From NCBI GenBank assembly GCA_046349675.1, contig JAXMBW010000020.1, positions 2,741-66,740 of the forward strand: DNA of 64,000 nt, read 5' to 3'. The translations under genes and the position numbers were made by a program. The DNA is from Planctomycetaceae bacterium (GTDB taxonomy: Bacteria > Planctomycetota > Planctomycetia > Planctomycetales > Planctomycetaceae). Position 1 is the stretch's first letter. Each line of letters begins with the position of its first letter. Under the pieces are notes generated by a model that saw only the letters and a program-made list of their open reading frames with translations, had not been told where the DNA came from and searched no databases. Shown in pieces: positions 1-64,000 of this stretch.

Positions 1-163
1 GCTGAACCACCTGAAGTACACGGGAGGCAAAGGCTACGGGTATCTGCTGGAGACCTTCGTCCCGATGTTGCGGGACCGTGGCGTGACCGACGAACAGATT
101 CACCAGATCATGGTCGTGAATCCGGCGCGGGCCTTCTCACGGAGACGCCGCGATGCTGTCTGA
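1..163 (+). CDS. phosphotriesterase-related (PTE/PhP family) hydrolase, C-terminal fragment; 5' end lies outside the window
   Basis: Frame 2 is open from the window edge to TGA at 161-163. The tail ...RGVTDEQIHQIMVVNPARAF resembles the C-terminus of PTE-family TIM-barrel hydrolases. It overlaps the next start by 11 nt. Confidence 0.55.
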   Translation, partial: LNHLKYTGGKGYGYLLETFVPMLRDRGVTDEQIHQIMVVNPARAFSRRRRDAV

Positions 164-1364
164 ACTGATGCAGCGTTTGAACTTCCAGCCGATCATCAAC
201 GCAGTGGGGTATGCCACACGCGTGAGCGGAAGCTGCCCGCACCCCGACATTATCGACGCCGTGCGCGAAGCGAGCTCGCGTTTCTGGGAGGTCGACGACC
301 TGCTGACCGCAGCCAGTACGCTGATACGTGAGTCGACGGGCGCCGAGGCGGGAATCGTGACCAGCGGAGCCAGCGCTGCTCTCGCGCTGGCAGCTGCAGC
401 TTGCCTGGCGGGGAACGATCCCGACATCATGGACCGGTTACCCGACACCACCGGATGTGCGCGGGACGAGATCATCTATCCGATCTCTGGGCCGTATGAC
501 TACGACCACCCCATTCGACTCGCCGGGGCGAAGCTGGTGACGGTCGACTATCGGGCCGACGATGCGATCGCACGCATTGAACGAGCGATCACACCACGCA
601 CTGCGGCGATCGGGTATGTGTGGCTGACCTTGCGAGAGATGCCCGACATCGGAGCGCTGGTGGAGCTGGCCCATCGGCATGGAGTTCCAGTGATCGTCGA
701 TGCCGCGTGTGCCCTGCCTCCGGCGACGAACCTGACTTCGATTATTGGTCGCGGGGCCGATCTGGTGGCCTATAGCGGCGGAAAACATCTGGGCGGACCA
801 CAGGCGTCGGGGATCTTGTGTGGGCGTGAGGAGTTGATCCGCAGTGCCTGGGTCCAGATGGTCGACATGGATGTGCGAGCCGGAACATGGTCATTGCAGC
901 GCTGGGTCGATGATGGCTGGATCTCGCGTTCACCCCGCCACGGAATCGGCCGATCGATGAAGGTGAGCAAGGAATCGATCGTGGGACTGATGGCAGCTCT
1001 CGCACGCTATGCAAAGCGTGATCATGCGGCGGAGTATGCGAGCTGGAAGGCCACTATCGCCCAGATTCACGCAGGTGTCCGGGACCTGAAACCTCTCCGA
1101 GTGACAGCTCTGGACACCGCCCTCAACGGCCAGAAGATCCCGTTACTTCAGATCGAAACGGGCGAGGCTCCAGTGGGTTTGCGGGCGCGAGATCTCGTTC
1201 TGGCCCTCAGACAATGGCGACGCAAGATCGTCCTTGCAGAAGATGAGCAATCCCCCGACCGGGTGTTTCTCTATGCCCAATGCCTGCAGCCGGGAGATGC
1301 CGAAGAAATCATCGCGGCAATTCAACACATCACCCATGAGCATCAGGAGCGGACCACGCGATGA
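153..1364 (+). CDS. SelA/DgaE-like PLP-dependent enzyme
   Basis: 403-aa ORF. SGGKHLGGPQASG matches the PLP-lysine loop of the SelA / D-glucosaminate-6-P ammonia-lyase family. It overlaps both neighbouring genes, with an ATGA overlap at 1361-1364. Confidence 0.75.
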   Translation: MLSELMQRLNFQPIINAVGYATRVSGSCPHPDIIDAVREASSRFWEVDDLLTAASTLIRESTGAEAGIVTSGASAALALAAAACLAGNDPDIMDRLPDTTGCARDEIIYPISGPYDYDHPIRLAGAKLVTVDYRADDAIARIERAITPRTAAIGYVWLTLREMPDIGALVELAHRHGVPVIVDAACALPPATNLTSIIGRGADLVAYSGGKHLGGPQASGILCGREELIRSAWVQMVDMDVRAGTWSLQRWVDDGWISRSPRHGIGRSMKVSKESIVGLMAALARYAKRDHAAEYASWKATIAQIHAGVRDLKPLRVTALDTALNGQKIPLLQIETGEAPVGLRARDLVLALRQWRRKIVLAEDEQSPDRVFLYAQCLQPGDAEEIIAAIQHITHEHQERTTR

Positions 1365-2560
1365 CACATTCCGCTGACTCACTGATCCGCAATGGCCAGG
1401 TCTACGACGGAACCGGCAGCCCGCCCCAACGTGTCGACATCCGAATCGTGCAAGGGCGAATTCAGGAGATCGGCCCGAATCTCAAACCTCAGGGTGAGGA
1501 ACTGGTCGAGGCGGACGGCTTGATCGTGGCTCCCGGTTTGATTGACCTGCATGTCCATGTCTTCAGCGGGATCGGGCTCTACTCGATCGATCCCTTTGAA
1601 GCGGGTCTGCGAACCGGCGTGACGACAATGCTCGACACCGGGACGGCGGGGGCACTGACCTATGCCAACATGGCCCGCTTCATCATGCCCGCTGCGGCCG
1701 AGGACATTTACGCCCTGCTGAACATCTCGATGATTGGAGCGATCCAGGGACACCCCGACTTCCCGCCATTCATGGGGGATCTCAACGACGGGCGGCATGC
1801 TCACGTTCCCTCCGCCGTCGAGTGCGTGAAGCGATTCCCCGATCGGCTGGTCGGGATGAAGGTCCGATTGACCTCGGGCCTGGCGAACTACGACGAGAAG
1901 AATGAGTGGGCCGGCTTTCACGGGGTGTTCGAAGCGGCCGACCTCACTCGGCGTCCCTGCATGATCCACCATGCAGCTTCGAAGATCCCGACCGAGACCG
2001 TGCTGAAGACTTTACGTCCGGGGGACATTTACACCCACCTGTACAACCCACATCCCGATCATGTGTTCGACCTGCATGGGGCACCGCTCGATGCCCTTCT
2101 GGAGGCTCGATCACGCGGTGTTCTCTTTGATGTGGGGCACGGTGTCGGGGCATTCGCCTGGAGAGTGGCTGAGCCCGCCTGCCAGAAGCACGGCTTCTGG
2201 CCTGACACGATCAGCACCGACATTCATCACTTCAACCTGCACGGTCCGGTCTTCGACATGCCGACCACGATGAGCAAGTTTCTCTACCTCGGCATGCCGC
2301 TGGAACTGGTCATCCAGGCCTCAACATCGGCCCCTGCTGCCGCCATGGGGTTGCAGGACCGGGTCGGCACGTTGAAAGTCGGGCAACAAGCTGACATCGT
2401 TCTCATGAGGCATGAACGTGGAAACTTTCCACTGGTCGATGTCGAACAGCAAACCCGACTTTCGCCCGAACGACTGGCCGCTGTGAGAGTCTGCAAGCAA
2501 GGACGCTGGGTGGATTGCGATCTCACCTCCCCCTCTGGCGAAAGAATCCCGCGCCGCTGA
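1361..2560 (+). CDS. amidohydrolase-superfamily metallohydrolase (deacetylase/dihydroorotase-like)
   Basis: 399-aa ORF. It has the N-terminal GLIDLHVHVF metal-binding HxH motif and further conserved His/Asp residues (MIHHA, DVGHG, STDIHH). Confidence 0.8.
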   Translation: MTHSADSLIRNGQVYDGTGSPPQRVDIRIVQGRIQEIGPNLKPQGEELVEADGLIVAPGLIDLHVHVFSGIGLYSIDPFEAGLRTGVTTMLDTGTAGALTYANMARFIMPAAAEDIYALLNISMIGAIQGHPDFPPFMGDLNDGRHAHVPSAVECVKRFPDRLVGMKVRLTSGLANYDEKNEWAGFHGVFEAADLTRRPCMIHHAASKIPTETVLKTLRPGDIYTHLYNPHPDHVFDLHGAPLDALLEARSRGVLFDVGHGVGAFAWRVAEPACQKHGFWPDTISTDIHHFNLHGPVFDMPTTMSKFLYLGMPLELVIQASTSAPAAAMGLQDRVGTLKVGQQADIVLMRHERGNFPLVDVEQQTRLSPERLAAVRVCKQGRWVDCDLTSPSGERIPRR

Positions 2561-2611
2561 ACACTCGTGGTTGTTTCGACCCTCCTCCTCTGAGCGCCTC
2601 TGGAACTCAAT

Positions 2612-2645
2612 GAAAACAGCCCCGAGGATTAGTACTCCCCGGGGC
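2612..2645 (-). terminator. hairpin between convergent genes, probable intrinsic terminator of the giant exoprotein gene
   Basis: GCCCCGAGG (2619-2627) pairs with CCCCGGGGC (2637-2645), giving 9 bp with 1 mismatch. On the minus strand it is followed by TGTTTTCA. Confidence 0.5.
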
Positions 2646-2693
2646 CGTTTGAATCGGTTCTTCGATCGTCGATGAGTTACCGCGATCACGACT

Positions 2694-5600
2694 CTACGAG
2701 TAGATGATCGAGTCGGAACCACCGCCACCGACAATCGTGTCCACACCGCCGCCGCCACGCAGGATGTTGTTGCCCGAGTTCCCCGTCAGCTGATCGTTGT
2801 AGATGGAACCGGTCAGATTCTCGATCTGAGAGAGTGTGTCGACGCCAGCTCCCCCAGACGACTTATTAGTCACAAGGCTGACGATCACCACTGAACCCGC
2901 TGTGGAGTAGTTGGCCGTGTCGGAGCCTGCTCCACCGATGATGATGTCACTTCCTCCGTTGCCGGTGAGAAGGTCATCTCCGGAACCGCCCGAGAGCGTG
3001 TCATTCAGGTCTCCGCCACTGATCGTATCGTTCCCGTTTCCGCCAGTAATCGACACAGCCCAAGTGGCCCCGGTGGCATTCAGAATATTGTTATATGTCG
3101 AAGTGCTCGCGTTCACCTTTTCGAGCTGGCCAGCTGTCAGGTTCAGGTTCACCGCACCCGTGGCCCCCGAGAGGTTGGCGGTGTCTGTCCCGTTCCCGCC
3201 GATGACACTGGTGTCGAGGTTGTCAAAGACCAGCGTGTCGTTCCCCTCACCTCCGTCCAGAACATCGGCTCCAGTCCCACCGGTCAGCGAGTCGTTGCCG
3301 CCGTTGCCGACCAAACTGTCGTTGCCCGCCCCTCCATTGAGGGTGTCGTTCATGTTGCCACCGATGAGCGTATCGTTGCCATTGCTGCCCGTCAGCGACA
3401 CGGCCCATGTGGCTCCAGCGGCATTCAGAGTGTTGTTATAGCTGGAGGTTCCGACACTGGCCCTTTCGATCTGGCCAATGGTCAGATTCAGGTTCACCCC
3501 AGCTGTGGCTCCTGATACTGTCGCGGTGTCGATCCCATTGCCACCGACAACACTCGTGTCGAGGTTGTCGAAGATCAACGAGTCGTTGCCTTCCCCGCCA
3601 TCCAAGGCATCAGCCCCTGCCCCACCGACGAGGGAGTCGTTCCCACCGTTGCCGACCAGGCTGTCGTTACCGGCTCCTCCATTGAGGGTGTCATTCATAT
3701 TGCCGCCGAGGAGCGTGTCGTTGCCGTTGCTGCCTGTCAAAGACACAGCCCACGTCGCACCAGCGGCATTCAGGGTATTGTTATAGCTGGAGGTCCCGAC
3801 ACTGGCCCTTTCGATCTGGCCCAATGTGAGGTTCAGGTTCACTGCTGCGGTGGCTCCCGACACTGTCGCGGTATCGGTTCCATTGCCACCGACGACGCTC
3901 GTATCGAGGTTGTCGAAGTACAGCGAGTCGTTACCTTCCCCGCCGTCCAGGGCATCGGCTCCAGCCCCGCCGGTCAAGTTGTCGTTCCCGCCGTTGCCGA
4001 CGAGACTGTCGTCACCCGAGCCACCACTGAGGGTGTCGTTCATATTGCCGCCGATGAGCGTGTCGTTGCCGTTGCTGCCCGTCAAAGAGACAGCCCACGT
4101 CGCACCAGCTGCGTTCAGAATGTGGTTGTAACTGGAGGTTCCGACGCTGGCCTTTTCGATCTGGCCCAGAGTCAGGTTCAGGTTGACTCCCGCAGTGGCT
4201 CCCGACACTGTGGCGGTATCGGTCCCATTGCCACCGAGCACGCTCGTATCGAGGTTATCGAAGTTCAGCGTGTCGTTGCCTTCCCCACCATCCAGAACAT
4301 CCGCCCCGGTGCCGCCGGTCAAGTTATCGTTGCCGCCGTTACCGACCAGGCTGTCGTTCCCCGCCCCTCCATTGAGGGTGTCGTTCATGTTGCCGCCGAT
4401 GAGCGTGTCGTTGCCGTTACTGCCCGTCAGCGATACGGCCCATGTGGCTCCAGCGGCATTCAGAGTATTGTTGTAACTGGAGGTTCCGACACTGGCCTTT
4501 TCGATCTGGCCCAGAGTCAGATTCAGGTTGACTCCCGCAGTGGCTCCCGACACCGTCGCGGTATCGGTCCCGTTGCCCCCGATGACGCTTGTATCGAGGT
4601 TGTCGAAGTTCAGCAAGTCGTTGCCTTCTCCACCATCGAGGACATCAGCCCCTGCTCCGCCGGTGAGAGTGTCATTTCCATCGCCACCGCTGATTCGGTT
4701 CGCGTTCGAGTCACCCGTCAGGGTATCGTTAAAGCTGGAGCCGATGAGGTTCTCGACTCCCGAGATCGTGTCTGTTCCCGCCCCCACCGTGTTTTGAGCG
4801 GTCAGCGTGGCGAGCGACACTTTGACTGCGGTCGTTGCCTGAATGTAGCTCAGCGTGTCGATACCCGAGCCGCCATCGATGGTGTCATTCCCGCGGCCGC
4901 TCACGAGCGTGTCGTCCCCGTCACCACCTTGCATACTGCCGACAATCGTGGTCCCCAGCGACGAATCCAGCCGCAAGAGATCGTTCCCTCCGAGACCCAC
5001 CAGGTTCACCCGCGTCAAACTCGTCAGCAGGATACCCGTATCGGTGACGGAGTAGCCGTCATCAATCTTGACGATTCCGCCCACACTGAATACGCGGATG
5101 ATGTCGTTGCCGCCTGATCCGGTGACCGTGAGGACGCCTGAGACCACTCCCGGTGTCAGTGGCGTTGATTCAAAGGCTCCGATGTCGACGGTCCCGGTGG
5201 CGATTCGCGAATATCCGACTCCCCGCTGGTCGGTTAACAAAGCAGCATTCCCGGACGTCGGATCGACTGCAAAGGCGTTGTTCCCACGATTCAGCGCGGG
5301 GCTGTCCAGCTTAAGAGCATGAGTGGCGGTCGGGCCGCCGTTGTTCTGAAGTGGTCCAATCTTGGGGTCGAACGGAGTCGCAGCTGTGCCGACGAAATTT
5401 CCATTGGCACCAGGTGTCGTCCCCACAGTGGCTGTGAGGCCGGTTCCCAAATCAGCTCCAATGAGGCTGTAACCGACACTCACGGTCCCGGATGTCGGCG
5501 CCATGAAATCGGGAGCGGTTCCCGAATCGGTGTTGAGGGCGACAATGCTGTTGCGGATAGTCAGATTCGAGGTGTCGCCATAGATCGCACCTCCGACACT

Positions 5601-6758
5601 CGCGGTGGCTTGGTTTCCGGTCAGCGTGCTTTGGCTGATGAGGATCGCGCCGCCCGCCTGAACGAAGATGGCACCGCCGTCAGCATCGGTTCCCGTCGTC
5701 GAATTCCCCGAGAACGTGCTCTGGCTGACGGTGACACTCCCGCCATCGGAGAAGATCGCTCCGCCACTGGCGTTGTTTCCCGTCGTGGAATTCCCCGATA
5801 ACGTACTGCGTGAAACGGTCACCGAACGTTCTGATGCATAGACCGCGCCGCCTTCCGCACGCAGTCCCGACGTACTGTTGCCAGACAACGTGCTGCGATC
5901 GAGCTGGACAGCTCCGAACGAGAAGATCGCTCCTCCGCTCGAATCGTTACCGGCCGTGGAGTTCCCTGACAACGTACTCTGATAGACGTTCACATCGCCG
6001 AAGTTCGAGGCCACAGCTCCACCGCCGGCGTTGATATGGGCCGTCGAGTTCCCGCTCAGCGTTGACAGAGAAAGCGTGATCGAACCGCTGTAGGCGGCGA
6101 TCGCTCCACCGCCTGCATTGCTTCCCGTCGTCCAGTTTCCGGACAACGTCGACTCGCTGACCACCACGGGGCCGAAGTAACTCAGAATGGCACCGCCATC
6201 GGAGTCGGTCCCGGTGGTCGAGCTGGCTGTAATCTGGCTGCGCTCGATCGATAGCGTCCCCGCGGACGTGGAGCGAATGGCACCGCCTCCCTGGCTGTTC
6301 GCAGTCGTTTTTCCACGGGTGAGCGTCAGTGACTCGATGGTCACGTCGCCCGCAGTGATCCCGAAAATGCGGGAGAGATTTTGAGCATCGATGACGGTAT
6401 TCGAGGTCCCGTTCCCGGTGATCCTCAGTGAGTCCGTGATGTTCATCTGCCCCAGGCTGAGGTTGATCGTCCCGTTCAAGCCCGGAGCGAACGAAATGGT
6501 GTCAGCCCCACTCAGCCCATTCGCAGCAAGGACCGCTTCGCGCAGGGTGGTCAGTCCGTCGCCGCTGGTCGTATTGTCAGCCAGACTGTTGACGACGATC
6601 GCCGCCAGCAACGTTCGGTCTTCGAGTGCGTGTCCCCGGCTCAGGACACGTTGAGTCACCCCCGAACATTTCCGAGAACTCCCGAAGAGCGACTTCCAGG
6701 TGGACGTGACTTGCTGTTGCCAAAACCGAGCAATTCGACCACTGATTGAATTGAGCAT
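2694..6758 (-). CDS. giant secreted beta-helix / RTX-type Ca-binding repeat exoprotein (adhesin-like)
   Basis: The ORF is open to ATG 6836 (1380 aa). ATG 6758 (MLNSISGRIARFWQQQ...) is the more plausible start. It has an LEDRTLLAA motif and a TTLREAVLAAN (CSLREA-like) motif. Nine GGA[IV] beta-helix turns occupy aa 183-420. LQNNGGPTATHAL and DQRG..DIGAFE motifs follow. There are many GGxGxD nonapeptides and five 115-aa tandem units. Confidence 0.9.
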   Translation of the reverse strand: MLNSISGRIARFWQQQVTSTWKSLFGSSRKCSGVTQRVLSRGHALEDRTLLAAIVVNSLADNTTSGDGLTTLREAVLAANGLSGADTISFAPGLNGTINLSLGQMNITDSLRITGNGTSNTVIDAQNLSRIFGITAGDVTIESLTLTRGKTTANSQGGGAIRSTSAGTLSIERSQITASSTTGTDSDGGAILSYFGPVVVSESTLSGNWTTGSNAGGGAIAAYSGSITLSLSTLSGNSTAHINAGGGAVASNFGDVNVYQSTLSGNSTAGNDSSGGAIFSFGAVQLDRSTLSGNSTSGLRAEGGAVYASERSVTVSRSTLSGNSTTGNNASGGAIFSDGGSVTVSQSTFSGNSTTGTDADGGAIFVQAGGAILISQSTLTGNQATASVGGAIYGDTSNLTIRNSIVALNTDSGTAPDFMAPTSGTVSVGYSLIGADLGTGLTATVGTTPGANGNFVGTAATPFDPKIGPLQNNGGPTATHALKLDSPALNRGNNAFAVDPTSGNAALLTDQRGVGYSRIATGTVDIGAFESTPLTPGVVSGVLTVTGSGGNDIIRVFSVGGIVKIDDGYSVTDTGILLTSLTRVNLVGLGGNDLLRLDSSLGTTIVGSMQGGDGDDTLVSGRGNDTIDGGSGIDTLSYIQATTAVKVSLATLTAQNTVGAGTDTISGVENLIGSSFNDTLTGDSNANRISGGDGNDTLTGGAGADVLDGGEGNDLLNFDNLDTSVIGGNGTDTATVSGATAGVNLNLTLGQIEKASVGTSSYNNTLNAAGATWAVSLTGSNGNDTLIGGNMNDTLNGGAGNDSLVGNGGNDNLTGGTGADVLDGGEGNDTLNFDNLDTSVLGGNGTDTATVSGATAGVNLNLTLGQIEKASVGTSSYNHILNAAGATWAVSLTGSNGNDTLIGGNMNDTLSGGSGDDSLVGNGGNDNLTGGAGADALDGGEGNDSLYFDNLDTSVVGGNGTDTATVSGATAAVNLNLTLGQIERASVGTSSYNNTLNAAGATWAVSLTGSNGNDTLLGGNMNDTLNGGAGNDSLVGNGGNDSLVGGAGADALDGGEGNDSLIFDNLDTSVVGGNGIDTATVSGATAGVNLNLTIGQIERASVGTSSYNNTLNAAGATWAVSLTGSNGNDTLIGGNMNDTLNGGAGNDSLVGNGGNDSLTGGTGADVLDGGEGNDTLVFDNLDTSVIGGNGTDTANLSGATGAVNLNLTAGQLEKVNASTSTYNNILNATGATWAVSITGGNGNDTISGGDLNDTLSGGSGDDLLTGNGGSDIIIGGAGSDTANYSTAGSVVIVSLVTNKSSGGAGVDTLSQIENLTGSIYNDQLTGNSGNNILRGGGGVDTIVGGGGSDSIIYS
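2889..4613 (-). repeat. five tandem 345-bp (115-aa) coding repeats inside the exoprotein gene
   Basis: Unit starts on the minus strand are 4613, 4268, 3923, 3578 and 3233, each beginning L-x-F-D-N-L-D-T-S-V. Units 1-4 are nearly identical at protein level. Unit 5 is diverged. Confidence 0.9.
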
Positions 6759-7393
6759 CTGGGGGGCAATCCGGAAAACACAGGAGATCAGAGCCATGGG
6801 GGAGAACACCACTGTCGAGAGTGGATCAGGCTCCATGTGACTATGTTTCCTGTTTTCGATTCGTGATCGAATTACTCACCAGCCAGAAAGCCATCCATTC
6901 GTTTTTTCGGGGTACGAAGCCGGTTACGTTGTCCTGGTAAAATGATCGGACGGTGTTTAACGAAACGGTGCGACCCCGATTGCACCAGACATGCACAGTT
7001 TAATGTTCGTAGCAAGGGGGCGGGCTGCATCAGGTAGATCGATGAAGACTGGTAACGATTCACACTCTGAGCCAGATCGAAGTATCGGGAGGGGAGAGCC
7101 GGCCTCATGTGCATGCCGTCCACATGCACACCTCTCTCGCCATTGTTGGCTTCACCAGAACTGCAACCAGCTATCCAAAATAAAAACACGCAAGGGAGCT
7201 GTGGGCCGACGAACTCCCCTGCGTTTGCCAGCAACCAGGCCAGCTTCACAACTTTAGGAGGTGAACGCCTGACGAGAGGGCGAATACCCGCAAACCTCCG
7301 CAATTGCAGCCTAAACCCGCGAACGCTTGCAGCCTCCACCGCAGGCGTCACACTCAATTTGCTGGATCAACACGACGCTTAAGGTGCCCCAAT

Positions 7394-8884
7394 ATGCGGA
7401 TCGCAGTCGGCGGAATCTCTCACGAGACCAGTTCCTTCTCCAAACTTCCGACCCGAGTGGCTGACTTTGAAGCCGGGTTCGGGATCTATCGCGGCCCGGA
7501 GATCTTCAAACGCTTCACCAATACGAATATCTGTACCGGAGGTTTCATCGACGGGGGAAAGAAGCACGGATTCGAGATCGTGCCCCTGTTGTGGGCCTTT
7601 GCGTATCCCGCCGGTCTGATCGTGCGAGAAGATTACGAAGCACTTAAGCAGGAGTTCCTCGACCGGTTGAAGGAAGCAGAAGCGGAGGGTGGCCCCGTCG
7701 ACGGTGTGCTGCTCGATCTGCACGGAGCGATGGTGATCGAGGGAATCGATGATGGTGACGGTGACTTCGTCGAAGCGGTCCGAAAGTACCTTGGCCCCGA
7801 TCGCCCGGTGGTGGTGACTTTCGACCTGCACGGGAATCACACGCAGCGGCGGGTCGATGCCGCCACGGCGATCATCGGTTTCGACACCTATCCGCACGTC
7901 GACATGGCAGAGCGGGGGCGCGAGGCTGCCGACTTGATCGTGCGGACGATTCGACACGAAGTTCAGCCGGTGATGGCTCTGCGTCCGATCCCGATGTTCT
8001 GGGGAACTCCGACACAGGTGACCGCTCATCCTCCAATGAATGAGGTGCTGCAACGGGTTCACGACCTGGAGAAGCGGCCGGGAATTCTCTCGGTCACGAT
8101 CTCGACCGGGTTCCCCTGGGCCGATGTTCCGGATGTGGGAGTCAGCGTCATCGTCGTCGCGGATCGAGATCAGGCTCTGGCGACTGCAACCGCGGAAGAG
8201 CTGGCGTCGTGGGTCTGGGACAATCGTCAACGCTGGTATGCACCACCGACCCGCGTTCGCGATGCGATCCGACAAGGAGAACAGCTGGGCCGCTACCCGA
8301 TCATCCTGGCCGATCAAGCTGACAACACGGGAGGTGGGGCTCCGGGCGACTCGACAGAGATCCTGCGAACGTTCATTGACCTCAATCTGCAGGATGCGGT
8401 GGTGCTCTACATCGTCGATCCCGAGGTCGCCCAGCTGGCCCACCAGGCGGGAGTCGGCCAGCGAATTCAGGTTCAGGTCGGTGGCAAGTCTGATCCGATT
8501 CAGGGTCCGCCGGTCGAGATGAACGCCGAGGTCATGGCGATCTCGCATGGCGACTTCACCTACGACGGGCCGATGTATGCGGGGCTGACCGGCAACATGG
8601 GTTGCTCAGCCTGGCTTCAGCAGGACGGAGTTTCGGTCGTCGTGGTCACTGCGGCTGAGCAACCGTTGGGACCGGCGTTCGCCAAGACACTCGGGATCGA
8701 TTGTCCGGCGATGAAGTACATTGCGGTGAAGTCCTCGGTTCACTTCCGGTCGGGCTTTGAACGGTTCGCGGGCTCGATCACTAACGTCGATGCGGCGGGG
8801 ACACATACTCACGACTTCACCCAGCTGGCCTACAAGAAACGAACTCGCCCGGTGTTCCCGGTGGAGATTCCGCCGCAAAGATAG
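7394..8884 (+). CDS. M81 family metallopeptidase (MlrC-like)
   Basis: MRIAVGGISHETSSFS is the typical MlrC N-terminus. The ORF is open from 7304, but ATG 7394 fits the family start. Confidence 0.8.
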   Translation: MRIAVGGISHETSSFSKLPTRVADFEAGFGIYRGPEIFKRFTNTNICTGGFIDGGKKHGFEIVPLLWAFAYPAGLIVREDYEALKQEFLDRLKEAEAEGGPVDGVLLDLHGAMVIEGIDDGDGDFVEAVRKYLGPDRPVVVTFDLHGNHTQRRVDAATAIIGFDTYPHVDMAERGREAADLIVRTIRHEVQPVMALRPIPMFWGTPTQVTAHPPMNEVLQRVHDLEKRPGILSVTISTGFPWADVPDVGVSVIVVADRDQALATATAEELASWVWDNRQRWYAPPTRVRDAIRQGEQLGRYPIILADQADNTGGGAPGDSTEILRTFIDLNLQDAVVLYIVDPEVAQLAHQAGVGQRIQVQVGGKSDPIQGPPVEMNAEVMAISHGDFTYDGPMYAGLTGNMGCSAWLQQDGVSVVVVTAAEQPLGPAFAKTLGIDCPAMKYIAVKSSVHFRSGFERFAGSITNVDAAGTHTHDFTQLAYKKRTRPVFPVEIPPQR

Positions 8885-8956
8885 TCGGTGACTCGCGTCC
8901 GCCTCGAAGATATAATTTCCGACTGATGCGAAATTCTCTCACCAGTCATTTTGTGG

Positions 8957-10405
8957 ATGAGTTGCTTGTCTGACCTGTCCGTCCCCGTTGACCAACTGCA
9001 AACCCCCTCCGGGCGACGGGCATGGCTGCGTCAGCAGGGGATCGCTGCCCTCGGATGGGGACTCCTGGGACAACAGCTGCGACTGGCAAGTGCCGAGCCG
9101 TCGAAGGCTCCTCGACTCGCCGGGTTCGGGAACGCGAAGTCTGTCCTGATTATCTTTGCCAGTGGCGGCCAGAGTCAGATCGATACCTGGGACCCGAAAC
9201 CCGATGCTCCGCCCGAGATTCGTGGAGCCTTCAATTCCATCGCGACAGCGATCCCGAACGTTCGGTTTTGCGAGCACATGCCGCGGATCGCCCAGATCGC
9301 CGACAAGCTGTGCGTGGTCAGGAGCATGGCCCACGAGGATCTCGACCATGGGTCGTCGTTTCATCTCGCGATGACCGGGCGTTACCACCGCCGACGCAGC
9401 TCCAACGATCCGCCCGACCTCACCGATGCCCCATGCATGGGTGCTGTGTTGCAACGGGTGCAGTTGCCCTCCCGGTTTCCTCAGACAGCTGTGAATTTGA
9501 ATGGGCCTGCCGAGGTGCCGCTCGTGCTCGGACCGGGCCAGTTCGGGGGCTTCCTCGGGAAGAGTTACGACCCGCTCACTCTCGGGGATGTCAGTCGGGG
9601 AGATCTGGCGATTCCGTCCCTGGAGCCGCGACTTGATCTGCCCGTTTCGCGGATGCGGGCTCGTGAGTCGTTGCTGCGGTCGATTGAGCAGTCGATCCCG
9701 GAAAGCCAGCGTGATGTGCTGTGGACCGACAAACAGGCCCGCTACCGCGACGCCTTCGAGATGTTGTCGCAGGAGGACACAGCTCGCGCATTCGAGCTGC
9801 ACCGAGAGGCTCCGGAGCTGAGAGACCGTTACGGGCAGAACCGCTCGGGGCAGGCCTGCCTGCTGGGTCGGCGGCTGGTCGAGGCAGGTGTCCCGCTGGT
9901 GACGGTGATGTGGAATCACAACAACCGGGGGCAGGACATCGACCCGAACAGCAGCGACCTGTACGGCTGGGATAATCACAACGACATCTTTGAGGGCTTG
10001 CAGCATCGTCTGCTGCCGCGCTTTGACCAGAGCTTCTCAGCCTTGATTGAAGATATGGACCAGCGCGGGCTGCTCGATGAGACGCTGGTGATCGGGATGG
10101 GTGAGTTCGGCCGCGCCCCGCTCGTGGCTGTGGAACGAAACTTTGCGGGGATCAGCCCGGGTCGTAAGCACTGGAGCAGCGTCTACTCGATCGTCATGGC
10201 TGGGGCGGGAGTGTCGCGCGGAGCGGTGGTCGGAGCCTCGGATTCGCGCGGGGCTTACCCGCTGACCAACTCGTACGGCCCGTGGGATGTGACAGCTACG
10301 ATCTTCTCCGCTCTGGGCATCGACCCGGCGACCCACTACTTTGACCACTTCAGCCGTCCTTATACGATGAGCGAAGGAAAGGTCATGCAGGCGGTGTACG
10401 CGTGA
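8957..10405 (+). CDS. DUF1501 domain protein (sulfatase-fold, Tat-type leader)
   Basis: It has the GRRAWLRQQGIAALGWGLL twin-arginine leader. IIFASGGQSQIDTWDPKP and MGEFGRAP are typical DUF1501 blocks. The ORF opens at TTG 8951 and the first ATG is at 8957. Confidence 0.8.
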   Translation: MSCLSDLSVPVDQLQTPSGRRAWLRQQGIAALGWGLLGQQLRLASAEPSKAPRLAGFGNAKSVLIIFASGGQSQIDTWDPKPDAPPEIRGAFNSIATAIPNVRFCEHMPRIAQIADKLCVVRSMAHEDLDHGSSFHLAMTGRYHRRRSSNDPPDLTDAPCMGAVLQRVQLPSRFPQTAVNLNGPAEVPLVLGPGQFGGFLGKSYDPLTLGDVSRGDLAIPSLEPRLDLPVSRMRARESLLRSIEQSIPESQRDVLWTDKQARYRDAFEMLSQEDTARAFELHREAPELRDRYGQNRSGQACLLGRRLVEAGVPLVTVMWNHNNRGQDIDPNSSDLYGWDNHNDIFEGLQHRLLPRFDQSFSALIEDMDQRGLLDETLVIGMGEFGRAPLVAVERNFAGISPGRKHWSSVYSIVMAGAGVSRGAVVGASDSRGAYPLTNSYGPWDVTATIFSALGIDPATHYFDHFSRPYTMSEGKVMQAVYA

Positions 10406-10444
10406 GCTGGGCCTCGCCATAACAGTAATTGAGGAAGATGAGTT

Positions 10445-10587
10445 AACCACGAAATACACGAAGCACACGAAAGGGTCGGTGGATTCGATGGGGAGCTTAG
10501 AAGCACAGTCTCATTGCACAGGTACAAGACTGAAATAGCGATGTCTATACACCCTTCCTTTTCGTGTGCTTCGTGTCTTTCGTGGTT
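10445..10587. repeat. long imperfect inverted repeat (CACGAA-rich arms) between convergent stop codons
   Basis: The left arm 10445-10470 is the reverse complement of 10562-10587 (25 of 26 nt). Both arms extend with a 5-nt bulge to 10475 and 10552. The spacer is about 76 nt. Each arm holds three CACGAA units. Confidence 0.85.
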
Positions 10588-10601
10588 CAAAATTCTTCAA
10601 C

Positions 10602-12726
10602 CTACCCCAACCGACCGAACTGGCGGTCGAGTTCGTTCTTTGACAGCTTCAGCGAGGTCGGGCGGCCGTGGGGGCAGTGGTGGTGGTCGTCGCAGAGGTG
10701 ACGCTGTTCGAGCAGTGAGGCGATCTCTTCGGGGGAGAGACGCTGTCCCGCTTTAATCGCAGCCTTGCACGACATCATGTGCAGGAGGCTGTCGAGCAGG
10801 TCGCGGCGGGTGATCTTTTCGTCCTGGGAATCGATCTTGTCAATCACCGACTTGAGCAGATCGGCGGGGTCAGCCCGGCGGATCAGCGTGGGGATGCCGC
10901 TCAAGGCCACCGTGTTGCCACCGAACTCCTGGACCAGCAATCCCAACTCGGCCAGCAGCTCGGTGTTGTCGAGAGCGATCGAGACCTCGCGGGGAGTCAG
11001 CTCGACGGGGATCGGGACGAGCAACCGCTGAACCTCAGCTGTCTTGTTCAGAATCCGTTCGCGCAGCTGCTCGTACATGATGCGTTCATGCAGTGCGTGC
11101 TGGTCGATAATGTGGACGCCATCGGGGGTCTCAACGACCAGATAGCAGTCGTGGACCTGCATCGCCCGCACATCCCCAGCTGCGCTGGTGGAGGGCAGTT
11201 CGGTGGCTTTGGCGGTGGCTGTGAGAGTCGGCGCTGGAAGAGATGAGAGAACCCGGCTGGCGATGGCTCGGGACCACCGGGGAATGGGCGGAACGTCGAC
11301 TCGACTCCAGGCAGAATCGGATCGCGAGGCTTTGTGGGGCGAGGGACTGGCAGGCGGAGTGGATGACCGCTCCAGAACGTGGTTCACATCGCGGGAGATA
11401 TCGATCGAGGGAAACTCGGGCTCGGGTTCGCCCGAGTCCTCGGAGAACGGGAATGGGAGTCCGCCCGCAGGGCAAAGTTCGACTCGCGCGGGCGCAGGGC
11501 GGCCCTCCGCGGGTCTCCAGTCGGCCAGCTGGGACTGGGCCCAGTTCGACAGCTCTTCCTCGACCACCAGCTGGGGCGGGGGAGCGACAGCTGAGGTCGA
11601 CTCCTGCTCGTCGAAGTGCAGATCGTGAACCGGAGCCTGTTCGAGAGTGCTGCCGAGCGTCCCCCTTCTTCCCACCGCTCGGGATGAGCCGGTCGGTATT
11701 GAGGACTCCGCCGAGGTCCATGCCCAAAAACTTCGACCGGATCGCGGAGAGGATCAACCGGAAGAGTGCGCTGCTGTCGAGGAACCGCACCTCGCTCTTC
11801 GTCGGGTGGACGTTCACATCGAAGGACTCGGGCGAGGCCTCCAGAAACAAGAACGCGACCGGTTGCCGACCAACCATCAACAGCCCACGGTAAGCCTCGT
11901 TGACAGCATGCTGCAGCGACCGGTCCTGAATCCAGCGACCATTGAGAAACAGGTACTGATGCTTGCGAGTGGTGCGCGATTGTTTCGGATGCCCGACGAA
12001 GCCCCACACGCGATTGCCATCGCGATGCATCTCAATCGGGATCAGGTCTTTCGCCAGCTCACCTCCGTAGAACAGCTCCAGCCGTTCGAGCAGCCGCTGC
12101 GTGGCGGGCAGTTCGTAGACGGTGCGGTCGTTGTGCTTGAGGGCGAGGTGCAGGTTGGGGTTCGCCAAGGCGATGCGGGTGAACTGTTCGGAGATATGGC
12201 CGAACTCAGTCGAAGGGTTCTTAAGGAACTTGCGGCGGACGGGGGTCGTGTAGAACAGCTCACGGACCTCGATCGAGGTACCGACCGGACAGCCGCAGGG
12301 GACGACAGGTTGAGCCTCGCCGCCGTCGACGACCAGCTCCGAGCCGAGGTCGGAATCGGGTTGGCGGGAGCGGATTCGCAGCTTCGAGATTTCGGCGATC
12401 GAGGCGAGAGCTTCGCCGCGAAAACCCATCGACCGGACGTGGAACAGGTCGTCAGCACTCCGCAGCTTGCTGGTCGCGTGCGGGGCGATTGCCAGTGGCA
12501 GGTCGTCGGGATGGATTCCTTCGCCGTCGTCGACGATACGGATCAGGTCAGCTCCGCCGCGCTGGATCTCGATTTCGATGTGCGTGGCCAAGGCATCGAT
12601 CGAGTTTTCCAGCAGCTCCTTGATGACACTCGCCGGACGCTCGATCACCTCTCCAGCTGCGATCTTATTGATCACGCTGTCGGAAAGCTGTTGGATTCGG
12701 GGGGCCTGATCCGTGGTGGCCGACAT
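10602..12726 (-). pseudogene. mutL: DNA mismatch repair endonuclease MutL, interrupted by a 1-nt frameshift in the linker
   Basis: The N-terminal frame (ATG 12726) carries [27 protein letters not shown]. The C-terminal frame (ending at 10602) carries DQHALHERIMYE, SCKAAIKAG and CPHGRPT. The two frames differ by one nt and swap at the G5 run (C5 on plus strand, 11661-11665). Confidence 0.85.
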
Positions 12727-12977
12727 GGCATCCGTTCCGCGAATGGGGGTGAGTGAGAGCCGTGGAAAGTGTACTCGTGAGGGGGGCAAAGGGGGAGAGT
12801 GCTCCCGGGTCACACGTTCGGGCCATCTGCCCGGGGGTGCGGGCCGAATTTCGGGTCGCGGGGGGCAGCTGCGGCCCGAAACCCAGGAAAAACCGGCGAG
12901 AATCGCCAGCTTGGGCCCGGTTTCAAGAACTCACTTGGCAGAGATCGCCTCCCCGCATAAACTTCGGTTTCACAGCC

Positions 12978-13049
12978 TGCCTGGTAGTGTAACGGTTAGC
13001 ACTAGTGATTCTGAATCACTCAGTCGGGGTTCGAATCCCTGCCGGGCAA
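12978..13049 (+). tRNA. tRNA-Gln (anticodon CTG)
   Basis: I folded the cloverleaf by hand. The acceptor stem is TGCCTGG/CCGGGCA (U1-A72, as in bacterial tRNA-Gln). The D stem is GTGT/GCAC. The anticodon stem is AGTGA/TCACT with loop TTCTGAA. The T arm is CGGGG-TTCGAAT-CCCTG. No CCA is encoded. Confidence 0.9.
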
Positions 13050-13149
13050 CTTTTTTCTTTTGGGTATGTGATACGGCTCGGGTAATTCCCTGCGATCAGC
13101 TCTCACGGAGACGAGATGTCCGCTCCACTGGGACGCCTTGGCTTCCCAA

Positions 13150-14307
13150 TCAATTGCGATAAATCTGAAATCGCCCTCGCCGGAATGTCGGGGGATTGAG
13201 CAACGACTCGGCCTCGGGAGGTGGGGGTGGCGTCGGAAAGCTACGAACTTCCCACGGCAGACCGATTACGGTGACCAGCATCGGCTCCTGGCCCGCGTAT
13301 CGTTCCACCAACATTTCGATCGCTTGATAAGCGTGCTTGGATTTCAAGACCTCGACCAGATTTTCAAAGCCGTTGATGTCTTCGCCATCGACCGTGAGAA
13401 TTCGGTCATTGATCTGCAGCCCGGCAATATGCGCCGGCGAATCGACTTGAATGCTAATCACCGGACACCCCGGGCGATTGTCGAAGGCGACCGCATTTCC
13501 CACGACTCCGATGAAGATCTCGGACCGTTCACTGACATCGAGCCCCGGGAATCCCAAACGCATGGCCAGTATTTCGGCATCCGTCAGATGGAGGCTGCGA
13601 ACGTGAAAGACCCCCATGACCGGCAAGTGCGACAACCTCCGGATTTGCCACAGATCCGCAGAGGTCCCCTTCCAGCTGCGGGGCAGGATGACATTGGCGA
13701 TCCGTTGACTTGACCGGACAGGTTCGGCATCGAGCTTTGCCCGTAGCTCCCGATCGTTGTCATCCCGATCATACTGGATCACAGCGTTCAGCCTTCGCAG
13801 CGACCGCGTCGCCCGCTCCTCGCGGAGGCGGGAATGGCTGTGCAGGATTCTTTTCACGGCCGCTTGATGCGGACTGAACGACAGGCTGATCTCTTCAAGC
13901 TTTTGCTCCAGATCGTCGGCCTGTGGCAGCGGCGTTTGCAGCCAGATCTGCTCCAGGGCGAGGAGGATGCGTTCGCCCATTTCGCCCGAGACTTGATGCA
14001 GAACCACCACCAACGGTTCGAACGCGCTGGCCCCCATCGCCACCAGGCGGTTGAAGGCCTGCTGCCGGATGCCAAACTCTTCGGACTGAAGTTCCTCCAC
14101 CGCAGAAACGATCTCGGGAGGAATCACCACGGATGGGGTTTCTCCCTCCGACTCGGCATTCGGAGGCGACGCCGGCTCCGAACCCGGGGTCATTGGAACC
14201 GCAGTGGGAGAGGGCTCGGCGGGGGGAGGTGACTCCGCTTTCAGCAGCGGTCCAGTCCCCAGCAACAGCCCACACACAATCACCAGACACAGCGGGGGGA
14301 CAAACAT
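13150..14307 (-). CDS. secreted PDZ domain protein
   Basis: It has an N-terminal hydrophobic signal (MFVPPLCLVIVCGLLLG) and a Pro-rich linker. The C-terminal PDZ-like block is VISIQVDSPAHIAGLQINDRILTVDGEDI. Confidence 0.7.
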   Translation of the reverse strand: MFVPPLCLVIVCGLLLGTGPLLKAESPPPAEPSPTAVPMTPGSEPASPPNAESEGETPSVVIPPEIVSAVEELQSEEFGIRQQAFNRLVAMGASAFEPLVVVLHQVSGEMGERILLALEQIWLQTPLPQADDLEQKLEEISLSFSPHQAAVKRILHSHSRLREERATRSLRRLNAVIQYDRDDNDRELRAKLDAEPVRSSQRIANVILPRSWKGTSADLWQIRRLSHLPVMGVFHVRSLHLTDAEILAMRLGFPGLDVSERSEIFIGVVGNAVAFDNRPGCPVISIQVDSPAHIAGLQINDRILTVDGEDINGFENLVEVLKSKHAYQAIEMLVERYAGQEPMLVTVIGLPWEVRSFPTPPPPPEAESLLNPPTFRRGRFQIYRN

Positions 14308-14465
14308 CCCTGGCCCGACACACCGGGGCGACGTTTCAGACTCCAGATGGATGGCTCGCGTGTCCAGAGATCTCTCCCTTCAGCTGCGGAACCGACAAAC
14401 TCTCAGTCAGCTTGCACCGAGAACCGTGGGGAATACGCCACGGGGCGGGGCTTCTCTTTCGCGGG

Positions 14466-15068
14466 TTACTTGGCGGGTTCAGCGGGCTTCGCTTCTTCCG
14501 CGGGTTTCGCGGGCTCAGCGGGTTTGGTCTCCAGACCACCGATCACCTGCAGTTCGGGCATGGCGGCTTTCAGAGCAGCGATCCCTTCTGGGGTGACTTT
14601 CGACTCGAACACAAACACTCGCTTGAGCTTCTTCAACCCGTGCAGCTGGGCGAGTCCGGCGTCGGAGACCTGGGTTCCGTAGAGATTCAGGTAGGTCAGG
14701 TTCTCCAGCCCGGCAAGGTGGGCGAGTCCCGCATCGGTGATCGCGGTCTTTTCGAGGTGGAGACGCTCCAGCGTCTTCATATCCTTGATGGAGGCCAGAC
14801 CGGCGTCGGTGATTTTCGTCCGGGCCAGATTCAGCCAGACGACATTGGCCAGCTTGCCGACCGAGACCAGGGCCTGATCGTTGACCTCCTTGTCGGCCAG
14901 GTGCAGCGTCACATCGAGACGGGGATCGTTCTGGGCGATCGCCATCACGTTACCGCCCAGCGCTTTGATCGCTGCCACAGCTTCCGGATTGGGAGGCGTC
15001 GCCGCATCCTCTGCACGCACAGCTGTCGCAAACAGTGCCAGACAGAGCATGTATTGCATGAGCTTCAT
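14466..15068 (-). CDS. secreted leucine-rich repeat protein
   Basis: ATG 15068 gives MKLMQYMLCLALFATAVRAED, a signal peptide. It has reiterated L-x-L-x-x-T-x-I/V-T/S-D-A-G-L units and a PAEPAK low-complexity tail. The ORF is open to 15311, but that upstream part looks non-coding. Confidence 0.75.
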   Translation of the reverse strand: MKLMQYMLCLALFATAVRAEDAATPPNPEAVAAIKALGGNVMAIAQNDPRLDVTLHLADKEVNDQALVSVGKLANVVWLNLARTKITDAGLASIKDMKTLERLHLEKTAITDAGLAHLAGLENLTYLNLYGTQVSDAGLAQLHGLKKLKRVFVFESKVTPEGIAALKAAMPELQVIGGLETKPAEPAKPAEEAKPAEPAK

Positions 15069-15450
15069 CGCTAACTCTCCAAGATGTTGAACTGCATGCT
15101 CCGGCGGTCCATTGTCTCGCCGAATGGTGTTCCCACAGTATAGCAGACGAGTCGCCCGGCGGGGAAAGCGTCGAGGGGGCCAGCGAGGATTCGCGACTCG
15201 ATCAAACTTTCTCGTGGTGATGACGGTTATGTTTTTGCAGTGGCCTGCGAGGTCGCGCCCTCCCGGTGTCCAGGCTGCCCATAAACCGATCCTCACTTTC
15301 CGTGCCCCCATCTTGAAATCCGAGCGTGAGTTCGGCGACTTCGACCGAACCGGCGTGTCGCGCGAATCGCCCCGTTGACGCTGCGAACCGTTATCGGATA
15401 CATAACCGCCAAACGTAGGAATTCGGCGTGCTCACACGCTTCGCGGGGAA

Positions 15451-16311
15451 TTGTCTGCTGTGGCCATGAAACCTTTGGATGTCTCTCGTTTTCATCAGGA
15501 CGAGGAGTTCTCGAAACTCCTCGTCGGGCGTCGAGACGTCGATCTGGTCACCGCCGCCCTCGAAATCGCTCGTGATGCCGACCCTGAACTCAGCTTCCAG
15601 CCGACTCGCGATTGGATTCAGCAACGCGCCGATCAGCTGACGTTGAAAATCGCCAGCTGTGCCGATGAGCGCGAGATGCTGGAGCAGCTCGTTCAGTGCC
15701 TGTCGGGTGAGTACGGTCTGCGGGGTGACGACGATTGCTTCTCCCGGGCCGAGAGCAGCTTCCTGCCGCAGGTCATCGCGACTCGTCGCGGCCTGCCGAT
15801 CACGTTGTCGCTGTTGTACTGTGCTGTCGCGGAACGACTCGGCATCGCTCTCCAGCTGGCACCGGCTCCGCAGCATGTCGTTTGCCGTTTGAAGACCGAC
15901 CGCGCGGTGTTGTACGTCGATCCGTTCACTGAGGGACGCGTCCTGTCCGAAGCGGAGTGCCTGGCGTGGCTCAGTGTGCGTACGCAAATCGCCCCCGAGG
16001 TCCTGCTCCCCACCTTGAAACCCGCAGCTCCCCGCGTGGTGGTCGAGCGGATGTTGCTCAACCTCAAGAATCTCTACGTCAAGCAGTCGAACTGGGCGGC
16101 ACTGTGGCCCGTGCAGTATCGCCTGACCGCATTGAACCCAACTTCGGTCGAGGCCTGTCGCGATCTAGGCATCATCGCAGCACATGCCGGGCGGCACGGA
16201 GTTGCGGTCACGTTGCTCCGAGAATGTGTCCCCCAGCTGAGCGAGCCCGACAAGACGGTGGTCATGCAGCAGATCGCCGATTCCGCCCGCAAGCTGGCGC
16301 AATGGAACTGA
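15451..16311 (+). CDS. transglutaminase-like/TPR protein (SirB1/YchA family)
   Basis: 286 aa. The RRGLPITLSLLYCAVAERLGI ... HVVCRL block is typical of the SirB1 N-terminal domain, followed by a TPR-like C-terminus. Confidence 0.6.
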   Translation: MSAVAMKPLDVSRFHQDEEFSKLLVGRRDVDLVTAALEIARDADPELSFQPTRDWIQQRADQLTLKIASCADEREMLEQLVQCLSGEYGLRGDDDCFSRAESSFLPQVIATRRGLPITLSLLYCAVAERLGIALQLAPAPQHVVCRLKTDRAVLYVDPFTEGRVLSEAECLAWLSVRTQIAPEVLLPTLKPAAPRVVVERMLLNLKNLYVKQSNWAALWPVQYRLTALNPTSVEACRDLGIIAAHAGRHGVAVTLLRECVPQLSEPDKTVVMQQIADSARKLAQWN

Positions 16312-16362
16312 GGGGGCGGAGGCTTCTGAAGCCGTTCCCAGTTCTGTCTTCATGAGCAAAAT

Positions 16363-16423
16363 GAACAGACAGGAATGTCTGTTCCACAGAACTCCACAGT
16401 GGGACACACATTCCTGTCTGTCC
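16363..16423. repeat. REP-like palindromic element, two hairpins in inverted orientation
   Basis: Hairpin 1 is GAACAGAC-AGGAAT-GTCTGTTC (16363-16384). Hairpin 2 is GGACACAC-ATTCCT-GTCTGTCC (16402-16423). The whole 61-nt unit resembles the reverse complement of 45594-45654. Confidence 0.85.
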
Positions 16424-16473
16424 GATCCGAATGCCAGCTCCGAACACGCTCTATCTGTCACCTGAGGTCGATC

Positions 16474-17466
16474 GTGAAAGACTCGGAGACGGCATCACTT
16501 CACGCTCCTCAGCTGGTCTCGCCCGCTCGCCGGGTTGAGAATCTCGTTGCGAGGTTGCTCTGCGTCGGCGTCCTTGTCGGAACGTTGATTCGCTGGCTGG
16601 GGCGCTGGCACTGGCTATGCGAGCTCACGACGCATTTTATCGTCCAGGCGACTGTTCTGGCTGCAATTGCCACGCTGTTGCTGGCCCTCCGTCGTCACTG
16701 GAAACTGGCGGGAATTACTGCCTGTTTAACACTCATCAACGCAGCGGAGTGGGTGCCATTCTTCTTGCCCGCGAGTCAGCCCGCAGTCACGTCCACGACC
16801 GGAGAACGCCTCGTCGTCGTCACGGCCAACGTCTATTCGCGAAATCGTCAGTCCGAAGACTTGTACCGCTGGCTGAAGTCGAGTCAGGCTGATGTCGTAT
16901 TCATCAGCGAGGTCGATCCCTGGTGGGCGGGGCAAATTGAGTCTTGGAAAGCGGACTGGCCGCACCAGACCGTGCTCCCACGGCCTGATAACTTCGGCCT
17001 CGCACTGATCAGCCGGCACCCCTTTGCTCAATCGGAAATAGTTTACCTTTCGAGTCTGATTCCAGCTGTCGAGTGCCAGCTCGAAACCCCGATCGGTCGC
17101 TGGTCGGTCGTCGGGCTCCATCCCCTGCCACCTGCGGGAGGAGAATACTCCCGGCTGCGAAATGAGTACTTGATCGACGCGGCGAAACACATCCAGAAAA
17201 TCCCCGCACCGAGAATCGTTCTGGGCGACCTGAACAGTTCGTCTTCGTCCCCCGTCTTCCGGGATCTGTTATCGACGACGGGGCTCAAGGACACTCGCCA
17301 AGGATTTGGCTGGCAGCCCACCTGGCCCGCGGGAAATCGCGTGTTGCAGATCCCGATCGACCACTGTCTGGTGGAGCCGAGTCTGCACGTGCTGTCTCGC
17401 GAAGTGGGCCCGGACATCGGTTCGGACCACCTGCCGGTGCGTTGCCAGCTGGGCCGCAGCCCCTGA
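16474..17466 (+). CDS. membrane-anchored endonuclease/exonuclease/phosphatase (EEP) family protein
   Basis: It ends in GSDHLPV, and the VVFISEV and LGDLN blocks are present. The ORF is open from 16375, but that part reads through the REP element. In-frame GTG 16474 has a GAGG 6 nt upstream. Confidence 0.7.
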   Translation: MKDSETASLHAPQLVSPARRVENLVARLLCVGVLVGTLIRWLGRWHWLCELTTHFIVQATVLAAIATLLLALRRHWKLAGITACLTLINAAEWVPFFLPASQPAVTSTTGERLVVVTANVYSRNRQSEDLYRWLKSSQADVVFISEVDPWWAGQIESWKADWPHQTVLPRPDNFGLALISRHPFAQSEIVYLSSLIPAVECQLETPIGRWSVVGLHPLPPAGGEYSRLRNEYLIDAAKHIQKIPAPRIVLGDLNSSSSSPVFRDLLSTTGLKDTRQGFGWQPTWPAGNRVLQIPIDHCLVEPSLHVLSREVGPDIGSDHLPVRCQLGRSP

Positions 17467-17586
17467 CCGCCCCAGAACCGGCAACGACCGCCGCTGACAG
17501 ACGGGTGAACCGCCTCCCGCCAAACCGGACTTCACCCGGCACTCGCGATTGAGTTAAAACCCCGCGTTCCAGTCAGGGAGGACGGG

Positions 17587-18318
17587 ATGGCCGCCTTTCG
17601 CGAGCATGTCATTTTCAGCAGCGGGCTCGGCGTCGTTTACGGCGTCTCGGCCTGGTACGGCTTGGGGTTCACCCCGGTCCAGGCGGCGCTGTCAGCTGTC
17701 ATGACGGGCGTTGCCGGAATGCTGCCCGATCTGGACCTCGACCATGGTCGTCCCGCACAGGAGTTGTTCGGCCTGCTGGCGGGGGTGGCTCCGCTTCTGC
17801 TGGTCGGACGTGTGCTGCAATGGCTGCATCTCCCACACGACCGCGAGATGGTCATGCTGGGTATGGTCGTTCTCTACGTACTGATCCGTTACGTGCTCTC
17901 GCGGGTGATCCCGTACCTCAGCGTTCATCGCGGGATGTTTCACAGCATTCCTGCACTGCTGATTGCCGCTGAGTTGGCATACCTGACCTATCCGACCGAT
18001 GTGATTCGGGTGAAGCTGCTGGTCGCTGCGGGCGTGGCGCTTGGTTTTTTCTCACACCTGCTGCTGGATGAGATCTACAGCGTGGAGTTGAGCGGGGTCA
18101 AAGTCGGGCTGAAGAAATCCTCAGGGACCGCTCTCAAGATGTTTGGCGAGGCATTCTTTCCCAACGTCTTCACGTTTGCCTTGGCGGGGACGCTGACTTA
18201 CGCCTCGCTGATGGACGCGGGGCTGATCCGAGACACCTCTCAGGAAGTCGTCCCCGTCCCAGCCCGCCAATCGGTCCTGCAGCAGGCCGAAGAACCGGCC
18301 AACGAAGAGCTCCGGTAA
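17587..18318 (+). CDS. membrane-bound metal-dependent hydrolase, YdjM/DUF457-like
   Basis: 243-aa polytopic protein. It has a GMLPDLDLDHG motif and later FHS and HLLLD motifs. Confidence 0.6.
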   Translation: MAAFREHVIFSSGLGVVYGVSAWYGLGFTPVQAALSAVMTGVAGMLPDLDLDHGRPAQELFGLLAGVAPLLLVGRVLQWLHLPHDREMVMLGMVVLYVLIRYVLSRVIPYLSVHRGMFHSIPALLIAAELAYLTYPTDVIRVKLLVAAGVALGFFSHLLLDEIYSVELSGVKVGLKKSSGTALKMFGEAFFPNVFTFALAGTLTYASLMDAGLIRDTSQEVVPVPARQSVLQQAEEPANEELR

Positions 18319-18417
18319 GCCGAACGCTGCGGGCCGCCTCGCTCAGGCGACCGTGTCACGATCCCACGCCACTCAGCGGCTTGCGGCACAACAAAACAAG
18401 CGGCCGCTGATTTCTCA

Positions 18418-19296
18418 TCAGGCCGCTGGCGTGAGATTCAAACCCTCCAGGATGCGTTCACAAGACTCGCTGCGGTTCAGGACGTAGAAGTGCATGCCTG
18501 GCACACCGGCGTCGATCAGCTCGCGACACTGCTGGATCGCGAACTCCACACCGATGTCGAACTGGGCCTGGGTATCGTGCTGCACAGCTTCCAGACGGGA
18601 CGCCAGCGAGGTCGGGAACACGGCCCCGCACATGGAGGTGATCCGCTTGATGCGAGCGAATTCCGTGATCGGCATAATGCCGGGAACTACGGGGATCTTA
18701 ATGCCGAGCTTCTCACAGCGGTCGCGGAACTTGAGGAAGTTCGCATTCTCGTAAAACAGCTGGGTGAAGACCGCATCGGCCCCGGCGTCGACCTTGCGTT
18801 TCAGGTTCACCAGATCGGTGTCGAGGTCCTTCGCCTCGGGGTGCTTCTCGGGGTAACCGGCCACGCCGATCCCCATCTCGGGGTAGTGCTGGCGAATGAG
18901 TTCGACGAGCTGATTCGCGTGGGTCAAACCGCCCTCGACCGCCTTGAACTCGGTCTGCCCCTGCGGTGGGTCTCCACGCAGTGCCATGATGTTGCGGACA
19001 CCGGTTTGCCACGACTGCTCCAGCCAGTCGAGCAGCTCCTGCCGCGTGGAGCCGACGCAGGTAAAGTGCGAGGTGGCAGGGAGTTTGAAGTCGGACTGGA
19101 TGCGGCGGCAGATCTCTCGCGTCCGCCCCTGAGTCGAGCCACCCGCCCCGTAAGTGCACGAGACAAAGCCCGGCCGGTACACCTGCAGGCGTTCCAATGC
19201 CCGGTAAAGCCCTTCATCTCCCGCTTCGGTTTTGGGGGGAAAAACCTCGACGGACAAGACAAACGGTCTGGCCTGAAACAGATCACGAATCCGCAT
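18418..19296 (-). CDS. metF: methylenetetrahydrofolate reductase
   Basis: [28 protein letters not shown] and GYPEKHPE are canonical MetF blocks. ATG 19296 (MRIRDLF) is preferred over 19326. Confidence 0.9.
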
Positions 19297-19604
19297 GTTC
19301 GGCTCTTGGCCTCGCCCAGCTGGCATCTTAGAGATGCATCACGAAACACCGGGACGCCGCACGACGTCCTACCCCCGAATCGCCGAGGCTTTTCTGGTCG
19401 GGAGAAGGATAGTTGCCCTCCGGGGCTTGGGACAGGGTGCTCGCCGGAATTTCAGTGAAAGTCAGCTGGCCTGGCAGAGGTCACGAAGTGCTTTCCGCCG
19501 ATTGCCCCGGGCGTCAACAAGGGGACTTCTCAGACGGGAGAAGAGTTCTTGCTCGCGGGATGATGTAGGTGATACGAGCAAGTTCTCCGTGCCGCTTGGG
19601 ATTT

Positions 19605-19627
19605 GGACAGACAGGAATGTCTGGTCC
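19605..19627. repeat. REP-like palindromic hairpin (single, imperfect)
   Basis: GGACAGAC-AGGAAT-GTCTGGTCC lies 33 nt downstream of the stop of the 19660 gene. Confidence 0.75.
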
Positions 19628-19659
19628 GACAGGCGAGGAGGCCAGTTCTGACGCGGCGT

Positions 19660-21108
19660 TCAAGCCGACCCGGAGATTTCCTTGAGATCGGCCCGAATCG
19701 ACTCATAGGTTTCTTGAAATGCCAGAGCCCGCGGATCGGGGGTGACGCCCCAGTTTCGGCAGGCCTGCTGATAGATCTCGGGCCACCAGTTGCGATGCTC
19801 GGTCAGCCCCCGTTCGAGATACTCGCGCCAGTGCGACATGACCTTGGACCAGCACTGATCGCCGTAGGCCATAGCGGAGTTGAGGTCACCAAAATCCTTC
19901 ACATACCATTCGCGGCCAATCTGTGCGTGAAGGACCTCATCTGCCCAGTCGAAGTCCTGGATCAAGGCTGCGAGTGGATTACCCGAGGCCTTGCCAACTT
20001 CCCATTCGTACCGTTTGCCCGTCTTCGGCATCAGCCCCTGCTCAATGAAGAACAGCACCGCGTGACGCTCCTGGGACGTCAGTTGTGTATTGAGGTTGTA
20101 GGACCAGAGGAAGCTGATCGGGATCTGCGTCCAATCGATCCCCGCCTGATGAAAACCGACCTCGCCGAGCAGGGCGTGCCGGGCCTCGTCCCATAGCTGT
20201 CGTGTCATGTCGCGGGTGAAGCCCCATGGTTTGCCGGTCGTTTCGACCAGAATACTGGCCATCATTTCCGGCACATCAATCTCGCGCAAACGCTTGTAGA
20301 ACATCATCAGCGTCTTGTCGCGCGGGGAAAACTCCGGGTCGTAGAGGAAGGCTTCGGGATTCACCCCCGCATTGAAGGGGTCCTGGAATCGGGCATCTCG
20401 TTGGGGGACGCGGTCATATTGAAAGGGCTTCGCCGAGTACTGCCGAGCCAGAGGGTGAGCGGCTTCAGGATCGCGACCACTCAGCCCCCCGGAGTTCGCC
20501 AGGGCGTGCTCCAGAAGCAACACCCAGTTGCTGGTGACTGCCTCCCCGTTGATCGCTTGGAGAGCCTGCTCCCCGAAGGCCCGCATATCGGCCAGTTCCA
20601 GTTGAGCGAACCGCAGGATGCGCACACTCGGGGCATCGGCCAGCCGATTGGTCTCCGCCAGATATCGCCCTATCGCGTCATCGAGCGCAGGCAGAAGGAC
20701 GGCATACAGCCCGTGGAGCCGCTCCGCCGTGGTGGGAGCGCACAATACCTCATCGCAGGCCAACTCCAGGGCGGCATGCGGCACGACCTCCAGCCCGAGC
20801 GGGGGCTCACGCATCTCTGACACGCGGGTGCGGATCGCATCGGCGTGCTCTGCACAGTAATGAGCATGCAGACTGAAAGCCGTCTTCAACTCGTAAATCG
20901 GCTCAGCAGTAATGTGCGAAGTAAAGATCTGGTGCAATCGTCTCCAGACGTAGTGCATCCGTTTCAGCCAGTTCACACAGTCGTCGAGCGACAATGTCGC
21001 CCGGCTGGCCTCCTCGTAGGAACAGAGCCCTGCCAGTGGGGGAAACGACGGCGGGTTCAGCGGGGAAACGGACACGTATGACTCCCGGGACGTGGGATGA
21101 ATTCGCAT
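19660..21108 (-). CDS. ferritin-like di-iron carboxylate domain protein (DUF455-like), function unknown
   Basis: Two ExxH motifs (DEARHALLGE and ADEVLHAQ) lie about 80 aa apart in the C-terminal half. The ORF is open to GTG 21168. ATG 21108 (MRIHPTS) is the first ATG. Confidence 0.55.
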   Translation of the reverse strand: MRIHPTSRESYVSVSPLNPPSFPPLAGLCSYEEASRATLSLDDCVNWLKRMHYVWRRLHQIFTSHITAEPIYELKTAFSLHAHYCAEHADAIRTRVSEMREPPLGLEVVPHAALELACDEVLCAPTTAERLHGLYAVLLPALDDAIGRYLAETNRLADAPSVRILRFAQLELADMRAFGEQALQAINGEAVTSNWVLLLEHALANSGGLSGRDPEAAHPLARQYSAKPFQYDRVPQRDARFQDPFNAGVNPEAFLYDPEFSPRDKTLMMFYKRLREIDVPEMMASILVETTGKPWGFTRDMTRQLWDEARHALLGEVGFHQAGIDWTQIPISFLWSYNLNTQLTSQERHAVLFFIEQGLMPKTGKRYEWEVGKASGNPLAALIQDFDWADEVLHAQIGREWYVKDFGDLNSAMAYGDQCWSKVMSHWREYLERGLTEHRNWWPEIYQQACRNWGVTPDPRALAFQETYESIRADLKEISGSA

Positions 21109-21298
21109 TTCGAGCGACCATCGCACCGCTCCCACACCGCCACACAGATTGGTGACTGCTGATCCCACGTGGAATCGGGCCTTTCACCGGCTGTGGCGAA
21201 GGGCAGGAACCCGCGTTGAAGCGTTTCGACCACCGCCATACACTTTATCGACGGGGAGCAGTTCGCCCTCCGACAGTCCGGCAGGTGCGTAGATCTCG

Positions 21299-21655
21299 AT
21301 GCAAGTTCGTATTCTCAAGTCGAAGCTCCATTTGGCAACCGTCAACACCACGGAACTCCATTACCACGGCAGCATCACGATCCCCGAGGATCTGATGGAA
21401 GCTGTGGGAATGCTGCCGTTTGAGCAGGTGCTGGTCGCGAACTGCAACACGGGGCAGCGGGGCGAGACGTATATCCTCGTCGGTCCGCGCGGTGATGGGC
21501 AGATTCAGCTGAATGGTGCGATGGCCCGTTTGGCTCAGCGTGGGGACCGGATTATCGTTCTGGCCTTTGCGGACTGTACGCCGGAAGAGGCGCGGAAGTT
21601 CAAGCCCCAAGTAGCGATCCTGAACGAGAAAAACGAGATCATTGAAACGATCTAA
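21299..21655 (+). CDS. panD: aspartate 1-decarboxylase
   Basis: 118 aa. MQVRILKSKLHLATVN..ELHYHGSITI contains the Gly-Ser self-processing site. Confidence 0.9.
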   Translation: MQVRILKSKLHLATVNTTELHYHGSITIPEDLMEAVGMLPFEQVLVANCNTGQRGETYILVGPRGDGQIQLNGAMARLAQRGDRIIVLAFADCTPEEARKFKPQVAILNEKNEIIETI

Positions 21656-21669
21656 GCCATTACGTGGCC

Positions 21670-21696
21670 GGAATTTTGACAAGCTGGCAAAATTCC
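21670..21696. repeat. perfect AT-rich 9-bp inverted repeat between panD and the giant-gene locus
   Basis: GGAATTTTG (21670-21678) and CAAAATTCC (21688-21696) flank a 9-nt loop. No T-run follows. Confidence 0.7.
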
Positions 21697-21882
21697 AAGA
21701 AGTTGCCGTGTCGCCTGACTTTCTGTTGGGTCCACAGGCGATTTCGAGGTAGAATAACAACGAGTACCCCGCACCCCTGCGCTCGCCGGGGGTCTTTAGC
21801 GTCTCCGATCACCATACGCTAGAACGAGTTGTGACATCATTGTCTCAGCTCTTGTTCTTGGTTTCGCGGGCAAGAGGGCCGC

Positions 21883-24800
21883 ATGCCAATCCATTGCGCA
21901 ATTCGACAACGTCGCCACCCGATCGGGTGGGTGTTCGTTGCTTGCGCGCTGCTGAGTCTTGTTTTCCCGCTTTCAGTAATCGGTCTCGCTCAGAGTCCGA
22001 AATCGCCCGCCATGGGATCGGCCGGAATGACTGGCGGCATGGTCCCGTCCAGTTCCTCCAACGCCAATTCTTCGGGGAATGCCGGGACCACTGGTACCAA
22101 CGAGCCGGCGCCCAAACGGGAACCGAACACTCCGGCCCCACCCGCTACGAACCCCGACGCCAAGAATCCGCCGGCAACCACGAACCGCCCCGCCTCTCGA
22201 CCAGGCGTACGCGAAAGTTCGCCGCTCGCTCCGGGTCCCCGCCTCATCGATGACGAGGGAATTCCGCCGTTCCACCTGGCCAGGCTGTCGCTGGATGGCG
22301 AGGTCTCCAATGACCGGGCGATCATCACAGCTCAGATCGATGTCGACGTGAACAGCGATGGGGAAGACGAGGGCCTGACCCGTTACCACGACGTTCCGCT
22401 ACGTCTGACTCAGGCCCACATTCTGTCCAAAGAGTATGTCGGTCCCGGGCAGGAAGGTCCGGTAGTGGATCGCCCCGTCGAAGATGGAATCGTCTGGCGG
22501 TTTACGGGCTACGGTACACACCAGCTGAAACTCAAAATGTGGGTTCCCATCCGGCAGTCACCCGCCGGGCGACAGTTGGTCTTGTCGCTGCCGACGATGC
22601 CACCGGGGTTTGATGCCCAAGTCAACCTGGCCATTCCTGGCTCTCCGATCGTGATTCGCTCGAATGGGGACCTGAGCGTCCTGTCGAATACTCACGCGGA
22701 GAATCTCAATCGCGTCTCCGCCGATGTGCGGGGCCCCCGCCTCGATATGACGTGGAGTGAACCTCCCGAGGTGCAGAACTCATTCCTGGAATCCCGAACC
22801 TCAGTCACCCTCCGACGCGATGGCGATCGGGTCATTGCCACCGCCGAGCAGGTCCTCTTCCCGGAGAACGTGGGGGTTAAAGAGGCCGAAATCAAACTGC
22901 CCGATGGGTTCGAGCTGGACGAACTGTCCGGCTCGCTGGTCAAGGGACACGAAGCGATCCCCGGGCGCAATGGCTGGCGGAAGATCAGCTTCCGCGAAAG
23001 CAGCGGGGAACGCATCGACTTGAACTGGGTGCTCTCCGCTCCGTTCCCCGTCGAGGGTGGCAAGCTCTCGATCGATGGGTGGGTGGTCTCCGACGCTCGC
23101 AGCCAGGCAGGTCGTATTCGCCTGCAGGACTTCCCCGGGTACCAGATGGTCCCTCGGCTCAGCCAGTTTGTCCGTCGGGCCACACCGAACTCGCCCCAAA
23201 CGCTGGAATCGTTCGAGTTCACCAAACAGCCGTTCCAAATTTCCTGGGACGTGCAGCGGGTGGCCTCCAAATTCTCCGCACGGCCGCACCACCTGCTGTT
23301 CATTGGAACCAGTCAGATGGTGCTCGAATCACGTTTCCGGATTCAGACCGATACCGGATCGATCGAGCAGATCGACCTCGGATGGAACACCGGTAAGGAC
23401 GAAGGGTGGCGACTCGACCCGGCCTCGGTCTCGGGGGATGTGGTCATTCCGCCCCTGGGTGATCAACTCAACCAAACCGGTCGACTCCTTGTTGGCTGGA
23501 CCACTCCGAAGTCGGGTTTGATCGATCTCAACCTGCGTTTCTTCCGTCCGATGCCATCGGGAGTGCAGTCAGCCAGCGTGAGCCTCCCTCGAATTCGCGG
23601 GGCGCGCTCCCTTTCCGCCGACTTGCTGGTTGCCGCCGAGGATCAGTATGAAGTCACGCTGACCGGTGCCAAGGGAGCCGCACTGCAGACCTCGGTCTCA
23701 GACCCCGCCCGATTGGAAGGCGTCGCCCCTGCTCTGGTCAGCCAGATCCAGAGGGCAGTCACTCTCGATCCCGACCAGGACCAGATTGAGCTGAGCTGGA
23801 ACGCCCGGGCCCGAGTCGTCGAAGCAGACGCCGAAGTCGAACTTCGCCGCGCGACCGACGGCCGAGTTCATGTTCAGCAGACGGTTCGATTCCAGTCCCG
23901 TTTTGGTCGATTGTCGTCGGTGCGGTTCCAGCTGCCAAAGTCGCTTCTGGCGTTGATTCCCGCAGGGGCAGCCAGCTCCGCGATCGGAGTCACGATCGAT
24001 GGCCAGTCGATGAAACCTCAGATCCACGACAGTGCGATAGAGACCTCTCTGAGCGAGCCGCGACTGGGCGAGATTCTCGTCACGCTCGAATACTCGCTTC
24101 CGGTCTCGACCAGTACGCCCAATTCGACCGTCGTCCCGGTACTCATGTCACTCGACACCAAGTACTCATCAATCCGCGTCCGCATCCCCGAGGGTGAAAC
24201 CCTCCGCGTCCCGCCCACAGCTGAGGGATGGCAACCGGTGCCGACCTCGCCCGACGCGACGGTTTGGGTCACTTCATCGGCGAACCAGGTGCCTGTCATT
24301 CTCGATGCCGACCAGACGACCTCGCCGCGTTTCAGCGTGGACCGCGCGTTCTACCGGACGCGTTTTGATAGTGCCGGTCGCGTGGAGGGAGTTTGCGAAC
24401 TTCACTGGAACTGGTCGGGCGATGTCCGGGGCCTGCCAATCACGTTGCCCCCGGAGAGTGAATACCTGGGCGCGATGTACAACGGCAAGAGCCTCGACGA
24501 CACCCAGGTGTTCATCGATCCGCGAAACCCCTCACAGATCCAGTTCCGCCTGCCCGCTTCGCAAGACGGATCGCGTCTGGCGGTGGCCTACCGATCGACG
24601 AAACCGGCGTCATTCTCCAATCGCGACCTGCGGACTGTACCGCTTCCGGTCCTCCCGAAGGATGTTTCCGTGGTGCGTTCGACCTGGGAACTCGAACTCC
24701 CCTCGGGCCGCCACCTCTTCATGAGCCCAGCGGCCCTCACTTCCGAGAACCAGTGGCAGCGCCGTGGTGTCCTCTGGTCGCGGACACCCACCGCGAACTA

Positions 24801-25386
24801 TGTCGCTGATCGCAATGCAGCCACAACAGAGACACGTCAACTCTTGTCTCTGTTGCAGACATCGCTCCCCGACGCGAGCCAGGTCTACGCATTCAGCAGC
24901 ATCGGTCCCATTGAGTCTCCTCGATTCCAGTCGATGTCGCGTTCGCTCGTTGTACTGGTGGGGGCGGGAATGACGCTGGCGTTGGGATTCTTGTTCTGGA
25001 ACCTGCCAATCGTCCGCAACATCCAGGCCATGTTGCTACTGGCGTTCGGGGTCAGCATCCTGAGCCTTTGGTTCCTGGAGCCGATTCAGCTGTTGTTACA
25101 GTCTGCGGTACTCGGAGCAGTTCTGGCATTGCTGGCGACCCTGATTGATGTGAAGTCGCGGCGCCCCGTGCTGAGGACATACCCTTCCACCGTCCTGCCG
25201 ATGCCGACATCCCTGCCTGGTACGCACACTGCCGGACAACCGGGGGCTGCTCCGTCTTCGCCGAATTCACCACCTGCCGAACCTGCAGCGGGACGGGGAA
25301 GTTCCGTCTCCCGCCAGCGATCTCATCCCATGACCCCGACTGCCATCTATCAACCGGGTCATTCCGAGGTGGGAAGCCCTCCATGA
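21883..25386 (+). CDS. giant membrane-anchored hypothetical protein (1167 aa)
   Basis: It has an N-terminal hydrophobic anchor (IGWVFVACALLSLVFPLSVIGLA) and an S/N/T/P low-complexity linker. A region of about 880 aa follows with no motif I recognise. Three C-terminal hydrophobic helices lie at nt 24943-25150, followed by a Pro-rich tail. Confidence 0.8.
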   Translation: MPIHCAIRQRRHPIGWVFVACALLSLVFPLSVIGLAQSPKSPAMGSAGMTGGMVPSSSSNANSSGNAGTTGTNEPAPKREPNTPAPPATNPDAKNPPATTNRPASRPGVRESSPLAPGPRLIDDEGIPPFHLARLSLDGEVSNDRAIITAQIDVDVNSDGEDEGLTRYHDVPLRLTQAHILSKEYVGPGQEGPVVDRPVEDGIVWRFTGYGTHQLKLKMWVPIRQSPAGRQLVLSLPTMPPGFDAQVNLAIPGSPIVIRSNGDLSVLSNTHAENLNRVSADVRGPRLDMTWSEPPEVQNSFLESRTSVTLRRDGDRVIATAEQVLFPENVGVKEAEIKLPDGFELDELSGSLVKGHEAIPGRNGWRKISFRESSGERIDLNWVLSAPFPVEGGKLSIDGWVVSDARSQAGRIRLQDFPGYQMVPRLSQFVRRATPNSPQTLESFEFTKQPFQISWDVQRVASKFSARPHHLLFIGTSQMVLESRFRIQTDTGSIEQIDLGWNTGKDEGWRLDPASVSGDVVIPPLGDQLNQTGRLLVGWTTPKSGLIDLNLRFFRPMPSGVQSASVSLPRIRGARSLSADLLVAAEDQYEVTLTGAKGAALQTSVSDPARLEGVAPALVSQIQRAVTLDPDQDQIELSWNARARVVEADAEVELRRATDGRVHVQQTVRFQSRFGRLSSVRFQLPKSLLALIPAGAASSAIGVTIDGQSMKPQIHDSAIETSLSEPRLGEILVTLEYSLPVSTSTPNSTVVPVLMSLDTKYSSIRVRIPEGETLRVPPTAEGWQPVPTSPDATVWVTSSANQVPVILDADQTTSPRFSVDRAFYRTRFDSAGRVEGVCELHWNWSGDVRGLPITLPPESEYLGAMYNGKSLDDTQVFIDPRNPSQIQFRLPASQDGSRLAVAYRSTKPASFSNRDLRTVPLPVLPKDVSVVRSTWELELPSGRHLFMSPAALTSENQWQRRGVLWSRTPTANYVADRNAATTETRQLLSLLQTSLPDASQVYAFSSIGPIESPRFQSMSRSLVVLVGAGMTLALGFLFWNLPIVRNIQAMLLLAFGVSILSLWFLEPIQLLLQSAVLGAVLALLATLIDVKSRRPVLRTYPSTVLPMPTSLPGTHTAGQPGAAPSSPNSPPAEPAAGRGSSVSRQRSHPMTPTAIYQPGHSEVGSPP

Positions 25387-28300
25387 CCAGCACTCGCTCG
25401 TACAGACTCGGGCGAACGCGTTGGCTGTGCTTGCTCGTGGGATTCGCCGGGCTCTGGTTATCCGCTCTGGGACTCACGGCGGCGGAACCTTCGATCCGTC
25501 TGAAGAAGATCGAACCGCCCGCCCGCTGGAATGCCCCCGAGAACATCGATCGATGGATCCGGACCACGGATGCGGACTGGCAGCGTTTCAAACATGCGTT
25601 GAGCCATGTCGGCGACAAGTCTCCGCCCCCCGGCCCAGTGGTCGTCGACGCGGTCTATCGCGCCACCTTCGATGGAACATCGCTCACTCAAGGCACGCTC
25701 GACTGGAAGGTCGACCGCATCGGCTCCACAGCTGGGTTCGTCTCATTGGGGAAAAGCTCACTCGCGGTCTCTCAACTGAACTGGCAAAACCGCGAGGCGG
25801 TTCATGGCGTTACTGCCACCGGCGAGTGGATGTTGTGGTGCGAATCCGATGAGAATCAACTGAGCGGACACTGGTCGCATCGCGGCGAGAGTAAGCTCGA
25901 CACCGTCGTTTTTCAGATGGCGCTGCCGCGTGCGCTTTCCTCGCACCTGGAGATTGCCGTCCCCGATGGATGGCGGGCCCATGTTCAGGGAACCATCGGC
26001 CCGGAAACTCCTGGCGAATTTTCCAGCGAGAAGAAGGCCTGGACATTCGAACTCGGACGTCAGCAGAAATTCCAGCTGACGCTGTCCAAACCCACCTCCA
26101 GCGACACGCCGCAAATCCTCTTGAAGGAAAGCACCGTCTATGGTCTGAACAATACAGACGACTTGATCCGGTTGCAGACCGACCTGGAGTGTACCGTCTC
26201 GGGGGCGAAGGACGCGGAACTGGTGCTGAATGTTCCCAAGCCGCTGCGCGTGCTGAATGTCCTGCTGGGGACCGAACTCCCGCTCACCTTCGTGCGAGAA
26301 CTCGGTGGCGAGGAAGACCGCATCAAAATCCCACTGCGATCACTCACTCCGGGCGAGCGAATCACTCTACGCATTCTGGGCGAGGCAACCCGCCGCTCCG
26401 ACCGCCCCTTCAGCTTGCCACGTCTGCGACCGGTCAATGCGTTGTACCAGGAAGGGAACATCCGTCTGGCTGTTTTCCGTCCGCTCGAAGTGCGTTCGGT
26501 CGAGGTCGTGGGGCTGCGACAAACCCAGCTGACCGAAGAAGAGGGTCAGGAGATCCGAGCCTACGAAGTGCTGTCCAATGCCTGCACCCTTTCGTTGCAG
26601 GTGGGTGAACCGACGGCCCTTCTGCAGGGCGAGATCCTTTTCATCGCGGATGTCCGAGGAGAGTCGCCGACCAGCCGGGTCCGTATGCGACTGTCGACCC
26701 GCGAAGGGGAGCTCTTTTCGCCACGCATGCAGATCCCCGAGGGATGGGACCTCATTACCGTCGACATGGCGGAGACCTCCGACATCGTCCCGACGGCGTG
26801 GCAGGTGACGCAAAGCCCGACCGGCGACAACCAACTCGACATCGAGCTGCGACAACCGATCCGCCCCGATCGAGACTGTACCCTGTTACTTGAGTTCAAA
26901 TCGGTGGCCCTCAAGCCCGGTGCAGCGCGACGCCTGCCGATCCCGCGACTGATCGATCCACAGACCAGTTATGTCCGAGGAGTCGTCTGGGACAACGCCC
27001 CCTGGGAGCTCGACGAATCCTCGACGGGTTCCGTCGAACTCGATGGAAACCCGGCGGATGAAGATCTGATTCAGTCGGTGAAATGGACACGTAGCGAGGA
27101 TTCGAGAGCGATCCCGACCGGAATCCGAATCACGGGGTATAACTCGCAAGTCAAAACACTGTTTCGCGCTGAGCGAACCACTTCGGCAGACCCCGCCCAA
27201 TCTGCAGGCAGTGGCGAAGTCGCGGCCGGGCCCTCGTTATTGTGTGCCAATCTGGAACTCGAAACACGGACATCGCGCGTGGGAAAGTCCCACCCGCATC
27301 GCGCACTGTTTCAGTTCACCCGTCCCACCACGCCGGGCGAGTTTCGACTGACGCTCCCCTCCGAAGGCGAACTCGCCCGCATCATTGCCGACGAGCGAGA
27401 GATCTCGTTCGTCCGACGAAGTTCCGAGATCATCCTCGACCCCGCCAGCAAGCCGTTTACGGAGTTGGTCCTGGAGTATCGAACCACCGCTTCGCCCGGC
27501 TGGATTGTGTCGCGGGATGAAGTCGTCTTCCCCCAGCTGAGTTGTTTCGTCACCGAGTTCGCGTGGCACCTCGTTCTCGATCCAGAGCGGATGCTCTATC
27601 GACTGCCATTCACAGCTGCGGTCAGCCCGCGCGAGATGCCGCAGACCTGGGAGCGATTGCTGGGACCGCTGGCCCGCCATGCGGGCGAGACCGTGTTCAA
27701 CCCGTTCTCGCGGAAGGACTGGAGCGCGCTGATCAACGGGACCACCCGAGAGGGATCGAAGACGCCGCCGCAGGACGCCTGGTTCGTCGCGTCTCACACG
27801 CCCGAACGAATCACGATGAAGACATGGAAACTCGACGTGTCTCATGGACTGGCGTGGTGTTCGTTCCTCGGATTCCTGGCAGGTGGTATCGCCTTGCGAC
27901 GCGCCCGGCGATCCTGGTTTCGTCGCAGCTGGATTTATCTGGGAGGCCTGTGGCTGGTCATCGCGGTCTTTGTTGCCGAGCCTTATGCCCCGATTGCGGG
28001 TGGAGCGTTTCTGGGGACCATTCTGGCCATCATTGTTCCGCGGCGGTTCGCAATCGGCAGCGACCTGCTGGACTCGCCCCAGCAAAGCAACCCCTCGAAA
28101 TATGGGTCGACAGCCATCATCACCGGATGCCTGCTCGCCGTGGGAGCCCACCAGTTCAGCACGGCCAGCCTCGGGCAGGAAGAGATCGAAAGCCCCGAAC
28201 TGGCCTACTTTGAAATCGAAGACCAGGGGCAAACCTTTGTCGTCTTTGACTCTGCGTTTCGCTCTCAATGGGCAGCCTGGCGGGAAGAGGAATCGGGCCC

Positions 28301-31300
28301 ATCCTGGCTGTTGAAGTCGAGCCGCTATGACGTCCAGTCCGAGGTCTCGGGACCGCCACGAATCACAGCCACATACCAGGTGACTGTCTTCGGAGATGTC
28401 GTGCCAACGCTGCTCAAACTTCCATTGAGCGGTGTCTCGCTGGATCAGGTCGAGGGGTTGATCGATGGCCAGACTGTTCGTCTGATCCCCGCTGCCGACC
28501 GACTCGGATTTCTGCTTCCGGTGAACAGCGACAGAGGCGACAAGCTGCCGGCCCCGCCCCCCGCAGCCCGTCCAACCACGGGCCCTCGCCCCGTGACGAA
28601 CCGAACCATCGTCCTCAAGTTCCGCCCTCTCCCCGAGGCCCTCAATGACGACCAAAGCCGGTTCTCGGCTTCGATTCCTCCGCTCCCCGAATCCACCGTC
28701 GTATTCCAATCGGGCCGTTGGCGACTCGGTAGCGACTCGTCCGACACATCCACATCGGGGAACTCAGCATCACCTCGCACGGTTGAACTCGGACCAGCGA
28801 GCCAGCTGAATCTGCAGACAGGCCCCCCCTCTCTCTTGCCGGTCGACAATGTCTCGGACGTACAGCTTCGGACACTGATTGAATGCGGCCCCTTGGGCGC
28901 GAAGCTACAAATTGCAGCCCTCCCCGTCATGACGGATTCGCTTTCGCCAGCAGAGGTCACGCTGGTTCTTCCCTCCGGCATCTTCATTCAATCGCTGTCC
29001 GGTCCGTCGCTCGACCAGTCCAAAGTCAACTACTCCGCCAAGGACACGCGAGTCACTCTACGTCTGCGGCCTTCACGATTCGAGGATGCAATCCCAGTCG
29101 TGATCAGTGCATTTATGCCCATCCGCGAGCAGGGATTTCAGTTTCTACCGCCACGTTGGAAGCCTCACCGCGGCAATCCAACGTCCACGACGGAACCTGA
29201 TTCAGAATTCACGCCCGACTCCCGATTGGAGAAGTCGTTTGTCGGAGTGGTCGCCAAACCCGGGTTCCGAATCACCGATACCTCGAACCGACTCACGATC
29301 GTCCCCGTGTCTCCCCAGGCATTCTCCGACTCCCTGTTCACGAGTCTCGACTGGCAGACGCCCGATCTCGCCTGGACCTGCCGGGATGCAAATGGCCCGT
29401 CCTGGACGATCGACGCGACTCCCAGTGTCAGCCGAGGCTCCCTGGTGCAGACGATCACTCTCAAGGTGCCGCAATCCGACTGGCGGTTGGAGGCGGGAAT
29501 CACCACAGCTCAGGGTGTTCCCTTCGAGCATGTCTTCAAAATCGATCGTCGGATCGACATTCATCGGGCCACGGTTCAGCAGGATGGTGCCGATCGCCTC
29601 CTGCACTGGACACGAATTGGCGACGAGTTGCGACTCAGCATTCGCGACGGCCAGCCCGGAACACAAACAGTCGTCATCGACGGATCGATCGCTCAGGGCG
29701 GTGGCGCATGGGAGCCCCCCGCCTGTGATTATCTATCGGGGCAGACGATCGAATCTTCGGTCATTGTGCGTAACTCGTCGCGCGTGACATCGACCCTCCG
29801 CTGGGCAGACTCGACGACCCGCCTGCGTCCCAACCTCGAGCAGTCGGACGAAGAGGTCCGCTATCGACCCGGAACGCCGACGGCTCCGTTGAACATCCGT
29901 GTCGAACCCGTGGCGGAAGAACGCTCCGCGCGAGTCTGGGTGGATCTGGTGCCGCAACGGGACCGTCCCTGGCAGGTCACACTCCGGCTTCAGTTAAAAG
30001 ACAACCTGCCCTTCGCGACCTCCGTGCGAATTATCTGGGACCAGCCGGGACTCACCGATTTGCACATGATGAATTCGCGAGAGATCGCGTCCGGCAAGGG
30101 ACTCACCTGGCGACCACAAACGCTCGCTTCCAAGCCCGCTGAACTGACCCTCTCAGCTGCCATTGATGAAAACACTGTTCGCAGCCAGCCGATCCGCCTG
30201 CCACAGTTTTCGGGGATCGCCTGTTCAGAGATCTGGGTCTCGCTGCCGCGAGGTTCGGGATATCGCCCCATTCGATCGAGCTCTTCGCTTCTTCCGGCCG
30301 CTCCCACGAACTGGCCCGCGATATGGACCGAGAACCTGACCAACGCTCGGGAGGATTTGTATGCCTGTTCCAATCAGGAGCTGACGATCGAAGCCACCTC
30401 CAGCGAACCAATCGTGCGTCCCGTCCGGGCGGAAACGCTGATCTGGATGGACGGAGGAATCGACCCCGCCTCGGATGGATGCACGGGGATCACGAAGTAC
30501 CTGATGATCGCCGAGCGGGAGACCTCGCTCGAGATTCCCAAAGAGGTCCGAACCTTTATCCGAGCCATTGCAGTCGACGGACATACGCAACCCGTCGAGT
30601 CGCACATCCGCATCCCCTCTCGCACCAATGACCTGTCCCACGAGATCGTTGTCTGGTGGCAATCCGAGGGGCCACCACCCGAAACCATGTCCCGCGATCT
30701 GATCCGCCTGCCGGGCTCAATCCCATTCCCTCACTGGATCGGCGTCGTGCCCCCCCACCAGCAAGTTCTGCTCGACCTGTGGGGCAACCGAACCTCCCTG
30801 CTCAGCGAGTTCTGGCTCGATCGGGCCGAGTCGATCCTGAAGGCCGCCGGAGAATTTCAGGGAGCCCCCTGGTCAGTCGACGGTCCTCTGCTCCACCAGT
30901 TGGCTGACAGCCGGGACGAGTTAAGCCGGGTGACCGAGTTGTCGAAAGAAGAACATAGCCGGAACGAAGTCATCAACTTTAAGTGGAATGCTTTCTCTCA
31001 AACCGGGAGCAGCATTACCGCGCCCCCCGTTCGTGACACCGGGGAGACTCACTTTTCCGGGCTCGATGCGATTCTGGCCCTCTGTGGTGAATCGCGTTCG
31101 CTCTGGCTCAGCTCCGACAAGTATCCCTACAGCGGTCCACGCCTGCTCGATCGACACTGGGCGATCACGATCACTGCAGCTCTGGCCTCGCTGGTGTCTC
31201 TGCTGTTGCTGACATGGATTGTCAGTATTTTCCGGCGACTCGATGTCGCCGAAAAGTTGGCGGCACATCCATACTCGGCGATGGTGGGGCTGGGAATCGT

Positions 31301-31433
31301 CTGGTGGATCTTCTTTTCTCCGAGTGTGCTGGGACTGGTCTTTGCCCTGTCGGGGATCGCGATGGGAGCCCGCGATCGCATTCTGGCCGCACGCGCCCAA
31401 GCCGCCGCAGCTGCGGCCAATAGCCCCGCCTGA
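25383..31433 (+). CDS. giant multi-pass hypothetical protein (2016 aa)
   Basis: ATGA overlaps the upstream stop. It has an N-terminal signal/anchor (WLCLLVGFAGLWLSALGLTAA). A mid-protein cluster of three TM helices lies at nt 27846-28040, followed by a second signal-like segment. A C-terminal cluster of three TM helices lies at nt 31155-31370. I recognised no known motif. Confidence 0.8.
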   Translation: MTSTRSYRLGRTRWLCLLVGFAGLWLSALGLTAAEPSIRLKKIEPPARWNAPENIDRWIRTTDADWQRFKHALSHVGDKSPPPGPVVVDAVYRATFDGTSLTQGTLDWKVDRIGSTAGFVSLGKSSLAVSQLNWQNREAVHGVTATGEWMLWCESDENQLSGHWSHRGESKLDTVVFQMALPRALSSHLEIAVPDGWRAHVQGTIGPETPGEFSSEKKAWTFELGRQQKFQLTLSKPTSSDTPQILLKESTVYGLNNTDDLIRLQTDLECTVSGAKDAELVLNVPKPLRVLNVLLGTELPLTFVRELGGEEDRIKIPLRSLTPGERITLRILGEATRRSDRPFSLPRLRPVNALYQEGNIRLAVFRPLEVRSVEVVGLRQTQLTEEEGQEIRAYEVLSNACTLSLQVGEPTALLQGEILFIADVRGESPTSRVRMRLSTREGELFSPRMQIPEGWDLITVDMAETSDIVPTAWQVTQSPTGDNQLDIELRQPIRPDRDCTLLLEFKSVALKPGAARRLPIPRLIDPQTSYVRGVVWDNAPWELDESSTGSVELDGNPADEDLIQSVKWTRSEDSRAIPTGIRITGYNSQVKTLFRAERTTSADPAQSAGSGEVAAGPSLLCANLELETRTSRVGKSHPHRALFQFTRPTTPGEFRLTLPSEGELARIIADEREISFVRRSSEIILDPASKPFTELVLEYRTTASPGWIVSRDEVVFPQLSCFVTEFAWHLVLDPERMLYRLPFTAAVSPREMPQTWERLLGPLARHAGETVFNPFSRKDWSALINGTTREGSKTPPQDAWFVASHTPERITMKTWKLDVSHGLAWCSFLGFLAGGIALRRARRSWFRRSWIYLGGLWLVIAVFVAEPYAPIAGGAFLGTILAIIVPRRFAIGSDLLDSPQQSNPSKYGSTAIITGCLLAVGAHQFSTASLGQEEIESPELAYFEIEDQGQTFVVFDSAFRSQWAAWREEESGPSWLLKSSRYDVQSEVSGPPRITATYQVTVFGDVVPTLLKLPLSGVSLDQVEGLIDGQTVRLIPAADRLGFLLPVNSDRGDKLPAPPPAARPTTGPRPVTNRTIVLKFRPLPEALNDDQSRFSASIPPLPESTVVFQSGRWRLGSDSSDTSTSGNSASPRTVELGPASQLNLQTGPPSLLPVDNVSDVQLRTLIECGPLGAKLQIAALPVMTDSLSPAEVTLVLPSGIFIQSLSGPSLDQSKVNYSAKDTRVTLRLRPSRFEDAIPVVISAFMPIREQGFQFLPPRWKPHRGNPTSTTEPDSEFTPDSRLEKSFVGVVAKPGFRITDTSNRLTIVPVSPQAFSDSLFTSLDWQTPDLAWTCRDANGPSWTIDATPSVSRGSLVQTITLKVPQSDWRLEAGITTAQGVPFEHVFKIDRRIDIHRATVQQDGADRLLHWTRIGDELRLSIRDGQPGTQTVVIDGSIAQGGGAWEPPACDYLSGQTIESSVIVRNSSRVTSTLRWADSTTRLRPNLEQSDEEVRYRPGTPTAPLNIRVEPVAEERSARVWVDLVPQRDRPWQVTLRLQLKDNLPFATSVRIIWDQPGLTDLHMMNSREIASGKGLTWRPQTLASKPAELTLSAAIDENTVRSQPIRLPQFSGIACSEIWVSLPRGSGYRPIRSSSSLLPAAPTNWPAIWTENLTNAREDLYACSNQELTIEATSSEPIVRPVRAETLIWMDGGIDPASDGCTGITKYLMIAERETSLEIPKEVRTFIRAIAVDGHTQPVESHIRIPSRTNDLSHEIVVWWQSEGPPPETMSRDLIRLPGSIPFPHWIGVVPPHQQVLLDLWGNRTSLLSEFWLDRAESILKAAGEFQGAPWSVDGPLLHQLADSRDELSRVTELSKEEHSRNEVINFKWNAFSQTGSSITAPPVRDTGETHFSGLDAILALCGESRSLWLSSDKYPYSGPRLLDRHWAITITAALASLVSLLLLTWIVSIFRRLDVAEKLAAHPYSAMVGLGIVWWIFFSPSVLGLVFALSGIAMGARDRILAARAQAAAAAANSPA

Positions 31434-31531
31434 CCTCGAACCCCGGATCGACATCTGGTAGCGTTTCCGCTGAGCAGATGTCCGCAACTGGACTACGCTC
31501 AACGCGGGGCCAACGCGGAAGGATTTGCGGA

Positions 31532-33181
31532 ATGAAGCGTTTCATCGGTGTGTTGGCCTGGAGTCTGGTGGCTCTGATCTTAGGAGCTGATGACTGCTGG
31601 GCGGCGGAACCGGTCTCAGCGACTCTGGTTCTCAAGAACGCGAGCTTGCTCGATGGATCTGGCTCACCCGCCGTCACGGGGAACGTGGCGATCTCGAAAG
31701 GGGAGATCATTGCCGTTGGCGAGTTCGAGGTGGCCGGGACCCCATGGGTGATCGACTGCCAGGGACTCATCGTCTGCCCGGGCTTTATCGATTTACATAA
31801 TCACAGCGACCGCCCGATCGTTGAGCCGCAGACCCGCGGTGCGGTGAACTACCTGATGCAGGGTTGTACGACGATCGTAAACGGCAACTGCGGAGCTGGG
31901 CCGGTTGATGCGGACAAGCTGTACCGCGATGTCGATGCCCAGGGGGCGGGAGTCAACGTCGCCCACCTGATCCCTCAAGGGGCTGTCCGCGACGCAGTGA
32001 TTGGCAACGTGAATCGGCCGCCGACCGAAGACGAACTTGCGCAGATGAAGGCACTCTGCGAGAAGGCGATGCTCGATGGTTGCTGGGGCATGTCGACCGG
32101 ATTGATCTACGTCCCGAGCGGGTACGCCCAGACCGATGAGCTGGTCGCCCTCTCCAAGGTCGTTACCTCCCACGGCGGGATCTACGTTAGCCACATGCGG
32201 GACGAGGGAAATGGTCTCATGAACTCAGTCCAGGAGTTGCTGGAGATCGGTCGTCAGGCCGATATTCCGGTGCATGCCTCGCACTTCAAAGCCAATGGTC
32301 GTGACGCGTGGGGGCTGTCAGCTGATGCTGTTCGCTTCATCGAAGAGGCTCGCAATACCGGACTCAAGGTGACCGCCGACCAGTACCCCTACAACGCATC
32401 GAGTACCTCGCTCGAAGCAACCGTCATTCCGAAGGACATGCGGGAAGGCAGCCGCAGTGACCTGATCAAACGCCTCGAAGCGGCGACTCCCGACTCCACG
32501 CTGTGGAAGGTCATCTCCAACGAAATCAAAGACAAGGACCACGGCAAGGAGATCCGCATCGCCCGGTTCGACGCCCGCCCCGACTGGATCGGTCGCAGCC
32601 TCGCCGACGTCGCGGAGAAAGAGAAGAAAGACCCAGTCGAGATCGTTGTGATGGCCACCAAAGCGGGTGGCGCATCGGTCGTGAACTTTGGCATGAACGA
32701 GCAGGAAGTCCGCGACATCATGGCCCTCAGCTGGGTCGCCACCGCCAGCGACGGACGGGCCGAGGTTCCCAATGCCGACCGGCCTCATCCCCGTTCGTAT
32801 GGGACCTTCTCGCGAAAGATCGGGTTCTATTCCCTCAAGGAGAAGATCATCCCGCTCGAACACGCGGTCCGGAGCGCGACGGGGTTACCTGCAGATATTC
32901 TCGGCCTCGCGAATGCGAAACGGCTGAGGGCAGGGCTGGCGTCGAAGGAACAGAAGCCGCCCGCCGATCCCCTGCCGCGTGGTTACTTGAAGCCGGGATA
33001 CGCGGCTGACGTGACGGTGTTCGACCCCCAGAAGTTCATTGACCAGGCCACCTTCGACGAGCCGCATCGCTACAGCGCCGGGCTGCGATATGTCTTCGTC
33101 AACGGAATCCCAGCTGTGTACGAGGGAACTCCGACCGGAGCCCTGTCCGGGGTGTCACTGCGAAGTCGCTCCAGTAAATGA
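31532..33181 (+). CDS. N-acyl-D-amino-acid deacylase (D-aminoacylase) family amidohydrolase, secreted
   Basis: It has the MKRFIGVLAWSLVALILG signal, the GFIDLHNHSD metal motif and the ADQYPYNASSTSL block typical of D-aminoacylases. Confidence 0.8.
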   Translation: MKRFIGVLAWSLVALILGADDCWAAEPVSATLVLKNASLLDGSGSPAVTGNVAISKGEIIAVGEFEVAGTPWVIDCQGLIVCPGFIDLHNHSDRPIVEPQTRGAVNYLMQGCTTIVNGNCGAGPVDADKLYRDVDAQGAGVNVAHLIPQGAVRDAVIGNVNRPPTEDELAQMKALCEKAMLDGCWGMSTGLIYVPSGYAQTDELVALSKVVTSHGGIYVSHMRDEGNGLMNSVQELLEIGRQADIPVHASHFKANGRDAWGLSADAVRFIEEARNTGLKVTADQYPYNASSTSLEATVIPKDMREGSRSDLIKRLEAATPDSTLWKVISNEIKDKDHGKEIRIARFDARPDWIGRSLADVAEKEKKDPVEIVVMATKAGGASVVNFGMNEQEVRDIMALSWVATASDGRAEVPNADRPHPRSYGTFSRKIGFYSLKEKIIPLEHAVRSATGLPADILGLANAKRLRAGLASKEQKPPADPLPRGYLKPGYAADVTVFDPQKFIDQATFDEPHRYSAGLRYVFVNGIPAVYEGTPTGALSGVSLRSRSSK

Positions 33182-33414
33182 GACAGCGACCGTCAGTTCC
33201 CCGGGAATTCGTGGGAACGCGTCGTTTTTTCTCCCGGCGGAGTTGACGATCTTCGCCAATTCCTAAGACTGAGTGTTCGCCGGGCGAACCGCCACTGTCG
33301 AGAATCGGTCTGCTCTCAGAACCACGCAGCTGCGCTCGCTGGTTGCTTCTGATTCTCGCAATCGACGGGGGACGCCAGACCTACCCCTCCCCGACTCCAT
33401 CTCAAGGACTGTCC

Positions 33415-34425
33415 ATGATTCGCGTCGCCATTCTTGGAGCCACGGGGTACACCGCCTACGAGCTGATTCGCCTACTGCTTCGTCATCCGCAAGCCCAGGT
33501 CACCGTGGTCACCAGTCGCAGTGAGACTTCGCACATCACTCAGGTTCACCCGGCATTGTACGGGCGACTCGACCTGAAGCTGGAGAACCCGTCACCAGAA
33601 GAGCTGGCCGCTCGGGCCGATGTCTGTTTCTGCTGCCTGCCGCATGTGGCCAGCATGGAGACAGTGCCCAAGCTGTTGTCAGCTGGGTTAAAGGTGATTG
33701 ACCTGTCGGCGGACTACCGCCTCAAGGACCCGGGCGTCTACGAGACGTGGTACAAGCATGTCCACACCGACCCGACTCGGTTGGGGACCACGGTGTACGG
33801 ACTGCCCGAGTTGTTCGCCAGTCGCATCGCCGGACAGTCTCTGATCGCGAACCCGGGTTGCTACACCAGCACGTCGATTCTTGCTCTGGCACCTCTGCTC
33901 GACGCCAAGCTCATCGAACCGACGGGCATCATCATCGATGCCAAGAGTGGCGTCTCGGGGGCGGGCCGAACCCCCAAGACCAACATTCTCTATGCGGAGT
34001 GCAACGAGAGTTTCTCAGCTTACGCGGTGGGAGATCATCGCCACACGCCCGAGATTGAACAGGTCCTGACCGAGTCGAGCGGACAAAAGGTCGACGTGAT
34101 CTTCACGCCGCACCTTGTGCCGATGGATCGCGGCATCCTCGCCACGATCTACGCAACGCCCAAGGGCTCGGTCACACAGGCCCAGCTGCTGGAGGCGATG
34201 CGGAAGTTCTATACCGGCAAACCATTCGTGCGTGTCGTCGAGCATCTGCCTCGCACCAAGGATGTGTCGTTCACGAACTACTGTGACATCACCGCGCGGG
34301 TGGTACGTGGCAAGGTGCTGGTCTTCGGGGCGCTCGACAACCTGATCAAGGGAGCTTCCGGAGTCGCCGTCCAGAACTTCAACCTGATGTGTGGTTTCCC
34401 GGAGGCGACAGCTCTGGAAGCCTAA
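33415..34425 (+). CDS. argC: N-acetyl-gamma-glutamyl-phosphate reductase
   Basis: It has the [21 protein letters not shown] Rossmann start, the active-site region NPGCYTS and the GAGR block. Confidence 0.9.
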
Positions 34426-34520
34426 GGCGGAGTGGAACTTCTCCCGGAATCGCGGCACAATCGCAACAAGCTCACCGCAGACATCTTCCCTGATCGACTC
34501 TCCTTATTGGACTACCCCTG

Positions 34521-35471
34521 ATGGATCTCCTCTCCACCCTCTCCGGCTCGTTGATGGAAGGCTTTTTCCCCGCAGGTTGGGATCTGGCCAAGATCGATGC
34601 CTGTGTCGATCCCGATCCGACCACCATCACCGAGCGGCAGAAGTGGTGGCACCCCAAGTTCCAGCCGTTCCCCTGCAAGACGCTCGCTGACTTCGATGCC
34701 TACATGGGACACGAAATCGCCCAGCTAATCCGTCGGACCCGCGATGCCGGGCAAAAGCTGGCGATGATCCTGCCGGTTGGGCCGATGGGGATGTACCGCT
34801 GGGCAGTTTATTTTCTGACCGAGTGGGGCGTCTCGTGCGACCATGTCTATGGCTTCAACATGGACGAGTGGAGCGACGCCCAGGGCAACACACTCCCCTC
34901 GGACAACCCGGGTGCGTTCCAGTACGCGATGGAGAACGCGTTCTATGGACCACTGGGCAAGCTGACCGTCCCCAAGAAGCAGCGGCATTTCGCCACCAAG
35001 AAGATGTTGCCGACCTATGGCGATCGCATCGGCGAGCTGAAGGCTGCGGGAGCCCAGCTGTCGGTCGCCTTTGGAATCGGTCGCGTCTGCCACATCGCGT
35101 TCTGGGAGCCGCACTTTGCTGCGGAGTTTAAGAGCGAGGCCGAATGGAAGGCCCAGACCCATCGCCTGGGAGCCAAGCTGCACCCGCTGACCGTCGAGCA
35201 GAACGCGATCACCAGCTTCAAGAGCCGGACGACGTTGGTGCCGGCCTTTGCGAACACGATCGGGCCGGGCCTGTTCCTCAACGCCGATTACATCATCGGC
35301 GGGGCAGATGGATCACTGGGACGCGGCATGATGTGGCAGGGCTTGAGCCTGTGGATGACGCTGCGGCATAAGCCGACATCGTGGATCCCCTCCACCTACA
35401 TGCCAACCCAGCCGGGCCGCCTCTTCTTCCTGGAAGAACTCGCCGGGCCGCTGGTCGCCGAGTGCAACTAA
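34521..35471 (+). CDS. glucosamine-6-phosphate deaminase/isomerase (NagB)-like protein
   Basis: [16 protein letters not shown] and [13 protein letters not shown] parallel the NagB blocks LPTGGTP, FNMDEY and GxGxDGHIAFNEP. Confidence 0.6.
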
Positions 35472-35483
35472 CGAAAACGAGAC

Positions 35484-35533
35484 AGAGCGGGGTCGGCGGG
35501 AATTCACCCACCTGTCGACCTCGCTCTTTTTTT
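35484..35533 (+). terminator. intrinsic terminator between convergent genes
   Basis: A 12-bp stem pairs 35484-35495 with 35516-35527, including one G-T pair. The loop is 20 nt and a T7 run follows. Confidence 0.65.
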
Positions 35534-35537
35534 GGCT

Positions 35538-36833
35538 TTAGTACGAGAGAATCACTCTCAGCACAGCTGTGGAGGGATAATCGATCTCTCCCGGAGTCGA
35601 CAAGTATTCCAGTCGACGATTGAAGACATACCCCGCCTCAAATTGCCAGCTGAGGCCGGCGGGAGTTTTGTTCTCGATCCCCAGCAATAGTTGAAGGTCG
35701 TTGTACGTCGCGACATCGTCGGTGCCGTTGGTTCTCTGGAAGGCCCAGGATCCACCTCCGAGTTCACCCGTCGCATAAACCCAGCGTTCACGCTCTTCGT
35801 TGTGCGTGTAGCGATAACCGATGCGAGGCCGGGGGAACATGATGTCGAACTTCACATCGTCGGTCGGCGACCAGATGAAACCGGCAGCGGGGAGAGCGAT
35901 GATGTCCTGGCGATCGAGGTACACAAAGCCACCCGCCAGCTGCAGTTCCTGCGACCAGCGATAAAACACGAGACCGCGTCCCATCATGCGGAAGGCATGC
36001 TGCGTGGCCTTCAAATCACTAAACACACTCGGGACCGCAGCCAGCTGAATCGTCCAACGGTCATTGAGCGGGATAAACACCGTGGTATCGAGCGAGAAGT
36101 CGTACAGATTCGGCGGCAGATCGGTCGTGACGGGGGCTGACACGAAATGAATCCCCGCCCGCGGTGTCACAAACAGAAACGGCCAGCGGGAGAACTTGAA
36201 CGACTGCTTGGCTTCGATGCTGGTGATCCCCAAGCTTTCCGTCCCGGAAGTGAGTGTCTGGGCGACGAAGGTGAACTTGTGCAGTTCAATCCAGGAACGT
36301 TCTTCCAGTGGAAGATCCTCGTCCGGTCGCTCAACACTGGAACTGCGCCAGTCTCCCTCGCTCGACGGTGTCACCTCGCCATTGGGGTCTTCTCCCTCAT
36401 AGGCAGAGTCATCGAGCGGGTACTGCACCGGGATCGTTTCGAGAAGATTGCGACGCGAGAACCGCTCGGCGGCCTCCCACGCGTGATCACCCTCGGGTGA
36501 GGTCACTTCGGACTCCGTGTCTACCATCGAAGCATCGACTTCCGTCTCGACCACAGCGTCCCGGTCATCGCTCCCGGCTCTGCTCCTGTCGTGATCTGTC
36601 GTCGACTGAAATTGAAACGCTTCCTCGGCGACATCGGCAGGTGCTGCCGCTTGTTCATCGGAAAAATCAACGAAGCCGTGACCGGGATCCTTGGCCAGCG
36701 ACTGGCCAGGACCCGCGAGTCCTGCTCCCATCAGAAGCAGTAGAGCGGCAATAACACGTTGAAAGACCAAGAGTTGCGCCTGACTCTCAAAACCGGAACG
36801 GTTATCACCCCCCAGGAACGGGGGTGGAGACAT
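35538..36833 (-). CDS. secreted protein with acidic N-terminal region and predicted beta-rich C-terminal domain (possible outer-membrane barrel)
   Basis: It has a signal-like VIAALLLLMGAGLAGPGQSLA and an Asp/Glu-rich stretch of about 150 aa. Alternating hydrophobic strands follow, and the sequence ends in the aromatic terminus ...VLRVILSY. Confidence 0.5.
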   Translation of the reverse strand: MSPPPFLGGDNRSGFESQAQLLVFQRVIAALLLLMGAGLAGPGQSLAKDPGHGFVDFSDEQAAAPADVAEEAFQFQSTTDHDRSRAGSDDRDAVVETEVDASMVDTESEVTSPEGDHAWEAAERFSRRNLLETIPVQYPLDDSAYEGEDPNGEVTPSSEGDWRSSSVERPDEDLPLEERSWIELHKFTFVAQTLTSGTESLGITSIEAKQSFKFSRWPFLFVTPRAGIHFVSAPVTTDLPPNLYDFSLDTTVFIPLNDRWTIQLAAVPSVFSDLKATQHAFRMMGRGLVFYRWSQELQLAGGFVYLDRQDIIALPAAGFIWSPTDDVKFDIMFPRPRIGYRYTHNEERERWVYATGELGGGSWAFQRTNGTDDVATYNDLQLLLGIENKTPAGLSWQFEAGYVFNRRLEYLSTPGEIDYPSTAVLRVILSY

Positions 36834-36986
36834 CGATCGGGATAGCAGTCGATGCCTCCCAAGGTCAAGAGGGGAAACTTACGTTTTTTGAACCGCGGGA
36901 CAACAGATCGAGGCTTCGCTCGCAGTTCTCCGTTCCGGTATATATGACTTCGAACTTCCGCACTCTCACCACACCGGACACCGTAC

Positions 36987-38390
36987 ATGTCCCGCCGATC
37001 ACGAACCCGCGGCGGCCTTCCCGAATGGCTCAGCCAGACGGAGCTGCCGGTATTCGTCGTCGACTCGCGACGGGTCGTTCTGTTCTTCAATCGCGGCTGC
37101 GAAAGGCTGACGGGTTGGACAGCTGGGGACCTCATCGGCAAGGTGTGTGAGGTCCACTCCGACGGAGCTGCGGACCGACTGACGACTCTGCTTTCGGCTC
37201 TTTGCCCGCCGGTCCCTCCCGTGCCGACCTCGAATCGAATTCATGTCCTGACCCAAGAAGGAGAGAGCCTCGACCGGGTCGCCCATTTTTTCCCGCTGCC
37301 GCCCGTCGAACCAGAACCCGATGAATCCCATCCGCTGCGGTGGCTCGGAATCATTGGGCAGCGATCCGCCACGGTTTCAGTGGCCCCGGTCTCTGCGGAG
37401 TCGGAACTCCACGCGGAGCTGTCGACTCTCAAATCCGACCTGCGCAAGCGGTACTCGTTCGATCATGTGATTGCCACCGAATCGTCGATGCGGCGCCTGC
37501 TCGCCCGCTTACAACTCGCGGTCAATCAGCTCACAACCATTGCATTCTACGGCCAAGCTGGAACGGGGCGGGAGCATCTGGCCCGAGCGGTCCATTATGC
37601 GAGCGAGAATCGAATCCGCGCGTTTGTCCCCGTTGACTGTCGCCTTCCGGTCGAGGCCCTGAGTGAGATCCTCGATCGGCTCAGCACGCCCGACAAGATC
37701 GATTTGCCGATCCCCGTGCTGCGCGTGGGGGCGGTGCTGCTGCAGCATGTGGAAAGCCTGCCTCGCGAGTTACAGCTGTCTCTGATTGAGAATGTCGACC
37801 TCACCCCGGGCCCGCATGCCATTCGCTGGATGATGTCTGCGGCTTCGAGTTTCGATGGTCTGGTCGACACGGGTGTCATGCTCCCCGATTTTCGCGATAA
37901 GTTCGGAGTCCTCGAAGTCGCCTTGCCGTCGCTTCGCGAACGTCCGGCCGATCTCGCATTCCTCGCCCAGCACGCCCTCGAGGAATGCAACTCGGGTTCC
38001 CAGAAACAACTGACCGGTTTCAGCCCTGATGTGTGGCGGGAGTTTCAGGCCTACAACTGGCCCGGACAGCTGGACGAACTCTTCGCCGTGGTACGTGAGG
38101 CTCACGCAACCAGCGCGGGACCGATCGTGTCGATACCCGACCTCCCCTTCCGCTTTCGTGCGGGAAAGGAAGCTCAGAACGTCGGGCCTCCCCTCCCCAA
38201 CCTGCAGATTTCGCTCGACGAGCTGCTGACAAAGGTCGAGAAAGAACACCTGCTCTCCGCATTGGAACGATCACGAGGCAGCAAGCAATTGGCGGCAGAT
38301 TTCCTGGGAATTCCCCGCGCCAAGCTCTATCGCCGCATGGAAGCCCACGGGCTCTGGAAGCCGAATGACCCGCCCGAAACGGCTCCCTGA
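36987..38390 (+). CDS. PAS + AAA+ (sigma54-activator-like, degenerate) + Fis-type HTH transcriptional regulator
   Basis: It has the LPSLRERPADLAFLAQHAL block and a C-terminal GSKQLAADFLGIPRAKLYRRM HTH. Walker A reads GQAGTGRE. The Walker B position reads LLQHVE. No GAFTGA loop is present. Confidence 0.75.
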   Translation: MSRRSRTRGGLPEWLSQTELPVFVVDSRRVVLFFNRGCERLTGWTAGDLIGKVCEVHSDGAADRLTTLLSALCPPVPPVPTSNRIHVLTQEGESLDRVAHFFPLPPVEPEPDESHPLRWLGIIGQRSATVSVAPVSAESELHAELSTLKSDLRKRYSFDHVIATESSMRRLLARLQLAVNQLTTIAFYGQAGTGREHLARAVHYASENRIRAFVPVDCRLPVEALSEILDRLSTPDKIDLPIPVLRVGAVLLQHVESLPRELQLSLIENVDLTPGPHAIRWMMSAASSFDGLVDTGVMLPDFRDKFGVLEVALPSLRERPADLAFLAQHALEECNSGSQKQLTGFSPDVWREFQAYNWPGQLDELFAVVREAHATSAGPIVSIPDLPFRFRAGKEAQNVGPPLPNLQISLDELLTKVEKEHLLSALERSRGSKQLAADFLGIPRAKLYRRMEAHGLWKPNDPPETAP

Positions 38391-38449
38391 TTGCCTCGCA
38401 AAAGAATGTTCGGTTTGACAGCCATGAGCTTTCAAGGCACACTTGAGAT

Positions 38450-38980
38450 ATGGCGTCGCGCATTTCCCACCCCTGTGACAAGGTCGCTCAGTGCCCTCGG
38501 TTTTTCCGGGCACTGGTCCGGGTGATGCTCTGCCTGAGCCTATGGAGCGGTCCGACACCGGTCCTGCACGCCCATCATAAATCGGGCCAAGTCCTCGAAA
38601 ACAACCCCACTCTGGCCCAGCACGTCCAGACCTGCCACAGCCATGATGACTGTGAGTACTGCCAGCACTGGCACATGCATTTCATGCTCTGGGGCCAGAT
38701 GCAGCCCGACTCGCGTGACACAGACTCCGCCCCTCCACCGCCTCCGGTGCGAGACATGCAAGCGGAGTTCGCGGTCGCCCTGAGCACTTCAGGCGGCCAT
38801 TCCGAACTTGCTCGAGCTGAGGCCCAGCTCTGGTCGTTCGATCTGCTGGGACTGGCTGCGGATTTCGCACCGCCCACGCTGAAAGAGGTCGCTCTCAATC
38901 GAGCCCCATTGAATACTTACCAATGCCAGGTCGCGGCCAGTCATGATGCCGCTCGATTCCTGATGGTCGTACGTTGCTGA
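38450..38980 (+). CDS. His/Cys-rich hypothetical exported protein (DUF2946-like?)
   Basis: A hydrophobic leader LVRVMLCLSLWSG is followed by HAHHKSG...HVQTCHSHDDCEYCQHWHMH. It is on the same strand as the RND adaptor and immediately upstream of it. Confidence 0.5.
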   Translation: MASRISHPCDKVAQCPRFFRALVRVMLCLSLWSGPTPVLHAHHKSGQVLENNPTLAQHVQTCHSHDDCEYCQHWHMHFMLWGQMQPDSRDTDSAPPPPPVRDMQAEFAVALSTSGGHSELARAEAQLWSFDLLGLAADFAPPTLKEVALNRAPLNTYQCQVAASHDAARFLMVVRC

Positions 38981-39113
38981 TTTTATAGCGACCGTCCGAG
39001 TATTTGCTTCGTTCCGTTTCTGCCCGGCGTTAGTCCGGTTGTTATTCAGAGCGTGAACATCGTCCTCCCGGCTCGTCTCTCGAGAGCTTGCTTCAGTCCT
39101 GGAAGGTCTGGCC

Positions 39114-40568
39114 ATGAAATCCCGTATCTGGTCCGCGTTACTCTTTCTCTGCGTATTACTCATCGGTTCCGCCACGGTCTGGCACTTCTGGAGTGCGAAG
39201 TCCGCGCCTTTGGCGGAAGCTTCGGTCGCAACTCCTGCGAATGAAGTTCCACAAGGGATCGTTGAGTTGAGCGCCGAAAAAATCGAGGTCGCTGGTATCC
39301 ATGCCGTCCCCGTGGAGAAGCACTCGATTCGCCTGACTCGGACTGTTCCGGGGAGGATCCAATACGACGACACACGGCACGTCTCGCTCAAAGCAGCCAC
39401 CACCGGATCGCTGACCGAAGTGAAGGTGAAACCGGGTGACTCGGTCGGTGCGGGACAGGTTCTCGCCATTCTGAGCAGCCCCGAGGTCGGGACCGCGCGG
39501 GCCGAAGTTCTGGCGAAAGAGAACGATCTCAAACTCGCTCAAGCCGACCTCGACTGGGCGAACGCCACTTTCGATGGACTGAAAACGATGGTCAGCGCCA
39601 TCGAACAGCGGAAGCCTGTCGAGGAGATCCGCAAGATCCTGCAGGACAAGTCGGTCGGCAAGAGTCGCGACACCCTGCTGAGTGCCTACTCGCGTTTTCT
39701 GCTCGCGGATGCACTGGTTAAAAGTCTTTCCACAGCGAGCACCAACGGAGCTCTCTCCGGTCGCCAGGTCGCCGAACGGCAAAGCTCATTTGAGTCCGCC
39801 GAGGCCTCGCTCCAGGCCATCGCCGAGCAGGAAACTTACGACGCCCGCCGCCTCGTGACACAGGCCAAGAACGCCTGCGAGCAGGCGAAGAACACCCTCA
39901 AAATCAGCCAGCAACATCTGGTCACTCTGCTCGGTTACGACGAACCCGAGATGAATAACCAGGAGAGTGCTGTGAACGAGCGGCTCTCACACGTGGAGGT
40001 ACGAGCTCCTTTCCCCGGAACTATCGAGCAGAAGCTGTTCTCCATCTCCGAACGTGTTCAGCTGGGGGACACCCTCTTCGTGCTGGCTGATACCACGCAA
40101 ATGTGGGTGGCCGCCAATCTGCGGGAAGGAGAATGGTCAGCCACGACACTTCAGTCGGGCGACAAGGTCGTCGTCACCTCGCCCGCGATGCAGGGGCGAG
40201 AATTCCCTGCCTCGGTGTATTACATCGGGCGCGAGGTCTCGACTCAGACCAATGCCGTGCCACTGGTCGCGACGATCAGCAACGCCGACGGGCTGTTGCG
40301 TCCCGGGCTGTTTGTTCGAGTTCTGCTCCCCCTCGCGGAGACACGCGAGGTTCTCGCTGTTCCAGAGTCGGCGATCTGCGAGCATGACTCCAAGAGTTTT
40401 GTCTTCATGAGGACCGGTGAACGCACCTTCAAACAGGTTTTCATCGAGAAGGGAGTCCAGGAGGACCACTGGGTCGAAGTGAAGTCAGGACTCACCGGCA
40501 AAGAGAGCGTCGTTGATCACGGTGCGTTTGCGTTGAAGTCGGAACTGCTGCTCGAACGCGAAGAATGA
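39114..40568 (+). CDS. efflux RND periplasmic adaptor (membrane fusion protein, CzcB/CusB-like)
   Basis: It has an N-terminal anchor and a lipoyl-like block (GSLTEVKVKPGDSVGAGQVLAIL). A long coiled-coil segment and beta-barrel C-terminal blocks follow. Confidence 0.85.
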   Translation: MKSRIWSALLFLCVLLIGSATVWHFWSAKSAPLAEASVATPANEVPQGIVELSAEKIEVAGIHAVPVEKHSIRLTRTVPGRIQYDDTRHVSLKAATTGSLTEVKVKPGDSVGAGQVLAILSSPEVGTARAEVLAKENDLKLAQADLDWANATFDGLKTMVSAIEQRKPVEEIRKILQDKSVGKSRDTLLSAYSRFLLADALVKSLSTASTNGALSGRQVAERQSSFESAEASLQAIAEQETYDARRLVTQAKNACEQAKNTLKISQQHLVTLLGYDEPEMNNQESAVNERLSHVEVRAPFPGTIEQKLFSISERVQLGDTLFVLADTTQMWVAANLREGEWSATTLQSGDKVVVTSPAMQGREFPASVYYIGREVSTQTNAVPLVATISNADGLLRPGLFVRVLLPLAETREVLAVPESAICEHDSKSFVFMRTGERTFKQVFIEKGVQEDHWVEVKSGLTGKESVVDHGAFALKSELLLEREE

Positions 40569-40664
40569 GTGGTCTCCCTCCGCTGCCATCGAGCAGCGGT
40601 GTGAAGTGTGGCTGCGTTTTTCGTTGTTCTTCCCGGGCTCCGCCCTCGCTTCAAGGCGTTCCTC

Positions 40665-43600
40665 ATGCTCACCTCTCTGATTGATCTGTCGCTGCAAAAT
40701 CGCTTTCTGGTGATCACGCTGACACTGTTGATGGCTGTCGCGGGAATCAGCGCAGCCATCAACCTGCCGATCGATGCAGTGCCAGACATGACGAATGTCC
40801 AGGTCACCATCATGACCGATGCCGGGGCCCTCTCGCCCATTGAAGTCGAGCGCTATGTCACCAATCCCATCGAAATGACGATTGGTCGAGCACCACGCGT
40901 CGAACAGGTTCGCAGCGTCTCCAAGTTCGGGATCTCGGTGGTTACGCTCGTCTTTGAAGAAGGGACTGACATCTATTGGGCACGCCAGGTCGTCTCTGAA
41001 CGCCTCACGAATGCCGCCTCAAAGATCCCGCCGGGGTTCGGCCGTCCCGAGATGGGACCCCTCACCACAGCTCTCGGAGAAATCCTGCAGTTCGAGGTCC
41101 GCGGCGAGGGCTATACGCCCATGGAGCTGCGAACGATTCTGGAGTGGGATGTCGCCCCAAAAATGCGTGAGGTCAAAGGCGTCACCGAGATCAACACGCA
41201 TGGCGGCTACTACAAGACCTATGAGATCCGCCCGTTCCCCGATCGTCTCACCAGCAACGGCATCACCTTTGACGAGTTGTTCAAAGTCGTCTCCGAGAAC
41301 AACACCTCGGCGGGTGGTGGTTACTTTGTCCATCATGATGAACAGCGTTTCATCCGAGGCCAGGCACTTCTGGAGAACATGGATGACATTCGTTCGATTG
41401 TCATTCGCCGCGACGAGAATGGCACTCCTCTGCTGATCCGCGACGTGGCGGATGTTGTGGAAGCCCCCATGACGCGCCAGGGGGCAGTGACCCGCGACGG
41501 ACGAGGCGAAGCGGTCACCGGACTGGTGATGATGCTGGTTGGCGAGAACTCCCGACGTGTCGTGGAACGAGCCAAGGCTCGCATCGCCGAGATCGAGCCG
41601 ACCCTCCCTGCTGGAGTCACAATCGAGATCATCTATGACCGGGCCGATCTGATCGGACGTACGCTTCACACCGTCATCAAGAACCTTTTGGAAGGGGGCG
41701 TACTGGTCATCGTTGTTCTCCTTTTCATGCTGGGATCATTCCGGGCGGGAGTGGTGGTCGCATTGGCGATTCCGCTGTCGGTCTTGTTCGCCACGAACCT
41801 GATGCACACCTTTGGCATCACAGCCAGCCTGATGAGCCTGGGGGCGATCGACTTTGGTCTGATCGTCGACTCGTCGGTCATCATGATCGAGAACTGCATT
41901 CACCGCCTGACTCATAACCCCGAGGGGCGCAATCGCATTGTCGTCATTCGCGATGCGTGTATCGAAGTCCGCAAGCCAACGATGTTCGGTGAGCTGATCA
42001 TCTCGATCGTCTATTTGCCGATCTTGCTGTTACAGGGCACCGAAGGAAAGCTGTTCCGGCCGATGGCGTTGACGGTGTTGTTCGCGTTGTTTGGCTCGTT
42101 GATCCTGTCAATGACGCTGATGCCTGTGCTGGCCACGCTGGCATTACCGAAGAAAATCTCGGACAAGGAAATCCTCCTGGTCCGTGTGATTAAGACCATC
42201 TATCGCCCGATCGTCATGAGAGCGGTATCTCACCCCGCGACGACTGCGTTAATTGCAATCTGCGTCTTCGCCATCAGTCTGCCCGTGGCAATGAATCTGG
42301 GTGGCGAGTTCATGCCCAAGTTGTCGGAGGGTGACTTGCTGATCGAAGCCAACCGGCTGCCGAGTGCCGCGCTGGAAGGCGCCATCGGCATGTCGGACAA
42401 CATCGAGAAACACCTGCTGAAGTTCCCTGAGGTCAAAACGGTCTTCTGCAAGACGGGCCGCCCCGAGATCGCCAACGACGTGATGGGCGTTCAGCAAACC
42501 GACGTGTGGGTCATCCTCAACGATCCCACGACCTGGCCCAAACCCAAGACACGCGATGAGCTCGTTGAGGAGATGTCCGACGTGCTCTACAAGAACGTCC
42601 CGGGAACGGTCTTCGCCTTCACACAGCCGATCGAAATGCGAGTGGATGAACTGGTGGCCGGCGTGAAGGCCGACGTGGCGGTCCTGCTCTACGGGGAAGA
42701 CATGTCGATCCTCGGCACCAAGGCCAAAGAGATCGAACGCGTCCTCAAGGAGATCCCCGGCGCGGTCGACGTGAAGGCCGACTACCAGGCCAATCTGAGC
42801 ACTCTCACGATCGTCCCACGACGCGATGCCCTGGCTCAATACGGCATCGAAGCCCGGAAAGTCATGGATGTTGTCGCCTCTCTCGGTGGGCATGAGGTCG
42901 GCCTGATCTTCGATGGCCGCAAACGGTTCCCGATCACCGTCAAGATTCCCGAAGAGTGGCGAGGCAAGATCGAGATGCTCGAACAGCTGCCGGTCGCCTC
43001 ATCGAACGGCTCACCGGTCCCGCTGGTGGAGCTCGCCGACATTCGGATTGAGGAAACTCCTCCGAGTGTCGAGCATGAATCCAATCGACGCCGAACCTTC
43101 ATCGCCGCGAACGTGCGCGGACGCGATGTGGCCTCATTCGTGGAAGCTGCCCAGAAAGCAGTCGCAAAACAAGTCGACTTTCCGACCGGTTATGAAATCC
43201 GCTGGGGCGGCGACTTCGAGAATCTGCAATCGGCCAAGCAGCGGTTGATGCTGATCACGCCCGTGGTGCTGCTGCTGATTTTCCTGCTATTGCACACCAG
43301 TCTGCATTCGGTTCAGCTTTCACTGCTGATCTTCCTGGCTGTGCCGATGGCCGCTTCGGGGGGCGTCTATGCACTCGCGATCCGCGACATGCCGTTCAGT
43401 ATCTCGGCGGGCGTGGGATTCATCGCGCTCTTCGGGGTCGCGGTGTTGAACGGGCTCGTCTGGGTCAGTGCGGCGGAACACCTGCGACTAACCGGGATGC
43501 CCATGGATCAGGTCACTCGCGAGACAGCCATGGCTCGACTGCGACCGGTCCTTATGACCGCAGCTGTGGCGAGTCTGGGGTTCCTGCCGATGGCGTTCTC

Positions 43601-43784
43601 GCATGGCGACGGAGCTGAGATGCAGAAGCCGCTCGCGACGGTGGTAATCGGCGGGCTGGTGACTTCAACGCTGCTCACGTCGCTGGTCATCCCGGCGATT
43701 TATCCGTGGTTTGCCCGCGGCCTCAAGATCGCTCCGGATGAATTCGACCAATTGTCCGACCTGCCACCCGCGACGGGACACTGA
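40665..43784 (+). CDS. CusA/CzcA family heavy-metal efflux RND transporter
   Basis: The MLTSLIDLSLQNRFLV start is typical. It has AIDFGLIVDSSVIMIEN (a D-x5-D-x6-E proton relay in TM4) and a 12-TM layout. The ORF is open from 40608. Confidence 0.9.
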   Translation: MLTSLIDLSLQNRFLVITLTLLMAVAGISAAINLPIDAVPDMTNVQVTIMTDAGALSPIEVERYVTNPIEMTIGRAPRVEQVRSVSKFGISVVTLVFEEGTDIYWARQVVSERLTNAASKIPPGFGRPEMGPLTTALGEILQFEVRGEGYTPMELRTILEWDVAPKMREVKGVTEINTHGGYYKTYEIRPFPDRLTSNGITFDELFKVVSENNTSAGGGYFVHHDEQRFIRGQALLENMDDIRSIVIRRDENGTPLLIRDVADVVEAPMTRQGAVTRDGRGEAVTGLVMMLVGENSRRVVERAKARIAEIEPTLPAGVTIEIIYDRADLIGRTLHTVIKNLLEGGVLVIVVLLFMLGSFRAGVVVALAIPLSVLFATNLMHTFGITASLMSLGAIDFGLIVDSSVIMIENCIHRLTHNPEGRNRIVVIRDACIEVRKPTMFGELIISIVYLPILLLQGTEGKLFRPMALTVLFALFGSLILSMTLMPVLATLALPKKISDKEILLVRVIKTIYRPIVMRAVSHPATTALIAICVFAISLPVAMNLGGEFMPKLSEGDLLIEANRLPSAALEGAIGMSDNIEKHLLKFPEVKTVFCKTGRPEIANDVMGVQQTDVWVILNDPTTWPKPKTRDELVEEMSDVLYKNVPGTVFAFTQPIEMRVDELVAGVKADVAVLLYGEDMSILGTKAKEIERVLKEIPGAVDVKADYQANLSTLTIVPRRDALAQYGIEARKVMDVVASLGGHEVGLIFDGRKRFPITVKIPEEWRGKIEMLEQLPVASSNGSPVPLVELADIRIEETPPSVEHESNRRRTFIAANVRGRDVASFVEAAQKAVAKQVDFPTGYEIRWGGDFENLQSAKQRLMLITPVVLLLIFLLLHTSLHSVQLSLLIFLAVPMAASGGVYALAIRDMPFSISAGVGFIALFGVAVLNGLVWVSAAEHLRLTGMPMDQVTRETAMARLRPVLMTAAVASLGFLPMAFSHGDGAEMQKPLATVVIGGLVTSTLLTSLVIPAIYPWFARGLKIAPDEFDQLSDLPPATGH

Positions 43785-43819
43785 GTCTCGACAGGGGCTT
43801 GCAGCTCGACAGGTGGCGG

Positions 43820-44512
43820 TTACCGAAACGGTCCTGACTGCATGTTCGACATCGTGAACGACATGAACAGGACGCCCGCGTAGGTCAATCCATGGGTGAG
43901 GAAGTAAACGGCAGCGAGTCCACCAACCAGGACGCTGATCTTTCTCGCGTATTCATCGCCCTTATGGGGGCTCATCGAGTTGCACACGCCTTGCAGGATA
44001 TGACCTCCATCGAGCGGCAACACCGGAATGAGATTGATCACTCCCCACCAGACGTTGATGAAGCAGAAATCCTTGATGCCGGCATGAATCAATTCGCGAG
44101 CTGGTCGATCTAATTGTTGCTCCGCGAATTGCTCAATGGGGGCTTTGAGAACAAAGGCCATCAGCGCAAACAACAGGAACCCCGCTGTTGGTCCCGCCAA
44201 TGCGATCAGGATCGACTTCCCTTGTGAGTGATTTCTTCCCGGCACGTAGACCGCGACTCCTCCCATGAGGTAGAGCGAGACGCCCACCACGTAACAGCCC
44301 ATCCAGCGGGCGACCAGAGCATGCCCCATTTCATGAGCCAGAATCGAGATCAAACAGACCACAACCCACATCAGCAGGTACGGTGGCCCCTTCTGCATAT
44401 GCTCCCAGCCCAGCAGCACCGAGCCGAGCCAGAACATCGGCGCCACCCGCACGGGAATTCCAAACAGAGAAAACCGCAGGTCAAATTCCGACGGCTGGTA
44501 ATTGCCAAACAT
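43820..44512 (-). CDS. M50 family (site-2 protease-like) membrane metalloprotease
   Basis: It has the HEMGHALVARWMG (HExxH) and NLIPVLPLDGGHIL motifs and is a polytopic membrane protein. Confidence 0.8.
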   Translation of the reverse strand: MFGNYQPSEFDLRFSLFGIPVRVAPMFWLGSVLLGWEHMQKGPPYLLMWVVVCLISILAHEMGHALVARWMGCYVVGVSLYLMGGVAVYVPGRNHSQGKSILIALAGPTAGFLLFALMAFVLKAPIEQFAEQQLDRPARELIHAGIKDFCFINVWWGVINLIPVLPLDGGHILQGVCNSMSPHKGDEYARKISVLVGGLAAVYFLTHGLTYAGVLFMSFTMSNMQSGPFR

Positions 44513-44687
44513 GCCAAGGTCTCATGGAGAGGATGAATCGGGCGTGAGTATACGACCCACCACTCCAGATACGCCATCTGGGCCGCTGGTGTGAGCGGCA
44601 AGCTCCCAATTCAGACGGACTCGCTCCCTCGGGAGGGCGAAGCATATCTTTCGAGGAAACTCCGCCGAGGCACCAACACGCGACTCA

Positions 44688-45494
44688 CTAGCCCTTGCGC
44701 AACGCTCCGAACGTCGTCTTCATAATCTCCTGCAACAAGCTGCTGTCGTTGGAGTGGACGACAAACCGCGAGCCTTGCTTGATGGTGCGCAGCTGTTGCT
44801 CGACCGTGCCGAACCAGGAGCCGGCGGGGATGTGTCGTTTGTTTCCGGCGTCGATGACCTTCTGCAGGATTGCGATGAAGTCGGGATGGTCGTACTCGTT
44901 CGGGATGCCCATGTTGGTCGTCATGTCGTTGGGACCGACGAACAGGGCGCTGACGCCGGGGATCTCGCAAATCGCATCGAGGTTCTCGACCGCCCGCACC
45001 GATTCGATCATCGGCACAAAGATCGTATCGACGCAGCGTTCCTCGGTGACATAGCGTCGGGTCTTGTCGCTGGGCCATTGTCCCTCGCGAATCACACGCT
45101 CCAGAGCCTCGCCCTTCAGCGGTCGATAGACCGCAGCTGCGGCCAGACGCTTGATCTGTTCGACATCTTCGGCATAGGGAATCACCACGCCGTCGAAGGT
45201 GTCGCAGACCTTGGCCACATCGTCGAAGTCACGGCTGTGAGTGCGGGCCAGGCAGGCGATTCCTTTCGCCGCCAAGGCATACCGCAGCGGCATAAAGTCA
45301 GCGATGTCGAGCGAATTATGCTCGGCGGTCACGATGACAAAGTCGAGCGAGTTGTCCGGAATGAAGTCGACCACCGCGGGCACGACCGCATGTTGAATGA
45401 GCGTTCCATAAACCGGAATCCCCTGCCGCATTTTGTCCTTCAGGACACGGGCAGGCTTGGAAGGTTTGGCCGCGTATGGAGACGTTTGATTCAT
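44688..45494 (-). CDS. HpcH/HpaI family aldolase
   Basis: LDFVIVTAEHNSLD, PMIESV and LFVGPNDMT are blocks typical of class II 2-keto-3-deoxy-acid aldolases. Confidence 0.75.
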   Translation of the reverse strand: MNQTSPYAAKPSKPARVLKDKMRQGIPVYGTLIQHAVVPAVVDFIPDNSLDFVIVTAEHNSLDIADFMPLRYALAAKGIACLARTHSRDFDDVAKVCDTFDGVVIPYAEDVEQIKRLAAAAVYRPLKGEALERVIREGQWPSDKTRRYVTEERCVDTIFVPMIESVRAVENLDAICEIPGVSALFVGPNDMTTNMGIPNEYDHPDFIAILQKVIDAGNKRHIPAGSWFGTVEQQLRTIKQGSRFVVHSNDSSLLQEIMKTTFGALRKG

Positions 45495-45593
45495 AGTGAG
45501 GCCCTCGATGACTGTACTGTATTCCAGGGAGAATCGATTTGCTGTCGACGACTGCAGGCAGCCTAGACGTGTTCAGACTTCCTCTTCAGATTC

Positions 45594-45654
45594 GGACAGA
45601 CAGGAATGTCTGTCCCACTTCGGAATTCCATGCAACAGACATGCCAGTCTGTTC
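45594..45654. repeat. REP-like palindromic element, two hairpins
   Basis: Hairpin 1 is GGACAGAC-AGGAAT-GTCTGTCC (45594-45615, perfect 8-bp stem). Hairpin 2 is AACAGAC-ATGCCA-GTCTGTT (45635-45654). The element lies 32 nt downstream of the stop at 45686. Confidence 0.85.
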
Positions 45655-45685
45655 TTTCCATGTGGCGGCTCGAAGCAGGTGTGAC

Positions 45686-46438
45686 CTAGTCTCCCAGCAG
45701 CTTCAGCAGCACATTGTCATGTGGATACGGATGCCCTTTGTGCTGGCGGTAGGCCTCGCCGTAGGCTTTGCCGATCTTCTCCCCTCGCAGAGCTGACCAG
45801 CGGCGGCACCCGTCGAGGTACTCATCCAGACCATGCTGTTGCCGCAACCACTCCCGCTGGCTGGAGTGACAGGCGAGCATGCTCAGCTTCTTCTCAAAGG
45901 TGTCGCTGATATCGACGATGAACTCCGGCTCGATCGGGTTGCCGTACCAGTCAATCCCCTCAATCGGGTCGACGTAGTAGAGAGCGGGAATCTTCGTTGT
46001 CGCGGGAGCGGGGTCCCATTGCTGGGTCTTGTAGTTCGGGCAAGAGGCATTGAACAACGCATCCCGCACCAGCAGGCTCGTCACCTCATGGTCGGACATG
46101 TAATCGACTGGCGGAGCGGTCAGCACAATGTCGGGCCGGGTCTTGCGAATCACTTCTGTCACGCGGCGACGACTTTCGTTGTCGTGGCAGATCTGCAGGT
46201 CCTTGAACTCCAGGCACAGATACTCAGCCCCCAGCAGGTCAGCTGCAGCTTTCGCTTCCTTCCGTCGCACAGCTGCGATCTCGTCCGGACCGAGGACTGC
46301 ACTGCCGCCATCGCCAGCGGTCATCGTCGCCATCACAATTTCACAGCCCAGCTGCTTCAGCCGAACAAGCGTCCCGGCACATTGAATCTCGATGTCATCG
46401 GGGTGAGCGTGAATGGCCAGGATACGAGGCAACGACAT
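45686..46438 (-). CDS. PIG-L/LmbE family deacetylase
   Basis: [19 protein letters not shown] is the family signature (AHPDD). Confidence 0.8.
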
Positions 46439-46623
46439 AAAGCACCGGCAAAGTCAGGGGGGACGGACATCGAAGGTTGTCGGTTCAGTTTACCGACTCG
46501 CGAGAGAACTGTCGCACTGAGACGACGCCGTTCGTTGCCCGTACTCCACCCTCTCGCGTACAGTGAAGCAGTTGCGGAGGACGACCGATCTCTGCAAATC
46601 CCCGCACCGCGAGAGCCGTCAGG

Positions 46624-46803
46624 ATGTCTGAATTCCGTAACATACTGGGCATGTTTCTTCAGCTGGCGGGACTGACGTTTCTCCCATTCTTGATCCTCTG
46701 GCAGCTGAACTTTGGCTTTAATCTGCTGTGGATGCCGTCGATGACGCTGCTGGGTGTTGGTGTCTTTTTGATCGGCCATAAACTTCGCGATCGTGAACCG
46801 TGA
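46624..46803 (+). CDS. small (59 aa) two-TM membrane protein, hypothetical
   Basis: It is absent from the ORF track because it falls below the cutoff. The sequence is MSEFRNILGMFLQLAGLTFLPFLILWQLNFGFNLLWMPSMTLLGVGVFLIGHKLRDREP. It has two clear hydrophobic helices and a basic C-terminus. Its stop overlaps the next ORF. Confidence 0.5.
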   Translation: MSEFRNILGMFLQLAGLTFLPFLILWQLNFGFNLLWMPSMTLLGVGVFLIGHKLRDREP

Positions 46804-46814
46804 GGACGAATCGC

Positions 46815-48800
46815 ATGTGGCGACCTTGTGTGGCCATCGTCGTTGTGCTGGCGCTGATCACACAGAGCTGCCAACTTTCCGCCGCAGACGAGATCGCGGG
46901 CGAGCTGGTGGGGCTCAATGTCTCACTGGCTGCGGAGAAGCAGCTGGTCGTGTTTGATCAATTGGTCACAGCGGGAGAGTGGGCAGCGGCGATTGATCTG
47001 CTCGATCGACTCTCCGCAGACCCGAGCGATGTCCTCGTGAAGGCGTCCGCCGGGCGATACGTCGGGCTCCGCATCGCGATTCAGCAGCGACTGACCCGCC
47101 TGCCGCCCGCTGGTTTGGAAGCGTACCGCAAACGCACGACCTCTAACTCAGCGACACTCCTCGCGCGAGCTCGTGCGGAAGGCCGACCGGCTTTGCTCTG
47201 GCGTCTAGTCGAAGACTCAGCTGCAACGCCCGCCGGGCAATCAGCGACCCAGGATCTGGCAACTCAGGCCGCCACACGGGGAGATCTGGAGCTGGCCCTT
47301 CGCTTGTGGAGTCGGCTGTTGCCGCCGTCTCCCGCCGAGGTGCAGCCTGACTATCCGCCGATGCTCTCTGTTCCGTTGGCCGATCCCCAGCAGATCGAGT
47401 CTCTCACGCGAAAGGTCGACCTCACCCGGCAGCTGATCGGCTCACCACTCGCGGCATCCGAGCGACATGCCCTTCGCGAAAATGTCCCCTCGGGAGCTCA
47501 ACCCGCACTGTCGAAGGGCGGGGATCTCCCAGAGAACTCGCCTGCTCCCCCGAACCGCCCGCCGCGATTCGGGCCGGTCCGGTGGTCGACAGCTGCAACG
47601 GCCAATTGCCCAGAGCCCGAGTATCATGCCCCGCTCTCGCTGGCGGCGAGGTCGTCGGGGTTACTGGTGATCAATGATGGTTACGTGGTGCGAGCTGTTC
47701 AGGCTGCGACGGGAGATCCCTATTGGTCAACCAATTTGCCCGATGATGTGGGCGTCGTGTGGGAGTCTTCCGATTCAACACAGGAGTCGGCGTCGGAGCT
47801 GCCCTGTCGTATCGCGGGCGGTTTTTGCACGTCCGACCGCTACTTCGGCGTGCTGGGAGATGCACCGCGCTGGAGGGCCAGACCGGGTCTCATTCCGCTG
47901 TCCGGGTCTCTGATCGCGTTGGACCTGTCGATGGGTCAGGGGCGTCTCGACTGGCGAGTCGAATCGCGAGACCTGCCCGAATCGGACTGGCTGTTTCATG
48001 GAGCCCCTGCACTCGCCCGGGGCCATCTGCCCGGTGACGATCTGGTGGTCGTGCCGCTCTGCCGCCCCGATTCCCAGGTCGAACTGGCTGTCGCAGCCTT
48101 CTTCGCCGACGATGGACGGCTCGCCTGGTGGAGGCGAATCGGGACCAGTGCCGCAGCGCCCGGACGCCCACTCCCCGAGACCCAGCTGCTCGTGAGCGCG
48201 GGGCTGATCGTCGCTCGCACGCTGACGGGAGTGGTCGTCGCCGTCGACAGCCGACATGGTCAGATCGAGTGGGCTTCGACCGCGTTGGTTTCTTCACCCC
48301 CGACATTGAGGGGCTCGCATGCTTCATTGCTCGACGCCAGAGGTGGCTTGCTCGTTGTCGGCAGCCCCGCTCCGTCACGGACAGATCCGCCACAAGTCGC
48401 GGGGTTCTCGCTCGACAGTGGGGAGGAGGTCTGGCGACAGGCGATCCCCTTCCCGGTCCAGAGCGTCGTGTGTGCTGGAACCGAAAAGGTCCTCGTCGCC
48501 GGGTCCAGATTGCGAGCCATGGCATCGCAAAACGGAAGGCCATTGTGGGAACACGGGACAGAAGATCCCATTGGAGCGGGCACGGGCGCTCCCCGTGTCT
48601 ATAATTTGACCGTGGTGTGGCCCACCCGCACGGGACTCTGGGGAGTCGATCTGGCGAGCGGCACCATCGAGTTTGAGCGACGCATCACAATCGAGCCGGT
48701 GGCCCAGCCGATGGAGCTGCTGCCGGTCGGAACGTATTGGATGCTCGCCCGGCCCGATGCGGTTCTGTGTCTGCCCGACAGCAGCTCTCTCCATCCCTAG
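46815..48800 (+). CDS. secreted PQQ-like beta-propeller repeat protein
   Basis: It has the signal MWRPCVAIVVVLALITQSCQLSAA. Propeller blades are reiterated: VRAVQAATGDPYW, VAVDSRHGQIEW, LRAMASQNGRPLW and GVDLASGTIEF. Confidence 0.7.
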   Translation: MWRPCVAIVVVLALITQSCQLSAADEIAGELVGLNVSLAAEKQLVVFDQLVTAGEWAAAIDLLDRLSADPSDVLVKASAGRYVGLRIAIQQRLTRLPPAGLEAYRKRTTSNSATLLARARAEGRPALLWRLVEDSAATPAGQSATQDLATQAATRGDLELALRLWSRLLPPSPAEVQPDYPPMLSVPLADPQQIESLTRKVDLTRQLIGSPLAASERHALRENVPSGAQPALSKGGDLPENSPAPPNRPPRFGPVRWSTAATANCPEPEYHAPLSLAARSSGLLVINDGYVVRAVQAATGDPYWSTNLPDDVGVVWESSDSTQESASELPCRIAGGFCTSDRYFGVLGDAPRWRARPGLIPLSGSLIALDLSMGQGRLDWRVESRDLPESDWLFHGAPALARGHLPGDDLVVVPLCRPDSQVELAVAAFFADDGRLAWWRRIGTSAAAPGRPLPETQLLVSAGLIVARTLTGVVVAVDSRHGQIEWASTALVSSPPTLRGSHASLLDARGGLLVVGSPAPSRTDPPQVAGFSLDSGEEVWRQAIPFPVQSVVCAGTEKVLVAGSRLRAMASQNGRPLWEHGTEDPIGAGTGAPRVYNLTVVWPTRTGLWGVDLASGTIEFERRITIEPVAQPMELLPVGTYWMLARPDAVLCLPDSSSLHP

Positions 48801-48851
48801 CGGACCAGTCGATCGTCCGGCACTTCGTACGCCCCATCCATGTGATCTCCC

Positions 48852-49469
48852 ATGGCCCCCCGTGATCTTCCGATCGATCCTCGCGTTTCAGCCCCTGTCG
48901 CGGCGCGTCATGCCGCCGACAGCAGCGTGCTGGCGCTGCGGTTCATCGGCTTGAGTGTCGGGATTTTCGTAGCTGCGTTCGGTCTGGCTTGGGTCCTGGC
49001 TCAGTTGCTGGGAAGAAATCCGAGGGCGTCGGCTTGGACCATGGTGTTTCATCCTGCCTTTGCCATCAGCAGTGGATTGATGGTTTTTGGCAGCTATTGT
49101 CTGAGCCAATCGCTCGCCGCTGTGCGTAAGGAACGCCAACTGGAGTTCCGCATGTGGCTGAAGCGGGGGCTGCTGGCTGGTGGACTGTTCACCGCGGTGC
49201 AAACGTACGCATTGTGGGCCATCAGTGCGTTCGAGCGTGGCCCCGACGCCGCCTCGCGGGGAGTACGACCGTTTATCATCCTGCTCTGCACGCTGCACGC
49301 TTTGCACTTCGTCATCGCGATCATGAGCCTGGCCTACGTCACGGTGCGGGCCTATGCCGACAAGTACGACCACGAGTATCACTGGGGCGTGACGGTCTGC
49401 AACTTCTTCTGGCACTTCCTCGGAGTGGTCTGGGTCGGAGTGCTGGCGGTAATCATGATCGCGCTCTGA
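48852..49469 (+). CDS. heme-copper oxidase subunit III-like membrane protein
   Basis: LHALHFVIAIMSLAYV and FFWHFLGVVWVGVL parallel the COX3 blocks FHGLHV and YWHFVDVVWLF. Confidence 0.6.
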   Translation: MAPRDLPIDPRVSAPVAARHAADSSVLALRFIGLSVGIFVAAFGLAWVLAQLLGRNPRASAWTMVFHPAFAISSGLMVFGSYCLSQSLAAVRKERQLEFRMWLKRGLLAGGLFTAVQTYALWAISAFERGPDAASRGVRPFIILLCTLHALHFVIAIMSLAYVTVRAYADKYDHEYHWGVTVCNFFWHFLGVVWVGVLAVIMIAL

Positions 49470-49504
49470 GCCGGCCTGACCTCGGGCGTGTCACTCATGC
49501 GAAG

Positions 49505-50206
49505 TCAGCCGACGCGGGCTTCAGCTTCGCAGATCACCTGGTACGCCGACTGGCTGTCGGGAGCTTCCCGCAACTGGTCAATAAAGCCGGGCTGCTGCAG
49601 CATTCGTCCCAGTCGGGCCAGGACATGCAGGTGAGTTCTGGCATCTCGGCAGATCACCAGAAAAAACATATCGGTCAATGAATTGTTCGCGGCCCCGAAC
49701 GGAATCGGCGAAGGCGTTCGACCGAACGCAATGACCGAATCTCCGATCGCATCGGTCAACGTCTGCCGCGGGTGGGGGATGGCGACTCCCGAATCGAAGG
49801 CGGTCGACATCAGCTCTTCGCGTTCGAGGACTGCTTTCAGAACGGTGGCCGGCTCCCAGATCTGGTATGTCCGTCCAGCGACTTCGACGAGGCCTTCGAG
49901 GATGGATCTCTTTGTGCGGCCTTCGAGAGGGACCTGCACCGTTTCGAGCTTCATCAGGCTCGTGACGGGGATCTCCGGGTTGAGCTCGGGGGACGCCTGC
50001 GAGGACTCGATCGCCGACAACTCCGGGTCAGAGAAGGTCCGCATCTCCTGTTCGAGCCACTGCGTGACTTCGGTGGCCTGAAAGGTCCAGACGCCCCCCC
50101 GCTTGTGACCGGGAATTCGCCCGCGATTCACGAGCTTTTCGATCTCGCGAAGATCTCGCCCGAGTTGACGAGACAGCTCTTCCAAGGTGAACCAGTCATG
50201 AGCCAT
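49505..50206 (-). CDS. excisionase-type HTH domain fused to PTS EIIA-2 (PtsN-like) domain
   Basis: ATG 50206 gives MAHDWFTLEELSRQLGRDLREIEKLVNRGRIPGHK (HTH_17-like). The C-terminus has the FDSGVAIPHPR phospho-His loop of EIIA-2. Confidence 0.7.
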   Translation of the reverse strand: MAHDWFTLEELSRQLGRDLREIEKLVNRGRIPGHKRGGVWTFQATEVTQWLEQEMRTFSDPELSAIESSQASPELNPEIPVTSLMKLETVQVPLEGRTKRSILEGLVEVAGRTYQIWEPATVLKAVLEREELMSTAFDSGVAIPHPRQTLTDAIGDSVIAFGRTPSPIPFGAANNSLTDMFFLVICRDARTHLHVLARLGRMLQQPGFIDQLREAPDSQSAYQVICEAEARVG

Positions 50207-50312
50207 GACGCACGGAGGGGTAAGCAGGCAGGAACTCAGGGGAGGCACAGGCGGGGCCACCGATCCTTCGCCCTCAGAAGACTGAGTTCTGGCGACTGGC
50301 AAACCGGGCCGA

Positions 50313-51239
50313 TCAACGGGCGTTGACGGGAACCAGCGAGCCCAAGGACTGGAGGCAGCGGCTCATTAGAGTTTCGGGGTCCTGTTTCCACAAGTCCCGC
50401 GACCAGACTTCCAGCTCGTACCACCCCTGGTAACCGGTCGACTCGATGGCAGCCAGAATCTCGGCCAGCGGCAATCGGCCCTCTCCGGGCAGTCGACGGT
50501 CAGCATCGCTGCTGGTCGGAACCCAATCACTGACCTGAACCGATCCGATCAATGGCCCCATCGATTCGATTCGTTGGAGCAGGTTCTTCTCCCGCCCCAG
50601 GTGATAGGTCCCGAGAGCCAGCCCGACGTGGGAGCTGCGAAACTCGTCGAGCACGCCCATCGCCATGTCGAGAGAGCTGAGGAACGTCCATTCGCGATAC
50701 ACGGGAGACATCGGCTGCAGCACCAGCTTCACCCCAGCTGTCTGCGCCACGGGGAGGAGCTCTTCCAGCCCCATCAGCAACAGCCGGCGGGCATGCTTTC
50801 GCAAATGCCCGGCGTACGGGCCTGAAACGACTCGCACCACCGGAGCACGAACTGCCCGCGCCATCTCGATGAGCTGGGTGCCTTCGCGAATGGCATCATC
50901 GAATGAGTATTCGTTGTAGCCCGTGAAGCCGCCAATCACCCCCAGGCTCGACACCTGCAGCGGGCTGCCAGCGAGTTCCCCAACGATGTCGGCGGGTGAC
51001 AACTCCTGCAGTTTGAGATGCGAAAGTCCGATCCCGGGAACGCCCGACTGCTCCAGCAGCGCGAGTTCTTCCTCGAAGGGACACTTCAGCAACGTGGTCT
51101 GGTGGATCGAGACCCGTGACCACCAGTCGGGGCGTTCGACCACGGGCGCGGTCGCCAGGCTTTTTCGATCACTGCGGGGACGGCCGAGCCAATTCAATAA
51201 ACGACGTGGCAGCGACATGCGAACAGTACTCCGGAACAT
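50313..51239 (-). CDS. sugar phosphate isomerase/epimerase (xylose-isomerase-like TIM barrel)
   Basis: 308 aa. It has VVRVVSGP, KLVLQPM and GWYELEV blocks typical of the AP_endonuc_2 TIM-barrel family. Confidence 0.65.
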   Translation of the reverse strand: MFRSTVRMSLPRRLLNWLGRPRSDRKSLATAPVVERPDWWSRVSIHQTTLLKCPFEEELALLEQSGVPGIGLSHLKLQELSPADIVGELAGSPLQVSSLGVIGGFTGYNEYSFDDAIREGTQLIEMARAVRAPVVRVVSGPYAGHLRKHARRLLLMGLEELLPVAQTAGVKLVLQPMSPVYREWTFLSSLDMAMGVLDEFRSSHVGLALGTYHLGREKNLLQRIESMGPLIGSVQVSDWVPTSSDADRRLPGEGRLPLAEILAAIESTGYQGWYELEVWSRDLWKQDPETLMSRCLQSLGSLVPVNAR

Positions 51240-51292
51240 GTGGGACTGGCCTCAGCTCACAATGCAGAGGCCAACTCGCAGTGCGAGCCACA

Positions 51293-52348
51293 TCATCCGG
51301 AGTGCGTGTTCAACGCCACGTCTGGACTGTCCGCGACGTTCACCCACACATGCACATGCGGGGCACCTCGGTAGTACCAAACAAAGCTTGGCCCTTCGAG
51401 CCGCCAATAATCCCAGACCTGGTCATTCCCCAGATCATCGGCGTTGTAGTACGCGAGCGAGCAGCGATCGAGGCCCCCCGCCTTGTCGAGGCACTGCAGG
51501 GCCTCGTTTCGATCGGTTTGACGATAAGGCTCGAGCAAGGTCTTGAGAACATCCTGCACCACAGCCTTCTGATCGGCGGTCATGTCGGCAATCGGCAGAC
51601 CGGGGAAGACTCCCTTGTCTCCCTGGAAGGCGACTGAGCTCTCCTCGGGGATATCGCCGACGAGAGCCTTCTCGCGTTGCTTGCCATCGAGAATCTTGAA
51701 CAGCGAGTTCGCTTTGAGGGCCTGCGGCCAGAAGACATTGCCGGGGTGATCCTTCAACTCATCAAAGGTCGGGGCATGTCCATAGAACATCGGTCCGCCA
51801 AACGCGACATGGTCCGCCGAGTTGCCATCGCAGCGCAGCGTCAGGTGCCGACCGGTCATCACAAACTCGAACTTGTCATTCACGTCGCCAAAGAGAGCGA
51901 TCGTCTGAGCCTTGCCGTAGCCCCCCGCATCGTCCTTGAGCTGCTTGCGAATCCGCTCGTGCCACTCAGGGTTGTACAGGCCGAAGAAGATCGCCTCGAT
52001 CATGTCCCGCTGATCGGACGTGAAGAAGTCGCTGCCCACCGTGAGGGTCTTCGGATCGGTGATGTTCCAGTTGTTCGAGACAAACGTGCGCAGCAGACCG
52101 CGATTGTCTTTGTAGTCCCACGGGAAGCAGATCTTGGACTTCTGCTGCTCGGAGAGCGAGGCATGCAGCTTCTTGACCAGCGTCTCGGATTCTGGAGGCG
52201 AAGCCTTGGGGGCATCTTCAGCTCGCGCGACATTACCTCCCAACACTCCAACTACAGCTGCCCCGGCCAAACCGGTTTGCACGAAGTCTCGACGAGTCCA
52301 TGACGCATCTGGACGACCGCAATCGCTGCACGGTGGTGTGGGGAACAT
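51293..52348 (-). CDS. Tat-exported DUF3500-like protein
   Basis: It has the SWTRRDFVQTGLAGAAVVGVLGG twin-arginine leader. LHASLSEQQKSKICFPWD resembles the DUF3500 N-terminal block. ATG 52348 is preferred over 52456. Confidence 0.55.
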   Translation of the reverse strand: MFPTPPCSDCGRPDASWTRRDFVQTGLAGAAVVGVLGGNVARAEDAPKASPPESETLVKKLHASLSEQQKSKICFPWDYKDNRGLLRTFVSNNWNITDPKTLTVGSDFFTSDQRDMIEAIFFGLYNPEWHERIRKQLKDDAGGYGKAQTIALFGDVNDKFEFVMTGRHLTLRCDGNSADHVAFGGPMFYGHAPTFDELKDHPGNVFWPQALKANSLFKILDGKQREKALVGDIPEESSVAFQGDKGVFPGLPIADMTADQKAVVQDVLKTLLEPYRQTDRNEALQCLDKAGGLDRCSLAYYNADDLGNDQVWDYWRLEGPSFVWYYRGAPHVHVWVNVADSPDVALNTHSG

Positions 52349-52656
52349 CGCCGACTCCGGAAGAATGAGGGGAACAAAGCCAGCGGTAGTATGCGCTGAT
52401 CGAAACGTTCTCGACAAGACGCAACACTCCGCCATTTCGATGAAAATGTTTGGCATGGATTTATTGAATCAGGCTGCGTTGACAGAGAGGGAGATTGACG
52501 GCAGATGTATTCGCGAGTTCGATCCGTTGAATCCAGCCGATTGATGAAGGATGACGATCAGGCAGGAATGGAGTTGTCGACTCTCGACATGGCACTGCGT
52601 CCAAGGCATGATGCTCTCTGGTGCGGAGCACTTGCGAACGAGACATCATCGGAAGG

Positions 52657-53634
52657 ATGACCATCTTGCCACTTCACGCAGCGTCCCCATGGGCGACCAG
52701 CCTGATTGTTCTGCTCGGAGCCTGCTCTGTTGTCGCAGCTGCGGATGAGCGACCTGCGGAACGCCCCCCCGCACCACCACAAGCGGTTTCGCTCTCCATC
52801 GAGCCATCCCCCACAGCCAAGCCGCTCAACCCCAACCGAACTGTATGGCTCGATGTGGCGAACAAGAAGGTTGTCCTGAGCGGGTACCTCTGTCTGCGCG
52901 AGGGACTGCTGGAGATGCTCGTCTGTAAGCAGCAGACGAAAGAGCACGAATCGATCATCGCGATCGACGCGGAGGCCTATGTGATTCACGCCGCCTTGGT
53001 CGCGCTGGGGGCCAAGCCGGGAACGCCCGTCCGTTTTCAGCCCGAGTTCCAACCTCCCACCGGGCAGAAGATCGATATCTTTGTCAGCTGGACGGATGAC
53101 TTCGGTCGGCCTCATCGTTACGCAGCCCAGCAACTGATCCGTAAGGCCACCCAGCGGTACTACACGGCGGTGATCGATCCGCTCCCCAAGGAGTTAAAGA
53201 TCGATAATCGTGGCGACCTGCGCTATGACCCGAACACCAAAGAGCTGATTTGGTTCGGCCGCATGTCCGAGGAACAGAAGCTAGAACTTCTCACCCGCAG
53301 TCCGAACACAGAATACCGGAAGGCCATCGAAGAGTTCTTCGCCAGCAGCCAGCCCCAAGAGTTGAAAGCAGACTTCGTCTTTGCGGGGAGTCAGTTCTTC
53401 AAGCAGAAGGACGGGTCTCAGTATTATATGGCGGAGGCGGGCGACATCGTCTGTGTCGCCAACTTCGGCGACGCGATGATCGACATCACCACCCGCAGCT
53501 CCGCCGACAACGCCGGGCTGATGTTTGAGCCGTACACGGAGCGGTTGCCCAACCGCCGGACCGCAATTACTGTCGATTTGATCCCGGTTGACCTGGACGA
53601 GAAGGCCACCCCCAGCCCTGAAAAGAAGCCGTAA
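52657..53634 (+). CDS. secreted hypothetical protein (YdjY-like?)
   Basis: It has the signal MTILPLHAASPWATSLIVLLGACSVVAAA. The central GLLEMLVCKQQTKEHESII..IHAALVALGAKPGTP block is the only recognisable pattern. Confidence 0.45.
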   Translation: MTILPLHAASPWATSLIVLLGACSVVAAADERPAERPPAPPQAVSLSIEPSPTAKPLNPNRTVWLDVANKKVVLSGYLCLREGLLEMLVCKQQTKEHESIIAIDAEAYVIHAALVALGAKPGTPVRFQPEFQPPTGQKIDIFVSWTDDFGRPHRYAAQQLIRKATQRYYTAVIDPLPKELKIDNRGDLRYDPNTKELIWFGRMSEEQKLELLTRSPNTEYRKAIEEFFASSQPQELKADFVFAGSQFFKQKDGSQYYMAEAGDIVCVANFGDAMIDITTRSSADNAGLMFEPYTERLPNRRTAITVDLIPVDLDEKATPSPEKKP

Positions 53635-53894
53635 ATCATCCACAAGCCTATTGGCCATTTCACGTTGCGGCTGAAATCCAATCACTGAATCGCCGTGATC
53701 CCCCTTGCCTTGAATGATGCAGGCCTGTACGCAATAATGCCCACTTCCCCTTGAGGATGGGTGCGTAGCCACTTATCGTCAGGGTCGGCGGACCGGCGGT
53801 GTCACTGACCGGATTCCCAGTCTGAGATCGATGCGGCTGTCATCGCACAGCCCACTCCGAAGAGGTCTTCGGAGGCACGAAAGGGACATGGCAC

Positions 53895-54503
53895 ATGGGG
53901 CGTTACACTGGCCCAAAGGCTCGCGTTAATCGCCGGCTGAATTTTCAGGTTTACGAAAGCGCCGGAGCTGTCAGAGCTTCGGAGCGCAAAGCGTATCCAC
54001 CGGGTCAGGCGACCCGTCGTAAGAAGCTGTCAAACTACGGTACAGCTCTGAACGAAAAGCAGAAGATCAAGCACTACTTCGGGTTGCGTGAAAAGCAACT
54101 GCGTCGTTACTTCGCCAAAGCCCGCCGCATGAAGGGTAACACCGGGGATCATCTCCTGGTGCAGTGCGAGCGTCGCTTGGACAATGCCGTCCGTCGTGCT
54201 GGTTTCACCATCACCCGGATGCAGGCTCGGCAGGGCGTGGCTCACGGCCACTTCCAGGTCAACGGTCGCACCGTCACGATTCCTTCGTTCCAGGTCTCGG
54301 CCGGTGACATCATCACCGTCAAGAACCGTCCGAACCTGAAGGAACTCTACACTCAGCTGACAGCTTCGGCTCAGAGCTATGAGTGTGCGTGGCTGGCAAT
54401 GGATCGTGACGAGCTCAAGGCTGTTGTCACGACCGTTCCGAGTGCCGCTGACATCAGCCTGCCGGTGAACGCCGGTGTGGTGGTCGCGTTCCTCGCACGT
54501 TAA
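53895..54503 (+). CDS. rpsD: 30S ribosomal protein S4
   Basis: MGRYTGPKARVNRRL marks the start. The C-terminal S4 RNA-binding domain has RLDNAVRRAGF and VNGRTVTIPSFQV. Confidence 0.95.
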   Translation: MGRYTGPKARVNRRLNFQVYESAGAVRASERKAYPPGQATRRKKLSNYGTALNEKQKIKHYFGLREKQLRRYFAKARRMKGNTGDHLLVQCERRLDNAVRRAGFTITRMQARQGVAHGHFQVNGRTVTIPSFQVSAGDIITVKNRPNLKELYTQLTASAQSYECAWLAMDRDELKAVVTTVPSAADISLPVNAGVVVAFLAR

Positions 54504-54528
54504 TCACAACGACATCGTTGAAACACAA

Positions 54529-54566
54529 AACACCCGGTGGCTCATTCTTGGGCGACCGGGTGTTTT
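54529..54566 (+). terminator. intrinsic terminator of rpsD
   Basis: A perfect 10-bp stem pairs AACACCCGGT (54529-54538) with ACCGGGTGTT (54555-54564). It runs into TTTT. Confidence 0.7.
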
Positions 54567-54666
54567 CGTGCTGTTTGCATCGCGACTGAGTGCTCGAAGC
54601 GATCATCATCGCCGGTATGATCGGGACCTCTCCTGCAAGCTGGCCAGCAATATCAACCTGTGTGGC

Positions 54667-55944
54667 ATGTCGGTGAACCAACTCATCCGCGAGATCGGCA
54701 AATGGACACTGCTGTGCCTTGCACTCGGCCTGCTGACGGGGTCGGTGTGTGCCCTTTTCCTCTGGTCCCTCGATCTAGTAACCCTTCAGAGAGTCGCCCA
54801 CCCCGATCTCATGTGGGGACTGCCGGTGGCTGGCCTTGCGATTGGCTGGCTCTCGTTGCGAGTCGGTCCGGAGATCAACTCGGGCAACAATCTCGTCATT
54901 CGCGAAATCAAGAGTCCTCAGCACGGGGTGCCGCTTCTTATGGCCCCGTTTGTTCTAGTGGGTACGCTGCTGACGCATCTCTTCGGCGGGTCCGCCGGTC
55001 GTGAGGGAACCGCCGTGCAGATGGGGGCCAGTATCGCGGGCGGGCTGGCTCGCTTATTTCCGCGACTGTCCGATCGCGATACCCGCGTGCTGCTGATGGC
55101 GGGCGTCGCTGCTGGCTTTGGGGGAGTCTTCGGGACTCCGATGGCGGGAGCGATTTTCGCGCTGGAGCTTGCCGCATTAGGTCGACTCGAAACCCGGGCC
55201 ATGGTGCCCTGCCTAGCCGCGGCCGTTTTGAGTGACCTCGTTTGCGATGCTTGGGGGATTCAACACACGTCGTACGCCGTGCAGAGTCTCGTGCATCCAG
55301 CTGCGGCGTTGCGTCTGACCCCGCTGACCGGGCGACTCATGCTGGGCTGTGTCGTGGGAGGAGTGCTGTTCGGCCTGACAGCCCGACTCTTTGCGGGGAT
55401 GACCCACACGATCCAGGGACTGCTCAGCCGATGGATCAAACACCCGCTGCTGCGTCCGATGCTGGGCGGGTGCCTTATCATCGCTCTCGTCTATCTGGTT
55501 GGCAGTCGTGACTACCTGGGGCTGGGAGTTTCATCGGCTGACCCCGCAGCTGTGACCATCACGCGAGCCTTCGAGCCGGGAGGCGTTCACACCTGGAGCT
55601 GGTGGTGGAAGCTGGTCTTCACAGCTGTGACGCTGGGGAGTGGATTCAAAGGGGGCGAGGCGACGCCGCTGTTCTTTATCGGAGCAGCACTGGGCAACAT
55701 CCTCGGAGTCTGGCTCGGTGTGCCAGTCGACCTGATGGCGGCGATGGGATTCGTCGCGGTCTTCGCTGGAGCGACTCATACACCGATCGCTTGTGCGGTC
55801 ATGGCTGGGGAGTTGTTTGGCGCGGAGTCGATCATGTACTTCACAGCCAGTTGCTTGATTGCAAATCATTTCAGCGGCGAAGGGGTGTATCCCGCTCAGC
55901 GTTCGATAGTGGCCCACACCGATAATGGGGAGACAGTCCGTTAA
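54667..55944 (+). CDS. ClC family voltage-gated chloride channel / H+-Cl- antiporter
   Basis: GSAGREGTAVQMG (GREGT selectivity motif) and GVFGTPMAGAIFALE are present. The ORF is open from 54475, but that extension overlaps rpsD and its terminator. Confidence 0.85.
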   Translation: MSVNQLIREIGKWTLLCLALGLLTGSVCALFLWSLDLVTLQRVAHPDLMWGLPVAGLAIGWLSLRVGPEINSGNNLVIREIKSPQHGVPLLMAPFVLVGTLLTHLFGGSAGREGTAVQMGASIAGGLARLFPRLSDRDTRVLLMAGVAAGFGGVFGTPMAGAIFALELAALGRLETRAMVPCLAAAVLSDLVCDAWGIQHTSYAVQSLVHPAAALRLTPLTGRLMLGCVVGGVLFGLTARLFAGMTHTIQGLLSRWIKHPLLRPMLGGCLIIALVYLVGSRDYLGLGVSSADPAAVTITRAFEPGGVHTWSWWWKLVFTAVTLGSGFKGGEATPLFFIGAALGNILGVWLGVPVDLMAAMGFVAVFAGATHTPIACAVMAGELFGAESIMYFTASCLIANHFSGEGVYPAQRSIVAHTDNGETVR

Positions 55945-56001
55945 CCGGCAGGCAGCGAGGGCAAACGTTAACGAGAACGAATCGGTCGGTTGAGCAGACA
56001 G

Positions 56002-56023
56002 GGACAGACAGGAATGTCTGTCC
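56002..56023. repeat. REP-like palindromic hairpin
   Basis: GGACAGAC-AGGAAT-GTCTGTCC is a perfect copy. It lies between the convergent stops at 55944 and 56088. Confidence 0.85.
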
Positions 56024-56087
56024 TACTGGGCGCCGAGGCATCGAAACCGCGGTGTTCTGCCCGTGCACTGGACGCGGCACTGGCCGA

Positions 56088-57884
56088 TCACCCGCTGAGG
56101 GTGGGTGACTCGGGGCTGTCCATCTCTTCGCGATGGGCGGGCCACTTCAGAGTGAAACGGGCCCCGGCATTCGCCTGGCTCTCGATCGTGATCTCGCCGC
56201 CATGCTCGCGCAGAATCTTCTGACTGGCCGCCAGTCCGATCCCCGTACCGGCTGACCCCTTGGACGACTCAAACAAGTTGAACAGCTTGGCCTGCTCGAC
56301 CGGGTCGATTCCGGGGCCGTTGTCGCTGACCTGGATCGCCATCTGGTCTCGGCTGGCGTCGTAACGAGTGGTGATGTCGATGACCGGTGATTCCGTCTGG
56401 CGGAGGGCATCGAGTGCGTTGATCACGATATTAAGTGCCGCCCGGTGGATTCCCTCCTGATCGTACAGGCTTTCGGGGATGTCTTTCGCCAGGTGGGTAA
56501 TGATTTTCACCCCTTCCTCATCGGCGCGGGGCTGAATGAGATCGACAACATCCTGCACGGTGTGATTGAGGTTCGCCCGTTCGAGCTTCGGACGACGCTC
56601 CTTCCCGAAGGCCAACATGTCCATCACCAGGTTGTAGATCCGATCCTGGTTCCGTTCGAGGATGCTCCACCCCTTAAGAATCAGGTCATCATTCACATCG
56701 TCGAGCCCCATCTTGATCAGGTGGCTGCCGCCTTTCATTCCCTGCAGAATGTTCTTGATGTGGTGACTGAGCATTGCAATCGCCTGGCCCACAGCGGCGA
56801 GACGTTCAGCCTGGACGAGTGCCTGTTGAAAGCGATTCGACTCCACCGCCAGAGCGGACTGACGCCCGATGGCAGTGAGGAGTTTCATGGTCTCTTCGTT
56901 GAACCGAGACCCGCCCGGAAAACGCATCGAATCGATCGACGGCGTGGTCGTGTCGACATAGATCACTCCCATCAGTTCGTAGCGTCCCTGCATCGGGACG
57001 CACATCGCCTCGCGAATTCCCGATTGCAGAACGCTGGGAGCCTCTTCAAAGCGTCGGTCATGCCGGGCGTCGGTCGTGCGTACAGCCACACCACCCCGGA
57101 TGACATGCTCCACAATGCTGGTCGAAAGCGGGATGCGCTCGCTGGCATCGGTCCCCGCCCGGAACGCGACCACCCGCGGCTCGATACGGTCGGTCTTGCT
57201 GTCTGCCACCAGCATACACCCGCGGTCAGCTCCCACAGCTCCGAGCGTCAAATCGAGGATCCGCTGCAGAATCTCATCGAGTGAACCCGAGGGACGAACC
57301 GCTTCTTCCGAGATGCGATAGAGCAGCTGAAGATTCGCTCCCGCAGCTGTCGAGCTGCTGAGGCGAGCAGCTGTTTCCTCGACGAAGGTCCGGCCACCAT
57401 CTCCCGACGATTGCGAGACGATCCGCGACTGGTCGGCGGGATGTTCCGGCCCCATCAACTGAACACGATCGGCCGCCTTGCGATTGGCTCGCGTGAAGTG
57501 ACACACCAGGATCGAACGACCGATCTGGATCTGGTCGCCATCCTTCAAGATCCGTTTGCGAATCATCGTCCCATTGACGAAGGTGCCGTTCGAGCTGCCT
57601 TCATCGGTGATGCGCCATCCATCCGTGTCAGTCCAGCGCATGAACGCATGGCGACGCGAGGACTCGGTGTCGTGCAGCTGGATGTCGTTAACGGCTCCAC
57701 GGCCGATCGTAATTTCGTCCTGGGTGAATTCGTACCGCTGCCCCTGATCGGGTCCCTGAATCAAGAGAAGGGTGACAAGCGGCACGGAACGGATTCCTGT
57801 TAGAATAAGGAGCTGACAATCGGGATTTCGGCCACCAGAACAGTGAGACGACCGCTCGGATTCTACCGGTCTCCTCAACGACAT
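56088..57884 (-). CDS. FHA - GAF - histidine kinase
   Basis: The FHA block is ITIGRG..DIQLHD..SRRHA...GSSNGTFVNG. A GAF-like middle region follows. The H-box is AIAMLSHHIKNIL and the ATPase blocks are DNGPGI and GTGIGLA. Start options are ATG 57884 or GTG 57785 (AGGA 9 nt upstream). The ORF is open to 58007. Confidence 0.8.
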   Translation of the reverse strand: MSLRRPVESERSSHCSGGRNPDCQLLILTGIRSVPLVTLLLIQGPDQGQRYEFTQDEITIGRGAVNDIQLHDTESSRRHAFMRWTDTDGWRITDEGSSNGTFVNGTMIRKRILKDGDQIQIGRSILVCHFTRANRKAADRVQLMGPEHPADQSRIVSQSSGDGGRTFVEETAARLSSSTAAGANLQLLYRISEEAVRPSGSLDEILQRILDLTLGAVGADRGCMLVADSKTDRIEPRVVAFRAGTDASERIPLSTSIVEHVIRGGVAVRTTDARHDRRFEEAPSVLQSGIREAMCVPMQGRYELMGVIYVDTTTPSIDSMRFPGGSRFNEETMKLLTAIGRQSALAVESNRFQQALVQAERLAAVGQAIAMLSHHIKNILQGMKGGSHLIKMGLDDVNDDLILKGWSILERNQDRIYNLVMDMLAFGKERRPKLERANLNHTVQDVVDLIQPRADEEGVKIITHLAKDIPESLYDQEGIHRAALNIVINALDALRQTESPVIDITTRYDASRDQMAIQVSDNGPGIDPVEQAKLFNLFESSKGSAGTGIGLAASQKILREHGGEITIESQANAGARFTLKWPAHREEMDSPESPTLSG

Positions 57885-58121
57885 CACGAGTCCACAGGCC
57901 AGACGAGTGAAGAAACAGCGACACAGGTTGCGATTGTTCGCATCAACAACGCCTGTTCTGACTAAGTTTCCCAGGGGACTCATCGACTGGAAATCGGCGC
58001 AACCCATTCATTTCGCAGGTCTTGAAATGTGCAGCGTTGGACGATTCGAGATTGATTGCATCGCTGGATCGGTCCGTCTACACTACGGGGCTTCCGTTCT
58101 CGTCAGCCCCTGGAGCCAGTG

Positions 58122-58241
58122 ATGGTTTACCGCCCCCGTACCAAGGCCAAAATCGCCAAGAAGCAGAAGCGTTGCAGCAAGTGCAACGCGTTGGTCAGCT
58201 ACCGTTCCCGCTGCAAGAAGTGCCACAAGGCAGTTAGCTAA
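58122..58241 (+). CDS. small (39 aa) basic Cys4 zinc-ribbon protein
   Basis: The sequence is MVYRPRTKAKIAKKQKRCSKCNALVSYRSRCKKCHKAVS. GGAG lies 6 nt upstream of the ATG. The motif is C-x2-C-x9-C-x2-C. It ends 24 nt upstream of the RidA gene. Confidence 0.55.
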   Translation: MVYRPRTKAKIAKKQKRCSKCNALVSYRSRCKKCHKAVS

Positions 58242-58265
58242 CCCCTTAATCCAGAATGGGTTGCA

Positions 58266-58727
58266 ATGAGCGCCGAGTCTCGACTGACAGAGTTGGGCCT
58301 GATTCTTCCTCCGGTTCCTAAGGCGGGCGGAATCTACAAGCCGGTCGTTCAGGTGGGTCAGCTGATCTACGTGTCGGGCCATGGTCCGATGCGTACTGAT
58401 GGAACTCTGATTACCGGAAAGGTCGGCCTCGATCTGACGGAAGAACAGGGTTTTGAGGCGGCACGCGCTGTCGGATTGACCCTGCTGGCGACTGTCCGGG
58501 CCCATTTGGGATCTCTGGACCGCATTCAGCGAACGATCAAGACGCTCGGCATGGTGAACGCCACGCCAGACTTCCAGCGACACCCCGCTGTCATCAATGG
58601 GTTCAGCCAATTGCTGAAGGACATCTTCGGCGAAGATGGCGTCGGAGCCCGCAGTGCCGTCGGGATGGGTTCACTTCCCGGGAATATCGCTGTGGAAGTC
58701 GAAGTGATCTTCGAACTGAAGTCCTAG
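58266..58727 (+). CDS. RidA/YjgF family protein
   Basis: 153 aa. GQLIYVSGHGP and ARSAVGMGSLPGNIAVEVEVIFEL are family blocks. Confidence 0.8.
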   Translation: MSAESRLTELGLILPPVPKAGGIYKPVVQVGQLIYVSGHGPMRTDGTLITGKVGLDLTEEQGFEAARAVGLTLLATVRAHLGSLDRIQRTIKTLGMVNATPDFQRHPAVINGFSQLLKDIFGEDGVGARSAVGMGSLPGNIAVEVEVIFELKS

Positions 58728-58755
58728 TTCTCACTTCCAAAGTCAATAGACATTC

Positions 58756-58792
58756 GACTTCGCGTCTCGATGGGATGCGAAGTCTTTTTTTT
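58756..58792 (+). terminator. intrinsic terminator after the RidA gene
   Basis: GACTTCGC (58756-58763) pairs with GCGAAGTC (58777-58784). A T8 run follows. Confidence 0.75.
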
Positions 58793-58902
58793 CGGGGTGG
58801 CTCAACCGGGAAATTTGTATGACTCCCGGGTATCCTGATTAATGAGTACCTCAACTCTGTCGAGTTGAGGTACGTTGGTCACTCCCGAAAGAGGATTCTC
58901 AA

Positions 58903-59253
58903 ATGAAGCGAATTGCATCTTTGGCATTGGCAATGGGTCTGATGGTCGGTTGTGAAAAGGCCTCTGAGCCTAAAGGTCCTGTTGTAGACCCAGCAGTCGC
59001 AGAAAAGGCCCAAGAGGCGCTGGACAAGGCAGAGGCTAAGGTTGGCGAAGCTGTCGACAAGGCCAAGGAAGCAGTAGACACTGGCAAGGAAAAGGTTGAA
59101 GAAGCCGCTCAGAAGGCCGGTGAGGTCGTCGATCAGGCCAAGGAGAAGGCTGGAGAAGCTGCTGAGAAGACTGGCGAGGCCGTCAAGGAAGCTGGCGAGA
59201 AGCTGAAGGACGCCGGAGAAGCCGTGAAGGATGCTGCCAAGCCCAATCCGTAA
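58903..59253 (+). CDS. small lipoprotein with LEA/apolipoprotein-like Lys/Glu/Ala repeats
   Basis: It has a lipobox (LALAMGLMVGC). About 85 aa of reiterated KAGEAV/EKAKEA units with roughly 11-residue periodicity follow. Confidence 0.7.
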   Translation: MKRIASLALAMGLMVGCEKASEPKGPVVDPAVAEKAQEALDKAEAKVGEAVDKAKEAVDTGKEKVEEAAQKAGEVVDQAKEKAGEAAEKTGEAVKEAGEKLKDAGEAVKDAAKPNP

Positions 59254-59281
59254 TAGATTGGCAACAGCTTAACAACAAAAA

Positions 59282-59317
59282 AGCGATGGCGGGATCAGTT
59301 CCCACCACCGCTTTTTT
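59282..59317. terminator. bidirectional terminator-like hairpin between convergent genes
   Basis: AGCGATGGCGGG pairs with CCCACCACCGCT, giving 12 bp with 2 mismatches. It is flanked by an A-run upstream and T5 downstream. Confidence 0.55.
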
Positions 59318-59372
59318 CGTACAAGCCAACTGTTATTGCCAGTGACACCCGCTGGTTACCCGACGACCTGGC

Positions 59373-61559
59373 TCACACTTGCCAGTTCCGGATATCGAAA
59401 TCGTCAGCGGGCACCGTCAATTCGATCATCCCCTCGGAGGGAATGCGGTCGAGGCTGTTGCGGGCCTCAAACAGCTCCACATAGAAGTGGATCCCCTGCC
59501 CCGCTGTCAGCCCCAGATCAACCAGCGGAATTGACACGACAGCCACATCTCCGACAGCTGCAGCGGCGACCGACTTCTCGGGGGTTCCGCCACGGAACAA
59601 CGTCAATTCCAAAGCCCCTGCGTCAAACAACTTCACGCGGACTTCGTGTCCATCTGGCTCCAGGAAGCGAATCCGAAGCTCCTGACCGGGCTGGAGGTCA
59701 TCCTTGGCCCGGGACGCCGTGTCACAGCGAATCAGCAGCGACTTCTTGTCGAAGCCAAAATAGAGATTGCGGATGACACCCTGGGTCACGCGAGCCATTG
59801 TGCCGCGTTCAGATCCGGCCAGAAAATGCCCCGCCCCCATCCACTCGAAGTACCGGCGTCGGCCATCGGGCTTCACTTCCAACAGGTGTCGCGGCTGGGT
59901 GTGAATGCTTTCCTTGTGGATCTGGCAAATCGGACGCAACAGCACGTTCGGCGGCGACTCGCCCAGCAGGCGGAAAACGTTCTGCAGGTGACGCCGGAAG
60001 AGTTGATCGAACAGATCGTCCTGGCCCGACGAACGATCGTCGCCGTACCACCAGAACCAGTCACTCCCCTCGGCGATGTCGAGTTCGCGCCACGCCTTGT
60101 CGAGGGTGGCCTGATCGAACTTTCCGCTGGCGACCTGCTGCTTGAGGAACTCCCGCGTGAGGTGCAGGATGTCCCACCCCTGGCGATCCTCGGAATGGCC
60201 GATCCAGATGTAGAAGTCGGAGTTAATCCAGCTTCCCGCGTGCAGCTTGTGTAGGCGTTCGGGTGCGGGAGCCATCTCCAGGTGATCGCAGATCCGCATC
60301 GGACGCACATCGGAGTGTCGTACCGCCTCGCGATACAACGTCCGCAAGAACACCACACCGCCATCGCGATAGTGTTCCCAGCAGTTCTCCCCATCGAGGA
60401 CGACCGGCACAATGACCGGCCGATCGGGATTGTCGCGACGAATGACACGTCCGATCTCCGCACTCGAATTGAGCAAGGTATGCGCCGCTGAGACCGGGTC
60501 TTGCCGCTGAGCCTCGAACCCGATGAAGTCGCTCAGCCCCAAGTCGCGGAAGATCAGCTGGAGTGATTGCCCCTGATGCTCCCAGCGCCAGGGACGGTAG
60601 AGCAAATCGGGTCGGTTAATCCGCTTGTGCCCGTCGCGGTGGATCGCCCCATCCAGTGATCGCGAGAGGATTCCCTCGTCGGTCGCGATCCACTGAATCC
60701 CGGCCTCAATGATCGCCGGAAGAATGTCTGCCGAGACGGAGCCCTCTGATGGCCACATGCCACGCGGCTTGCGACCGAACAGCTTCGTATGCAGCTCCAC
60801 AGCTGTGCGAATGTGGCGAACCGCGTCCTCGGCGTAACTTTCCAGAGAGTTCGGCAACTGGCAGTTCGGCATCGCCTGCCGCGCGGAACGTTTATCCCAT
60901 AGGAGGGGCAGGATCGGGTGGTAGAATGGCGTCGTCGTCAGCTCGACCTGACCGCTGTCTTGCAGTTCTTTGTGCAGCGGGATGACCTGAGCCACGATGT
61001 CTCGTTGCTTCGCCAGAAGCCACTGTTTGTCGGCTTCGGTATAGTCACGGGCTTTCTCGCGGAACTCCTTGAGCTCGACATCCTGCTCGAACAACAGCTC
61101 ATGGAACCACGACAGGTTATGCCACACCTGCAAGTCGCGCATGTCCTGCGACGTAAAGCGAGTGATGGCCGCATCGGTCGCCGATGGCTGGGTGAAACGC
61201 TTGCGATGCAGTTCAAGATACCGGGGGAACGGGCGAATCATCGATTCGAGATTCGCCGCAAAGAAGTTGTCGACCAGATACCGAGCATCGTGCATGGACA
61301 ACCCGTCGGCGGGCATCCGTGACACATCAAGATGACGATCACTGCCCCCAGCTGCGTAGCGCTGGATCTGGACGAGCAGACTCGGAACCAGATTGATGGA
61401 GCAGCGGAACTCGGGAACCTCCTTGATGTGGAGGGCCATCCCGATGTAATCCTTCGTCGAATGAAACCGCACCCACGGCATCAGCGTTTCGCCCGCGACA
61501 TCGTCGGGGTAATACGGTTGGTGCTGATGCCAGAGAATCGCCAGAGAGACAGGGGGCAT
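59373..61559 (-). CDS. glycoside hydrolase family 57 protein (alpha-glucan active)
   Basis: LAILWHQHQPYY and PWVRFHSTKDY are N-terminal blocks characteristic of GH57. A long C-terminal extension follows. Confidence 0.8.
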   Translation of the reverse strand: MPPVSLAILWHQHQPYYPDDVAGETLMPWVRFHSTKDYIGMALHIKEVPEFRCSINLVPSLLVQIQRYAAGGSDRHLDVSRMPADGLSMHDARYLVDNFFAANLESMIRPFPRYLELHRKRFTQPSATDAAITRFTSQDMRDLQVWHNLSWFHELLFEQDVELKEFREKARDYTEADKQWLLAKQRDIVAQVIPLHKELQDSGQVELTTTPFYHPILPLLWDKRSARQAMPNCQLPNSLESYAEDAVRHIRTAVELHTKLFGRKPRGMWPSEGSVSADILPAIIEAGIQWIATDEGILSRSLDGAIHRDGHKRINRPDLLYRPWRWEHQGQSLQLIFRDLGLSDFIGFEAQRQDPVSAAHTLLNSSAEIGRVIRRDNPDRPVIVPVVLDGENCWEHYRDGGVVFLRTLYREAVRHSDVRPMRICDHLEMAPAPERLHKLHAGSWINSDFYIWIGHSEDRQGWDILHLTREFLKQQVASGKFDQATLDKAWRELDIAEGSDWFWWYGDDRSSGQDDLFDQLFRRHLQNVFRLLGESPPNVLLRPICQIHKESIHTQPRHLLEVKPDGRRRYFEWMGAGHFLAGSERGTMARVTQGVIRNLYFGFDKKSLLIRCDTASRAKDDLQPGQELRIRFLEPDGHEVRVKLFDAGALELTLFRGGTPEKSVAAAAVGDVAVVSIPLVDLGLTAGQGIHFYVELFEARNSLDRIPSEGMIELTVPADDFDIRNWQV

Positions 61560-61686
61560 GACCGATTCCTCTTATGACATGAGCGCTCCCGCAGTGTAGC
61601 AATTGCCACTGACCGGCGTCGGCGCGAAATGCCCGAGGAAATTGGTCACTTTTGGTGTTTGACGAGATTCAAGACCGAAATGACGG

Positions 61687-61725
61687 CAAAACCGGCCAGC
61701 GGTCTCGATTGACTGCTGGCCGGTT
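61687..61725 (-). terminator. intrinsic terminator downstream of the peroxiredoxin gene
   Basis: A perfect 11-bp stem pairs AACCGGCCAGC (61690-61700) with GCTGGCCGGTT (61715-61725). On the minus strand the stem runs into TTTTG. Confidence 0.6.
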
Positions 61726-61781
61726 CACGACTTTGACCTCACTGGTTCAGCGTAAGGCCGTTGATTGGCGACTCCGCAGCT

Positions 61782-62348
61782 TTACTTCGCCATCAAAACG
61801 TCCAGCACCTCGCCCGGTTTGCTTCGTCCACCGTGCTCCTGGCTGACCTTCCTGTAGGCGACCTTGAGGTCCTTCTGAATCACGAACGTCGAGGGGTATG
61901 CGGTCTCTTTCTCAGCATCCCAACGCAGATGATACGCATTCGTCAGGGTGTAATCGGGATCAACCAGCAGGTGAAAGTGATCTGGAACCGTCTTGTTCGC
62001 CACGAACTCCTTGGCCTTCTGAACGAGCCCCTCCGACGGGCCAGGATAGACGAACAACACCTGTGCGCCGGCGGCCTTGAACTTCTCAGCTTCTGCCAAA
62101 TATTGCCCCACCTGACGATTGCAGAGCGGACACTGATAGCCGGGGAATCCCCGCAACACGATCAGAACCACCGGACCTTGAGCGGCTGTCTTCGACAGTT
62201 TGACTTTGGCCCCAGTGACGGACATCAGCTCAAAGTCGGGGGCCTTGTCTCCGACCTGCGGAGGCATCTCAGCTGCCATCAGAGCGGGCATCATGCACAG
62301 TGCCCACATGGCGAGCAGGCAGGCGGCCAAAGATCGTCGATTCAGCAT
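61782..62348 (-). CDS. exported peroxiredoxin-like / redoxin (AhpC-TSA family) protein
   Basis: It has the signal MLNRRSLAACLLAMWALCMMPALMA and the blocks GDKAPDF and VLIVLRGFPGYQCPLCNRQ (CxxC). Confidence 0.75.
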   Translation of the reverse strand: MLNRRSLAACLLAMWALCMMPALMAAEMPPQVGDKAPDFELMSVTGAKVKLSKTAAQGPVVLIVLRGFPGYQCPLCNRQVGQYLAEAEKFKAAGAQVLFVYPGPSEGLVQKAKEFVANKTVPDHFHLLVDPDYTLTNAYHLRWDAEKETAYPSTFVIQKDLKVAYRKVSQEHGGRSKPGEVLDVLMAK

Positions 62349-62478
62349 GTTCTATTCTCCTGATTCAGGGAACTCCGGTGCCCCGATGTGATGGCGAAGC
62401 GGAGCTGCAGTGAGCCACATCATTCAGATGCACTGAACCTCAAACGGTTACAGACTTCTTCCGAAATTCCCCGAGTGC

Positions 62479-62766
62479 TCAGAGTGGCGAATCAGACCGA
62501 TCTGAAGGTGTCTCCCCTCCCATGGCATGACGGGCCTTTAAGATCTCTTGAACAAGATCCTCCGGAACCTCGATCGGCCCGGCATCCGCCTCAGCGTGTC
62601 GTACTGCCTGCTGGCTGGCAACGATGGTCGCTTCGTAGTTGTGCAGATACCACCGGCAGTGCTCGCAGCAGAGCAGGTGCAGTTTGAACGCAGCCTCCCG
62701 CGTTAGCGACAATCGCCCCTCCCGGTAATCCGCGAGTGATTCAATCAGTTGTTCGCAGGTCAACAT
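62479..62766 (-). CDS. soluble zinc-binding anti-sigma factor (ZAS, zf-HC2)
   Basis: 95 aa with no TM segment. The ligand pattern is C4-x25-H30-x3-C34-x2-C37. Its start overlaps the sigma gene stop (ATGTTGA). Confidence 0.8.
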   Translation of the reverse strand: MLTCEQLIESLADYREGRLSLTREAAFKLHLLCCEHCRWYLHNYEATIVASQQAVRHAEADAGPIEVPEDLVQEILKARHAMGGETPSDRSDSPL

Positions 62767-63380
62767 GGCGGCGGTCCTCCCAACAGCGGATCGAGCAATG
62801 TTCGCAGTGCTTGCCGGGCTCGGTGTAAGCGGACTTTCACCGCATTCGCACTGAGATCGAGCAGCTGGGCAACGGCCTCCGTGTCGAGTTCCTCAATATC
62901 GCGCAGCAGGAGAACCGTTCGGTACGATTCAGGCAGCTTCGCAATTTGATCCCGAACGATTTGCCGGGTTTCTGCCCGCTCAAGTTCAATCGCTGTGTCT
63001 GCCCATGTCGGGGACGGTGCTGTTTGATGTCCGTCACTGAGGAAGGTGGGGAGCAGATCCTCGATGGAGCATTCGGGCTGACGCTGTCGGGTTCGAATCT
63101 TCATCAGGCACGAATTGACCACAACGCGGTGAAGCCAGGTCGACAAGCTGGCGCGGCCATCGAAGGTTGGCAGCGCCTTGAATGCCGACAGAAATGCATC
63201 CTGCACGGCATCGCGGGCATCCTCTTCCATCGCGAGGTACCGCCGGGCGACCGACAGCATTCTTCCGCCCTGCGATCGCACCAGTTGCTCAAATGCGACC
63301 TCATCACCGGCGCGTAAGCTCTCAACCAGCGTTTGGTCTTCCGCCGGTGCGAGTTTCTCGTTCGGTTCCAAACGATCCAT
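62760..63380 (-). CDS. ECF-type RNA polymerase sigma factor
   Basis: Region 2 is DAVQDAFLSAFKAL..STWLHRVVVNSCL. Region 4 is LRDIEELDTEAVAQLLDLSANAVKVRLHRAR. Confidence 0.85.
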   Translation of the reverse strand: MDRLEPNEKLAPAEDQTLVESLRAGDEVAFEQLVRSQGGRMLSVARRYLAMEEDARDAVQDAFLSAFKALPTFDGRASLSTWLHRVVVNSCLMKIRTRQRQPECSIEDLLPTFLSDGHQTAPSPTWADTAIELERAETRQIVRDQIAKLPESYRTVLLLRDIEELDTEAVAQLLDLSANAVKVRLHRARQALRTLLDPLLGGPPPC

Positions 63381-63409
63381 GCCTCAAAGGCTAAACCCGA
63401 TGGGCAGGT

Positions 63410-64000
63410 TCAGCAAGGATGCGATTCGCCGGGAACTCCTCGGGCCAATGAACGCAGCTGATCGACCAGATCGGGATGTTGCCCCGCCACGTTGAGCAGG
63501 TCCCAGGCATCCTCCGGCTTGAGCGTGAGCCACTCGATCTGCTCGGCTTCATGAGTCGACGAATCGTTCGCAGCTCGAACCAGCTGGGCGTCGGGGGTTC
63601 GAACGAGAGTCTCACCGGTGTGACTCGCCACCTGTACATCAGCTCGTCCGGGATGCGACTTCTCAATCACAGAGAGCAGGTCGACTGTCCCCACCTGAGC
63701 AGGCGTCTCCAAAGCGTCGCCCCCTAACCACTGGCAGATCGTGCGGGCGATGTCTGGAGTTTGAACCAGCTCCAGCACCGTCGATCCTCCCGCATGGCCC
63801 ACCCCTACCTGGACAAACAGTGGGACACGGACAAGTTCGGTGTGAAGCTGGACGGGGCGTTCAATCGGCAACTGATGCGGGAGATTGTCCCCTTGCAACC
63901 CGGTGATGATGAGCAGGCATTCTTCGTGGGCGTGTCGCTGAAATTCTCGGATCAGACGACCCACGCGATCATCAAGCTTCTCCACCGAGGCGGCGTACAG
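63410..64000 (-). CDS. sulfatase-like protein, C-terminal part; 5' end lies outside the window
   Basis: The frame is open to the window edge. LYAASVEKLDDRVGRLI matches the sulfatase YYA.V..lD..VGRLL block. The downstream SDHG position is degenerate (ITGLQG). Confidence 0.5.
   Translation of the reverse strand: MYAASVEKLDDRVGRLIREFQRHAHEECLLIITGLQGDNLPHQLPIERPVQLHTELVRVPLFVQVGVGHAGGSTVLELVQTPDIARTICQWLGGDALETPAQVGTVDLLSVIEKSHPGRADVQVASHTGETLVRTPDAQLVRAANDSSTHEAEQIEWLTLKPEDAWDLLNVAGQHPDLVDQLRSLARGVPGESHPC

Follow-up and report, generated by a model that had tools for sequence, protein, structure and literature searches.

A split mutL gene with five clustered linker indels in an uncultured Planctomycetaceae bacterium, probably a local assembly defect in an ordinary MutL

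Introduction

Endonuclease-type MutL proteins, which act independently of MutH in bacteria such as Bacillus subtilis and Aquifex, combine an ATPase/transducer region with a long linker and a C-terminal region carrying the MutL_C motifs. Repair is lost when the linkers of MutL-family proteins are shortened or scrambled, or when a conserved linker motif is destroyed (PMC6393296, PMC6902014, PMC10325900), and the last of these reports concerns the ConMot of the MLH1 linker.

Natural alleles that abolish mismatch repair (MMR) include mutS and mutL frameshifts in clinical and experimental populations, and mutL is a classic target of natural inactivation under second-order selection (reviewed in PMC8875331). 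Such frameshifts raise the frequency of transitions and of homopolymer indels, the latter being a hallmark of MMR loss (PMC8875331). Reversible inactivation is also known. In Salmonella and Escherichia coli, slipped-strand mispairing changes the copy number of a 6-bp tandem repeat in mutL and turns MMR on or off (PMC2955026). Apparent frameshifts may also arise as consensus or assembly errors, such as the indels of long-read data. Read misalignment can leave indels in a collapsed consensus, and places where allelic variants cluster are among those affected (PMC8445201); other errors fragment genes (PMC12007338).

The mutL gene described here lies in a 64,000-nucleotide stretch of Planctomycetaceae DNA (GCA_046349675.1, JAXMBW010000020.1:2741-66740), hereafter called the window, in which all positions are counted from the first letter. 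It shares the ATPase/transducer region, the long linker and the MutL_C motifs with the endonuclease-type proteins, and its length and gene order match those of its 708-aa orthologues in sister species. It differs from the endonuclease-type genes in that, as assembled, it is not one open reading frame and carries five indels in its linker. A preliminary description had placed a frame change exactly at a G5 run and proposed that removal of one G would restore a single 707-aa protein. It offered three interpretations: a mismatch-repair mutator, a reversible slippage switch, or an assembly or homopolymer error.

Results

The gene runs on the minus strand from an ATG at 12726 to a stop codon at 10604-10602. 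As the preliminary description had stated, the gene changes frame between its ATPase part (12726-11662) and its endonuclease part (to 10602), which ORF calls, Pfam matches and a stop-codon scan all bore out. The N-terminal ORF matched PF13589 (HATPase_c_3, 3.7e-11), PF02518 and PF01119 (DNA_mis_repair, 4.5e-36), and thus contains the GHKL ATPase and transducer domains of an endonuclease-type MutL. Its sensible portion (11662-12726, minus strand) extends through the start of the linker to ...IPSGGKKG and is 95% identical to relatives, with zero indels. The C-terminal ORF matched MutL_C (PF08676, 7.2e-42). Its translation holds every motif previously listed for it, namely DQHALHERIMYE, SCK and CPHGRPT, in agreement with the signature DQHA(X)2E(X)4E, ACR/SCK and C(P/N)HGRP; DQHALHERIMYE, SCK and CPHGRP are invariant in the alignment, and QRLLVP, a clamp motif of the QxxLxP type, is present as well. 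What sets the assembled gene apart from the class is that its two halves are not joined in one polypeptide through the linker.

The N frame meets its first stop codon at 11133, and the C frame has none from 11753 onwards, so that stop codons confine the frame switch to 11753-11133. The GC3 signal changes frame at about 11700-11620, and conserved residues (...DRLIP in the N frame and GTLGSTLEQ... in the C frame) narrow the switch to about 11679-11661. Nucleotide alignments show a hypervariable junction here (11661-11679, minus strand), which includes the coding-strand G5 at 11665-11661. The earlier placement of the switch exactly at the G5 is plausible, and what the data establish is the interval around it. 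Past the junction, the N ORF continues out of frame for 176 codons (11131-11661, minus strand) as an Arg/Ser/Pro-rich sequence that ends at a stop codon at 11133-11131, while the other frame remains sensible; both observations had been made before, and both held in translation and in the alignment with relatives. As a protein query, the out-of-frame tail matched no other protein. Exact protein look-ups showed that the deposited NCBI record, a contig of 78,140 nt, annotates mutL as two products, one of 531 aa that includes this tail and one of 186 aa (P0270). The second corresponds to the C-terminal endonuclease/dimerisation domain (10602-11162, minus strand) and starts at the internal ATG of MQVHDCY. 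A tRNA gene (12978-13049, plus strand; Rfam RF00005, 60 bits) lies between mutL and a PDZ-domain gene.

Four intact relatives served as the comparison set for indels: the contig L098 and representatives of three sister species (L001, L005 and L007). L098 (SRR29844863, 42 kb) is 97.15% identical to the window over 17.7 kb and is therefore assigned to the same species; its mutL is one 708-aa ORF. Alignment with orthologues, which the preliminary description had proposed as a check, confirmed that the gene is split relative to its intact relatives and uncovered four further indels. In total, the nucleotide alignment shows five indels, all of them within 0.43 kb of linker, while the rest of the gene has zero. 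They are a deletion of 2 nt at the junction, single-base insertions at about 11493 and about 11345, and single-base deletions at about 11451 and about 11267. At all five sites L098 has the same state as the other relatives. Four of the five form two compensating +1/-1 pairs, 42 and 78 nt apart. The first pair bounds shifted segment 1 (11452-11493, minus strand), its deletion falling just after 11451, and the second bounds shifted segment 2 (11268-11345, minus strand), its deletion falling just after 11267. Within both segments the third frame of the window still encodes the peptides of the relatives, including the invariant motif FRPFPGGP in segment 2. The linker between the junction and segment 1 (11494-11660, minus strand) is in the C frame; protein alignment reveals two clade-conserved motifs in it, and its window-specific changes are 2 synonymous to 1 nonsynonymous. 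Three of the four single-base indels lie at positions that are polymorphic among relatives, an observation given zero weight because gap placement is ambiguous.

Deletion of one G does yield the open frame of 707 codons that had been predicted. Since there are five indels in 430 nt and not one slip, this repair does not recover the native protein. Intact orthologues, which are 708-709 aa long, are 91-92% identical to the one-G-deleted product, which leaves all 13 aligned relatives in two further linker stretches and then rejoins them. The compensated pairs put 14 and 26 of its residues out of frame, and the pair around segment 2 removes a linker motif that is invariant in 18 of 18 close relatives. 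Read in the ancestral frame, by comparison, the protein is 96.5-97.5% identical to relatives, as against 92% for the one-G-deleted product.

At the junction itself the window is 2 nt shorter than each intact relative, and 15 of 15 close relatives keep the length of 708/709 aa. The codons of L098 read GGT GCG AAC GCC GGG GGC ACG and those of the window GGT GGG AAG AAG GGG G-- ACG, so that over 15 nt the two differ by about 5 substitutions and by 2 nt of length, and L098 carries its own in-frame G5. The junction is a hypervariable patch and not a clean G4/G5 polymorphism, and the loss of two bases from such a 15-nt patch accounts for the frame change no less well than a single surplus G.

These comparisons bear on the idea that the G5 is a contingency tract, or a site of programmed +1/-2 ribosomal frameshifting or transcriptional slippage, from which full-length MutL would still be made. 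The frame change does occur at or beside the G5, within a purine-rich stretch (GGGAAGAAGGGGG), and purifying selection acts on both halves of the gene. Yet the arrangement is not conserved, mutL being in a single frame at 95 of 96 related loci and in 15 of 15 close relatives. The zero frame has no early stop, the N frame staying open for 530 nt, and neither a known slippery motif nor an Rfam element was found at the site. Five is a short run, and the window has 22 longer runs of G or C that are stable. Even a perfect shift at the G5 would leave two segments out of frame. The proposed reversible slippage switch likewise finds no footing in a 5-nt run that is absent from the sister species and whose flanks differ by about 5 substitutions within the species. 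The enterobacterial mutL switches, which share with it the idea of on/off control of MMR by slipped-strand mispairing, consist of conserved tandem repeats with in-frame units in the ATPase domain, whereas the window has an unconserved G5 in a hypervariable patch. We consider switching or recoding at the G5 so improbable as to be nearly negligible. A search of JGI metagenomes with a DNA pattern allowing any G-run length at the site gave no match.

Among about 100 loci, only two other split mutL genes were found, L061 and L103. Both are assembly products, and both breaks lie where this linker ends. In L061, which is a MAG from long reads, a +2/-1 change affects a (CG)n tract just before the ATG of MQVHDCY (L061 positions 11360-11375), and L103 has a 10-N scaffold gap (L103 positions about 724-733) at the place of the L061 defect. 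An apparently split mutL in L059 and L092 proved to be a quirk of tblastn reporting.

Substitution patterns show that the gene has evolved as an intact one. On the window branch relative to the three sister species, the N-terminal domain accumulated 39-41 synonymous to 1-4 nonsynonymous changes and the C-terminal domain 12-13 to 0. For the time after the window and L098 diverged (the terminal branch), the counts are 19:1 and 6:0 (25:1 in total); the intact L098 gene has 17:3 and 11:3 on its own branch. The linker, read in the ancestral frame, shows 9 synonymous and 4 nonsynonymous changes on the terminal branch, with 10 of the 13 at third positions, and within the shifted segments 5 of 5 window-specific substitutions fall on ancestral-frame third positions (p ~0.004). 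The third-position pattern and the purifying selection together indicate that a single ancestral frame was in use essentially until the present. On these counts each indel is either extremely young or not real, and any non-functional phase would have lasted at most about 6% of an already short terminal branch. Old evolution of the linker by compensated frameshifts was rejected on the basis of the third-position test and of L098.

The paired indels could also be seen as marks of a self-healing mutator switch, in which a frameshift in the linker, whose sequence tolerates change, turns repair off, a burst of indels follows, and a nearby compensating frameshift turns repair on again and leaves a paired-indel scar. 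The window would then come from a free-living planctomycete and show two recently healed scars and one live 'off' state. This would account for two exactly compensated +1/-1 pairs and one uncompensated event, all in the linker, and reversible, repeat-mediated switching of mutL is known in Salmonella and E. coli (PMC2955026). However, the 'healed' segments have substitutions at ancestral-frame third positions only and can therefore have been translated in the shifted frame for a negligible time at most. Moreover, the segment 2 pair destroys the motif conserved in all 18 close relatives, and no scars are seen in L001, L005, L007, L098 or 15 full-length proteins despite far more evolutionary time. 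Such a cycle is very unlikely.

If the split were real, the strain had been expected to be a mutator. A long-standing mutator is excluded by the ratio of 25 synonymous to 1 nonsynonymous change, and a very recent null allele is possible. The proposed search for a mutator signature, an excess of transitions or indels relative to sisters, revealed none in neighbouring genes or in intergenic DNA on the window branch. The transition/transversion ratio is 2.02 on the window branch and 2.19 on the sister branch, and in about 1.5 kb of intergenic DNA each lineage has 4 lineage-specific 1-bp indels. This test relies on older-branch counts and on only 3.5 kb of same-strain sequence (4 window-derived transitions), and a very recent mutator would leave too little signal in it. 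We also derived an expected indel count from the 1-bp intergenic rate of this lineage. Over the whole older branch, about 0.3-1.2 indels are expected in 0.43 kb, and 5 were observed (Poisson p = 1e-5 to 7e-3). A mutator-rate model, in turn, predicts about 20 extra indels in 2.1 kb of intergenic DNA relative to L098, where 4-9 were seen in all; the direct comparison of the window with L098 gives 9 single-base gaps in these 2.1 kb. A long-standing pseudogene or mutator was thus rejected on dN/dS, Ts/Tv and intergenic indel counts.

Two contigs come from the same strain as the window. L100 (SRR22840551) is 100% identical to it over 1,554 nt and L097 (SRR26348422) is 99.7% identical over 1,984 nt, with 0 gaps; both stop short of mutL, and neither spans the indel site. 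L097 and the window differ at 6 positions, of which 4 are window-derived synonymous transitions (14535, 14553, 14562 and 14781) and 1 is L097-derived. Three of the four lie within 28 nt; the pattern is a weak hint either of recombination over a small tract or of a slight bias towards transitions. Searches for the same allele returned relatives of at best 92% identity among species-representative genomes and 80% among JGI metagenome loci. A linker-only query of the protein collection gave no same-species fragments, exact look-ups of conceptual repaired MutL proteins gave no match, and the literature on the run accessions of the related contigs yielded nothing.

The sequence around mutL is clean. 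At least 13 neighbouring proteins of relatives map to the window at full length in a single frame, and 12 neighbouring genes (15.6 kb) compared at the DNA level with sister species have zero indels of a length other than a multiple of three. Relative to L098, mutL is the sole coding region with indels, 11 other genes (13.4 kb) having zero. The other long ORFs in the 64 kb, including those of 1058, 1167, 1380 and 2016 aa, are all intact, and the single overlapping pair of same-strand ORFs is rpsD followed by a CLC channel gene. The window contains 121 G/C runs of at least 5 and 22 of at least 6, and none disrupts a gene. The sole irregularity in the neighbourhood concerns an RTX-repeat gene, in whose 5' leader the relatives are not uniform either. 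Generally poor assembly was rejected on the strength of the clean neighbouring genes and long ORFs. The GC content of the linker is at the 99th percentile, and three equally GC-rich stretches are free of errors, which leaves a GC-driven coverage dropout unsupported as a cause.

Several features of the window were recorded in passing. The RTX/HemolysinCabind repeat protein (1380 aa; 2694-6836, minus strand) has internal tandem repeats of about 345 nt, and its leader (about 6780-6900) shows single-base indels among all relatives, so that the start is uncertain. Two ORFs of 1167 and 2016 aa (21883-25386 and 25383-31433, plus strand) with an overlapping stop have no Pfam match and are conserved in L098.

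Discussion

We favour the view, to which we give a probability of roughly 55%, that the break in mutL is a local cluster of consensus or assembly errors. According to this reading, the uncultured Planctomycetaceae species would have an ordinary, intact and functional 708-aa endonuclease-type MutL, and a linker patch of about 430 nt would be represented by a consensus with five small length errors (-2, +1, -1, +1, -1) that originated in assembly or polishing and not in the cell. Misaligned reads from differing co-assembled strains may have put indels into a collapsed consensus, a documented route (PMC8445201); alternatively, the patch may be one of low coverage that was left unpolished. Misalignment specifically against an L098-type strain is unsupported, the indels lying outside SNP-dense patches except at the junction.

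The five indels are private to this sequence, their surroundings are clean, and the DNA is under purifying selection in a single ancestral frame. This combination, small indels found in one assembly only within a gene that evolves as intact, is also that of consensus-error frameshifts (PMC8445201, PMC12007338). One technical cause is simpler than five independent mutations, which favours an artefact, and the two other split mutL genes, L061 and L103, are assembly products too. Runs of only 2-5 nt are affected by the indels, and 22 G/C runs of at least 6 are undisturbed, so that the cause depends on location and not on run length. Of the earlier proposal of an assembly or homopolymer error, then, the first part is favoured, and the second does not agree with the presence of five indels. 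The window differs from typical consensus errors in that its errors are neither contig-wide nor tied to long homopolymers, and the technical route is one that we infer.

Several observations argue against an artefact. The remaining assembly is very clean, as judged by the 100% and 99.7% matches to independent same-strain contigs, and other, equally GC-rich stretches contain no errors. If the assembly were a de Bruijn one made purely from short reads, false indels clustered like this would be very uncommon. Two exact compensations are expected under selection, and random errors would give them only about 25-37% of the time. Finally, apart from the one at the junction, the indels do not lie in patches especially dense in SNPs relative to L098.

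The same observations leave room for a reading that we regard as possible, though doubtful: the assembled sequence is right, and the strain has a mutL null allele of very recent origin, so that its mismatch repair would fail and it would be a mutator. All five lesions would then date from a very brief period, perhaps as the outcome of a single tract of error-prone repair or of rapid successive events in a clone deficient in repair. Apart from the cleanness of the assembly everywhere else, longer homopolymers included, this reading is favoured by the standing of mutL as a common natural target (PMC8875331) and by the need for an intact linker in MutL function (PMC6393296, PMC6902014, PMC10325900). 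It also agrees with the mosaic divergence of the gene. Between the two same-species strains, divergence is highest in the mutL body (6.3% against 1.3-4.1% in other genes) and has sharp boundaries, a pattern expected where MMR alleles are lost and then replaced. The window- and L097-derived changes (4 against 1, the 4 all transitions) point weakly in the same direction. On the other hand, a null allele would require five independent rare events in 430 nt with none in the remaining 1.7 kb (p ~2e-4 if neutral), and no such indels occur in 13-15 kb of neighbouring genes. Neither the neutral nor the mutator indel rate obtained from the intergenic DNA of the lineage matches the pattern. Transitions and indels are not in excess on the window branch (Ts/Tv 2.02 against 2.19; 1-bp intergenic indels 4 against 4), and dN/dS shows no relaxation. 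Error-prone polymerases would also have left substitutions, and there is no substitution excess in the tract. Natural null alleles resemble the allele of the window in that a mutL frameshift would likewise abolish repair and raise transitions and homopolymer indels, and differ from it in that the window has no detectable mutator footprint and has a five-indel cluster in place of a single hit.

If the sequence were true, the cell would make a truncated ATPase ending in 176 nonsense residues and at most, besides this, the 186-aa endonuclease domain as a free protein. As the ATPase would be untethered from the endonuclease, the strain would be a repair-null mutator, a natural mutL-null strain caught very soon after the event and with an unusual, clustered lesion. 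It would have moderate relevance to the origin of mutators in environmental bacteria. Present evidence does not justify annotating this mutL as a pseudogene or calling the organism a natural mutator. With a local consensus defect as the favoured reading, the gene is probably ordinary and its lesion extraordinary-looking but technical. That an ORF closes upon deletion of one base does not prove that one homopolymer error is all that is wrong; here, four more indels, hidden by their mutual compensation of frame, came to light once near relatives were compared.

The linker of this clade has features of its own. The supposedly disordered region at 11170-11660 contains clade-invariant motifs, and a looser form, F[RKQ]x[FY]P, of the invariant linker motif occurs in 11 more distant relatives. 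These motifs may be analogous to the ConMot idea of MLH1 (PMC10325900): in both cases the linker has invariant motifs, and one of those of the window clade is destroyed in the reading of the window. The planctomycete motifs have no sequence similarity to ConMot, and their function is putative.

The comparison with L098 also shows how the surroundings of mutL vary within the species. Over the mutL body (window 10800-12600, L098 3200-5000) the two differ by 6.3%, other genes by 1.3-4.1%, and the divergence falls abruptly at both ends of the gene. From the sequence comparison, this sharp-edged divergence looks like allele replacement by recombination, the mosaic pattern of MMR genes. DUF1501 and mutL are only 196 nt apart in the window, whereas in L098 three additional genes separate them, coding for proteins of 237 aa, 324 aa (with N_methyl/SBP_bac_10) and 131 aa.

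Further rearrangements are seen in relation to the sister species. In one of them (L005/L006), the Transglut-ExoEndo-YdjM block is inverted relative to window 15460-18318, and the place downstream of mutL is taken by a TIR-domain gene instead of DUF1501. The intergenic DNA of the window also contains several copies of a short REP-like palindrome (ACAGACAGGAATGTCTGT), at 16365-16425, 19600-19623, 45589-45654 and 56002-56028, and two of the copies lie inside window-specific insertions of 125-134 nt that are absent from the sister species.

Follow-up and report, generated by a model that had tools for sequence, protein, structure and literature searches.

Genes A and B, an adjacent pair in a 64,000-nucleotide stretch of Planctomycetaceae DNA (the window), encode three paralogous modules, as profile-profile comparison of the sequences shows: one is protein A itself, and two (B1 and B2) are fused in protein B. 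In every module, an export signal precedes about five beta-sandwich domains (~170 residues each), which are followed by a bundle of three membrane helices. A and B fall outside all described families and systems, and the newness is that of a family, not of a demonstrated function; the large protein family defined here is covered by no domain database. We propose, with a probability of roughly 45%, that A and B form a conserved inner-membrane-anchored periplasmic scaffold complex of the Planctomycetaceae with an essential, non-enzymatic role in the envelope. Planctomycetes grow and divide without FtsZ, and Planctopirus limnophila, in which most peptidoglycan-synthesis genes are dispensable, has an unusually large periplasm. 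A TraDIS study (PMC10632474) includes a list of 108 proteins that are essential, phylum-specific, and of unknown function, and leaves them unanalyzed. For two of these 108, the present analysis predicts anatomy and topology, in the form of a conserved base in the membrane that carries three paralogous legs in the periplasm. It also predicts their stoichiometry, an internal signal, conserved motifs in the membrane, and a C-terminal module that is dispensable. The anatomy, the family of ~2,000 clusters, and these concrete predictions make A and B directly testable in a genetically tractable species.

Gene A (21883..25386) encodes the single-module subunit of 1167 aa and gene B (25383..31433) the two-module subunit of 2016 aa (B1 + B2), each from an ATG start; these and all features below lie on the plus strand. 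The earlier note had described two uninterrupted same-strand ORFs with an ATGA overlap, and this description holds: the stop codon of A and the start codon of B share the ATGA at 25383-25386. The coupling junction (25366..25386), as read from the sequence, consists of this overlap preceded by GAGGTGGGA, a stretch located 9 to 17 nt 5' of the B start codon. Uninterrupted ORFs of such length are not chance products, and purifying selection on both is strong (dN/dS of 0.051 for A and 0.077 for B, compared with the relative in L005), so A and B are real genes. A promoter scan of the region found no plus-strand promoter-like sites, and the terminator-like sites, some of which fall within the operon, did not exceed the count in shuffled sequence.

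A profile search of public data placed at least 1,946 sequence clusters (50% identity) in the A family, with Planctomicrobium, Maioricimonas, and Planctomyces sp. SH-PL14 as cultured carriers, and the label of ORFans previously attached to the pair is thus incorrect. Identities of the homologues range from 100% to 31% for A and from 91% to 22% for B, while a third homologue search (word-indexed, with a diverse profile) returned the near family alone. A B-like gene is found directly 3' of A in 23 of the 24 loci examined, with adjacency seen in the window, L001 to L015, L018 to L023, and one JGI contig. One cultured genome, SH-PL14 (L017), encodes an A-like protein with no B-like gene within 10 kb. 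The 4-nt overlap is also present in L001, L003, L004, L019, L023, and the JGI contig, and gaps of 4 to 8 nt separate the genes in L018, L020, and L021. Most relatives show one or the other arrangement, in agreement with the close coupling claimed from the window. Genes for IMPase (5') and BacA (3') flank the pair in several lineages, and both are absent from the window; BacA/UppP (undecaprenyl-diphosphate phosphatase) is encoded directly downstream in L019, L023, the JGI contig, and P. limnophila. Tad pilus, TgpA/DUF58/MoxR, and DUF1598 genes were considered as parts of the system and rejected, being neighbors in some lineages only. The reading of the locus as strain-specific, decaying, or mis-called, and hence functionless, has the lack of annotation in its favor and nothing else. 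Conserved synteny of the pair across many genomes rules out a strain-specific or decaying locus, and together with full-length homologues in hundreds of lineages and the dN/dS of 0.05-0.08 it refutes this reading, the probability of which is negligible.

Protein A starts with a predicted Sec-type signal peptide (aa 1-37; 21883..21993), comprising a basic n-region, a hydrophobic core, and a GLA/QS ending. The hydrophobic segment covers residues 12-39 with an AF2 helix at 14-27, and the consensus of the deep family retains the "AQ" that follows the core; the NCBI gene call for A begins 48 codons later, by which the signal peptide is lost. A disordered, Pro/Ser/Thr/Asn/Ala-rich, membrane-distal tip comes next (aa 38-125; 21994..22257; pLDDT <50 over residues 1-125), where both family occupancy and conservation are low. 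The ectodomain (aa 126-1019; 22258..24939) is modeled by AF2 as all-beta with pLDDT mostly 80-90 and would comprise a row of about five beta-sandwich domains, each ~170 aa long, with approximate limits at 126-296, 297-419, 462-642, 643-812, and 813-1019; an internal repeat aligns residues 297-740 with 459-906 (E = 1e-10). Hydrophobic segments and the AF2 model then place a three-helix membrane bundle at aa 1020-1092 (24940..25158), in which a W-x-x-E-P turn is conserved and a QPA motif occurs. This bundle has the highest conservation in the family (top-residue frequency, 0.55), and G1027, Q1073, and G1078 within it are invariant. Across the deep family, most invariant residues are G, P, or W, and they include no catalytic constellation. 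The strongly conserved membrane helices, with their polar E, Q, and R positions, would also fit a transport role, which counts against the scaffold reading. The disordered cytoplasmic tail (aa 1093-1167; 25159..25383; pLDDT <50) ends in a short conserved motif found in the near family, and the KSRR directly past the last helix fits the positive-inside rule.

Protein B opens with a predicted signal peptide (aa 1-34; 25383..25484; hydrophobic segment 13-34), which is followed by the B1 ectodomain (aa 35-820; 25485..27842), homologous to the A ectodomain according to hhalign. Hydrophobic segments mark a central three-helix membrane bundle (aa 821-888; 27843..28046) with an E-P turn as in A; the two bundles can be aligned with high confidence (FLEP versus VAEP), and no other portion of B is as well conserved as this one. 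By hydrophobicity, a short basic cytoplasmic linker leads to a ~12-residue hydrophobic segment, AIITGCLLAVGA (aa 889-932 for linker and segment; 28047..28178). This fourth hydrophobic segment of B (aa ~914-926) occurs 20 to 30 residues past the central bundle in all distant B-like proteins checked, and we infer that it serves as an internal signal/anchor re-exporting B2. The B2 ectodomain (aa 933-1790; 28179..30752) would again contain about five beta-sandwich domains (AF2 all-beta over B2 residues 42-890). It continues into a juxtamembrane helical region (aa 1791-1921; 30753..31145; AF2 helices at B2 906-925, 935-949, 955-973, and 994-1000) and a C-terminal membrane bundle with a short tail (aa 1922-2016; 31146..31433; hydrophobic segments 1925-1953 and 1965-1996; AF2 helices in B2 1024-1112). 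The N-terminal hydrophobic helix and C-terminal hydrophobic cluster noticed earlier are present in both proteins, and prediction puts most of both outside the cytoplasmic membrane, as had been claimed. That layout overlooked the second three-helix cluster in the middle of B (aa ~821-888), which is kept in distant B-like proteins. The picture of proteins tethered at both ends is also too simple, since the N-terminal helices resemble cleavable signal peptides and B comprises two A-like modules joined via the central membrane cluster.

Paralogy of the modules was assessed with profiles delimited at B aa 1-900 (B1) and B aa 901-2016 (B2). Alignment with hhalign gave probabilities of 98.9% for A versus B1 (E = 1e-17; A 224-1083 with B 169-883), 99.4% for A versus B2 (E = 3e-21), and 98.6% for B1 versus B2 (E = 8e-16), and the alignment of A and B1 extends through the membrane bundle, including the E-P turn. 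Reversed-profile controls gave P values of at least 0.04. Neither A and B nor B1 and B2 matched each other significantly in BLASTP, and hhalign on shallow alignments reached an E value of 0.006 only; the paralogy emerged with deep alignments alone. The view of A and B as separate novelties is accordingly replaced by that of a single paralogous set.

Searches against named families were empty. Neither A nor B had a Pfam match above noise (none at E <= 1 to Ribophorin_I, PF04597), and the same was true of 22 B-family and 8 distant A-family members. NCBIfam and PADLOC gave no matches for A or B, PDB sequence searches with single sequences and two family profiles gave none, and no profile match covering A or B was found, consistent with the claim that the pair belongs to no named family. 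Matches of the A bundle to DUF5693 (E = 0.33) and SemiSWEET (E = 2.4) were dismissed as chance matches to hydrophobic helices. Pfam profiles for HemolysinCabind, Big, Cadherin, VWA, FG-GAP/integrin, and the catalytic domain of Peptidase_M1 (HEXXH-E) were unmatched in A and B, and BatD (PF13584) and vWA were unmatched in A, B, and their relatives. The other giant gene of the window (2694-6836, minus strand) carries 12 HemolysinCabind stretches. MCE, AsmA/DUF490, and OstA-like families had no Pfam or NCBIfam match, with no such fold among the best 50 Foldseek matches per model. The statement that the proteins have no Ig-like signature is correct at the sequence level and fails at the level of predicted fold, which is a string of beta-sandwich domains. 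A literature search found no description of the family, and with no family match either, the pair is a good candidate for an undescribed envelope component, as had been suggested.

AF2 models of A and B2 show all-beta ectodomains followed by helical bundles (mean pLDDT, 71), with a pTM of 0.35-0.37 at which the relative arrangement of domains is unreliable. Foldseek neighbors of A were Ost1/RPN1, the integrin alpha legs, ITIH1, and the N-domains of LTA4H and IRAP, and those of B2 were the same; on these models, the likeness of A and B2 to Ost1, integrin legs, and M1 N-domains is at the fold level only. Ost1/ribophorin I (PDB 7oci_A, 6ezn_A, and 6s7t_E) was the best match of A (E = 5e-9, probability 1.0) and ranked near the top for B2; across ribophorin I matches, E values of 5e-9 to 1e-7 (probability 1.0) came with a TM-score of 0.33 per target and 0.14 per query and an rmsd of 18 Å. 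Ost1 has, as A/B are predicted to have, a signal peptide, tandem non-cytoplasmic beta-sandwich domains, and a membrane anchor, and both lack catalytic residues. They differ in that the A/B modules have about five domains and a three-helix bundle whereas Ost1 has two domains and one helix, and in that A/B comprise three paralogous bacterial modules whereas Ost1 is a non-catalytic subunit of the eukaryotic oligosaccharyltransferase. A profile of yeast Ost1 (PDB 6c26_1) and human RPN1, which with two sequences only is of limited sensitivity, aligned to A, B1, and B2 by hhalign with P values of at least 0.087, equal to reversed controls.

This resemblance, and BacA/UppP directly downstream in the four backgrounds named above, would suit ribophorin I-like, non-catalytic substrate holders of a periplasmic undecaprenyl-linked glycan pathway, in glycosylation or envelope polymer assembly, with legs that hold the nascent substrate beside a membrane enzyme encoded elsewhere. 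We consider this unlikely given the low TM-scores, the lack of any sequence or profile relation to Ost1/RPN1, and neighborhoods that, as read, contain no STT3/PglB-like or other glycosyltransferase gene. BacA itself is convergent, missing from the window, and non-essential in P. limnophila (PMC10632474). Integrin alpha legs (thigh, calf-1, calf-2, and transmembrane helix) are likewise a membrane-anchored stalk of consecutive beta-sandwich domains within a heteromeric ectodomain (Foldseek E, 2e-7 to 3e-8), but the TM-scores are ~0.1 and A/B have no FG-GAP beta-propeller head, I-domain, or sequence relation to integrins. Domains of ~200 residues also superpose locally on the N-domains of M1 aminopeptidases (LTA4H, ERAP, and IRAP) and the VIT domain of ITIH1 (probability 1.0, rmsd of 5-9 Å over 200-240 columns); only the non-catalytic N-domain fold is matched, as A/B have no peptidase domain, vWA domain, or zinc-binding motif. 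Given their giant size, repetitive beta-sandwich build, and Pro/Ser/Thr-rich tip, and with biofilm-associated protein and pilus adhesin folds among the weaker Foldseek matches, A and B could also be cell-surface adhesins or S-layer-like proteins outside the cell. Such a role is very improbable, because the C-terminal and central multi-helix bundles with positive-inside flanks indicate anchoring in the cytoplasmic membrane, no outer-membrane anchor, sorting signal, RTX, or T1SS/T5SS/T9SS feature is present, and A/B are single-copy, slowly evolving, and essential in culture.

The essentiality derives from P. limnophila, whose gene order is the same as the 11-gene order of locus L019. Plim_1821 and Plim_1822, placed between IMPase (Plim_1820) and BacA (Plim_1823) (PMC10632474), are the likely counterparts of A and B, based on this synteny, gene length, and lack of annotation. 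In the TraDIS supplementary tables, Plim_1821 (index 0.0093) is essential and Plim_1822 (7071 nt, index 0.0256) domain-essential, with the authors' caveat that "essential" may mean DNA beyond transposase reach (PMC10632474). Against this caveat, insertions reach normal density in the flanking genes and at the 3' end of Plim_1822 (PMC10632474). The C-terminal bundle of the B2 module appears dispensable in this species. Essentiality of syntenic Plim_1821 and domain-essentiality of Plim_1822 suggest that a scaffold role would be needed for growth, and since neither a conserved set of catalytic residues nor an enzyme domain is present in A and B, a non-enzymatic scaffold is the most likely function. 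All three beta-sandwich arrays would reside in the periplasm, with short loops and tails only in the cytoplasm. The B1-B2 fusion and the A-to-B translational coupling suggest that A, B1, and B2 assemble in a 1:1:1 ratio, where the three homologous bundles may pack into one base of 9-10 helices bearing three periplasmic legs, and the complex could act as a tether, spacer, or assembly platform within the planctomycete periplasm, which is unusually wide. We know of no outer-membrane or peptidoglycan partner of A or B. A bolder and rather doubtful version is an essential Planctomycetaceae-specific envelope machine, either a membrane-wall-outer membrane tether that sets the enlarged periplasm or a part of the FtsZ-independent growth and budding apparatus, with the ribophorin I-like modules reflecting a real and very old kinship to oligosaccharyltransferase accessory subunits.

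Alternatively, the bundles might form a channel or energy-coupled translocator and the legs a conduit by which lipids, lipoproteins, or polymers cross the wide periplasm. The bundles are the most conserved part and keep the polar or charged R1045, E1066, and Q1073, and essentiality would suit a role in outer-membrane biogenesis. Nevertheless, the probability is low: no ATPase, MCE, AsmA/TamB, or LptC/A-like signature is present and none is among the best 50 Foldseek matches, no conserved transporter partner adjoins the pair, and the dispensable C-terminal bundle of B2 also argues against it.

Aerotolerance proteins of the BatD type have a signal peptide, a beta-rich ectodomain, and a C-terminal anchor, and accompany MoxR/DUF58/vWA genes. 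This layout would broadly resemble that of A/B; the BatD operon differs in that A/B match neither PF13584 nor vWA and their flanks vary between lineages. MoxR/DUF58 genes are near the pair in P. piriforme (L020) only, where they occupy the opposite strand, and their proximity is not conserved; in P. limnophila they are non-essential, unlike Plim_1821 and Plim_1822 (PMC10632474).

Genes A (window positions 21883 to 25386, forward strand, 1,167 aa) and B (25383 to 31433, forward strand, 2,016 aa) are both uninterrupted open reading frames, and the ATGA at 25383 to 25386 is the stop codon of A overlapping the start codon of B. A GAGGTGGGA stretch can be read 9 to 17 nt 5′ of the B start codon, and the G+C content of the region is even throughout at ∼0.61. 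Relative to an 86 to 92% identical relative (locus L005), A has a dN/dS of 0.051 and B one of 0.077, and both genes are therefore under strong purifying selection. The two overlapping giant reading frames described in the earlier note are thus real in coordinates, overlap, and selection, and the alternative of a decaying locus, to which we give next to no probability, is refuted. The source record is the NCBI MAG "Planctomycetaceae bacterium," in which A has the locus tag U0929_19620. The NCBI gene call for A (1,119 aa) begins 48 codons past the first ATG, leaving out positions 21883 to 22026; the signal peptide is lost with this start, and homologues align along the longer form.

Neither protein could be placed in a named family. 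NCBIfam and PADLOC gave no match to A or B, the sole Pfam match was a chance-level one of DUF5693 to the membrane helices of A, and no PDB sequence was matched by single sequences or family profiles. Signatures of BatD, vWA, FG-GAP, RTX, MCE, AsmA/TamB, and peptidases were not found in A or B, and a Pfam scan of their relatives recovered no domain in any member scanned. The family is absent from Pfam and NCBIfam, and no paper describing it was found in the literature. These searches agree with the earlier note that A and B carry no motif of a named family, but its "ORFan" label has to be withdrawn. Word-indexed searches found 32 A-like clusters down to 31% identity and 29 B-like clusters down to 22% identity, while the A profile, used in an exhaustive HMM search, recovered 1,946 clusters (representatives at 50% identity) with E-values of 1e-3 or below, 613 of them at 1e-30 or below, cultured Planctomycetaceae included. 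Among the best 150 of these clusters almost all are full-length (∼1,100 aa); some of the weaker matches may be B-like proteins, since A and the two halves of B are related (see below). All named members are hypothetical proteins from Planctomycetaceae, including the cultured Planctomyces sp. SH-PL14 (WP_075094446.1), Planctomicrobium piriforme (WP_092047718.1), and Maioricimonas rarisocia (Mal4_09360), and further members occur in freshwater, glacier-stream, and marine MAGs. A and B are less exotic than the label implies and more interesting than a strain-specific oddity; they represent a large, undescribed, lineage-specific family whose three-module architecture is distinctive.

An A-like gene has a B-like gene (1,917 to 2,278 aa) as its immediate downstream neighbor in the window, in the fetched loci L001 to L015 and L018 to L023, which include those of P. 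piriforme (L020) and a TARA marine contig (L021), and in one JGI contig. In all loci but one, the two genes either overlap by 4 nt or lie 4 to 8 nt apart. In place of an intact A-like gene, a distant relative (L004, 6709 to 10004) has two overlapping reading frames (797 and 305 aa) that are each colinear with A; a 2,221-aa B-like gene comes next. The sole exception to adjacency is SH-PL14 (L017, 10001 to 14552), where the A-like gene is followed by a rhomboid protease gene instead of a B-like gene; its B partner may lie elsewhere in the genome or be absent. The genes flanking the pair vary by lineage, and only the two-gene A-B operon is therefore conserved as a unit.

Profile-profile comparison with deep alignments shows that A, B1 (residues 1 to 900 of B), and B2 (residues 901 to 2016) are three paralogous modules. 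A matches B1 with a probability of 98.9% (E = 1e-17; A 224 to 1083, B 169 to 883) and B2 with a probability of 99.4% (E = 3e-21; A 126 to 911, B2 72 to 868), B1 matches B2 with a probability of 98.6% (E = 8e-16; B1 37 to 538, B2 38 to 566), and reversed-profile controls gave P ≥ 0.04. The A-B1 alignment spans the membrane bundle with its juxtamembrane strand pair, and a Glu-Pro turn (helices 2-3) is common to both bundles. Internal repeats are also present in A at an offset of ∼165 residues (E = 1e-10).

Hydropathy places an N-terminal signal at residues 12 to 39 of A and 13 to 34 of B, three C-terminal helices at residues 1020 to 1092 of A, and a C-terminal cluster at residues 1925 to 1996 of B. 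The terminal helices proposed in the earlier note are thus upheld, but it had missed a central three-helix cluster in B (residues 821 to 888). This cluster is followed by a short fourth hydrophobic segment (residues ∼914 to 926, window 28122 to 28160), and the 3 + 1 arrangement is present in every distant B-like protein examined. The fourth segment (AIITGCLLAVGA) has only ∼12 residues and is followed by HQFSTASLGQ, resembling a signal peptide with its cleavage site. On the predicted topology this segment would have to re-export the B2 module, and cleavage may split B into two polypeptides. From the positive-inside rule, we infer that the short basic loops and tails are cytoplasmic and all three beta arrays periplasmic; a surface adhesin is a very improbable alternative.

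AlphaFold2 models of A and B2 (mean pLDDT, 71) are all-beta for ∼900 residues, with about five beta-sandwich domains each, followed by helical membrane bundles; their interdomain geometry is unreliable (pTM, 0.35 to 0.37). Residues 1 to 125 of A have a pLDDT below 50, those past the signal peptide (38 to 125) being Pro/Ser/Thr-rich, and the B2 model has an extra juxtamembrane helical region. In Foldseek searches against PDB, A and B2 share neighbors, namely, Ost1/ribophorin I of the oligosaccharyltransferase (best E = 5e-9; probability, 1.0; TM-score, 0.33 per target), the integrin alpha legs, ITIH1 (VIT domain), and the N-terminal beta-sandwich domain of LTA4H, ERAP, and IRAP. These neighbors are stalks or accessory beta-sandwich domains, and global TM-scores are low. 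Membership in the ribophorin I family failed at the sequence level: Pfam gave no such match to A or B, and a profile of yeast Ost1 (query verified against PDB 6c26_1) and human RPN1 did not match the A, B1, or B2 profiles. It is unlikely that the pair acts as a ribophorin-like holder in a pathway of undecaprenyl-linked glycans, a reading whose support consists of this fold resemblance and a convergent BacA neighbor.

That neighbor, BacA/UppP, lies convergently downstream of the pair at L019 20228 to 21076, at L023 17443 to 18306, and in the JGI contig. A gene of the inositol monophosphatase family lies directly upstream at L018 9018 to 9803, L019 8873 to 9649, and L020 8990 to 9751, i.e., in three distant lineages, and in Planctopirus limnophila as well. 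Neither gene was found in the window, and this neighborhood may reflect either a functional link or gene order that has simply been inherited. In two lineages, a second large Pfam-less protein is encoded on the reverse strand, divergently upstream of the monophosphatase-A-B block (L018 4680 to 8822, 1,380 aa; L020 4265 to 8716, 1,483 aa; 44% identical).

The P. limnophila transposon insertion screen (TraDIS; PMC10632474) lists, in order, type II secretion F, F, and E (Plim_1813 to Plim_1815), a hypothetical protein (Plim_1816), CpaB (Plim_1817), TadE (Plim_1818), peptidase A24 (Plim_1819), an essential inositol monophosphatase (Plim_1820), two hypothetical proteins (Plim_1821 and Plim_1822), and BacA (Plim_1823). 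The identical eleven-gene order surrounds the A-like (1,127 aa) and B-like (2,278 aa) genes of L019. Based on synteny, size, and lack of annotation, Plim_1821 and Plim_1822 (7,071 nt, 2,356 aa; PMC10632474) are putative orthologues of A and B. Plim_1821 was scored essential (insertion index, 0.0093) and Plim_1822 domain-essential ("essential#"; 0.0256), where low insertion density can, according to the authors, also mean transposase-inaccessible DNA (PMC10632474). The first 5.2 kb of Plim_1822, which occupies 2,373,000 to 2,380,070 of CP001744.1, contains only ∼11 of the listed insertions, and a dense run begins at 2,378,479 (PMC10632474). A total of 181 insertions follows from the index, which leaves the final 1.6 kb to hold all the others, at an inferred density close to that of flanking nonessential genes (0.08 to 0.14). 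If orthology holds, A, B1, and most of B2 would be needed for laboratory growth, while the last ∼530 residues of B, including the C-terminal membrane bundle, would be dispensable. This indirect evidence suggests that the counterparts of A and B are essential in a model planctomycete, among about a hundred unexplained essential planctomycete proteins.

We tentatively propose, as the best-supported reading and at a probability of about 45%, that A and B form a stoichiometric, cytoplasmic membrane-anchored complex with a scaffold role; our confidence in the anatomy is high, that in the specific role low. The A subunit would be exported by Sec and B would thread the membrane twice, the two contributing three homologous three-helix bundles that pack into a common base. 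On the periplasmic side, three legs would rise from this base, each with about five beta-sandwich domains. Obligate co-assembly fits the module fusion in B, the A-to-B translational coupling, and the highly conserved membrane helices: in both families conservation peaks in the membrane bundles, with the distal domain D1 of A ranking next. The conserved polar residues in the membrane helices could also suit a conduit or translocator, a reading we consider marginally less probable still than the glycan holder. Gly, Pro, and Trp make up most of the residues invariant through the deep A family, among which there is no catalytic constellation, and this, together with the lack of enzyme domains, points to the scaffold, which might be a tether or spacer of envelope layers or an envelope-assembly platform.

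Elsewhere in the window, the other giant gene encodes a 1,380-aa RTX protein with 12 HemolysinCabind stretches (2694 to 6836, reverse strand). Upstream of the pair lie an M81/MlrC-type metallopeptidase (7304 to 8884, forward strand) and a DUF1501 protein (8951 to 10405, forward strand), both unrelated to A and B; DUF1501 also occurs in several of the fetched planctomycete loci. The mutL gene is seemingly split (10602 to 12813, reverse strand) into an N-terminal ATPase plus DNA_mis_repair reading frame (11131 to 12813) and a MutL_C reading frame (10602 to 11675), which overlap by 545 nt in different frames and could represent a frameshift, a pseudogene, or an assembly error.
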